DNA of 34,663 nt from Candidatus Heimdallarchaeota archaeon (GTDB lineage Archaea; Asgardarchaeota; Wukongarchaeia; Wukongarchaeales; JBHIFL01). Position 1 is the stretch's first letter, and every line of letters begins with the position of its first letter. The notes under the pieces were generated by a model. The model was not told the origin of the DNA and searched no databases. It saw only the letters and a program-made list of their open reading frames with translations. The stretch is taken from positions 1-34,663 of the forward strand of contig JBHIFL010000048.1 in NCBI GenBank assembly GCA_046761065.1. Reading direction: 5' to 3'. Positions 1 to 34,663 of the stretch are shown one piece after another. The translations under genes and the position numbers were made by a program.

Positions 1-167
1 CATGTCATACCGCGGCTATGAGACCCTCACTCCCACAAGAAACTTTATACTCCCTGATATTTTGCTTTTTAACCCTCACTGTAGAATGATCACGATACAA
101 GGATAGATGTTAGCATTTCACTCAGACAGCCTCAAATATCGGGAGACTTTTTAGTTACGGGGATCTG

Positions 168-974
168 GTGATTATGGTGAGCATGTTCTCAGAATATCCA
201 CGCGCACTTACACCTGATATGCAACCCTTCGATCCTTTAGAATTAGCAAGAACAACGCAACAGTTGGTTTGTTCTGGAAATAAAAGGAAATATACCGCAA
301 TCTACGCTGTGGGTGTTTATGGAGGTATTGTGACTGCATATGCCGTAGGATGTTCTCTCCGGTGCATCTATTGCTGGGTCGGTCCAGGTCGAGAGTATCC
401 TAAGCGCTACGGGAAGTTTTACTCGCCTATTGAGATGTTTAATGCCTTCAGTAAGATAGCCAAGAAGCGTCGCCTGCGGAAAGTAAGAGTTTCCGGTTCA
501 GAGCCCACCCTCTGCAAGCTTCACTTACTTGAATTGTTGAATCTTGTAGATGGTGTGAGAGATATCGATCTGTTCATGCTTGAGACCAATGGAACCCTAT
601 TAGGAGCAGATGAAGGGTATGTGGATGCTCTCTCGCAAAATAAAAAGGTCCATGTGCGAGTTTCATTCAAGGCGGGAACTCCCGAAGGCTGGACCGGGCG
701 GTGTGGAGCCACCCCCGAGTCGTTTGAGTTGCCCTACAACGCATTGCGAATGCTAGTGGAGAAGGAGGTGAGTTGTCATGCCGCAGCCATGACAGATCCG
801 CGGATCATGCCACAAAAGGAGCGGGGTCAATTGCTTTCCAAGTTGAATGAAATCCATCCAGATTTTGCAAAAAGTTTGGAAGAGGAGAGTATTGATCCCT
901 ATGAGGCCACTTTATGTCGTCTGAAAGGGGCTGGGTACAATGTGGATCGTTGGCCGAAACTGACTAAAGAATAA
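168..974 (+). CDS. Radical SAM protein (archaeal predicted Fe-S oxidoreductase type)
   Basis: CxxxCxxC motif (GCSLRCIYCW), VSGSEP (GGEP-like) and ETNG motifs. The true start may be the ATG at 174. Confidence 0.85.
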   Translation: MIMVSMFSEYPRALTPDMQPFDPLELARTTQQLVCSGNKRKYTAIYAVGVYGGIVTAYAVGCSLRCIYCWVGPGREYPKRYGKFYSPIEMFNAFSKIAKKRRLRKVRVSGSEPTLCKLHLLELLNLVDGVRDIDLFMLETNGTLLGADEGYVDALSQNKKVHVRVSFKAGTPEGWTGRCGATPESFELPYNALRMLVEKEVSCHAAAMTDPRIMPQKERGQLLSKLNEIHPDFAKSLEEESIDPYEATLCRLKGAGYNVDRWPKLTKE

Positions 975-1269
975 TGAATGTTCCGTAGGCTATGAGAGTA
1001 GCAGCTTTTCTAGAGCAACGGATTCAGAATCCTTTAGCTAATTACTGACTATAACTCATAGCAGAAAACGAGCAATAACTCTGAGAAAAGAGAAATTGAT
1101 AATTATATGGTGATGGATCCTCACCTATCATCACCTCAAACCCTCACCTATCGAAGAGTTCTGGATATGAAGAAGGGGATATTAACTCAGCTTTTACGCT
1201 GGAAAAGTGAGAAAGGTAAGATAACTAGATTCGAAAGCTTTAGATTAGTTCATCTGTGTCATAAACATA

Positions 1270-1449
1270 CGGCACTTATCAAAGGAATCGTTGTGCCGGA
1301 GAATTATAATGGGGCCATCACGATAAAGGGAGGTCTTGATGGGTATACATTTAACCGCGAACAGCGGTAGCACGGTTTATTGGGCTCCCAAATTAGACAA
1401 GATGTTCCTCTTTGACGCTGAGAAGCGAAAAACAATTTATGAGAAATAG
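1270..1449 (+). pseudogene. Possible remnant of the C-terminal TOBE/OB domain of a MalK-type sugar ABC ATPase
   Basis: 1339..1449 reads MGIHLTANSGSTVYWAPKLDKMFLFDAEKRKTIYEK*, resembling the MalK C-terminal '...hhLFDxExxxxI' ending. The preceding segment is in another frame and no P-loop part is present. Confidence 0.3.
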
Positions 1450-1504
1450 TATAGGCATAGTAAAAGAGTCCTTAGTTTAGACTTATTTTATCAGCACATA
1501 AAAA

Positions 1505-1757
1505 ATAAAAAAAATTAAGTATCTGGCCTTATAAGGTCCATTTCGGATCCTTTTCGTCCACAATGAGAGGTCCTTCCATTGTCATCACCGAAGGAAGGGA
1601 ATCCTCCCTTCTATATAAATTTTTCGGCGCAATGGGGGCTTGAAAAACGGGTTTGAAGGAGGTCAGATCGGATTTTTAGAGGGCCGGGTCAAACACCTAG
1701 ATAGGCTCAAAAAAAATGAATTGACTCCCCTCTACCCCCATAATTCGAGCACCCTAA
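1505..1757 (-). mobile_element. IS left-end remnant with a truncated transposase N-terminus (possibly IS5-like)
   Basis: On the minus strand: TTA followed by GGGTGCTCGA at 1757-1745 (putative target site and terminal repeat), a TATA-like TTTATATA near 1619-1612, a GGTGA RBS, then MEGPLIVDEKDPKWTL*GQILNFF from 1579. From memory this resembles archaeal transposase N-termini (PL...D.KW.LL..IL). A diverged second copy of the end lies at about 4784-4943. Confidence 0.45.
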
Positions 1758-1963
1758 AGAGTTTTTGTATTTTTCAAAAACTGAAATTACTTAGGAGGCT
1801 TACAATACCACCGAGTAGTGGTCAATGAGGTCAAAAAAAAGAAAATTATACGGCCTCTTAGAGAAAATGCATATAGACCTTAATCCAGAGGTTGATCCAA
1901 ACCCCGCGGCGGTATTGGATTTCATAAGAAATGAAAATTTTGGATACAACAGGAGTCATGAAA

Positions 1964-3088
1964 ATGAAAATTGCTTATGTGTCAACCTATCTTCCCACAC
2001 AATGTGGAATAGCTACTTACACCGATTATCTTATTCATGGAATTGGAAAAGTAGATCCGGCATCAAAGATCAAAATCATTGCTGAATACGGAGCAGCACC
2101 CCTCAAGCAAGAAAACCTTGAGGTTCTCTCCTGTTGGGATAGAAACGAGAATTATATAGAACCTATAATTGAACACACAAAAGGTGCGGATGTAATCCAC
2201 ATTCAACACGAATACAGTATCTACAAATTTGATAACCATTTGCCTTCGGTGCTCCAAGGATTGGATCCAAATGCGAAGAAGGTGATAACCATCCATTGCG
2301 TCAGACCCGCTCAATTTTCCGAAAGAGGCGCTGTAGATGAGAAGTTCGCTGCAAAAATTGCTCGACTCACCGATCAGGTCATCGTACACCTTGAGTCTCA
2401 AAAAGCAATCCTAGAACGCCTTGGAATCCCACCTGAAAAGATTCACATCATTCCCCATGGAACTGAACTCAACGATGAAGATCCAAAAGTTTCGCGGAAG
2501 CAGCTCGGACTACCCGTGGACGCAAAAATACTTCTTATGTTCGGATTTGTCAAGAAGCACAAATGTCTCCATGTGGTTCTTAAGGCCCTTGTTGAAATCT
2601 TGGAAAAATTCAAAGATGTCTATCTATTTGTAGCCGGAAGTCTTGCTCCAACCGCTTCGCAGAAAGACAGGGATTATGCTGTATTTGTGGGAAAGAAGAT
2701 AAAGGAACTGGGGCTTCAGAAGAATGTTATCTACCCAAATAAATTCTTTCCAAACGAAGATGTGCCCTATCTGTTTGGGGCTTCTGATATTGTCTTGTTC
2801 CCATACTATGAGGAGGACCGGTCTGCATCCGGTTCATTTCATCTGGCTATAGGTGCAAAAAAGCCTGTTGTTGCCTCGAGGATACCCAAGTTTGAGGAGC
2901 TGAAGAACATTTGTGAAGAACTTCTTGTCCTTCCGTATAACTCTTCAGGAATCGCAAAAATAGCCATTCGTCTTTTTAAGGATCGTGAATTTTGGCAATA
3001 TGTCATCGATCGCACCGATGAGTATCGAAAGCTCACATCGTGGCGAGCAGTTGCAGGCCAACATTTGCAATTATATGAAGGGGGATAA
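1964..3088 (+). CDS. GT4 family glycosyltransferase (GT-B fold)
   Basis: MKIAYVSTYLPTQCGIATY, HIQHEY, IIPHG, FGFVKKHK, DIVLFPY and ASGS motifs. AGGAG RBS at 1951-1955 favours a start at 1958 or 1964 rather than 1931. Confidence 0.9.
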   Translation: MKIAYVSTYLPTQCGIATYTDYLIHGIGKVDPASKIKIIAEYGAAPLKQENLEVLSCWDRNENYIEPIIEHTKGADVIHIQHEYSIYKFDNHLPSVLQGLDPNAKKVITIHCVRPAQFSERGAVDEKFAAKIARLTDQVIVHLESQKAILERLGIPPEKIHIIPHGTELNDEDPKVSRKQLGLPVDAKILLMFGFVKKHKCLHVVLKALVEILEKFKDVYLFVAGSLAPTASQKDRDYAVFVGKKIKELGLQKNVIYPNKFFPNEDVPYLFGASDIVLFPYYEEDRSASGSFHLAIGAKKPVVASRIPKFEELKNICEELLVLPYNSSGIAKIAIRLFKDREFWQYVIDRTDEYRKLTSWRAVAGQHLQLYEGG

Positions 3089-3089
3089 G

Positions 3090-3569
3090 TTGAAGATAGC
3101 AATACTGTCGCGATGGAATACTGCTTGTGGTGTGTCGCTTCATGCTGAACTTATTGGCAGAGAATTTGTAAAGAATGGACATAGCTTAGCTGTCTTCGCA
3201 CCTAACAATATAAGACCTGTGGGGAAAGATGAAGATTACATAAATAGATGCTTCAGCGATGAAGGTGACCACACAGAGACGTTTTTTCATCTAGAGCCCT
3301 TTTTAGATACAGACTATGAATCCTAGTTGTGGAACGAGTGGAGTGGGTGCCGTTAGAACCACTGAAAAAAATCTTTCTGAGAGTCTGTTTGGTTTTGACA
3401 AAGATGTTATGAAGTGTTCAAACATGGATGAGCTTCGTGAGCTCTTAATCAAGGTATTTGAAGGAGAGGAGATTGTTCACGAACCTCAAAGAGTGTCGGG
3501 GAGTATACGATCAAGCACTCTCCAGAAAATATTGGAGGAGAATTTATTAAGTTGTTTGAACAGTTATAA
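3090..3569 (+). pseudogene. Second GT4 glycosyltransferase, frameshifted and internally deleted
   Basis: A TTG start right after the previous stop gives KIAILSRWNTACGVSLHAEL (GT4 N-terminus). After a frameshift near 3320 it reads ILVVERVEWVPLEPLKKIF, then jumps to C-terminal-like segments DELRELLIKVFEG and KHSPENIGGEFIKLFEQL*. Only about 160 codons remain. Confidence 0.7.
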
Positions 3570-3583
3570 AGAGAGGTGGTGGA

Positions 3584-4762
3584 GTGAACTCTACTTTGGA
3601 TCACACTCTTAACAAATTAGGAACTGGGGAAGTCATTCGAATCGAATCTGGAGAGACTATCTTTAAACTGGATTCCTTTGAGAACAATCCTATTGTGAAG
3701 CCTCAAGACCTCCGACTCACCTGGTATCAGAACGGTGCGTTGAAGATCGGCGCCGTCTTCAACGGTGGGGCCGAATTATTCCAAGGCAAGGTTATTCTAA
3801 CGCCTAGATGCCACCAAAAATATCAAAAGGGCACGTTCTTCGACGAAAAGCTAGGTATCAAACGATTTTGCTTGGAAAATTATATTTCAGAGATCTGGCC
3901 TTTGGTAAGCGAGGATGGTATCCATTTCAGGAGATTGCAAAATGTGGTAATCAGAGGCGATGGTACCGACCATCAAGACTTTATCTACGGAATAGAGGAC
4001 ATCCGGATCATTAAATACAATCAAACCTATTATCTAGTCGGATGTGGAAAGATTAAGCCTCCGTTCAAAGGTGAAAACGCCGACCGGATCGCTATCTATT
4101 CGACGGACGATTTTGTACACATCACCTACCATGGCATGGTTGAATCCTTCGATTCACGTAACGCAGTCCCCTTCTATGACCCTGTAGCCGGCAAACATCA
4201 CATATTATTGCGGTTCCATCCCAATGTGCACCTAGATTATCTCGAAAACGGAATTGATCAGTTATTAAACCCAATTGGGCACATTGAAGCTTGGCAAAAA
4301 CTCTGCGATCGACAAAACCAGAGTTTGCTCTTAGAAGCAGGACGTTTCCCACACGAGAAGGAAAAGATCGGTCCGAGCACCCAAGTCATCAAAACGGAGA
4401 GAGGTTGGCTGCTCATCTACCACGCGGTTGGGGAGATCGACCTTGCTATCGCAGAAGTGTATGGACTGAAAAAGAAGATCGAACGGGGATACTCCGTGTG
4501 CACTGCCCTGTTGGATCTAAAGGATCCAACCAAAGTGCTCTGTCGAACTCGAAACCCAATCTACATCCCTTCAAACCCGTGGGAACTGTACGGAGACGAA
4601 CAATACCCCGTTGATGTTCCAGCAGTTGTTTTTCCAGTAGGTGCCATTATTCGAAGAGATAAATTGCTCTTATACTGCGGCGCGGGTGACAAATATGTCA
4701 TTCTACTGACATGCAATCTCAACTCTCTGGTTCAATATCTGTGGACAAATTGTAGATTATAA
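3584..4762 (+). CDS. GH130 family glycoside phosphorylase/hydrolase
   Basis: NNPIVKP, AVFNGGA, GIEDIRI, KIGP, WLLIYH, ALLDLKDPTKVL, VVFPVGA and YCGAGD motifs. GAGGTG RBS before the GTG start. Confidence 0.9.
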   Translation: MNSTLDHTLNKLGTGEVIRIESGETIFKLDSFENNPIVKPQDLRLTWYQNGALKIGAVFNGGAELFQGKVILTPRCHQKYQKGTFFDEKLGIKRFCLENYISEIWPLVSEDGIHFRRLQNVVIRGDGTDHQDFIYGIEDIRIIKYNQTYYLVGCGKIKPPFKGENADRIAIYSTDDFVHITYHGMVESFDSRNAVPFYDPVAGKHHILLRFHPNVHLDYLENGIDQLLNPIGHIEAWQKLCDRQNQSLLLEAGRFPHEKEKIGPSTQVIKTERGWLLIYHAVGEIDLAIAEVYGLKKKIERGYSVCTALLDLKDPTKVLCRTRNPIYIPSNPWELYGDEQYPVDVPAVVFPVGAIIRRDKLLLYCGAGDKYVILLTCNLNSLVQYLWTNCRL

Positions 4763-4783
4763 CAAAAGGTCAGTGGCACAATC

Positions 4784-4943
4784 TTAATCCCCGTTCATAT
4801 GAGTTTTTCGTCTCGATGAGGGCGGGAAAAAAGGAACGGAGGACTACCAGAACGGATTTTTAGAGGGGAAGGGCAACAATTTCAAGAACTAAAAAAGAGT
4901 GTGAAATTACTCAATTCAACGCCTTAAATATCGAGTACCCTAA
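4784..4943 (-). repeat. Second diverged copy of the IS-end-like sequence at 1597-1757
   Basis: CAGAACGGATTTTTAGAGGG (4848-4867) matches CAGATCGGATTTTTAGAGGG (1664-1683) at 19/20. TCGAGTACCCTAA (4931-4943) matches TCGAGCACCCTAA (1745-1757) at 12/13. The spacing is colinear. Confidence 0.7.
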
Positions 4944-4968
4944 TCTATCAATTGTATTTTTCATCATA

Positions 4969-6423
4969 CTACGAGTCTAGAAGCATCTCTAGCAATTCGT
5001 TTAATCGAATTGAGGCAATTCCAGAAGATGTATCCGAACTTGCATAAGGCATGATCAACATTCCGTTATGTACTAATGCTCCACAGGTATATACAACATT
5101 CGGTACATATCCTTCTCGTTCCACTTCATTAGGTTCTAAAAGTGGTTTTTTTAAACTTCCAATGACTTTTGATGGATCATCTAAGTCTAAGAGAATTGCG
5201 CCGATTGCGTATTCTCGTACAGAACCAACGCCATGAGTTAAAAGTAACCAACCTGCCTCCGTTTCTATAGGAGACCCACAATTACCAACCTGAATAAACT
5301 CCCATTTATATCTGGGTCCATATAATTTCTTGGTCTCATTCCAAAGATAAATGTCATCTGATTGCATCAAAAAAAGGTTTTCACCATCTTGACGTGATAC
5401 CATTGTATATAATCCATTGATTTTCCGAGGAAACAGTGCCATACCTTTACCTCTTGCTGCATATCCATTTAGAGTACGCATTTTGAATGCGAGGAAATCC
5501 TTTGTCTCTAATAGCATTGGAACAATAGTATGTCCTGCAAATGAGGTGTAAGTCGCAAAATAGGTCATTTCACCATCATCATCAAATTGGACAAAACGTG
5601 CATCCTCGATCCCATTACTTCTAAGTCTAGATACAGGAAAAATCACCCGTTCTGATATGTCGGTTTTGGGTCGAAATATTAACTGATAATTGGAGTGTGC
5701 AATCCAATCAATGAGCGAGATTGTTTCATTTAATGTGTGAGAAGGGAGACGATAATTCTTAAAGTCGTTAAGTCGATTGTTTAGTTTTTCAAATGTGAAC
5801 TCATCTGGTAAATCTGCAAATATTAGATTATGAATGATATCATCAACATTTAACTCTTGTAATCGCCTCTCAAACAGTTCTTTGGGATAATAAGGGGCAA
5901 ATTCAATATTAGGCAACTCAACAAAGGGTCTTACTGGATCTAGAATTAACCTGTTCTTGCTGTCAATTATCCCACTTCGAAAAACAATAGAGGATATATG
6001 CCCCTCTCCAGTGGCCCTCAAACTAAGGATAAATCGAAGTTCCCCAGAGGATAATCCCTTCTGGTCAGGATGAGGCACAATAGAAGGATTGAACAAGGCA
6101 GCAGCTTCAATAGAGTATTCACGGGTAAAAAATGATCCTATAAGTAATTTCCTCTCCTCTGAAAGCTTAGCCTGTTTTGGGATGAAGTCTTGCGATTGGA
6201 GATAATGCTTTTTAAATACGTTCCTAACGTCGTTATGGCGATATTCAAAATCCTCTATTATAGAATATAATAAAACCCTACATTCTTCTTCAGATAAAGT
6301 CAAGATACGATTTATGATATTCTTTACTCGGGATGCCTCAGATGGTCTAAAATATCGGGCAAGAACCCGATATGGATGACGAACAAATGTCTCTCGTCTT
6401 CTTCTTATCGAATATGATTTCAT
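4969..6423 (-). CDS. GH130 family glycosidase/phosphorylase, long form (about 480 aa)
   Basis: EYSIEAAALFNPSIVPHPDQ, SLRATGEGHISS, SNGIEDARFV, KGMALFPRKING, GNCGSPIETEAGWLLLTHGVG and EREGYVPNVVYTCG motifs. Likely start is the ATG at 6423; the ORF is open to 6534. Confidence 0.9.
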   Translation of the reverse strand: MKSYSIRRRRETFVRHPYRVLARYFRPSEASRVKNIINRILTLSEEECRVLLYSIIEDFEYRHNDVRNVFKKHYLQSQDFIPKQAKLSEERKLLIGSFFTREYSIEAAALFNPSIVPHPDQKGLSSGELRFILSLRATGEGHISSIVFRSGIIDSKNRLILDPVRPFVELPNIEFAPYYPKELFERRLQELNVDDIIHNLIFADLPDEFTFEKLNNRLNDFKNYRLPSHTLNETISLIDWIAHSNYQLIFRPKTDISERVIFPVSRLRSNGIEDARFVQFDDDGEMTYFATYTSFAGHTIVPMLLETKDFLAFKMRTLNGYAARGKGMALFPRKINGLYTMVSRQDGENLFLMQSDDIYLWNETKKLYGPRYKWEFIQVGNCGSPIETEAGWLLLTHGVGSVREYAIGAILLDLDDPSKVIGSLKKPLLEPNEVEREGYVPNVVYTCGALVHNGMLIMPYASSDTSSGIASIRLNELLEMLLDS

Positions 6424-6735
6424 GGCTTTTTTCACTTGAATAGGTTTGATAGATACCCTATTATATTCAAATTTTCTTTTTAAAAATAATATGATTACTC
6501 CTTTACACATACCTCCACCGAGCGCAGACGGCACTAGACGTGCTCAAATTTTTGGGATACTGTGCAAAAAAGATCTATTATAGGAGAAGATATAATCTCA
6601 TTCCCTTAATCCAACGGATATATAAAGATCTAAGGTAAGAAAGGAGTGGTTTGATTTATTAAACAGGACTAATATTCTGATGCCATTGATTTTCGATTCA
6701 GATTTAGAATGTTAATCATCTTTTCATCCATCTTT

Positions 6736-7929
6736 CTAAGGCATAACCTTGATGTTCCTTCGTTGGTGTTCTAGATGTTGTTGAATGATATTTAGATAGC
6801 TACATCCAACTTTTTTCCATGTCATAGATCGAGTGAATCTATAAGCTTTCTTCCGCATTTCATTACGAACGGAATCAGAAGAGAATAAATCAATGATTGC
6901 TTGTGCGATTGCATTAGAATCTTTAAATGGAATCAGAATCCCTCTCCCATCAGCAAGGAATTCTTCCGCATGATAAAAAGGTGTTGAAATAACAGCATTG
7001 CCCGTTCCTAGGGCGTAACTCAATGTCCCAGAACAGATTTGATCCTTAATTATATAGGGGATAATATAAACATCTGCTGCTATTAAGAACTTCAATAATA
7101 GCTCTAGCTTTACATATTGATTATAAAATCGTACATGATTCTCTAATTTTAACTTTTTTATTTTCTTTTGGAGCTCATTTCGATATTGTTCTCCAAACAA
7201 CTTATGTATCCTGTTTGGATGGGTTTTTCCGAGAATGATATAAAGAGTGTCTTTATATTCTTTGATAATACGAGGCATAGCATCTATTACATATTCGAAA
7301 CCTTTCCATTTACTAAGTAACCCAAATGACAAAATTATTTTACGATTATCTAACTTTAACTGCTCTTTATAGAGACTATTCTCCTCAATAAACGGAACAT
7401 CATGGAAACCATGAGGAATAATAGAAATTTTTTCTTCACAAACCCCGTAAACTTCTAAAAGAAATTCCTTACCTTTATTGGTCATAACTATTAATTTATC
7501 TGACAATTTTCCTATTTCCACAAGAATCTGTTTGGCCTCTTTCTTTGGTCTTAATCGGATTGTATGGAAAGTAGTAATAATTGGGATTTGAAGATTTTTT
7601 AGTAACTCAACAATGTAGGATCCATATTTTCCTCCAAAAATGTTATATTCATGTTGTAGAATAACTATATCACAGTAAGTATTAAGAAAATCTGCGGCAC
7701 TATAATAATCAGAGAGTTCTTTGTCTCTAATTTTAAAATGAATGTGCTCAGAATAGGCGTAATCTTTACGTCCATCATCCATTGCTATTACAATAAGATT
7801 TTCAAATGGAGATAATTCTTTATTTAAAGCAGTACAAAGATCTGCAGCAAAAGTGGCAAGCCCACATAGTCTTGGTGGGTAAGTACTAATAATACCAATT
7901 GTTTTTCGATAGGGCGTAATTTGTGGCAT
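6736..7929 (-). CDS. GT4 family glycosyltransferase
   Basis: STYPPRLCGLATF, LQHEYNIFGG, TTFHT, IPHG, FGLLSKWKG, GKTHP, QICSGTLSYA and STPFYHAEE motifs. This type is commonly paired with the long GH130. Confidence 0.9.
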   Translation of the reverse strand: MPQITPYRKTIGIISTYPPRLCGLATFAADLCTALNKELSPFENLIVIAMDDGRKDYAYSEHIHFKIRDKELSDYYSAADFLNTYCDIVILQHEYNIFGGKYGSYIVELLKNLQIPIITTFHTIRLRPKKEAKQILVEIGKLSDKLIVMTNKGKEFLLEVYGVCEEKISIIPHGFHDVPFIEENSLYKEQLKLDNRKIILSFGLLSKWKGFEYVIDAMPRIIKEYKDTLYIILGKTHPNRIHKLFGEQYRNELQKKIKKLKLENHVRFYNQYVKLELLLKFLIAADVYIIPYIIKDQICSGTLSYALGTGNAVISTPFYHAEEFLADGRGILIPFKDSNAIAQAIIDLFSSDSVRNEMRKKAYRFTRSMTWKKVGCSYLNIIQQHLEHQRRNIKVMP

Positions 7930-8298
7930 TTATTATCCCTACAACCTACTTCATTCTCCATATTTTGGAAAGACAGTTTTTCAAAGAGAAAATTAAATAA
8001 AGGAATGATATAAAACTTTGTATTGCAAGTCATTCAGCATATTATCTAAACTAATTGGAGAATCATAATTTTCGAAAAAAATGTTCTGTTAAGTTTTTGT
8101 TGAAATGCCAAAGTGCCCTCCTTTTCTGTTAATCATCTCTCTCGTGTTCCTCTGTTTTTAGAATTTTGATAAAACGCGCAACGATTTGAACCAAAAGAGT
8201 TTTTGGAGAGACGAAATTTTCTTTTTGTGGAGTTCCTCCCCTAAAGATGATCACAATATGAGCACAAACAACCATCGCCTAAGTATTAGCTCTCCACT

Positions 8299-8760
8299 AT
8301 GAAACTACTACGATATAATCACAATCCTATTTTTAGACCTAATAAGAGAAACTGGTGGGAATCAAAAGCCGATTTCAACCCGGGTGCAGTTTATAAAGCT
8401 GACAGGGTTCATCTACTTCATCGTGCAATTGGAAAATATGAAAATTATGTATCTAGACTTGGACATTATATGAGTACAGATGGGTTCAATTTCCAACGTG
8501 CAACAGACGACCCTGTTTTCGTTCCTTAAGAAGAATATGAAAAGTGGGGGCGTGAAGACCCGAGAATTACTGAACTTCAAGGACAATTCTACATTACCTA
8601 TGTTGCTCTCTTAAAGCCTGTTAGGCGCGGAGGAAGCCCACCCAGCACAGCTGTAGCTTCCACAAAGGATTTTCACAGTTTCTGTAGATATGATATCCTC
8701 ACTCCACCTAGAACTAATGATAAAGATTCGGTATTTTTTCCAGAAAAAATTGAAGGCAAT
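8299..8760 (+). pseudogene. GH130 pseudogene with an in-frame stop, truncated at the C-terminus
   Basis: RYNHNPI..WES..FNPG..SRLG..STDGFNF, TAA at 8527-8529, then the same frame continues EEYEKWGREDPRITE..YITYVA..NDKDSVFFPEKIEG. Similarity stops near 8760. Confidence 0.85.
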
Positions 8761-8764
8761 CTAA

Positions 8765-9175
8765 GATCTCAGCCCTACAGAGGTAATACAACCCGCTACC
8801 ATAGGAAAATGGAGTGTCAAAGATGTGCTCAGCCACATTGCAGGGTGGGATATCTGGATGAGTACTACTATACAGACAATACTTGGAGGTAACCAACTAA
8901 ATCTCTCTGCGCCACTTGATGTTGATGTTACCAATGCAAAATTTGTAGAAGACCGAGTTCGTTGGTCAATAGATCAGATTCTTACAGAGATGGCTGATAC
9001 ACTCCAAAAGGTGCTTTATATTGTCGGGGGACTATCTGAAGAGCAAATTTTCAAACCTCAACTTTTCGAAGGTCATGACTGCTCCATATACCACTTGCTC
9101 AAGGTAGGATATGAGCATGACCGCCGCCATACAGACAAGATACTCCTCAGGCGAAAATCGCAGAAGATAGGATAA
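8765..9175 (+). pseudogene. DinB/YfiT-family protein lacking its N-terminal helix
   Basis: After a stop at 8762-8764 the frame reads DLSPTEVIQPATIGKWSVKDVLSHIAGWD...YEHDRRH (WSVKDVLxH plus HxxxH). There is no start codon upstream of the WSVKD motif. Confidence 0.7.
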
Positions 9176-9321
9176 ATTCAGGTAGATCAATTTCAAACAT
9201 GAGTATAAATTTCAGGTGATAATTTAGTTTAAATGTTGGATTTGTACGCTTTTTTATATGAAGAGAATTAAGGCATTTTACTTATTGTTTTTCTAATAAA
9301 TCGAATGTCAGGGTAGTTTTT

Positions 9322-10680
9322 ATGGTCAAAATATGTATAATAGGCGCTGGTAGCGTGGTGTGGTCTTCAATTTTAATTAAGGATCTTTGTCTGACAAAAA
9401 GTCTTTGGGGCAGCACAATTTCGTTAATGGATGTTGATAGGGAACGTCTTGAAGTGATATTCGGATTAGCGAAAAGATACGCAGCTGAGGTTAAAGCAGA
9501 TCTAAGACTTGAGAAAACAATAGATCGAAAAAAGGCGTTAGAAGACTCTGATTTTGTATTCAACACTGCGTTAGCTGGTGGACATAGTAATTTTGAGCTC
9601 CAGCGCAAAGTTGCAGAAAAACATGGCTATTATAGAGGTATTGATAGTGTAGACCACAATATGGTCTCAGATTACCCGACTATAGGTGGTTATAATCAAC
9701 TAAAGCTTTTCATGGACATAGCGAGAGATATGGAAGATATCTGCCCAGAAGCATGGTTGATTCTAACAGCAAATCCAGTTTTTGAGGGCAGCAACCTTCT
9801 GACAAGACAGACCAAATTAAAGGTGATAGGTCTTTGTCATGGCCATTTTGAAGTTAACAATGTGGCAGAGACAATTGGACTTGGTCTGAAAGACTTGAAA
9901 ACTGAATCTATCGGGTTCAATCACTGTATCTGGATGACATCCTTTCTCCATAAAGGTGAGGATGCCTATCCTATATTAGAAGAATGGATTAAAACGAAAG
10001 CAGAGTTATTCTGGCGGAACTGGAATCCTAAATATTTCGATGTCCAAATGTCCCCAGCAGCTGTTGATTTGTACAAGAGGTTCGAGTTGTTTCCAATCGG
10101 AGACACACCTAGAAGTGGGGGTTGGAGATATCACATGGATCTTGAAACGAAGAAAAGATGGTATGGTCCATTAGGTGGGTTTGATTCCGAGATTGGATGG
10201 GCTCATTATCAGGAGGATCTTAGGAAACAAATGAGTAAAATGCGTAAGGCTTACAAAAATCAATCAATTCGGATAAAAAGAGTATTACCACCATTCAAGA
10301 GTGGAGAGCAGCATATACCTCTCGTTGATGCGATTGTAAGCAATAAAAAAAGAACGTTTCAAGTGAACATACCGAATAAAGGTGTGATCCATGGAATACC
10401 AGATGACGTGGTTGTAGAAGTTCCAGCAATCCTGAGTGGAAATGGTGTCCAACGAACACATGTCGAAGGATTACCAAAACATTTAATGTTGCATATAATG
10501 ATTCCTCGGCTATTAAAGATGGAGTGGGCTGTGGAGGCTTTCTTAGAAGGAGGTAAAGACCTGTTGCTAGAATGGCTTTTGAATGACCCAAGAACAGAAT
10601 CCCTTGAACAAGCCGAATCTGTGATCAAAGATATCCTTGCATTGCCTTTTAACAAGGAGATGGCAGCACATTACAAATGA
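9322..10680 (+). CDS. GH4 NAD+/Mn2+-dependent alpha-glycosidase (Thermotoga AglA-like alpha-glucosidase/glucuronidase group)
   Basis: KICIIGAGSVVW Rossmann motif, GYYRGIDS..NMVSDY, ANPVFEG, GLCHG, GFNHCIW, PIGDTPR, SGEQHIP and IPDDVVVEVP. Confidence 0.9.
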   Translation: MVKICIIGAGSVVWSSILIKDLCLTKSLWGSTISLMDVDRERLEVIFGLAKRYAAEVKADLRLEKTIDRKKALEDSDFVFNTALAGGHSNFELQRKVAEKHGYYRGIDSVDHNMVSDYPTIGGYNQLKLFMDIARDMEDICPEAWLILTANPVFEGSNLLTRQTKLKVIGLCHGHFEVNNVAETIGLGLKDLKTESIGFNHCIWMTSFLHKGEDAYPILEEWIKTKAELFWRNWNPKYFDVQMSPAAVDLYKRFELFPIGDTPRSGGWRYHMDLETKKRWYGPLGGFDSEIGWAHYQEDLRKQMSKMRKAYKNQSIRIKRVLPPFKSGEQHIPLVDAIVSNKKRTFQVNIPNKGVIHGIPDDVVVEVPAILSGNGVQRTHVEGLPKHLMLHIMIPRLLKMEWAVEAFLEGGKDLLLEWLLNDPRTESLEQAESVIKDILALPFNKEMAAHYK

Positions 10681-10741
10681 GTGCGCTGGAACTTTGATAA
10701 TCCATATCATCAACATATCTGCCTTAATCCATCCGTCCATC

Positions 10742-11245
10742 TTATTTATTAGGAGGAATCGTTGGATCCGGATCTTTATAACAATAATAAGTTCCCATAT
10801 CTACTGGAACTCCATTTTGTTTTAAGTATGTAAATAATTGACCTACATGTAACCATTCATGTCCGATTTCCCCAAATACTTCCTTATAGATTGATGTTTG
10901 CTCTTCTTGATACCAAAACTGTATCTGTTTTTCATGAGCATCCTCTAGATGCTCTTCTAAAAATACAACCAGCTTTTTCAGCCCTTCTTCATATAATTTC
11001 ACCAATCCATGAGCATTCGGTGGTTTATTTCCCTCTTCAAAAGCCACATATGCTTTTTCATCCGGAAAAGGGTCTACCATCCCCTTATAGAGGCTCATTG
11101 GGGCGCACGCCAGATGAGTTGCGAGTTCCGCTGTCGTCCTCATATTTGGTGCAGGTTTCCAGTCCCATAATTCTGAAGGTACCATTTTAAGAAGATAGAG
11201 AATACCTATACGTTGGCCTTTTAAGATATGAATTAATTCTTCCAT
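10742..11245 (-). CDS. DinB family protein
   Basis: WKPAPNMRTTAELATHLA and HEWLHVGQLFTYLKQNG (His triad pattern). GAGGT RBS. Confidence 0.85.
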   Translation of the reverse strand: MEELIHILKGQRIGILYLLKMVPSELWDWKPAPNMRTTAELATHLACAPMSLYKGMVDPFPDEKAYVAFEEGNKPPNAHGLVKLYEEGLKKLVVFLEEHLEDAHEKQIQFWYQEEQTSIYKEVFGEIGHEWLHVGQLFTYLKQNGVPVDMGTYYCYKDPDPTIPPNK

Positions 11246-11448
11246 GATCTAACCTCGTCATTTGATGGTTTAAGGAATTTAAAAATCTTCTTCCGCCCAT
11301 CTCTTAAACAGTGCTCCATAGCTGTGCGGCGTTCGACTCGTTTATATACCCACTAGCTTGACCAAAAGGCATTATTTTGTAGTCATAATTAGCGAAATCG
11401 GAAAGTAAACATCTTGTATTTCATTAAGTTTCGAGTGCTATATTTGAG

Positions 11449-12477
11449 TTAGGACTCATTCAACCATCGCTCAAGATCCACCTGTTTTTTCTGTTCGTAT
11501 GATTTTTTCATACGATCAATCACAGATTTTACTCGATCACTTGAAAAGCCCTGTTCCTGACATAGAAAAGCTATGAGTTCTTCTTCTTGTAACGGTCTAA
11601 TATCTATATTATAGTCAGAAGTTACCTCTGGATATAAAAATAGATCCCGAATCTGTTCATAATGTTCTGGAATCTTTGAACGAATCTTCTCTGGCATTGC
11701 TTCCAGACACCCGTAGTCGCGAACCAGTCGCAGTCCGGTCTTTGGGCCCACTCCCGGCACTTTGTAATTAAAGTCCGTGCCAAGAAGGATTCCTAAGTCA
11801 ATCAACTGATTGTGTGTGATTCCATAATAGGAAAGGAGCTTTTGTAGTTCGATGAGTTCAGGTTGGCTCGGTAGGTTGATATTTCGGTATTTACCACTGA
11901 TCGAGAGATATCTTGCTTGTCTTGGAACTCCATAGAGGAGCGAATCATAGTCTTGGCTGTTTGCTGCCCAGAACCGCTTGTTCGTTCTTACCATGAAGGC
12001 GGTTTGTGCTTCTGCGTCTCGAGGCGCATCAATAACTGGGATTCCTAATAGTGAGAGGAGGTACTTCGCATCAGCAATTAAGTCACTTGTCAATCGACTT
12101 GTTACTATAGCTTTTGAGAAGGCTGTTTGGAGATCACCCGCTTCTAATGCCGCCTTCCACGCCTTTTCAGCTTTCGCCTTCGCTTTACTTCGTCGCTTGA
12201 GTTCAGCTCGCTTCAGTTCAATCGGTTCTCCATCAAAAACAAAAACAAAGCGTATCCCAAAATCGGTGATCAGCCGAGTTGTACGATAGAATAACCCGAT
12301 AAGATGAGAGGTGATTACATTATTCCAACTGAGCAAGGTCCCATCGCGCTCTCTAATAATCGATAGGAATTGATAGAGGATATTGTTGGCATCTACCGCC
12401 AGTATTCGACCCTGAAGTGCGTCTAAGGAGATGATCTGCCGGACTGGTCTGACCAGCTCACCTAGGTTTGTCCCCAT
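11449..12477 (-). CDS. fen1: Flap endonuclease-1
   Basis: AVDANNILYQFLSIIR..G, TSHLIGLFYRT, FVFDG, APRDAEAQ, SQDYDSLLYG, GTDFN and GVGPKT motifs, plus a C-terminal PIP box QVDLERWL. Confidence 0.97.
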   Translation of the reverse strand: MGTNLGELVRPVRQIISLDALQGRILAVDANNILYQFLSIIRERDGTLLSWNNVITSHLIGLFYRTTRLITDFGIRFVFVFDGEPIELKRAELKRRSKAKAKAEKAWKAALEAGDLQTAFSKAIVTSRLTSDLIADAKYLLSLLGIPVIDAPRDAEAQTAFMVRTNKRFWAANSQDYDSLLYGVPRQARYLSISGKYRNINLPSQPELIELQKLLSYYGITHNQLIDLGILLGTDFNYKVPGVGPKTGLRLVRDYGCLEAMPEKIRSKIPEHYEQIRDLFLYPEVTSDYNIDIRPLQEEELIAFLCQEQGFSSDRVKSVIDRMKKSYEQKKQVDLERWLNES

Positions 12478-12600
12478 AACTTTATACCTCGATATAATTC
12501 TAGGCAGTCTTCATGCGAAGGCAAATCAACTTTTCGATATATTGTAATAAATTAATCTTCCACCGATTTGGGTTGCTCTGTCTGAGGGATATGAGCTGTA

Positions 12601-12927
12601 ATTATCAATATTCCCTATTGTGTCAACTACAATCCAAGTCAAGTGGGGTTTATGAGTGCAAGATAGCACCATTTTAACAATCTCTTGATGGCACCAATTT
12701 TGATGGCATCAACGTGAATTACATCTGTCCCGACTTAATAAAAACGTGGGAGGAACTAGAGTTGTTGGATCCCAGTGGGAGGACCCCGGAGAAAATCGAG
12801 CGCTATATCCGGGTCGAAGTGCCGCTGGATCGCATAGGCCAACCGATAGATATTGCGGAGACAGTAGTGGTCCTCGTGTCGGATGCCGCACGCTATATTG
12901 TCGAGGGGCGTTTCAGTAGACGATGGC
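12601..12927 (+). pseudogene. SDR (FabG-like) oxidoreductase C-terminal remnant
   Basis: IINI at 12601 in another frame, GINVNYICPDLIKT from 12705, then VPLDRIGQPIDIAETVVVLVSDAARYI and a frameshifted VSVDDG. This is a decayed VN.I.PG...T / PLGR.G.P.D.A / VDGG pattern with no Rossmann N-terminus. Confidence 0.8.
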
Positions 12928-13226
12928 GCAATGTTAGATTCAGTAGCGAAGCGAGATGCCCTCTTCGACTTCGGATTGGATTGGGGAACCGAATTTAGAG
13001 CGGTAAAGCTTTGATGAATAGTCTCCGGAGCGGTGAAAACTGGAGGCAGCCACTCATTCTGCGCACACCCCAAGCATTGGCCCGGAACAACGAGGGGGAT
13101 GTGTGGGAGAGTAACAAGGCTCGAAATGATGTAGCCCTAACCATGAGGGACTCCACCTACCGAAACATGAATTAACGGGCATTTCGTAGTAAGTAATCAC
13201 ACCTTAGCAATGAGGTTGGTGATGTT

Positions 13227-13691
13227 TTGGGTACTGTAGCTGACCTGAAGTGTCAAAACTGTGACTTTACGTTTACCTTACGTGTTCGCCAAGCCTGTTG
13301 GATTGACGAAGAGGGCAACGTTGGAATGTTGGCTCAACCTGGCCCCCAAATTGAAGGAGGACCGAAAGGAAAGTTTCAAACGGGTTTCTATGACAGCAAG
13401 TATTGCGTTACCTGTGGGGAAGTCTACAGTATCCTGAGGATGGATGTGATGCCCTCACGGGTTAAACGCGTCCAAAATGACAAGACAGTCATTTTAAGTG
13501 ATGCCGAGATGGTGTGTCCTCAATGTGAAACAATCTTGTTGGACTTCTTAGGGGTGTTAGAACTATCAAAAAATCGAGAACGGGCATTTCGTGTAGTCTT
13601 CAAGCGGGTATATGTTCCTGAAAGAGAGCTATTAACTTGTCCGAAGTGTAAGGATAGCAAAATCGAATTACTAAGCTATAGTAGGATTTAA
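13227..13691 (+). CDS. Hypothetical protein with four CxxC pairs (two Zn-ribbon sites)
   Basis: CQNC, CVTC, CPQC and CPKC. GGTGA RBS before the TTG start. Confidence 0.7.
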   Translation: MGTVADLKCQNCDFTFTLRVRQACWIDEEGNVGMLAQPGPQIEGGPKGKFQTGFYDSKYCVTCGEVYSILRMDVMPSRVKRVQNDKTVILSDAEMVCPQCETILLDFLGVLELSKNRERAFRVVFKRVYVPERELLTCPKCKDSKIELLSYSRI

Positions 13692-14023
13692 TTTATCTTT
13701 CCGAAGATCGCAATTTGTTTGCGATGGTAGAAGCCTATAACTCCCCTTGAAAGGGAATTAATATCAAGTCGAAAAGTAACTTTTTGGTAACTGCTATATT
13801 TTAATAAATTAGTAACATATTATTATTCAATAGATTGTTGATTTTGAAATATCGATTCCAAATATAGAACCGTCATGACCTTTTAGAGGGCTTATTGAAC
13901 CAACACCAATTCAGATTCGTAAAACAATCTAACACACATTAAACTGCGGGTTACGCATTTCGATGCCTCTCTTCTGGTCAAAGACGGATTCCAAGACGCA
14001 TAATAATTTACAGAGGGTAAAAT

Positions 14024-14890
14024 ATGAGTGACAAAAATAAAATATCCTTTCAAAACATTTTGATCCCTATAGATGGAAGCCACCCCTCCCTTCATGCGGA
14101 GGAACTCGCGGTTCTTCTAGCAAAAGCCTTCGAGTCAAAAGTTACTGTGCTTCATACAATTCCACGAGAGCTCATCCAATCCGTATCGCATTCAGTGACC
14201 AATCTCCCTCCCTCCATTGCGAATGAACTGCGGGCTTCCCTTGAGCAGAAAGGAGCGCATGTTATTGCGAACGCTAATGCTTTATATAGGGAGGAAAATA
14301 TCCCTGTGGAGACAAAACTCATAGAATATGGGGACCCTGCAGAATCTATTTTAGAAGCTTGCGGTGAATACGACCTAATAATCATGGGAGGCCGAGGTGA
14401 AGGGGATACTGGGGAATTTGACCTTGGAAGTGTCGCAAAAAAGATTGTGCGCCATAGTCAATGTCCAGTTCTCCTTGTGAAAAAACGTTCACCAATTTCA
14501 AAAATCTTAGTCCCTATTGACGGCTCCGATTATGCAAAGAAGGCGTTAAACTACGCAGTGGAGCTAGCGGAGAAGCAGCACGCTAAACTGACACTGTTAA
14601 ACGTAGCTCGTGGCGCGCCTCCAATTCTTGAACAGGACACCGCAAAAAGGATTGGGCAATCTTTTTTAGCGGAGGCGCGAAAGTTCGTCGAAGCAAGCGG
14701 GATAAACCCCACCACACAAATCGAATATGGGTCTCCTGCAACAGTGATCACAGATGTCGCCGAAAAAGGGGATTATGATCTGATTGTGATGGGGAGTAGA
14801 GGTCACAGTGGTATCAGACGCTTTCTACTAGGTGGTGTAAGCGATAAGGTTAGCCAAACCGCAAAATCCTCAGTGCTGATTGTCAAATGA
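14024..14890 (+). CDS. Tandem-domain universal stress protein (UspA x2)
   Basis: Two ILxPIDGS starts, DLIIMGGRG...LGSVA and DLIVMGSRG...LGGVS ATP-binding motifs, ends PVLLVK and SVLIVK. Confidence 0.95.
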   Translation: MSDKNKISFQNILIPIDGSHPSLHAEELAVLLAKAFESKVTVLHTIPRELIQSVSHSVTNLPPSIANELRASLEQKGAHVIANANALYREENIPVETKLIEYGDPAESILEACGEYDLIIMGGRGEGDTGEFDLGSVAKKIVRHSQCPVLLVKKRSPISKILVPIDGSDYAKKALNYAVELAEKQHAKLTLLNVARGAPPILEQDTAKRIGQSFLAEARKFVEASGINPTTQIEYGSPATVITDVAEKGDYDLIVMGSRGHSGIRRFLLGGVSDKVSQTAKSSVLIVK

Positions 14891-14907
14891 TATTCTCCGG
14901 TCCCCTC

Positions 14908-14914
14908 TTTTTTT
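14908..14914 (+). terminator. Oligo-T archaeal terminator candidate after the usp gene
   Basis: A T7 run in a pyrimidine tract 18 nt after the stop codon. Confidence 0.35.
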
Positions 14915-15225
14915 GACCGTTCAAACATCATCAACTGATCAGGGGTTTGAGCGAGAATGAAGTTTCTAGTATCGAGGAAGTAGGATTCGCACAATTGGAC
15001 TTGTATTGTGCCTTCACGAGTATCGTAACCATCTAAGAGCTAGTAAATGAACAGGTTGTTTTAGGTGATAACTGCGTGTACCTATTGTTATAACAACCGC
15101 AGGCTAAAAATGCCCTTTTTTTAGCGAATAGATAGTATCTTACAGGTTCCCAAATTGGAATAGTCATTCCTATAAAAGCCAACAAATATATTGTTTGTAA
15201 TTCTTTGAATTAGAGGTGGACTCCC

Positions 15226-16020
15226 ATGAAGTTTGTTGTGTTATTGGAGATCTCTGAAAAGGGAGAAAAGTTCCCACGGAAATTCATCCGCACATTATTC
15301 TCATCAAGTGAGTTAGCAAATCAGAGAGCATACATTGTCTTTGACGATTTGAACGAAAAAATCTGGCTTTGGCTTGGAAGTGGGCTCTCAAGGGTACATC
15401 GTGCAGTGGCGCAGCGTTCCGCGGGATTTGCGAGGGCTCACGGGCATGAAGTTGACCAATATATTGTAGGGCGCGGCTATGATGTGGTTGAAATTCAAGA
15501 AGGCGAAGAACCCCCCCTCGAGTTTACGACGCTCTTGCATCAAAAATTGGAGGTCCACGGAGACTATAGTGTGATTACTGGAGTCCCCGAGATTACGAGA
15601 GGACCTGTAAAACCACTTCATCTAGCTGAAGAGGAAGTAGGAACAGCAAAAGTAAAACCTGAAGCAGAAGTAATCCTTGAAGAAAGACGTGTTGACGAGG
15701 TAGTTGAGGAGGTAATTGAGCCAAAAGATCCTACGAAGACCTATGTGGTACTACCGAAACTTTTAGAACTTCCTCCAGATGAAAAACCCATTTATGTGGA
15801 TGGGTTGGTACAGAGAGCGTTGTTGGGGCTTGAGAAAGAGGGAATGGTAAGTCGTGGAGCCGAGGAGAATTCCTTCATCCTATACTCAAAAGATGGCGAT
15901 CTCTTAGGAACGGTCCTTCTAGATCCAGTATCACGAGATGAAATAGCCTATAAGGCTAATTGGATTCGACAAGAAGATGAAAATTTGTTTGCGAAGTATT
16001 TATCAATGTCTAGTTCATAA
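15226..16020 (+). CDS. Single gelsolin-like domain protein with an acidic linker and an unknown C-terminal domain
   Basis: SSELANQRAYIVFDDLNEKIWLWLGSG..R..A...A and VVEIQEGEEPPLEF match the gelsolin repeat pattern (L....hhIhD....IahWhG..S......A...A ... h.EG.EP..F). GAGGTG RBS. Confidence 0.75.
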   Translation: MKFVVLLEISEKGEKFPRKFIRTLFSSSELANQRAYIVFDDLNEKIWLWLGSGLSRVHRAVAQRSAGFARAHGHEVDQYIVGRGYDVVEIQEGEEPPLEFTTLLHQKLEVHGDYSVITGVPEITRGPVKPLHLAEEEVGTAKVKPEAEVILEERRVDEVVEEVIEPKDPTKTYVVLPKLLELPPDEKPIYVDGLVQRALLGLEKEGMVSRGAEENSFILYSKDGDLLGTVLLDPVSRDEIAYKANWIRQEDENLFAKYLSMSSS

Positions 16021-16121
16021 TGGTCATATAAAAGGCGTAAAGTATGATAAAACTTAGGGGACAGAATCCAATACACTATTCATGCCAAGTTCTAAGAGAA
16101 TCAGACCTAGGAACAAGAGAA

Positions 16122-16748
16122 ATGACGAACCCAACGAAACACATAAAGTTATTAAATATTCTCATTAAGCTTTTTGGGACTCCAGAGAAACTAGAGCGTT
16201 CTGATCCCTTTCAAGTCCTTGTTTCGACAATATTGAGCCAAAGAACACGAGATGAAATATCTGAAAAAGTGAGTAACAGGCTTTTCAAGCGAATTAATTC
16301 CATCGAGGACCTCGCAATAATCCCACTCGAAGACCTCACTCAGATCCTGCGTGGGGTGAATTACAGATTTCAAAAAGCTAAAAGGCTCAAAAAAATTGCT
16401 CAAATTCTTTTAAAGAAGGGTAGCGTTCCCACTACCCGAGAAGAACTATTGCAACTTCCTGGGGTTGGCGAAAAAACGGCGAGTTCCGTTCTTATGTTTG
16501 GACTGGGGGAAACTGATGAAATCCTCCTTGATACTCATGTGTTCCGGGTTTGTACTCGTTTGGGATTCTGTTCACAAAACCAGTCGAAATCAGAGGTGCG
16601 TAAAGTGGTTCGACGGGAATATCCTGGTCAAGACTTGAGATTGGTTGACCACGTTTTCTTGAGCCATGCCAAAACATTCTGTAAAGCGCAAAATCCGCGC
16701 TGTCAGGATTGTCCCATTCACGAGTATTGTGGGTACTATCGTAGGTAG
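16122..16748 (+). CDS. nth: Endonuclease III (HhH-GPD, 4Fe-4S)
   Basis: DPFQVLVSTILSQRTRD, LPGVGEKTA (HhH Lys), DTHVFRV and C-x6-C-x2-C-x5-C. Likely start 16122; the ORF is open from 16044. Confidence 0.93.
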   Translation: MTNPTKHIKLLNILIKLFGTPEKLERSDPFQVLVSTILSQRTRDEISEKVSNRLFKRINSIEDLAIIPLEDLTQILRGVNYRFQKAKRLKKIAQILLKKGSVPTTREELLQLPGVGEKTASSVLMFGLGETDEILLDTHVFRVCTRLGFCSQNQSKSEVRKVVRREYPGQDLRLVDHVFLSHAKTFCKAQNPRCQDCPIHEYCGYYRR

Positions 16749-17127
16749 TCATCATGATCCAAGAGACTAGTTAAGCTGAAGAAGAGCAGAAAATATCCAC
16801 CGAATTGAGCTTGATTTTGAGCAGTTTTTAGAAAAGGGTTAGGTTCGTAGCCTGATCCCACAAAAGGTTATAAAATTTGGTATAGGCTTTCATGGTTACT
16901 CGTTAGAGTTAAGCAATATCTTCTTTTATGACAAAAAACGTGGAATGTCCTGAGATTATATGAACTCTGCTCAGTCAAATATTGGCTCTAGAGAAGGATT
17001 ATCTGTTTTAACATAAAATTTTTGAGAAGTAAAAAGGATTGTTTTGAAAAGAGTACAAGACAAAATGAATAAAAAGATTTAAGAGATCTCAAGTCTACTC
17101 CTTGATAGAATTTAATGCACATAAGGG

Positions 17128-17394
17128 ATGTATTCTATGGGAGACCCGCTTAAGACGCTGGATACCAGTCATATCGAAATCCTTAGAGATTTTCAGAAGG
17201 ATTTAGAAAGACGCGGTAGAAAAATGACAGAGATAGAGCTACTAACAGCTCTTATAGAATTTGTTGCAAAACGAAAACAGTTGTTCATCAACTCTCTGTT
17301 TCCCAGGGAAGAAAAAAGTCCGCTTGAAAGGTGGCTTGAAAAGATAGCAGCCACGGATTCCCCTGAGAAAAAGGAACGAAGCCCTGCGGGATAG
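17128..17394 (+). CDS. Small hypothetical protein, possibly an RHH/VapB-like DNA-binding protein
   Basis: 88 aa with strand-helix-helix character (KTLDT..EILRDFQKDL..RGRKMTEIELLTALIEFV). No PIN toxin gene follows. Confidence 0.45.
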   Translation: MYSMGDPLKTLDTSHIEILRDFQKDLERRGRKMTEIELLTALIEFVAKRKQLFINSLFPREEKSPLERWLEKIAATDSPEKKERSPAG

Positions 17395-17482
17395 CTGTCC
17401 ACTTGCGATGTATTGATAGCCTTTATAACCATACATCTCGGATATGTGATGTTGTTATTAAGATTTGATGGACATATGCGGC

Positions 17483-19066
17483 TTATGCATCTATTCCTTT
17501 GAGTTTCCTGAAGAGTGCAGGTAAACGGTCACGGTCTGGCGGTTCCTGTGCTCTCCCTGTAGCCCAGCGTTGTTTTAGGTTTCCATAAAACTTTGCAAAA
17601 CTTCGTATGTCCTCTCCAATATAGGTACGATATGCTTTTTTCTGAAATAGAAAGTCCGATAATAATCCCTCATGTGGTTCGGCAGCATTGATCGCGCATG
17701 TAAGCTCCCCCATATACACTTTGCCTACCCTTGGGAGGGTTAACATCTCCCGAGTCAAATCTTGGTCGTCAGTGATCAATGAAAGCACGAGAGAGTTTCT
17801 TATCAGTCTTCTCATTTGTTGCGCATCTTGGACTCCGATCACCGTAATGAATGGAAAGGGAAATTCCGCCCCAAGAAGCCTGTTCTCTGGTTCCTTTACC
17901 CTAACAACCGTGGGTAATAGGTATGTCAAACCGTCTTTTTTCACGAATCTCGGAGTTCCTCGAAGCTCAAAAGTGATATCCTCCCCGCTTCCATCGAGAG
18001 ATGCTGAAATAAAATGGTTAATACCTTGGGCGACCTTGGAGTCGAGAAAAGCAGCAATCTTCGCATTTTTGTTTAAAGGCGGAAGAGCTTGTTCATGGAA
18101 CACGTTCGCAGCTACCGCTCGAGCGAGTTCATCAGCGATGGTCGTACTATTCTCTCCATAGACGATGACCGCAGAAGCATTTATGCAGCTCCGACCTCCA
18201 TCGAACATCATGGAATCAGTGATCAAATCAATCAATTTGGTGAGTCCAAAAGAGTTAATGTAACTCGCATCAACTATGATCTTGCTCTCCCCCGGTCCGT
18301 AGGGCTTTATCCGGGCATGTTCCCTGAATGGTTTCACCGTCTGTGCCGACCCAAAGATGAGGCTCAGATCGCACTCATTTAGTAGGTTGGGCGTCAAGGC
18401 ATGAGTTAGAGGGAGATAATGACACGAATGCTCTGGAAGGCTGGCTTCATATAGGGATGTAATGATTCGGTGAGTTGTGAAAGGTTCACCGATTGATGGC
18501 TTGGTTAAGACCGGGTACTTCATGCCCAAAGCCAACATCCAGAGACTGTTTACTGCAGGATGATTGGAAGGAACAACAACTCCAAGATTCCGCCCTCGGG
18601 GTACCCATCCAAACTTTAGATCGCCCCTTTTACACGAAAAGGTGTCATAGACTGTCAAATCACCGGTAGGGCTCATTGCTTTAAGGACATAATCGATATG
18701 GTTCATAACCCAGGCAAGCATTTCTAGAGCATTCTGAGTATAGGTGATCGGCATTCCGGTAGCAAGAGTCACGTATTTTGCACACTCTTCAACACTCAAA
18801 ACCCGATCTTCCGTTAGCGGAACATTCTTCACGAAAATCTTAGAAGCTTCTTTAAAGATTGCAACGATACGTGAAATAGGCATCGAGTGCAAATTTTGAT
18901 AACCTATCGTTCTTGTTTGCAGAATAGACTTGCTCAAGATAATATGGGGGGAGATGGACAGTTTAAAGGGCTTTTCCTCTCCAAAGAGAGGGACTGTCTG
19001 CGTGGTCAGTGTCCTGTAGGAGGGACCTCCACGGATGAGAGAGATTACTGTAGGTTGAGCCTTCAT
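17483..19066 (-). CDS. Aldehyde-dehydrogenase-fold reductase, GriD/EhpG (LuxC-like) type
   Basis: GVVVPSNHPAVNSLW, KPSIGEPFT, FGS, GPGESK, catalytic Cys in GGRSCINAS, EFPFPF and PHEGLLSDFLF. Carries an extra C-terminal tail of about 50 aa. Confidence 0.8.
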   Translation of the reverse strand: MKAQPTVISLIRGGPSYRTLTTQTVPLFGEEKPFKLSISPHIILSKSILQTRTIGYQNLHSMPISRIVAIFKEASKIFVKNVPLTEDRVLSVEECAKYVTLATGMPITYTQNALEMLAWVMNHIDYVLKAMSPTGDLTVYDTFSCKRGDLKFGWVPRGRNLGVVVPSNHPAVNSLWMLALGMKYPVLTKPSIGEPFTTHRIITSLYEASLPEHSCHYLPLTHALTPNLLNECDLSLIFGSAQTVKPFREHARIKPYGPGESKIIVDASYINSFGLTKLIDLITDSMMFDGGRSCINASAVIVYGENSTTIADELARAVAANVFHEQALPPLNKNAKIAAFLDSKVAQGINHFISASLDGSGEDITFELRGTPRFVKKDGLTYLLPTVVRVKEPENRLLGAEFPFPFITVIGVQDAQQMRRLIRNSLVLSLITDDQDLTREMLTLPRVGKVYMGELTCAINAAEPHEGLLSDFLFQKKAYRTYIGEDIRSFAKFYGNLKQRWATGRAQEPPDRDRLPALFRKLKGIDA

Positions 19067-19259
19067 TGAGGTCTTTCTCCTTTCTATGGGTATGTTGGAC
19101 GTATCATCAGTTTATCCCCCTTTCATTAAGCTGCCCTGTACTGGGGCAGGGGATGGGGAAGTGTTCGGTTAAAATTGGCATTGTCAAAAACTACTGCCAG
19201 TATCCAAGATCTGGTCACAACGAAATGACAATATTCTCTTAAGAGCGCCAATGTACTCA

Positions 19260-20333
19260 TCAATACACTCCCTCAACTATGTCGGCAGCTTTCGTCCGAA
19301 TTATTTGTGGATTTCGCACTCCATCCCATTCAAACGGTTCAATCGGTCCAATTTTCTTCCCCTCATCTCGTTCGAGGAGGTTTACGATCAAGAAGTCCTC
19401 CGTAAACCTGTGTCCCATGACCTGCCCAATTTCCCCTACATCCACCTCCTCCCAGGGGTCATCAAAATTTACAATTCTGTAGTAGAAGTAGGGGAACCCA
19501 GGATAGTAGTCCAGATTGTAGTCTCCCTTACGAAAGGGCCTTTGGATTGCTCCTCCGAAGAGAGTATTCCCATAGATCCCCGCAATTGGAAGGCCTGTAT
19601 AGATCTCCTCTAGGAAGACCTTGTACGTGTCAACTGACATGGAAGTGCCCCCATGAACGATTCCTTTGAAGGATTGGAGCAATTCCGCGTTTGTCCGTTG
19701 AGGGAGCATTTCTAAAATTTTTGAAGTTGTTAAGAGTATTCCTACATTCTGGCTCCGGAGGATAGCCATCACTTGGTCTTGGATGTGTTGCATATACTCC
19801 TCGAGGGCTTTGAAGTTTTGACTCATCGTCAGCTTCCTGACGAACCGTGGATCTAGATCCAGGGTAAAAAAAAGATCACCTGTTGAGTGGATCATTTCCC
19901 TCATAATTGCTCCGAATATATGCGGACCTGTTGGTCCAGCAAACAGCCAGTTGTAGCCTCGTGGGATTCCATTCAATTCCAGACCCCATAGCACGTACTC
20001 TTGAGCTGCTTGCCAGTATGAACGCCCATAAATTGTTCTCTTTGGAGCGCCAGTTGCCCCGCCCGTTTCGGCTACCATCATCACTTCCGTCTTCGCAAAA
20101 CGTTTCGGTATTAGTTCTTCGATAGGGAGGTTACGTAGATCCTCTTCATTCATCAATCCCAGGACATGAAGATCCTCAACAGTCTCAATTTCTTTCTTTA
20201 CATCTATCCCTAGTTTTTTTTCTTTTTTCAACCAATACGGAGTCCCTTCTCGAGGATCAAAATGAATCTCAAGGATCTTCCGTATCCACTCGTTCAGGTC
20301 AATTTCACCTTGGAGGTATTCAACATGGACCAT
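19260..20333 (-). CDS. Truncated ANL-type adenylating protein, GriC/EhpF type
   Basis: HFDPREGTPYW, ETGGATGAPKR (ANL P-loop variant), GPTGPH, DLDPRFVRK, HGGT, YGNT, ERD and C-terminal EGVY*. Lacks the small ANL C-domain. The RBS GAGGT favours ATG 20333 over GTG 20348. Confidence 0.8.
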   Translation of the reverse strand: MVHVEYLQGEIDLNEWIRKILEIHFDPREGTPYWLKKEKKLGIDVKKEIETVEDLHVLGLMNEEDLRNLPIEELIPKRFAKTEVMMVAETGGATGAPKRTIYGRSYWQAAQEYVLWGLELNGIPRGYNWLFAGPTGPHIFGAIMREMIHSTGDLFFTLDLDPRFVRKLTMSQNFKALEEYMQHIQDQVMAILRSQNVGILLTTSKILEMLPQRTNAELLQSFKGIVHGGTSMSVDTYKVFLEEIYTGLPIAGIYGNTLFGGAIQRPFRKGDYNLDYYPGFPYFYYRIVNFDDPWEEVDVGEIGQVMGHRFTEDFLIVNLLERDEGKKIGPIEPFEWDGVRNPQIIRTKAADIVEGVY

Positions 20334-20351
20334 TGGTTGGAACCTCACTTT

Positions 20352-20837
20352 TCAAGCGGTCTTCTTTTTGGAAGATTTAACAAACTTGGAAAAAGCCTCC
20401 GCGAGAGATTCTCTTCGCTCAGGTCGTTTCTCAAGCTTCGGCTCAGAAAGTCTTAAAAGCCGTATTAACCGGTTCTCATATCCCTCAAATATGCTATCGT
20501 CCCCTATTCGGCTTTCAAGAAATGCTTGCCAGACGGGTTCTTCATAATAGTTAAAGAAATCATCAATAATTTGTTCTAGGTAGGTTTTCAAAGTTTCCGG
20601 CGCCTCCTGCTTGTCTCCAGCTAGAACAAAAAGTAAGGGAGGATGCATCGTGTAAACAAATCGATATTCTTCCGTTTCTGTGAGTTCTAAAGACTTCTGC
20701 CCGATTTCTTTACTAAAAGTGAAGATAGCAGACATGAAGCTTGAGAGCATTATGGGATCTAATTTCACTTCTTCCCCAAATGACTCATGGAAAAGGCATA
20801 TTCCGCCCCGATCAATAATCCAGAGGCCTTGTATCAT
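20352..20837 (-). CDS. Longin-like domain protein
   Basis: MIQGLWIIDRGGICLFHESF...DPIMLSSFMSAIFTFSKEI...RFVY...LLFVLAGD...LKTYLEQIIDDFFNYY follows the beta-beta-alpha-beta-beta-beta-alpha longin order typical of Asgard longins. Confidence 0.75.
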   Translation of the reverse strand: MIQGLWIIDRGGICLFHESFGEEVKLDPIMLSSFMSAIFTFSKEIGQKSLELTETEEYRFVYTMHPPLLFVLAGDKQEAPETLKTYLEQIIDDFFNYYEEPVWQAFLESRIGDDSIFEGYENRLIRLLRLSEPKLEKRPERRESLAEAFSKFVKSSKKKTA

Positions 20838-21208
20838 CTACAGCCCTCATTTTCTCAATCAGCAATATCCGAAAAGATTTGGGCAATAAATCAATGCTTC
20901 CATTAATGTATCTCTGTTCCAATCATACTCTCTGCCAGCACTATTTAATAAAGACATCGAAAATCGTTGATTTATTCAGATTTGTAATAAATAAGTGAAA
21001 GAATTCAGCAAACCTCCGGTTTTGCTAGCTAGGAGTTCATGAAATCTCATTAGAGCCTCAGAACAGTACCAAACCAGACCATTTTTAAGAAAAGATTGTG
21101 TAATGTCGGTAGGAAATTGGAAAATCTGTAGATAGAGCAATAGTTATCTTGTAATCCAAAACACATATATCAGGATGTAGTTCTTTCGATATCAAAACGA
21201 TTAGTCTA

Positions 21209-21217
21209 TTTATATAA
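21209..21217 (+). promoter_or_regulatory. TATA-box candidate for the kaiC-like operon
   Basis: TTTATATAA about 23 nt before the first in-frame ATG, in the divergent intergenic region. Confidence 0.45.
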
Positions 21218-21257
21218 GCTCCTTATACGCAAAAGTTAGATGTGGAGAATCCTGGTC

Positions 21258-22157
21258 ATGATTCAAGAACGGATCCATTCCGGAATAGCTGGATTGGACA
21301 AATTACTTGAGGGAGGTCTACTTAAGAATACTACAAATACCGTCTTTGGTGGCACTGGAACAGGAAAGACAACCTTTGCGATTCAATTTGCCCTGGCGGG
21401 CTTGTATAGTGGTGATCATGCCCTGTACATAACCTTCGAACAAACACCTGAAAAGATCCTCCGCCAAGCAGAGTCGCTTGGCCTATATGAATTACGCACT
21501 TACTATGAAGACGAGAAAATAATATTCCATCATGCAACAGGTGAAGAAGTGGTCGAATTCTTGACCACCTCGCTTCCAGGAACCGTTGACGAGCTGAAAG
21601 ATGTCATTTCTATTCACAGTCGTGTGGTCTTGGATCCACTCACGCCATTGATCTGGGAGTTGGGTGAGAAAAAGACCCAACGAACTGTTCTTACTAATGC
21701 CTTTGCTACGCTTCAAGAACTTGGGACCATCCTAACAGTTGTAGAAGAGACCAAAGGATTCGAAGCTGGCGCTGCCATGGTGGAAACGGAAACTCCTCTC
21801 TTATTATCGGACTCTATATTTCATTTACAATTTCTTGGCCTTGGGGGATTATTCAACCGTACATTGCGGATCTTGAAGTGCCGGGGCACACAGCATGGGG
21901 AGGATGTTTACCCTTTTACCTTTACGAAAGGAAATGGAATAACACTATTCCTTCCTGAAGTGGAAATGCTACCTATATCGGAGAAGGCACCTCCTCAGTT
22001 CTCAAAGATTTTCGATGAATATCTTCATATGGTCCGGAAAAAACCTGCGAGTAGTCTTAAGGACATGATATTGAAACGTATCGAAATCATGAAAGGGCAA
22101 TGGACCTACAAAGAATCCCCGGAACTGATTCTTGAAGAGTTAATCAAACAACTTTGA
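21258..22157 (+). CDS. Single-domain KaiC/RAD55-like RecA-superfamily ATPase with a helical C-terminal extension
   Basis: SGIAGLDKLLEGG, Walker A GGTGTGKT, YITFEQ, Walker B VVLDP, RTLRILKCRGTQH arginine finger. Start at 21240 or 21258. Confidence 0.9.
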   Translation: MIQERIHSGIAGLDKLLEGGLLKNTTNTVFGGTGTGKTTFAIQFALAGLYSGDHALYITFEQTPEKILRQAESLGLYELRTYYEDEKIIFHHATGEEVVEFLTTSLPGTVDELKDVISIHSRVVLDPLTPLIWELGEKKTQRTVLTNAFATLQELGTILTVVEETKGFEAGAAMVETETPLLLSDSIFHLQFLGLGGLFNRTLRILKCRGTQHGEDVYPFTFTKGNGITLFLPEVEMLPISEKAPPQFSKIFDEYLHMVRKKPASSLKDMILKRIEIMKGQWTYKESPELILEELIKQL

Positions 22158-22194
22158 ATGTTGAAAACCTGAATCTTCTTAGGGGTTAGAACCG

Positions 22195-22560
22195 TTGTCT
22201 AGGACCACGATTATAAGAAGTATGGACGATTTATACAGCCTCGAGGATGTCATTACTGTTCTGTTGGTTAGAACAGACGGGGTGGTCCTTCAATCAAACA
22301 TCCCCAGTGTGTACCCAGATCCCGAACTTATCAAATCACTGGAATGGGTGGTGTCGGCGGTTCCCTCTGTTGTCATGGAAATGCAAAAGAAAAATCTGCG
22401 GAAAGTTATCTATGACCTCGAAAGTTCCATGATTGTTTTCTATAGCTGCAGTCCACAGATTTTATTGATAGCGCTTCTTGAGCCCACGGCCAACCTTGGC
22501 CTTTTGCTAATCGAACTGAGTCGAACCGCAAGGGTAATTGGTGAGGCGCTTGAATACTAA
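22195..22560 (+). CDS. Roadblock/LC7 domain protein
   Basis: VITVLLVRTDGVVLQS and LLIALLEPTANLGLLLIELSRTA. 121 aa. Confidence 0.85.
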   Translation: MSRTTIIRSMDDLYSLEDVITVLLVRTDGVVLQSNIPSVYPDPELIKSLEWVVSAVPSVVMEMQKKNLRKVIYDLESSMIVFYSCSPQILLIALLEPTANLGLLLIELSRTARVIGEALEY

Positions 22561-22594
22561 TATGCGATCACCTAGGTAGTGAGACCAGGACAGG

Positions 22595-23920
22595 ATGAAT
22601 TTGGTAGAAGCCTCAGTAGCGGTACATAGTTCCGCCGATGCTGAAATTGCCGCTCGTGAAGCGGCAAAGAACGCCATGGGTCGGATTCGCGGGGATGCGG
22701 ATCTGGCACTAGTCCTCATCACCGATCGGTATCCTTCAAAATCCTGTTATAGCCAAGCCCTCCAAGCCATTCAGCAGCAAATTGGGGAGCAAACCCCAAT
22801 AGTTGGATGCATTACTCCGGTGGTTTTTGCTTCACGAGAGATTCCCACCATCCAAGGGGTTGCACTTATGCTCCTTCGGAGCACAGACATTAAGTTTGTG
22901 CCACTTGCATTCCAAAATGCCAGAGTGAAAGCGAGAGACATTGCAAAGCAAATGGTTAAGAGATACTTACCCTTTATTGAGTCATCAGCTGCTTATTCTG
23001 TTCTGATGTGCGCATCGGGTCCGGTATTACCCAAGGACATTTATCGCTCCCTAGAGGTCACTAACAGTTGGTTTGCTCAGAGGTTGACGCCTATCTTTTC
23101 ACGAATTTTTGGATATATCTCCCGACGCTTAATGAAGAAGGGAATGGGCTCACCTACCAGTTACATTGATACCTTAGTCCAAGTATTGGCAAACAAAGGA
23201 ATAACCAACGTAGTCGGGGGAAATTCCATCAACCATAAAGCCCTTTTTGCCTATGAATTCTTCAACACGGATGTCTTGTCCAATTCTGTTGTCTCATGCC
23301 TTTTAACTTCAGATAAACTAAAATTTGGCATCGGGTGGTCCTTTGGTGCGACTCCTACGGGAAAAAAGATCACAATAGACAAAACTCTTGGAAGCTTGAT
23401 TCTGAGAGCAAACAAGAAGAGCGGTCAAGAAGCAATCCTCGAACAAACGGGGATCACTAAAACCTATATCGAAGAGGAGCTTGCCAGTGAAAGTTATGCT
23501 CTTCTGTATCATCTTCACGGCGTTAGGGATTCGACCTCTGGCAATTATTTCCCCTACGTGTCAACCATACCACCGAATCTTTCTTCATTTATGTCGTTTA
23601 TACCGGAGAGATCATTGAAACCAGGCAAAGAGTTAGAGTTCTTGATTCAGTCCGGAGAAGATATTCTAACTTCCATTAGGACGTGCTTGATAGAAGCAAC
23701 GGCCAACATCCACCGTCCAGAATTTGCAATCATCTTTGAATGTTCAAATCGGGCGTTTGCTCTTGGGGATAAGATTCTTCGGGAAGACAAAATTATCAGA
23801 GAAATCTTAGGCGCAGATGTTCCATACATTGGATTTGGTGGCGGGGGAGAATTTTCCTATAAGCCTGAGGGGTATCACTATGTTTGCTCCACTATTCACG
23901 CCCTTGTTGCAGGAGAATAG
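22595..23920 (+). CDS. FIST N+C domain protein (putative small-ligand sensor)
   Basis: AAREAA..A, PIVGC, GVALMLL, VVGG, FGIGWSFG..PTG, IFECSNR, VPYIGFGGGGEF and TIHALV are FIST_N/FIST_C hallmarks. Confidence 0.85.
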   Translation: MNLVEASVAVHSSADAEIAAREAAKNAMGRIRGDADLALVLITDRYPSKSCYSQALQAIQQQIGEQTPIVGCITPVVFASREIPTIQGVALMLLRSTDIKFVPLAFQNARVKARDIAKQMVKRYLPFIESSAAYSVLMCASGPVLPKDIYRSLEVTNSWFAQRLTPIFSRIFGYISRRLMKKGMGSPTSYIDTLVQVLANKGITNVVGGNSINHKALFAYEFFNTDVLSNSVVSCLLTSDKLKFGIGWSFGATPTGKKITIDKTLGSLILRANKKSGQEAILEQTGITKTYIEEELASESYALLYHLHGVRDSTSGNYFPYVSTIPPNLSSFMSFIPERSLKPGKELEFLIQSGEDILTSIRTCLIEATANIHRPEFAIIFECSNRAFALGDKILREDKIIREILGADVPYIGFGGGGEFSYKPEGYHYVCSTIHALVAGE

Positions 23921-24057
23921 CTTACTGGTCATTTTTAGGTGTAAAGACCGTTATATAGAAAAAGTGCAATGAGTTACATAAATGCCTCTCTATTGAAGTG
24001 GAGGCTCTAGAAGGAGGGAAATTACTTTATAAGTTGGACGAGAGAGGCGAATGCGAA

Positions 24058-25212
24058 TTGAAAAAGCGTTTTGGGATAAGTATCAATATTATCCTGTTAG
24101 GGGTTGTGAGTTTCTTAACGGATATCTCCAGTGAGATAATTCTTCCAATCCTTCCGTTTTTTATTGTAGCCTTGGGAGGGGCGGGTCTAGCAGTTGGTCT
24201 AGTTGGAGGGCTGGAAGGAAGCATCTCCAGTATCCTAAAAGTCTTCTCGGGGTATTTTTCTGACAAGCTCGGAAAAAGAAAGGCCCTTGTAGCAGCTGGT
24301 TATTTCACGAGCTCAGTCTCAAAACTGGTTCTCCCATTTTCAACAACCGTTTCACACGTATTTTTCCTACGATCTAGCGATAGGGTTGGGAAAGGAGTAA
24401 GAACTGCTCCTAGAGATGCCCTAATTGCTGACTATTCAGCTCAGGAACGCAGAGGTCGCGCCTTTGGGTTCCATAGGGCCATGGATAGCGCAGGGGCTAT
24501 CATAGGGTCTGTGCTTGCTTTACTTTTGTTCTGGTTTTTAGAACTTGATTTTAACAAAATTATCCTCATAGGCGCCGTACTAGCCTTTTCAGCCCTCATA
24601 CCCTTGGTCCTTGTCAGGGAACCACGAAAAACGCAGAAACTCGTGAGTTTGGAGATTGGCCTTAAAAGACTCCCTAGGTCCCTCCGTTTGTTTATAATTG
24701 TTGCTTCGGTCTTTGCTCTAGGTAATTTCACCTACATGTTCTTTATCTTACGCGCCCAATCCTTATTCGAAGGACGGGGGGGTATATACATTTCAATTGC
24801 ATTGTATGTATGGTTCAATATTATCTACACGGCGTTTTCAGTTCCTGCGGGAGTATTATCGGACAAATTCGGCAGAAGAGGAGTTCTCGCTTTCGGCTAT
24901 TTCCTCTTTGGTGTGACATGCCTGGGGTTTATCGTTTCAAACTCGATGACATGGCTGACTCTCTTTTTCGCTGTATATGGGGTCACTAATGCAATAGTAG
25001 AGGGTACGCAACGGGCGTTTGCCGCCGATCTAGCGCCTGTTGATTTGCGAGGCACGGGATTGGGGACCTTCCATACCGCTGTGGGGTTGGCAGCTTTACC
25101 GGGGGGGATAATCGCGGGCCTGCTCTGGAGTTCGGTCAGCCCTGAGATGATGTTTCTTTACGGAGCGATTTTAGGGTTTTTTGCTGCAGGATTCTTGGTG
25201 TCCGTGAAATAA
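24058..25212 (+). CDS. MFS transporter
   Basis: About 12 hydrophobic segments, VSFLTDISSE, GYFSDKLGKRK, DRVGKGVRTAPRDALIAD, FGFHRAMD and LSDKFGRR. Likely TTG start at 24058; the ORF is open from 23998. Confidence 0.93.
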   Translation: MKKRFGISINIILLGVVSFLTDISSEIILPILPFFIVALGGAGLAVGLVGGLEGSISSILKVFSGYFSDKLGKRKALVAAGYFTSSVSKLVLPFSTTVSHVFFLRSSDRVGKGVRTAPRDALIADYSAQERRGRAFGFHRAMDSAGAIIGSVLALLLFWFLELDFNKIILIGAVLAFSALIPLVLVREPRKTQKLVSLEIGLKRLPRSLRLFIIVASVFALGNFTYMFFILRAQSLFEGRGGIYISIALYVWFNIIYTAFSVPAGVLSDKFGRRGVLAFGYFLFGVTCLGFIVSNSMTWLTLFFAVYGVTNAIVEGTQRAFAADLAPVDLRGTGLGTFHTAVGLAALPGGIIAGLLWSSVSPEMMFLYGAILGFFAAGFLVSVK

Positions 25213-25799
25213 CCATTATTATTCGCCGAAAGTTGTTTCTGAAAATTGCTATAGCGCACAATTCAATAGGTGTGGGCAAGAGCCCAGGATTAACGAATAT
25301 GGTAAGACCTTCTACATCTTCTAACTAGATGTGAATCTTGGAAATGGAACTCTATGTCCAAATAGGATATGTACCATATACGTTGGAAATCAGGATCTTC
25401 AACGAAAAACTCGAAAAGACATCGGGATTAACCCAATATCGGGTAATAGACTATGATGAAAAAAACGAAGAAAAAACCGAAAAAATCGAAAAAAGAGAGA
25501 ATGAAAGAGAAAAAACAGAAAAAACACAAAAAAAGAACAGAACGATTCTAGTTTGCCTAAAAGGACCTTAAAGTGAAGAGTTGCTATCGATTTAACTCGA
25601 CAGAACATATTATGTGACAAGTTGATTGAATAGAGCAATCACCACTCCCTCATTATTATGCAGATGGTGGTTTAAAGAGTTTGCAGAAAAGAAGGATGCA
25701 ATCATAACAAAGCCCTTTATTAGATCTATAAAGCAGAAGTCGTTAGGAATAGTGCCAATATTAGGTTTATGAAATTATACAATTGATCTCTAAGCAGGA

Positions 25800-27239
25800 A
25801 TGGTGAAATTCATGGTCTCAGAACACTTTTTGGACACGCCTTTGCTCTATGATGGGAAAATGATCAACGAGTTCATTCCTCAAAAATACAATCGGCTCGT
25901 CAAAGTTTTAGAAGAGACGAATTGGAAACCGGAATTCGAAAATTTGGAAGAGAAGCTAGATGATGTCTTAGACAACCCCGTAGGATACACTGAATCCCTA
26001 GAACAATTGGTGGCAAGACATTATGGAAAACACAACAAAATCTTGATACTATTAGACGATAATACCCGACCAAATGAACACACGAAACTTCTTCTCCCCC
26101 TATTATTGCCCCGTTTGCTTGATTATGGGATTACAAAAGAGGATATTCATATCCTGTTTGCATGTGGAACCCATCGGGCTCCTACCCCCGCGGAACAAAA
26201 AGGGATATTGGGTTCTGAAATCTGGACGGAATATCACGACCGACTACTCGTTCATGATTGTGACAAAGGTTGTATCGATTTAGGTATTCAAAGTAGCATG
26301 GGGACCCCCATCATCATCAACGAGCATGTCATAACTGCTGACTTAGTCATCCCGATAACAGATTCTGAGCTCCACTACTTTGCAGGGGTTGCTGGCACAA
26401 TAAAAGAACTGATTCCTGGGGTAGCAGCAAGGCGCACGGTCAACAAAAATCATGTAAGATTATTTGATCCAAAATTAGGCTTCAAAACGGCATGTCGGCT
26501 AGGTAATGTTGATGGGAACCCAGTGATCACCGACATCAAAGAAATGGTAAATAAAATCACCAAGAAAGTCCCCATATTTGGCATCGATGCTATATTTGGG
26601 CTCCATTCGAGGGAAATCGTATACCTGAACGCAGGAGATCTTGTCAAACTTCATGAAGCCGCCGCTCGCCGTATAGTTGCTTTGCGAACCGTAGAAATTA
26701 ATTCTCCTGCAGATATCGTTATAGTGTCGGCAAAACAATTAGGTATCAATTTATACCAGACTGGGAAGGCAATCCATACAGCTTGGAATGCTGTTAAACG
26801 AGGAGGACAAGGAAAAATCATCGTCCTTGCCGCATGTCGGGATGGGGTGGGAAGTGCTTCCTACCTCCAAAGCATGGACCAATGCAAGAACAAATCCCTC
26901 GATCAAGCCTTGGAATTTGTTCTTGCGCATTATTGCACCGAGGAGACCTTCCGGATTGGAAATCAAAAACCAGTGGATCTAATCAGAATCCTGCAGTCTA
27001 TTGGGGAAACAAACATTCATATGATAACTGAAATGGATCCTGAGCTCCTGAAACGCACCTTCCGAATCAATCCAATTCGAAAAGCACCTGACGAGAGTGT
27101 TAGCACGGTTCTCACGCAAGTTCTTGCTGATTTAGTGGAATGGGGGAAAAGAGAGAAGGAGGGGGCTCCTCCCTCGATTTACGTGATCCCTGACCCGGGG
27201 GTGCTTGTGGTACAAAAACATCAGTCCATTTTCCTTTGA
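25800..27239 (+). CDS. larA: LarA-family nickel-pincer-nucleotide racemase/epimerase
   Basis: DNTRP, GTHR, ELHYFAGVAGTIK (His, Lys), KNH and LYQTGKA correspond to the LarA active-site set. The substrate is not assignable. Confidence 0.85.
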   Translation: MVKFMVSEHFLDTPLLYDGKMINEFIPQKYNRLVKVLEETNWKPEFENLEEKLDDVLDNPVGYTESLEQLVARHYGKHNKILILLDDNTRPNEHTKLLLPLLLPRLLDYGITKEDIHILFACGTHRAPTPAEQKGILGSEIWTEYHDRLLVHDCDKGCIDLGIQSSMGTPIIINEHVITADLVIPITDSELHYFAGVAGTIKELIPGVAARRTVNKNHVRLFDPKLGFKTACRLGNVDGNPVITDIKEMVNKITKKVPIFGIDAIFGLHSREIVYLNAGDLVKLHEAAARRIVALRTVEINSPADIVIVSAKQLGINLYQTGKAIHTAWNAVKRGGQGKIIVLAACRDGVGSASYLQSMDQCKNKSLDQALEFVLAHYCTEETFRIGNQKPVDLIRILQSIGETNIHMITEMDPELLKRTFRINPIRKAPDESVSTVLTQVLADLVEWGKREKEGAPPSIYVIPDPGVLVVQKHQSIFL

Positions 27240-27442
27240 AGGACGAAGCTTAGAAATTCCGTCTCCGACCGATCCTGTTTGCCGTTATGGCTGAGCAAAT
27301 TCATATTCATCGGTTGCTTGAAACGCAAAGCGTAGACGCAACACACAGAGGCCACGTACTCCAATCAATTTATCGAAACCTGCTAGGAGAGGTATATTCA
27401 TCGCATTGGTTGTTTAAGGGCGGTCTGAAATATCGGATTATT

Positions 27443-29470
27443 CTAATTTCTTCTTTTGCGTCTCCAAGCAATGGTTATTAGTGCGATAGGTACCAAGACA
27501 AGAAAGATCCCAATTACCTCTGAAAAGATCGCGGTCTGCGACTCCGTCGAGTAGCTTCTCATACCAAAAGTGGGCGCTTCTTCCAAGTGTGTGTCGGTAT
27601 CAGTAGTCGTAATTGGGGGAGGAGTGTAAGGGGCCATGGTAGGAGTAGTCGTCAGCGTGATGACCATTTTAGCGCCCTCTGGGCCTTCTCCAAGAACCTC
27701 CTCTTGGGATATTTCCCCTTGAAGTGCAGCTGGATCGATTAAGATTGAGGTATAGGGGGTGACTAGGTCGAAATCAATTGAGAGCTGTATAATTTGCTCG
27801 ACGAGGGCAGGTGTTTCACCTTCTAGAAGGATCTGATCGAGGAGATAGTTGATTTTCTGGATTGCCCACAGTTTCGGGACAAACGGATGCACAAGGCTTG
27901 GGTCTGATATATTGAATTGACCTCTGAAGGTTTCTTGACCTTGGGCGGATTCGGTAGTGACTGTGATTGTCATCATGGGATTGTCCCCGTAGTATTTGCC
28001 AACCACGATGATCTCTGAACCGTTGAATAGGGGAGGGATCTCATGGGGGAAAATTTCTTTGACTGGACCACCGCTAAATTCAATGGAAATGTCTTTTAAG
28101 AGGGGAATCGCAATCGTTTGAAAGAAGTCAGATAGCTGTTCTTCAATGTTTTGCGTGGGATGGATTCGGGTGGTTTCGCCGCGGTTTCCAGTTGAGATCT
28201 GATCTAATAGCTCCATGTTCACGTCCCAACCAAACCCAAATGAGTAGATTTTAACGCCTTTCATTGCATTAGCGCTAGCTATGTTTCTAACGATTGTCGG
28301 TTCGTAAACCACTCCCGCGGTGGGAAGCCCATCAGTCAGGAAGACAAGGATTTTCAGGCGATCCGGATCAGAGGTTGGGAATGTACCCAGTGCGACAAGA
28401 AGTGCACCATTGATGTCAGTACTGCCTCCTGCGCTCAGAGAATCAACAAAAGCCAGCGCATCTGAAATGTTTCGATTTTCTGCTGGTAGCAGGCCATCTG
28501 AGTACGTTCGAATAATACTGTCATAGAAAACAATCGTGAAGCGATCATTCGGATTCAGCTGAGGGAGGATATTGTGTATAGCCTCCTTAGTTTGATCAAT
28601 CTTCTCTCCACTCATCGAGCCGGACTTGTCCATCACAAATACGACGTCTTTTGGGAGGGACGTATCTCCTATCCCTTCGAAGACTGGAGCAAATGCGTAT
28701 AGGAAATATTTAATTCCATTCCTATTAGCGACAAGAAGCGTCCCCTCCTTTGGATAAGCCGCTACATCATAGGTAAGGACAAGATCGGTTTTAGGTATCA
28801 CATTCTCTTGGGCATAATGTAATCTGACATGGAACGCGGAATCCTTAACAACGTTAAACTTGTAGCCCTGAACATGAATATTTGAAATAGCGCTTTGGGA
28901 ATAAATATCTATGTTCATTATGAGGGATTCGACCATTGCATCGAAATTCTTGGTTTCCAAGGGATGTAAATACGTATAAGAATTAAAGCGTTTTCTGAGG
29001 AATTGTTCATAGACTAGTTCGACCTTAATACTGTCATTTGGGGCTAAAGAAACCTCATAAGTGAACATTTTTCGCCCCACATATTCTAAGAGGGCGGCAG
29101 TGCGTCCCGCTTCTACGGCCTCCTGATACTCTTCACGTGCTTGTTCGCGAGGAAGAATCGTTCCATAGTGTTTGACTCCACCGAGGGTTAAGGAAAAATT
29201 CGAGATGAAAGCGTCCTCTGGGATCGCGAACAAATATGTACCCTGAACCGGATAGTCATAAGGGTTCAAAAACTCCTGGGAGACATTTGTTTTAACATAG
29301 CCATTCTCGATGAGAACATTGACCCGTTGAGTGCGAACTGGCAGTATCTCGGGTAGATCCCCCGTTCCGGATAATTTGATTACTGGGATACCCTTTACTA
29401 AGACCACTGAATTCATTAGCATCAAAGCCAATAACAAAAACATTTGAGGTTTCATTCTCATGTTATTCAC
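27443..29470 (-). CDS. Secreted, C-terminally anchored VIT + vWA domain protein (ITIH-like)
   Basis: N-terminal signal peptide, VIT region (SQEFLNP...Y.F.IPEDAFISNF), MIDAS DKSGSMS / GSTDI / LTDG, LWA...I..L...VTPYTS, a Thr/Pro linker, then a TM helix followed by RRKRR. Confidence 0.9.
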   Translation of the reverse strand: MNNMRMKPQMFLLLALMLMNSVVLVKGIPVIKLSGTGDLPEILPVRTQRVNVLIENGYVKTNVSQEFLNPYDYPVQGTYLFAIPEDAFISNFSLTLGGVKHYGTILPREQAREEYQEAVEAGRTAALLEYVGRKMFTYEVSLAPNDSIKVELVYEQFLRKRFNSYTYLHPLETKNFDAMVESLIMNIDIYSQSAISNIHVQGYKFNVVKDSAFHVRLHYAQENVIPKTDLVLTYDVAAYPKEGTLLVANRNGIKYFLYAFAPVFEGIGDTSLPKDVVFVMDKSGSMSGEKIDQTKEAIHNILPQLNPNDRFTIVFYDSIIRTYSDGLLPAENRNISDALAFVDSLSAGGSTDINGALLVALGTFPTSDPDRLKILVFLTDGLPTAGVVYEPTIVRNIASANAMKGVKIYSFGFGWDVNMELLDQISTGNRGETTRIHPTQNIEEQLSDFFQTIAIPLLKDISIEFSGGPVKEIFPHEIPPLFNGSEIIVVGKYYGDNPMMTITVTTESAQGQETFRGQFNISDPSLVHPFVPKLWAIQKINYLLDQILLEGETPALVEQIIQLSIDFDLVTPYTSILIDPAALQGEISQEEVLGEGPEGAKMVITLTTTPTMAPYTPPPITTTDTDTHLEEAPTFGMRSYSTESQTAIFSEVIGIFLVLVPIALITIAWRRKRRN

Positions 29471-29767
29471 TCACCTCAATTGATACACTTTGTTGTCACT
29501 ATTAACGAAAATAAAATAATTAAATGTGCTTGTGTAATTTTAAACAGTAGAACATACTTATACAAGAAACCTTCCTCCAAATAGCTACTTCTAGGCATGT
29601 ATACGCTTTAAAGATAAATCATGTAAATAAATTAAATAAAGAACACTAGACTAGTTGAAGGCGGAGTTTCCAACGAATTAGAATGTACAGAAACTCTCCA
29701 ACTAAAACGCGCAAATCATGCTTATTAGGAGAAAAAAAGTGCGAAAAACTTCGTGGGGCGTTATGTC

Positions 29768-31804
29768 ATGAACCGAAAAGTTGTTCTGACATGTCTATTG
29801 ATCGTTTTGATCCCATTAAGTTTTACTGTTGGAGCGAGTCAGCAGGTTTACGCAACAACTCGAGTTTCACTTAATTTTTTAAACCCTGCTGGTAATAGAT
29901 TCGAAAAGAACCAACCTGACACAATTCATAGCTCTCAAAATGCTCTATGGAATGATCAAGTATATTTTGAATGGTCAAATGGGAGTATTGTGAGTTGGAA
30001 AGTTGATGATAACGGGAATAAGGATCCAACAGATGATGTAGATCTCATTGTAGGCAACCCGATGGGGAATTGCATTGATTTGGGGTGGTCAGATCCTGAG
30101 CATACTTCGGACTATAATTTCTACACCACAGGAACAGACACGGATCGAGGCCATCACTCTGCCGCAACGAATGTTGTTTCACAGATCAAAACTAATGAAA
30201 CCATGGGTTCTGTGCTGATCACTGGGGAATTGGGACCCTTTACACGCTTTCAAATAAGATACACGCTTTATATAGGAGATCCTGCAATATATGCGCAAGT
30301 GGCGATCACTTGGACTCAGCCTACTATTATAGGGTTCGTTGGTTATGGCCTGTATACATCTTACCTATCTATTAGAGACATCCCTGACTTCTTTATCCTT
30401 GGAAACGAGACCGAATATCGAATTGATTCCCTACCATTTGTTTCAGGCTGGTATTTAGGAATTAATCAGGAGGCTCAATTTGCTGCGTTTCGAAATTCTA
30501 ATACTGGGAGAATAATTGGGATGGTTGTTCAAGCTGAAAATGACCCTGAGCACGTGTTCGAAGTTTCAGGGGAGTCAAGCCATCCTTGGGGGCGTGGGTT
30601 ATCTTGGTTTTTCAAGTACAGGGGGAACTTCTCAAGCCTGCAACCTTCATATGCGGCCGAATTTCAGATTTATTCAGATAATACAAATAACTATCAGGCG
30701 TTTTTAGCTAGAACAACGAAATTTCCTGCCAAAATTCCCCTTTCCATCTCCTTTATTTCCCCTTTCGAAGGCGAATCAATCCAGAGGACGGTTCGAATTC
30801 AAGTCAAAGTAAACAGCAATGTTGTTGTTTCAAGAGTCGAGCTATTCATTGAGGATGTCCTAAGCGGATGGAAAGATATCACTTCCAACTATAATCCCTC
30901 GACAAAGTATTACTATTACGAATGGGATACTTCACGTGTACCCAATAACAAATACACTTTAATAGCAAGAGTCACCGATATAGCAGGGAATCATGGAGTT
31001 AAAATGCTTCGTTTGTCCATTAACAATCTAAAATTACCTTTTGGGGTCCAAGGAGCATTAGTACTGAGTGGTTTGATTGCAACAATATTCTTTGTGTATC
31101 AGAAGCGACGAGAGAGTCAACAACAACGAAAATTAATGATCCAAGCAGTGGCGCAGAGGGAGTTAGAGTTCGACAGAACGGGACGACTTAACGAATTGAT
31201 AAATTTGGCAAAAGATGACATTCTCATCTTTCAGGATTTGGCCGAAAAGTATGCGGTTTCTCCGATTTTTATTCAAAGAACGGTCGAGAGCCTCGTTTCA
31301 AAAGGAGTCCTCTGGGGAATCACAACAGAAGATGTCTTTATTGGTGTTAAATTTGCCATTTCAACACTTAAACGCCTTTCTAAAGTCTATGAACGAATAA
31401 CCTGGCAATCTCTGATGGAAGAGTTCAAATTACAATCTGAAAAGGATCTGAAAGTGCTCCTGATGCAAGTAAGCCATTCTCAAAATGTTGTTCTAAAAAT
31501 AGATGAAATCGATAAGAGTGTGAGGATTTTGAGTGTTGAGGAAATGAAACCGGTTAAAAAGACACCCAGAACCATGGTATGTCCCAGTTGCAGTATATCC
31601 TTGGATTCACGGGCAGACCATTGTGAAAACTGTGGGGCCGACTTCCCAAAATGCATTGTCTGTAACCTATCAATTTTTGACGATTATACTAAGACTCCTT
31701 GTTGCGGGTCTCCTGCTCATTCCACTCACCTTAAAGAGTGGTTAAAAATAAAGGATGAATGTCCTATCTGCAAAGAAAAACTCAAAGAAGCATGGATTCT
31801 GTGA
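29768..31804 (+). CDS. Single-pass receptor-like protein: ectodomain + Ig + TM + WH/PCI x2 + double Zn-ribbon + RING-like finger
   Basis: Signal peptide; Ig-like region ISP.EG...YEWDT..VPNNKYTL.ARVTDIAGN; TM at about 31040-31099 followed by KRR; PCI-like LSKVYERI....L...F.L.S...L..LL.......LKID; CPSC/CENC; then CIVC-x12-CC-x4-HxxH-x3-W-x6-CPIC. Confidence 0.85.
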   Translation: MNRKVVLTCLLIVLIPLSFTVGASQQVYATTRVSLNFLNPAGNRFEKNQPDTIHSSQNALWNDQVYFEWSNGSIVSWKVDDNGNKDPTDDVDLIVGNPMGNCIDLGWSDPEHTSDYNFYTTGTDTDRGHHSAATNVVSQIKTNETMGSVLITGELGPFTRFQIRYTLYIGDPAIYAQVAITWTQPTIIGFVGYGLYTSYLSIRDIPDFFILGNETEYRIDSLPFVSGWYLGINQEAQFAAFRNSNTGRIIGMVVQAENDPEHVFEVSGESSHPWGRGLSWFFKYRGNFSSLQPSYAAEFQIYSDNTNNYQAFLARTTKFPAKIPLSISFISPFEGESIQRTVRIQVKVNSNVVVSRVELFIEDVLSGWKDITSNYNPSTKYYYYEWDTSRVPNNKYTLIARVTDIAGNHGVKMLRLSINNLKLPFGVQGALVLSGLIATIFFVYQKRRESQQQRKLMIQAVAQRELEFDRTGRLNELINLAKDDILIFQDLAEKYAVSPIFIQRTVESLVSKGVLWGITTEDVFIGVKFAISTLKRLSKVYERITWQSLMEEFKLQSEKDLKVLLMQVSHSQNVVLKIDEIDKSVRILSVEEMKPVKKTPRTMVCPSCSISLDSRADHCENCGADFPKCIVCNLSIFDDYTKTPCCGSPAHSTHLKEWLKIKDECPICKEKLKEAWIL

Positions 31805-31929
31805 AAATTCCAACGTTTTCAAGAAGGGTTGCAGTAAAGTCCTCTTATAAATCCCAAATCATAAATAGATGCGCTTCGAAGATATATCCTTTCGTTCTCT
31901 TCTAGACAAAATACAACGAGGATTAGGCG

Positions 31930-32787
31930 TTGATAAGAACGTATTTGGAACTCCTAAAACTCAAACAGACCGCATTACTCGTGTGGACCGCGCTTGCTGC
32001 TTATCTTGCTGCTGCGCGCGATGGCCTAAAGATAATCATCTTATTATTCTTAATTGGGGCAATATTTCTTGCTGTAAGTGGAACAACCGTCATAAGCATG
32101 TATTTCGATTCAGAAATTGATGCTGTCATGGATCGCACAAAAGACCGTCCGATCCCGTCTGCTCGAGTTACCCCTCGGAATGCATTAATGTTTGGCATAG
32201 TATTTCTTGGGTTGGGGCTTTTCTTAGCTGTTTTCCTTAATTGGTTAGTTGTAACCATTATCGTAACAGGTGCAATTTTGAATGTAATAGTATACACAAT
32301 CTTCTTAAAACGACGAACTCCATCCTCAATCTTATTTGGCGGGATTGCGGGAGGGATGCCTACCCTAGCAGGATGGACAGCTTATACTAACAAAATTGAA
32401 TTAAGTGGGATCTTACTGGCACTGGTAATTATGGCTTGGATTCCCACCCACGTTCTCACTTTGGCGATGTTCAATGTCCAAGACTATGAGAAAGCCAACA
32501 TACCGATGCTTCCGGTTGTGGTGGGTCAGAAAAGAACCCAGGAAGTGATCCTTTTTTCAAATATAGTTCTAACAGTCCTTGCATTTTCGTTTTTTGTTCT
32601 AAATATTTTTGGGAGGACTTACATAATTCTTTCTTTAGTTCCAACTTTGCTTTTTCTTTTTGGGAGCATTTACATGTTGATCCACCCTTCACAAAAGCTA
32701 TACTGGAGCTTGTTTAAATTATCGGGTCCGTATTTGCTCTTGTTATATATAGCAATGATTATAGACACGATAACTCCAATCTTCTAA
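31930..32787 (+). CDS. cyoE: Protoheme IX farnesyltransferase (heme O synthase, UbiA family)
   Basis: YLELLK, DSEIDAVMDRTKDRPIPS, YTIFLKRRT, GGIAGGMPTLAGW, WIPTH and DYEKANIPMLPVV. Confidence 0.92.
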   Translation: MIRTYLELLKLKQTALLVWTALAAYLAAARDGLKIIILLFLIGAIFLAVSGTTVISMYFDSEIDAVMDRTKDRPIPSARVTPRNALMFGIVFLGLGLFLAVFLNWLVVTIIVTGAILNVIVYTIFLKRRTPSSILFGGIAGGMPTLAGWTAYTNKIELSGILLALVIMAWIPTHVLTLAMFNVQDYEKANIPMLPVVVGQKRTQEVILFSNIVLTVLAFSFFVLNIFGRTYIILSLVPTLLFLFGSIYMLIHPSQKLYWSLFKLSGPYLLLLYIAMIIDTITPIF

Positions 32788-32966
32788 AAGAATGAATTCC
32801 GGTGGTTTTAGGCACCATTATTGACAGTAAATGGGAAACATTCAAAGTAATTACAAGTAAAATCCATTTTCAGAAATTCACACATGAATACGAGCAATAT
32901 GAATGGATGCGGGTTAGCTGACCAGAGGGCTAGATAGGAGATAAATCATACCCAAGAACCCTTGTT

Positions 32967-34019
32967 GTGAAGGTGGATGATTTGGAAGAAGGGAAGGTCC
33001 CTTGGGATGTTCTTAAACAATTACTTCACAAACAAGGCTATTCAAACCCTGGGATAATTCTGGGTCCCGGGCTTGGGTTAGATGCGACGGTTATTGATTT
33101 TGAGCAAGCCGCAGCGCACGCCCAGGCCTTCTATCAAACATCTAGCACCTGCTACTTAATACTCAAAACAGATCCTATAACGTTTCCAACCCCTAACCCC
33201 GCCCGGTATGCAGTTCGGGTATGTGCGAACGATATTGTAACTACGGGAGCCATCCCTTATGGATTCGGTGCTACCGTTATCTTCCCTCCCGGTTGCTCCA
33301 AGGCTCAAGTCCTGGCATTACAAGACGAAATGGATCGCCAATGCAAGGAACTGGCGATTTCAATTCTGGGGGGGCATACTGAGATCTCCAGTAGTGTCAC
33401 AGGTCCACATCCAATCGTGGCAGGAACAATGGTCGGCTTTGTGCCATCAGAATATTATGTCAAACGAGAGATTCATACGAGGAATAAAATAATTATCTCA
33501 GGAACTTGTGGAATGGAGGGAACAAGTATCTTAGCGCGCGAGGGACGGGATAAACTCTCCGGACTGATGTCAAATCGCGACTTAAAAACAGCTGCAGGAT
33601 ATGTCAATCATCTTAGTATCATAAATCGGGCACTTACCGTTAACAAGACGATCCGACCGGGTCTTATCCACGATGCAACTGAAGGGGGGATTCTTGGAGC
33701 CTTATATGAAGCTATTGCGCCGACTGGGTTCGGAGCACAGATCAGCAAGGACCGCATCCCCGTTTCGGAAGTGACAGTCAAAATAAGTGAACTTATGCAC
33801 ATAGATCCTCTCAAGCTTATTTCTTCTGGTACGATGGTTCTTATTGTCGCAGAAGATCGGGCTGATGAGTGCATTCAAATCTTAAAAAGAAGTTTACCTG
33901 TGGAAATCGTTGGAGAAGTGAAGGATAAAGGGTATGGGCTAAAATTGGATCGCGCCACGCTTGACCCACCTGGACCAGATCATATCATTCAGGGGTTGCG
34001 AAATCTTGAGCAGTTGTAA
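32967..34019 (+). CDS. AIR synthase-related (PurM/HypE-like) protein
   Basis: GKVP, GPGLGLD, KTDPIT, NDI, GGHT, HDATEGG and DPLKLISSG. No C-terminal Cys, so not canonical HypE. Confidence 0.85.
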   Translation: MKVDDLEEGKVPWDVLKQLLHKQGYSNPGIILGPGLGLDATVIDFEQAAAHAQAFYQTSSTCYLILKTDPITFPTPNPARYAVRVCANDIVTTGAIPYGFGATVIFPPGCSKAQVLALQDEMDRQCKELAISILGGHTEISSSVTGPHPIVAGTMVGFVPSEYYVKREIHTRNKIIISGTCGMEGTSILAREGRDKLSGLMSNRDLKTAAGYVNHLSIINRALTVNKTIRPGLIHDATEGGILGALYEAIAPTGFGAQISKDRIPVSEVTVKISELMHIDPLKLISSGTMVLIVAEDRADECIQILKRSLPVEIVGEVKDKGYGLKLDRATLDPPGPDHIIQGLRNLEQL

Positions 34020-34070
34020 TCAACATACATTCTGTTTCTTAATTTAATAAATGATCAGATATTATGAGGA

Positions 34071-34622
34071 TTGATCATGGAAGGTTTAAAACGGTTATTT
34101 CTGGCTTTAATTGGACTATTTATAGTTATAGGAGCGGTTTTACTAATAACTTATCATTATAAAGCAAATCTACCGGTTCCGCCACCAGACAAGCCCCCAA
34201 CTGATGACGTAGCCCCACTTCAGGTAGGCAATTTAGTGCTTGAGGCAAATGCTGTCTTTTGGCAAAATTTCATGCCTATCATCCCGCCAGAAGGTCCCCC
34301 CTTCTACGTGATAATAGAAATCACAATGAGAAATTATGGGAGCTTTCCAATCTCTGGATTTACAGCAATAAAAACTACGGTCTATTTTGCAGCTACCAAA
34401 AATCCGCTCCATACGTTTCAACTTGAGCCCGTTGATGCTGCGAATAATTCTATTCAACCTGGAGAGATCAGAAAACTCGAATTTACTAACGGTCGATCCA
34501 CAATTTTCTCTCCAGACCTAGAAGAAGGGACAAAATTGTATACGCGTATTCTTGTCCATTGGGCGTCAAATCAAGCGGAGATTCTTACGACACCTTTAGC
34601 TCCAGTGGAATTTACTTATTAA
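34071..34622 (+). CDS. Hypothetical N-terminally anchored beta-rich protein
   Basis: N-terminal TM segment, Pro-rich linker (PVPPPDKPP), WQNFMPIIPPEGPP and alternating beta-strand patterns. Confidence 0.7.
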   Translation: MIMEGLKRLFLALIGLFIVIGAVLLITYHYKANLPVPPPDKPPTDDVAPLQVGNLVLEANAVFWQNFMPIIPPEGPPFYVIIEITMRNYGSFPISGFTAIKTTVYFAATKNPLHTFQLEPVDAANNSIQPGEIRKLEFTNGRSTIFSPDLEEGTKLYTRILVHWASNQAEILTTPLAPVEFTY

Positions 34623-34663
34623 GTAAAAACAGCTCCTGATTCCCGCTTAAAGAGGTTTTAATG

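Follow-up and report, generated by a model that had tools for sequence, protein, structure and literature searches.

The divergent locus described here couples a KaiC-like ATPase, a roadblock protein and a FIST protein to a putative two-subunit carboxylate reductase and, judged from gene content and its recurrence in rearranged form in other archaea, it appears to be a real functional module. We consider the chances about even that it works as one unit, in which the KaiC-roadblock-FIST cassette is wired to the reductase and the acid/aldehyde couple is read by FIST or gated by the cassette. The basis for this proposal is computational: the genes present and the families they belong to, a linkage that is conserved, and an interface predicted between roadblock and FIST; reductase activity, the identity of the ligand and the direction of information flow are proposed on that footing, as is the make-and-sense mechanism put forward in an earlier, sequence-only reading of this DNA. 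From that reading the linkage of the two halves and the enzyme-pair assignment stand, and a roadblock-FIST contact is predicted; a conserved MFS transporter and a longin protein as fixed member do not stand. Our literature search found no paper describing a KaiC-roadblock-FIST module with an acid reductase.

Layout of the locus

The window, which is the entire 34,663-nucleotide stretch of Candidatus Heimdallarchaeota DNA that was analysed, carries all six genes of the proposed locus as judged by ORF calls and family assignment (Table 1). The two units diverge from a shared region of close to the 400 bp that had been claimed for it.

Table 1. Features of the divergent locus, with positions counted from the first nucleotide of the window.
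Feature	Position	Strand	Size and basis
Small conserved ORF, membership in locus uncertain	17128..17394	+	88 aa; convergent with ALDH gene
ALDH-fold reductase subunit (EhpG/GriD/ThnO-like)	17483..19066	-	527 aa; Pfam Aldedh 52 bits
Spacer separating adenylating and ALDH-fold genes	19067..19259	-	193 nt
EhpF/GriC/ThnN-type adenylating enzyme (ANL superfamily)	19260..20348	-	362 aa; PDB EhpF match
Longin-fold protein, variable accessory	20352..20837	-	161 aa; AF2 model and Foldseek; Pfam below cut-off
Divergent intergenic region	20838..21239	.	402 bp; alignment with three relatives
Single-domain KaiC-like ATPase	21240..22157	+	305 aa; Pfam KaiC 126 bits
Roadblock/LC7 protein (AF0774-type)	22195..22560	+	121 aa; profile vs PDB 7f8m
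Stand-alone FIST_N + FIST_C protein	22595..23920	+	441 aa; Pfam matches
MFS transporter, variable accessory	23998..25212	+	404 aa; Pfam MFS_1 134 bits

Gaps of less than 40 nt, as claimed for the units by the sequence-only reading, are found between the KaiC and roadblock genes (37 nt), the roadblock and FIST genes (34 nt) and the longin and adenylating genes (3-18 nt), but not between the adenylating and ALDH-fold genes, whose 193-nt separation means that the pair may lack co-transcription. In L059, L063 and L064, all close relatives, this spacer is of similar length and shows moderate conservation; it measures 33 nt in L081 and matched no family in an Rfam search. The MFS gene does follow FIST, at a distance of 77 nt, but it is not a conserved member of the locus, being retained in L063 only and missing in L059, L064 and L081. 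Comparison with relatives places the likely start codons of the KaiC and adenylating genes at 21258 and 20333, respectively. The alignment of the divergent region contains two conserved AT-rich blocks (~20941-20965 and ~21155-21172), which may represent promoter elements of the TATA/BRE type. The 88-aa ORF, for which a Pfam search returned no matches, occupies the same position on the contigs of L059, L063 and L064.

Proteins of the two units

The adenylating enzyme aligns with EhpF (PDB 3l2k and 3hgu; phmmer E 1e-40), residues 17-362 of 362 pairing with EhpF residues 19-366 of 366, and scores only 15.8 bits with Pfam AMP-binding. The full-length alignment indicates that, as in EhpF, the ANL C-terminal domain is absent. 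Residues 94-103 (ETGGATGAPK) fit the phosphate-binding motif (T/S)GG(x)TGxPK, with G97, G100 and K103 invariant among 16 homologues; ThnN is the name that JGI gives to homologues of this enzyme. The ALDH-fold protein clearly exceeds the Pfam Aldedh cut-off of 23 bits. Its Cys294, located in the motif GGRSCINAS, is conserved in at least 90% of 13 homologues and, when aligned with KauB, occupies the position of the catalytic Cys. The Glu of the 'EAGGKS' motif, the general base in oxidising ALDHs, has no Glu counterpart in this single weak pairwise alignment. Outside the clade, the closest relatives are an Aenigmatarchaeota protein, at 39% identity, and proteins of bacteria named 'acyl-CoA reductase-like ALDH'. 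The pairing of the two enzymes is retained in L059, L063, L064, L081, L082 and L083. The EhpF match and the retained catalytic Cys thus bear out the earlier assignment of the pair to the GriC/GriD (EhpF/EhpG) type. An identity as LuxE/LuxC was rejected: PF04443 and PF05893 gave no match at E<=0.01, BLASTP against Asgard LuxE and LuxC yielded E-values of 0.15 and 0.015, and a precomputed LuxC match, a 'weak' one, occurs in one relative only.

On the plus strand, the KaiC-like protein matches Pfam KaiC (PF06745) and keeps the Walker A motif (GTGKT), the Walker B Asp and the catalytic Glu, with G40, G42, K43, T45, E67 and D132 invariant in 10 orthologues. Circadian KaiC contains two tandem KaiC domains of ~500 aa and has KaiA and KaiB as partners; the window protein is not a circadian KaiC, as it has a single domain in 305 aa and scores far below cut-off with the circadian-KaiC NCBIfam models. 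As a single sequence the roadblock protein reached 13.5 bits against Pfam, which is below cut-off. A profile built from 14 orthologues matched PDB 7f8m over its full length (E 2.8e-9), confirming the assignment made from the sequence, and also 9jue (E 7e-7); precomputed Pfam data assign PF27410 to the roadblock proteins of relatives.

The FIST protein contains both FIST_N (PF08495; 59.8 bits, cut-off 23.2) and FIST_C (PF10442; 39.4 bits, cut-off 28.5), and C383, R386, G391, D392 and E419 are invariant. No sequence similarity to solved FIST proteins could be detected. By fold, its AF2 model (pLDDT 93.7) best matches FBXO22 structures in the PDB, followed by Toblerone-fold cyclic amide hydrolases and chorismatase, enzymes of repeated YjgF-like units (E 1e-6 to 1e-4, TM-scores 0.28-0.36). 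Modelling of a KaiC, FIST and roadblock complex gave a score of 0.72, whereas the best of three controls, and likewise the model with FIST replaced, scored 0.00. As a rough guide, since the present models drew on our own alignments and on three chains, this score was attained by 58 of 80 solved complexes and by 2 of 110 mismatched pairs. The runs agreed in at least 84% of contacts, with a partner pLDDT of at least 81. In particular, roadblock residues 98-114, which include the invariant N100, L103, E107 and R110, are predicted to contact FIST residues 384-395, which include the invariant R386, G391 and D392. The model supports binding of the roadblock to FIST through the invariant FIST_C motif. 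The invariant FIST residues thus map to a predicted protein interface and identify no ligand pocket.

Pfam Fuz_longin_1 matched the 161-aa protein below cut-off (22.5 bits, E 1.4e-4; cut-off 26.1). Its AF2 model (pLDDT 73.6) has the element order bb-a-bbb-a (E2-8, E14-19, H28-44, E52-75, H80-97), and the best Foldseek matches are zeta-COP, Bet5, sigma-adaptins, Mon1 and HPS4 (E ~1e-6 to 1e-5), with roadblock proteins close behind. The longin fold claimed for this protein is therefore upheld, but a role as fixed partner is not: the gene is missing from L059, and the L081 homologue (E 9e-19) sits after FIST rather than before the adenylating gene. Judged from its place in the FIST-side unit of L081, a single accessory serves both units, and the longin counts as mobile and dispensable.

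Linkage, partners and competing explanations

The divergent block recurs in L059/L060, L063 and L064, where the adenylating enzyme is 77-83% identical and the flanking genes differ; the four closest contigs, at 77-86% identity, are not independent samples. It is also present in L081, whose FIST is only 44% identical. In another phylum, an Aenigmatarchaeota MAG encodes KaiC, FIST, an EhpF-like enzyme (E 5e-43) and an ALDH-fold protein (39% identity), in this order and co-directionally with gaps of 1-77 nt; no roadblock was detectable in this operon. Linkage of the halves in five related contigs and the Aenigmatarchaeota operon answers the objection that they might be unlinked in every related genome, and the arrangement is more than chance.

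The cassette also occurs with other partners. In four Loki-type families (f9, f24, f26 and f28) FIST and two roadblocks adjoin LuxE-LuxC, which the BLASTP comparison above shows to be non-orthologous to the window pair, and in at least 16 of the ~22 genomes with LuxC a FIST gene lies within ~5 kb of that LuxC on the same contig. Families f4, f23 and f21 have the cassette without an adjacent reductase; these type A sister operons encode a Ras-like GTPase and a Cys-rich protein. An EhpF-like gene exists in f4, unlinked to FIST. Thus, the reductase is one of several alternative partners and not an obligate one. An MFS gene non-orthologous to that of the window follows FIST in f21, and Fer4 and CCG proteins accompany the cassette elsewhere. 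KaiC-roadblock-FIST is a portable cassette, with a Ras-like GTPase, an MFS transporter and Fe-S proteins as alternative partners.

In the mechanism that we propose, the C-terminal helix of the AF0774-type roadblock would be the docking site for FIST, bound via the invariant FIST_C motif (C383-x2-R386-x4-G391-D392), and the roadblock in turn would touch an active single-domain KaiC-like ATPase, the cassette forming a cytoplasmic signalling core. In the Heimdall-type lineage this cassette would be connected to a carboxylate reductase of two subunits that depends on ATP and NAD(P)H: the EhpF-like subunit would adenylate the acid, the ALDH-fold subunit would use Cys294 to reduce the acyl group so activated to an aldehyde, and a longin-fold adaptor would accompany both. 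The most likely logic is that FIST reads, or the cassette gates, the acid/aldehyde couple from the enzyme pair, with the ATPase state of KaiC as the output of the switch. A more specific version, which we think improbable, is archaeal aldehyde-based signalling, in which a reactive aldehyde made by a dedicated acid reductase would be read by FIST, possibly through a reversible adduct at the invariant Cys383 beside the roadblock-binding motif, echoing FBXO22 Cys326, and would toggle a roadblock/longin platform coupled to the KaiC ATPase or, in sister operons, to the Ras-like GTPase. If true, this system would be a prokaryotic precursor of the roadblock/longin platforms with which eukaryotes sense metabolites, and FIST would gain a natural ligand class.

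Somewhat unlikely is that the cassette, together with the longin, regulates the enzyme pair or helps to assemble it and does not sense the metabolite of that pair, binding the reductase or controlling its transcription or localisation on another cue, with the reductase as one interchangeable output. Such a role would fit the variety of partners (Ras-like GTPase with Cys-rich protein, two unrelated kinds of MFS, Fer4 with CCG, two unrelated reductase pairs) and the placement of invariant FIST residues at a predicted protein-protein interface. However, FIST domains elsewhere are sensors of small ligands, for example NosP, and acid-to-aldehyde chemistry has been recruited twice via non-orthologous enzymes, which argues that the chemistry matters and not just any output. 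We give little credence to the idea that FIST is itself an enzyme or carrier in a small biosynthetic route with the reductase pair, KaiC and the roadblock being accessory: its TM-scores to the YjgF-like-unit enzymes are low, type A operons hold FIST without any enzyme, and conserved polar FIST residues are predicted to contact the roadblock, even though these enzymes are its next-best folds, the gene orders FIST-LuxE-LuxC and FIST-EhpF-ALDH are tight and some EhpF-like relatives are found in biosynthetic clusters. Finally, it is very improbable that two unrelated operons share the promoter region by chance, with the linkage inherited in a narrow clade, as the close relatedness of the four nearest contigs and the unlinked gene sets of f4 might suggest, since the block persists where flanks differ and also where FIST is only 44% identical and the longin has changed units, and its co-directional version in Aenigmatarchaeota and the analogous LuxE-LuxC link across four families largely refute this explanation.

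Comparison with known systems

The reading that we favour, a signalling cassette coupled to a carboxylate reductase, combines elements of several known systems. Makarova, Galperin and Koonin (2017, mBio 8:e01959-17, cited in PMC5847659) reportedly proposed archaeal KaiC-like ATPases as signalling hubs, itself a prediction. The window resembles this model in that its single-domain KaiC-like ATPase, whose motifs are intact, shares an operon with putative sensors and adaptors, and differs in its partners, as we did not find an AF0774-type roadblock, FIST, longin and carboxylate reductase described in this role in the literature. In MglA/MglB and Ragulator-Rag, roadblock/longin proteins serve as NTPase-regulating platforms, and the window likewise encodes roadblock and longin-fold proteins alongside an NTPase. 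The sister operons include a Ras-like GTPase, whereas the sole NTPase of the window locus is the RecA-fold KaiC ATPase; a Pfam scan found no GTPase gene there, so a pairing of the MglA/MglB type does not apply. The window roadblock is further distinguished by FIST as its predicted binding partner, which to our knowledge is the case for no other roadblock.

A truncated adenylating subunit with an adjacent ALDH-fold partner is shared by the two-component carboxylate reductases EhpF/EhpG of the Pantoea agglomerans phenazine/AGA cluster, in which ehpF and ehpG are annotated as a gene pair (PMC11278526), GriC/GriD of Streptomyces griseus (grixazone) and ThnN/ThnO (thienamycin). Unlike these, the window pair is archaeal, lies outside any recognisable secondary-metabolite cluster and is tied to the KaiC-roadblock-FIST cassette and the longin. 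The LuxC-LuxE fatty-acid reductase of luminous bacteria also joins an ANL-type acyl activator to an ALDH-fold, aldehyde-making reductase, but by Pfam and BLASTP the window pair is of a different kind.

Like the NosP-type haem/NO sensors of bacteria, which are stand-alone FIST proteins, the window FIST comprises FIST_N and FIST_C in ~400-440 aa and adjoins a signalling protein that it presumably controls. The NosP partner is a histidine kinase, of which none was found at the locus, while that of the window FIST is the roadblock/KaiC pair. The best structural match, human FBXO22, is an F-box substrate receptor whose known aldehyde ligands are synthetic, and these engage Cys326 of its FIST-type C-terminal domain covalently (PMC11208438). 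The window FIST has an invariant cysteine in FIST_C, Cys383, that may be the positional equivalent of this aldehyde-reactive residue.

Composition of the module and identity of its proteins

The module lies on contig C48 of a 4.4 Mb MAG that is 91% complete. Its minus-strand and plus-strand units are separated by a divergent region of 402 bp, in which two AT-rich blocks are conserved. An Rfam scan of positions 16500–25500 returned zero matches, and a profile search of the genome contigs with a 5-sequence alignment matched 81 stretches, of which 0 were confirmed.

Genes of the divergent module, with domain matches
Gene	Length (aa)	Position	Strand	Match
ALDH-fold	527	17483-19066	-	ALDH fold, 52 bits
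Adenylating	362	19260-20348	-	Pfam/NCBIfam AMP-binding, sub-threshold
Longin-fold	161	20352-20837	-	Pfam longin, sub-threshold
KaiC-like	305	21240-22157	+	KaiC, 126 bits
Roadblock	121	22195-22560	+	no Pfam/NCBIfam match with own sequence
FIST	441	22595-23920	+	FIST_N + FIST_C
MFS	404	23998-25212	+	MFS_1

The sequence-only reading had taken the two enzymes for a GriC/GriD (EhpF/EhpG) pair. Over its entire length, the adenylating protein matches the EhpF crystal structure (E 1e-40); EhpF is an ANL enzyme without the C-terminal domain. Homologues of the adenylating protein carry the name ThnN; the assignment is therefore correct. The ALDH-fold partner keeps the catalytic Cys294 within the motif GGRSCINAS, which is near-invariant across 13 homologues. 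Outside the clade, this partner is related to an Aenigmatarchaeota protein and to bacterial ALDHs described as 'acyl-CoA reductase-like'. An identity of the pair with LuxE/LuxC was rejected, as BLASTP indicated that the proteins are not orthologous. Between the two enzyme genes is a 193-nt spacer (19067–19259) that may contain an internal promoter; it is similar in length in close relatives and 33 nt long in the more distant locus L081. Elsewhere, a family f26 Asgard genome harbors a long co-directional cluster (L077, G150 contig C117, 6497–19975) in which EhpF-like and ALDH-like genes each occur twice; the cluster resembles a biosynthetic one and could be a source of EhpF/ALDH-type reductase pairs.

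The 121-aa protein was identified as a roadblock protein with a 14-sequence profile, which matched structure 7f8m over its full length (E 2.8e-9), and its relatives belong to the precomputed family PF27410 (AF0774). The model of the 161-aa protein has the element order bb-a-bbb-a, with longin proteins as its best fold matches. The KaiC-like protein consists of one domain in which Walker A, Walker B and the catalytic Glu are all intact. The FIST model (pLDDT 93.7) has FBXO22 as its best structural match; a search of the FIST profile against the PDB by sequence did not reach FBXO22. In human FBXO22, Cys326 of the FIST-type domain is covalently engaged by aldehydes (PMC11208438). Cys383 is invariant in the archaeal FIST, and a link between this residue and aldehyde capture at Cys326, drawn by analogy, would be speculative.

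Several genes flank the module. An 88-aa ORF (17128–17394, +), convergent with the ALDH-fold gene and just past it, occupies the same position in the metagenome contigs L059, L063 and L064; a Pfam search gave no match, and the ORF could encode a small regulator or belong to the module as a member so far overlooked. At a distance of 1.5 kb past the ALDH-fold gene there is a 264-aa gelsolin-like gene (15226–16020, +; Pfam gelsolin 16.9 bits, under the cut-off), which L063 has as well. BLASTP shows a weak similarity (E 6e-4) between this gene and its gelsolin-like counterpart in the roadblock-roadblock-gelsolin-FIST-LuxE-LuxC operons of other Asgard families. Downstream of the MFS gene is a LarA-like gene (lactate racemase family; 25800–27239, +) that is absent from the relatives, with an IS605 OrfB/TnpB-type gene in its place in L063.

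A predicted KaiC-roadblock-FIST complex

A three-chain model of KaiC, FIST and roadblock, with roadblock as the scored partner, reached a score of 0.72, and the best of 3 controls scored 0.00. This level is attained by 58 of 80 solved complexes and by 2 of 110 mismatched pairs, benchmarks that are only rough here because custom alignments and three chains were used. Contact agreement between runs was at least 84% and partner pLDDT at least 81. When FIST was replaced, the score fell to 0.00; thus, the scored interface depends on FIST. On the roadblock side, the modelled contact is formed by the C-terminal helix (residues 98–114), including the invariant N100, L103, E107 and R110, and on the FIST side by residues 384–395, including the invariant R386, G391 and D392. 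KaiC residues 199–208 and 223–225 also contact roadblock in the model. Since we know of no solved FIST-roadblock complex, the modelled interface is unlikely to have arisen from the memory of the structure predictor.

We propose that KaiC, roadblock and FIST would act as a switch, that this switch would be functionally coupled to a predicted two-subunit carboxylate reductase and the longin adaptor, and that the likely signal, or else the product under control, would be the acid/aldehyde couple. We consider the chances of this scheme as a whole to be evenly balanced.

Partners and linkage of the triad in other genomes

A FIST orthologue is present in 77 of 400 genomes of the phylum, and the FIST neighbourhoods sort into two operon types, A and B. 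In type A operons (families f4, f23 and f21), a Ras-like GTPase accompanies KaiC>roadblock>FIST. The f21 operon is followed by an MFS gene, whose orthology to the MFS gene of the window was rejected (BLASTP E 6e-4, with only part of the sequence aligned). Two other genes of type A loci, a divergent gene that matches part of the Pfam E3 UFM1-ligase model (7777–8586, −, in contig L007) and a conserved Cys-rich gene of 106–128 aa located after the Ras-like GTPase (11978–12364, +), hold the same places in L008 and L054–L057. The genome of the window itself has a further KaiC-GTPase neighbourhood on contig C51 (~7457–12492), where a KaiC paralogue (8186–9040) adjoins Ras-like GTPase genes (7457–7819 and 12010–12492). 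Type B operons (families f9, f24, f26 and f28) encode a roadblock, a second roadblock-domain protein, FIST, LuxE and LuxC, and often include a gelsolin-like gene. FIST is within ~5 kb of the type B LuxC on the same contig in at least 16 of about 22 genomes, the remainder being mostly at contig breaks. As the enzyme pair of the window is not orthologous to LuxE/LuxC, acid-to-aldehyde chemistry has, judging from sequence comparison, apparently been joined to FIST-roadblock via two different enzyme families.

In the Logan metagenome contig L084 (1–4353), KaiC>AF0774-type roadblock>FIST is followed by genes for a Fer4 protein and a CCG-domain protein; here the triad is paired with a different redox partner. 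Because its neighbours vary between GTPase, MFS, LuxE/LuxC, EhpF/ALDH and Fer4/CCG, the triad is a portable cassette with alternative partners. The FIST tree did not place the window clade closer to either GTPase-type or LuxE/LuxC-type operons and thus singles out neither partner as ancestral. The cassette might merely regulate the enzyme pair, the enzymes being one among several outputs, an explanation that we regard as possible and rather unlikely. Counter-examples to the coupling are the type A operons, in which a nearby reductase is absent, and family f4, in which EhpF-like genes sit elsewhere in the genome; on the other side is the proximity of FIST to LuxC in type B.

An Aenigmatarchaeota MAG contains KaiC>FIST>EhpF-like>ALDH as a single co-directional operon, in which a search for a roadblock gene detected none; no fused roadblock domain was found in its 510-aa FIST. 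This arrangement would also suit a FIST that is itself a pathway component, which we judge improbable; the predicted contact of its conserved residues with roadblock speaks against it.

Relatives bear the NCBI label 'Candidatus Heimdallarchaeota archaeon'. The divergent block is present in the metagenome contigs L059/L060, L063 and L064, whose adenylating enzymes are 77%, 83% and 80% identical to that of the window, respectively. Their outer flanks differ, with hydrogenase genes, an IS605-type gene and other unrelated genes. L059 is without longin and MFS, and L064 without MFS. L081 (GCA_016840025.1), with a FIST of 44% identity, keeps ALDH<adenylating divergent from KaiC>roadblock>FIST, and its longin homologue (E 9e-19) is located downstream of FIST. 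This shift of the longin gene between the two units argues that both cooperate; chance adjacency is very improbable.

Relation to known systems

The literature searched contained no description of a KaiC-roadblock-FIST-reductase composition, and searches for FIST domains with Asgard and for FIST with LuxC found nothing relevant. Among the 'eukaryotic signature' proteins of Asgard archaea, those of the roadblock and longin families belong to the most expanded, and to our knowledge almost none of them has an assigned partner. The module links a roadblock protein to an NTPase (KaiC) and to a chemistry (acid to aldehyde), with FIST as its predicted partner. The proteins of the module are small and soluble, which makes expression and assay feasible, and it offers both a natural setting for identifying the ligand of a FIST domain and a test case for the KaiC-hub hypothesis of archaeal signalling. 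In the cultured Asgard strain MK-D1, according to one study, GTPase genes do not as a rule share an operon with roadblock, longin or TRAPPC3 genes (PMC10933270).

Follow-up and report, generated by a model that had tools for sequence, protein, structure and literature searches.

The ubiquitin system of Asgard archaea comprises ubiquitin itself, E1, E2 and small RING E3s, alongside a ubiquitin-binding ESCRT-I (PMC9192718; bioRxiv 10.1101/2023.07.25.550441), and a reconstituted Helarchaeia cascade used the RING of the Ub/UEV-Vps23 cluster as its E3 (bioRxiv 10.1101/2023.07.25.550441). The small RING E3s (srfp) of archaeal ubiquitin operons are soluble proteins of 80–110 aa, among which the Caldiarchaeum E3 needs I30, W58 and R69 (PMC5654768), and according to a view restated in one review, archaeal ubiquitin systems are built from single-domain proteins (PMC11354881). 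The PA-TM-RING ligases (RNF43, ZNRF3, RNF13, GRAIL) and the plant TM-RING-H2 protein EL5 consist of a signal peptide, an ectodomain, one TM helix and a cytoplasmic RING. The gene described here shares this layout and comes from an Asgard archaeon in the order of Ca. Wukongarchaeum yapensis (G002), though from a different family. It had originally been read as a candidate receptor-type ubiquitin E3 ligase. Computation showed the order of its domains and their folds, the retention of the E2 face and a cascade encoded in the same genome, and from sequence and models we consider it probable that this predicted type I membrane protein is a membrane-anchored RING E3. The features are given below as positions in the window, which is the whole stretch of 34,663 nucleotides that was analyzed.

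29768..31804, + strand: whole gene, 678 aa, predicted type I membrane protein (open frame; orthologues at 75–80% identity)
29768..29836, + strand: predicted signal peptide (residues 1–23), with a basic n-region, a hydrophobic stretch at 5–23 and a VGA-S cleavage-like site (hydropathy and inspection only)
29837..30733, + strand: beta-supersandwich ectodomain (24–322), predicted to have the fold of GH38 C-terminal, GH57 C-terminal and YidC periplasmic domains
30734..31033, + strand: Ig-like stalk domain (323–422), matching Pfam Big_7 at 326–398 (34.8 bits, E 2.6e-8, exceeding the cut-off)
31034..31102, + strand: single TM helix (about 423–445), followed by K446 R447 R448 (hydropathy; five K+R after the helix vs three before)
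31184..31342, + strand: winged helix 1 (473–525), from model, alignment and profile scan; missing in some relatives (P0015–P0017)
31343..31543, + strand: winged helix 2 (526–592), PCI-type (Z 10.3 and 9.4, rmsd 1.5 Å to the CSN7 PCI winged helix)
31568..31645, + strand: single C4 zinc ribbon (C605, C608, C619, C622; Pfam Zn_ribbon_3, E 1.7e-4)
31646..31783, + strand: RING finger of the C4H2C2 class, T-P-C-C variant (fold model, profile and alignment)

Full-length orthologues at 75–80% identity were found by sequence search in four other clusters. An in-frame GTG at 29753 offers an alternative start, and orthologue P0002 begins at the same Met as the 29768 call. No NCBIfam family matched, and sigma-70 and terminator scans, with models ill-suited to archaea, gave nothing beyond chance. 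The gene is surrounded by VIT-VWA, lactate racemase, UbiA and AIRS genes, and an independent assembly (L040) keeps the lactate racemase gene, the divergent VIT-VWA gene and the AIRS gene. The UbiA-family prenyltransferase gene (31930–32787, + strand), which is haem O synthase-like and separates the RING gene from the AIRS gene, is missing from that spot in L040 and was therefore either gained here or lost there. The divergent VIT-VWA gene (27443–29470, − strand) encodes a surface protein with a signal peptide, VIT and VWA domains and a TM helix, and its head-to-head pairing with the RING gene is retained in L040. It is possible, judging by adjacency alone, that this surface protein is a partner or substrate of the RING protein. 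Elsewhere in the window a 161-aa gene with a start that looks longin-like by eye (20352–20837, − strand) lies near a KaiC-type ATPase gene and a FIST-domain gene (21240–23920, + strand). The submitter of one close relative's protein gave it the label ‘Ca. Hodarchaeota’.

The signal peptide, the beta-rich ectodomain of about 300 aa, the Ig-like domain and the one TM helix with a positive-inside KRR had all been proposed in this order, and all were recovered, the supersandwich fold of the ectodomain being assigned by model. Residues 24–322 had no Pfam match. In an Atlas model comparison residues 30–322 aligned with supersandwich domains at TM 0.60–0.73 over 211–247 residues, the assignment coming from an Atlas model with a mean pLDDT of 0.63, and the fold hints at glycan or protein binding. 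Neither an ectodomain paralogue in the host genome nor stand-alone or shorter ectodomain relatives were found, the latter search returning a fragment only. Type I topology is predicted, and hydropathy and the positive-inside rule place the RING in the cytoplasm rather than outside the cell. Most type I relatives show the K+R bias toward the RING side more clearly than this protein does, and sequons in the 33 type I relatives occur at 2.27 per 100 aa before the TM helix vs 0.30 after it. In these relatives the sequons thus lie N-terminal of the helix and most basic residues are found toward the RING, a distribution that supports a cytoplasmic RING. The four N-glycosylation sequons reported for this ectodomain do exist, but their number is within chance expectation (5.0 expected from shuffles, P = 0.77).

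The cytoplasmic tail (residues 452–678) was modelled from 80 sequences with a pLDDT of 89 and a pTM of 0.79. Two winged helices had been predicted, the second PCI-like, and both are present; the second has the winged-helix half of a PCI domain, with 65 residues superposed on CSN7 (Z 10.3, rmsd 1.5 Å), but the N-terminal helical repeats that precede it in PCI domains are absent from the tail model, where another winged helix occupies their place. Winged helix 2 is therefore shared in fold with PCI proteins (CSN7, Rpn, eIF3) while their helical repeats are lacking, and we saw no sign of a PCI horseshoe complex for this protein. Relative P0016 scores 21.8 bits against Pfam PCI, where the cut-off is 22. 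As a tandem the winged helices match SelB and UFL1/DDRGK1 (Z 7.9) and, weakly, Odin Vps25; NSE1, which joins a tandem winged helix to a C4HC3 RING, gave a non-significant Foldseek match (E 0.039, prob 0.23, TM 0.18). Winged-helix profiles run against the host genome returned no close partner, with weak matches including C20:20036–20461 and a 694-aa repeat protein on contig C3.

Matches of the winged helices to MarR, OmpR and NiaR domains at Z 6.7–7.5 raise the idea of a one-component transcription regulator anchored in the membrane, with DNA bound by the winged helices and the zinc domains in a supporting role. We find this very improbable, as PCI, TREX-2, SelB and UFL1 all rank higher among the matches, winged helix 1 can be lost, and the RING is retained in many relatives that have neither winged-helix unit. 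In a RING E3 the winged helices would probably serve as a spacer and a protein-binding surface. They are followed by one four-Cys ribbon and not by the double zinc ribbon that had been proposed, which was rejected; the weak Pfam DZR match is made up of the ribbon plus the first RING knuckle. All four ribbon Cys are invariant in 133 relatives, a set that was selected for this pattern.

The expected C-terminal RING-like finger with its E2-contacting Trp and CPIC end was borne out, spanning C629 to C668 with W658 and adopting a RING/U-box fold in the model. Residues 627–678, where the model has a pLDDT of about 90, superpose on the Prp19 U-box at Z 7.3 and rmsd 1.5 Å over 51 residues. From the cross-brace spacing the zinc ligands would be C629, C632, C645, C646, H651, H654, C665 and C668, a C4H2C2 set, and the RING-H2 (C3H2C3) set was ruled out. 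The E2 face consists of I630/V631, W658, P666 and I667, with K669 at the linchpin position. The RING falls below the Pfam zf-RING_2 cut-off of 27.3, scoring 18.1 bits in the whole protein and 23.4 as a fragment, while 131 of the 133 relatives match the same model at E ≤ 0.01. Ligand 3 is shifted, with T-P-C-C where most relatives carry C-P-x-C. Among relatives lacking Cys at ligand 3, 35 of 37 have a Cys two residues on, compared with 1 of 109 that keep it, so the lost ligand is compensated family-wide and T-P-C-C is not decay, although these relatives are kin and the count stands for few events, not 35. When a family profile of the RING alone was compared with the PDB, active RING-H2 E3s came first (EL5 at 2e-9, then RNF24, Ark2C, Arkadia and RNF126), and GATOR2 (2e-4) and WDR19 (2e-3) ranked behind them.

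This RING also resembles those of the archaeal operons. The operon motif C-x2-C-x11-13-C-P-x-C-x4-H-x2-H-x3-W-x6-C-P-x-C is present here in its T-P-C-C variant, and it recurs outside this genome, where 11 of 29 Asgard E2 loci have a small RING gene with the motif within 1.5 kb of E2; these RINGs are identical to this one at 14–25 of 42 residues. The hydrophobic residue between C1 and C2, the helix Trp and the basic linchpin are shared with srfp RINGs, and by spacing I30, W58 and R69 of the Caldiarchaeum protein correspond to I630/V631, W658 and K669. The C. subterraneum srfp, however, is described as C3H2C3 (PMC5654768), whereas this RING is C4H2C2, and in place of a short soluble protein within an operon we have a 678-aa membrane fusion outside one. 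The host genome has a Ub/UEV-Vps23 cluster whose own RING (C33:42243–42578) has the same spacing, and the Helarchaeia E3 presumably carries this RING motif too, which we infer from gene order and not from its sequence.

Searching the PDB with residues 598–678, ribbon and RING together, gave IFT144/WDR19 as the best sequence match (E 7e-5) with the same Cys spacing, and the Leishmania IFT144 chain itself has T-P-C-C. A family profile of the ribbon and RING unit matched IFT-A and GATOR2 tails at 2e-8, and Foldseek with the tail model placed IFT-A first (E 3.6e-6) and GATOR2 next, with a low whole-model TM to IFT-A of 0.35; an Atlas feature search with the tail gave no usable match. The tandem is thus shared, with matching Cys spacing, with IFT-A (IFT144/WDR19, IFT122, IFT121) and GATOR2/SEA (MIOS, WDR24, WDR59), and the unit may plausibly share descent with these tails. 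The original reading had missed this resemblance.

The main rival to an E3 is a non-catalytic scaffold, in which ribbon and RING form a dimerisation module that would join surface proteins to an assembly in the cytoplasm. Winged helices of the PCI type act in oligomerisation, which would fit such a scaffold, as would the standing of IFT144/WDR19 and GATOR2 tails as the best sequence and Foldseek matches of the ribbon and RING unit. The GATOR2 C-terminal domains form scaffold junctions, and the WDR24 RING has no more than a proposed E3 role (PMC12507694). However, the IFT-A and GATOR2 tails end propeller-solenoid scaffolds, where they are mainly junctions, and this protein has no propeller or solenoid ahead of its tail; the whole-model score is also low. 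Moreover, IFT144 has lost the first zinc site ligands and the Trp, both of which are kept here in the alignment, making a catalytic role more likely for this protein. Taken by itself the RING is nearer to active E3s, and the family tracks E2 across genomes, as described below. We therefore regard the scaffold as unlikely.

The genome does not lack a ubiquitin cascade, encoding ubiquitin, E2 and an E1 candidate. The ubiquitin gene (C33:38939–39190) has a GG followed by a short pro-peptide, the E2 (C33:20012–20473) has HPN, a catalytic Cys and the usual loops, and the E1 candidate (C111:5020–6060), assigned on sequence only, has a C-terminal extension and is one of three ThiF-family genes. ESCRT genes for UEV-Vps23, a Vps28-like protein and two Snf7 proteins are present, and STT3 is also encoded. 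The RING gene, on contig C48, is unlinked to any ubiquitin gene, and the Ub/E2 and UEV-Vps23 cluster is on C33. In a set of 121 genomes from the phylum, E2 and this RING class, which includes the operon RING itself, occur together in 87; another 32 have neither, two have the RING only and none has E2 only. The double negatives fall into four families, one of which holds 27 of the 32 genomes and is probably Thorarchaeia, a group described as being without ubiquitin (PMC9192718), and in the five double-negative genomes that were tested ubiquitin is also absent. This co-occurrence ties the RING family, not this single gene, to the ubiquitin system. A second conjugation-like operon was seen on contig C4 of the host genome (C4:11123–14230, − strand), with genes for a 110-aa protein ending in GG, an unknown protein, a JAB-like protein and a ThiF protein. 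The operon and a proteasome alpha-like gene are arranged head to head.

With a host bin that is 91.5% complete and 8.2% contaminated, we considered that the arrangement could be an artefact, either of a chimeric assembly or of a ubiquitin contig that belongs to another organism. The tetranucleotide content of C33, which carries Ub and E2, is somewhat atypical (rank 6 of 87). Against this, four sources give full-length orthologues and the independent assembly shows the same neighbours, C33 carries genes, among them the SAM synthetase-like and MptA-like ones, that occur only once in the bin, and E2 and a RING of this class are also present in both same-order genomes, leaving an artefact scarcely credible.

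Co-folding of the RING with an E2 of the same genome had been suggested as a check. Tail residues 601–676 and the host E2 gave a score of 0.72, whereas the best of three controls reached 0.02; the mark used was reached by 58 of 80 solved pairs and 2 of 110 mismatched pairs. At least 97% of contacts were shared between runs, and the partner had a pLDDT of 86. The RING docks in the canonical interface in these models, with E2 helix 1, P62/F63 and T95–A97 set against I630–L634, W658 and P666/I667, and F63 and P96 of the E2 touching W658 and V631. Since many RING-E2 complexes have been solved, the pass may reflect those known structures, and we take the co-fold as showing a likeness to RING-E2 complexes, which supports binding at most.

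Searching with the tail recovered 644 clusters at 50% identity, and this protein is one of hundreds in the Asgard group with the RING tail, which reaches 29 copies in one genome. The survey for the same tail behind swapped ectodomains was successful: the closest tails sit behind propeller and Ig repeats (P0006, P0013), Kelch repeats (P0016), VWA/PKD (P0024), CBM96 (P0021) and other propellers, and two same-order genomes have the tail with an N-terminal anchor only and no ectodomain. Recurrence behind unrelated ectodomains, or none, marks the tail as a mobile cassette and the ectodomain as swappable. That the protein belongs to so large a family had not been noticed in the original reading. By crude hydropathy, and with some fragments included, the 146 representatives include 33 type I proteins, 44 that are N-anchored, 20 that are polytopic and 48 without a detected TM helix. 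The host genome has four more members (C3:45656–47737, C12:32461–33717, C28:45124–45702 and C1:52651–53388), of which one is a 694-aa winged-helix-repeat protein, one a TM-solenoid-RING protein and two are N-anchored. Four type I relatives (P0113, P0122, P0136, P0151) are surface glycoprotein-like, at 1300–1700 aa with 27–58 ectodomain sequons and the same RING tail. P0006 is flanked by restriction-modification and BREX genes (L041:10001–12490), suggesting that such genes can occupy variable islands. P0017, a close relative of 1296 aa (L004:569–4459), is in a Methanophagales-labelled genome without E2 or another such RING, and its contig is probably mis-binned Asgard, or else a transfer.

Taken together, the RING fold, the modelled E2 docking, the cascade genes and the placement of the RING inside the cell uphold the original prediction of a membrane-anchored RING E3 candidate in an archaeon. 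The RING would bind the ubiquitin-charged E2 (C33:20012–20473) and promote ubiquitin transfer onto membrane-proximal lysines. Targets could be its own tail, which has 24 cytoplasmic lysines, and/or membrane proteins held by the ectodomain, the TM helix or the winged helices. In eukaryotes, ubiquitylated transmembrane proteins recruit ESCRT, and here the tagged protein may be read by UEV-Vps23/ESCRT or passed to the proteasome. Going by its fold only, the ectodomain would be a swappable aiming part, perhaps glycan-binding.

The original prediction went further and suggested that ligand binding outside the cell could drive ubiquitination. This is a special case of the RING E3, in which clustering of the protein by the ligand would turn on ubiquitylation of a specific target. 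The layout is receptor-like, the same tail follows unrelated binding folds (propeller and Ig, Kelch, VWA/PKD, CBM96), and identity among orthologues is as high in the supersandwich (82–84%) as in the RING (78–89%). However, same-order relatives have the tail with a mere N-terminal anchor and no ectodomain, type I proteins make up just 33 of the 146 family representatives, and the single-pass link shows no gating. The coupling is unsupported, and we consider a ligand-gated receptor doubtful, with constitutive tagging at least as likely as switching by outside binding. The comparison with PA-TM-RING ligases is similarly one of layout and not of membership. Although the RINGs of EL5, RNF13 and ZNRF3 are detected by the family profile, PA-TM-RING ligases have a PA domain and a C3H2C3 RING, while this protein has a supersandwich and Ig ectodomain, no PA domain and a C4H2C2 RING. 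Unlike those ligases it also carries about 185 residues, the two winged helices and the zinc ribbon, between the TM helix and the RING. The shared layout is likely a parallel assembly.

Our literature search, with subscription papers mostly outside it, found no description of Asgard ectodomain-TM-RING proteins. A broader picture, in which Asgard archaea have modular surface E3s whose swappable ectodomains relay outside binding to a tail of PCI-type winged helix, zinc ribbon and RING feeding membrane proteins to Ub-ESCRT, and whose ribbon and RING tail is ancestral to the IFT-A and GATOR2 tails, is speculative and in our view rather unlikely. In contrast to the single-domain view of archaeal ubiquitin systems (PMC11354881), the RING family is multidomain and present in up to 29 copies per genome, and the family adds more than this single gene. 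The papers on Asgard ubiquitin and ESCRT (PMC9192718; bioRxiv 10.1101/2023.07.25.550441) name no membrane cargo or membrane-bound ligase. For this missing piece the TM-RING protein and its relatives offer concrete candidates, which the published in vitro cascade could put to the test.
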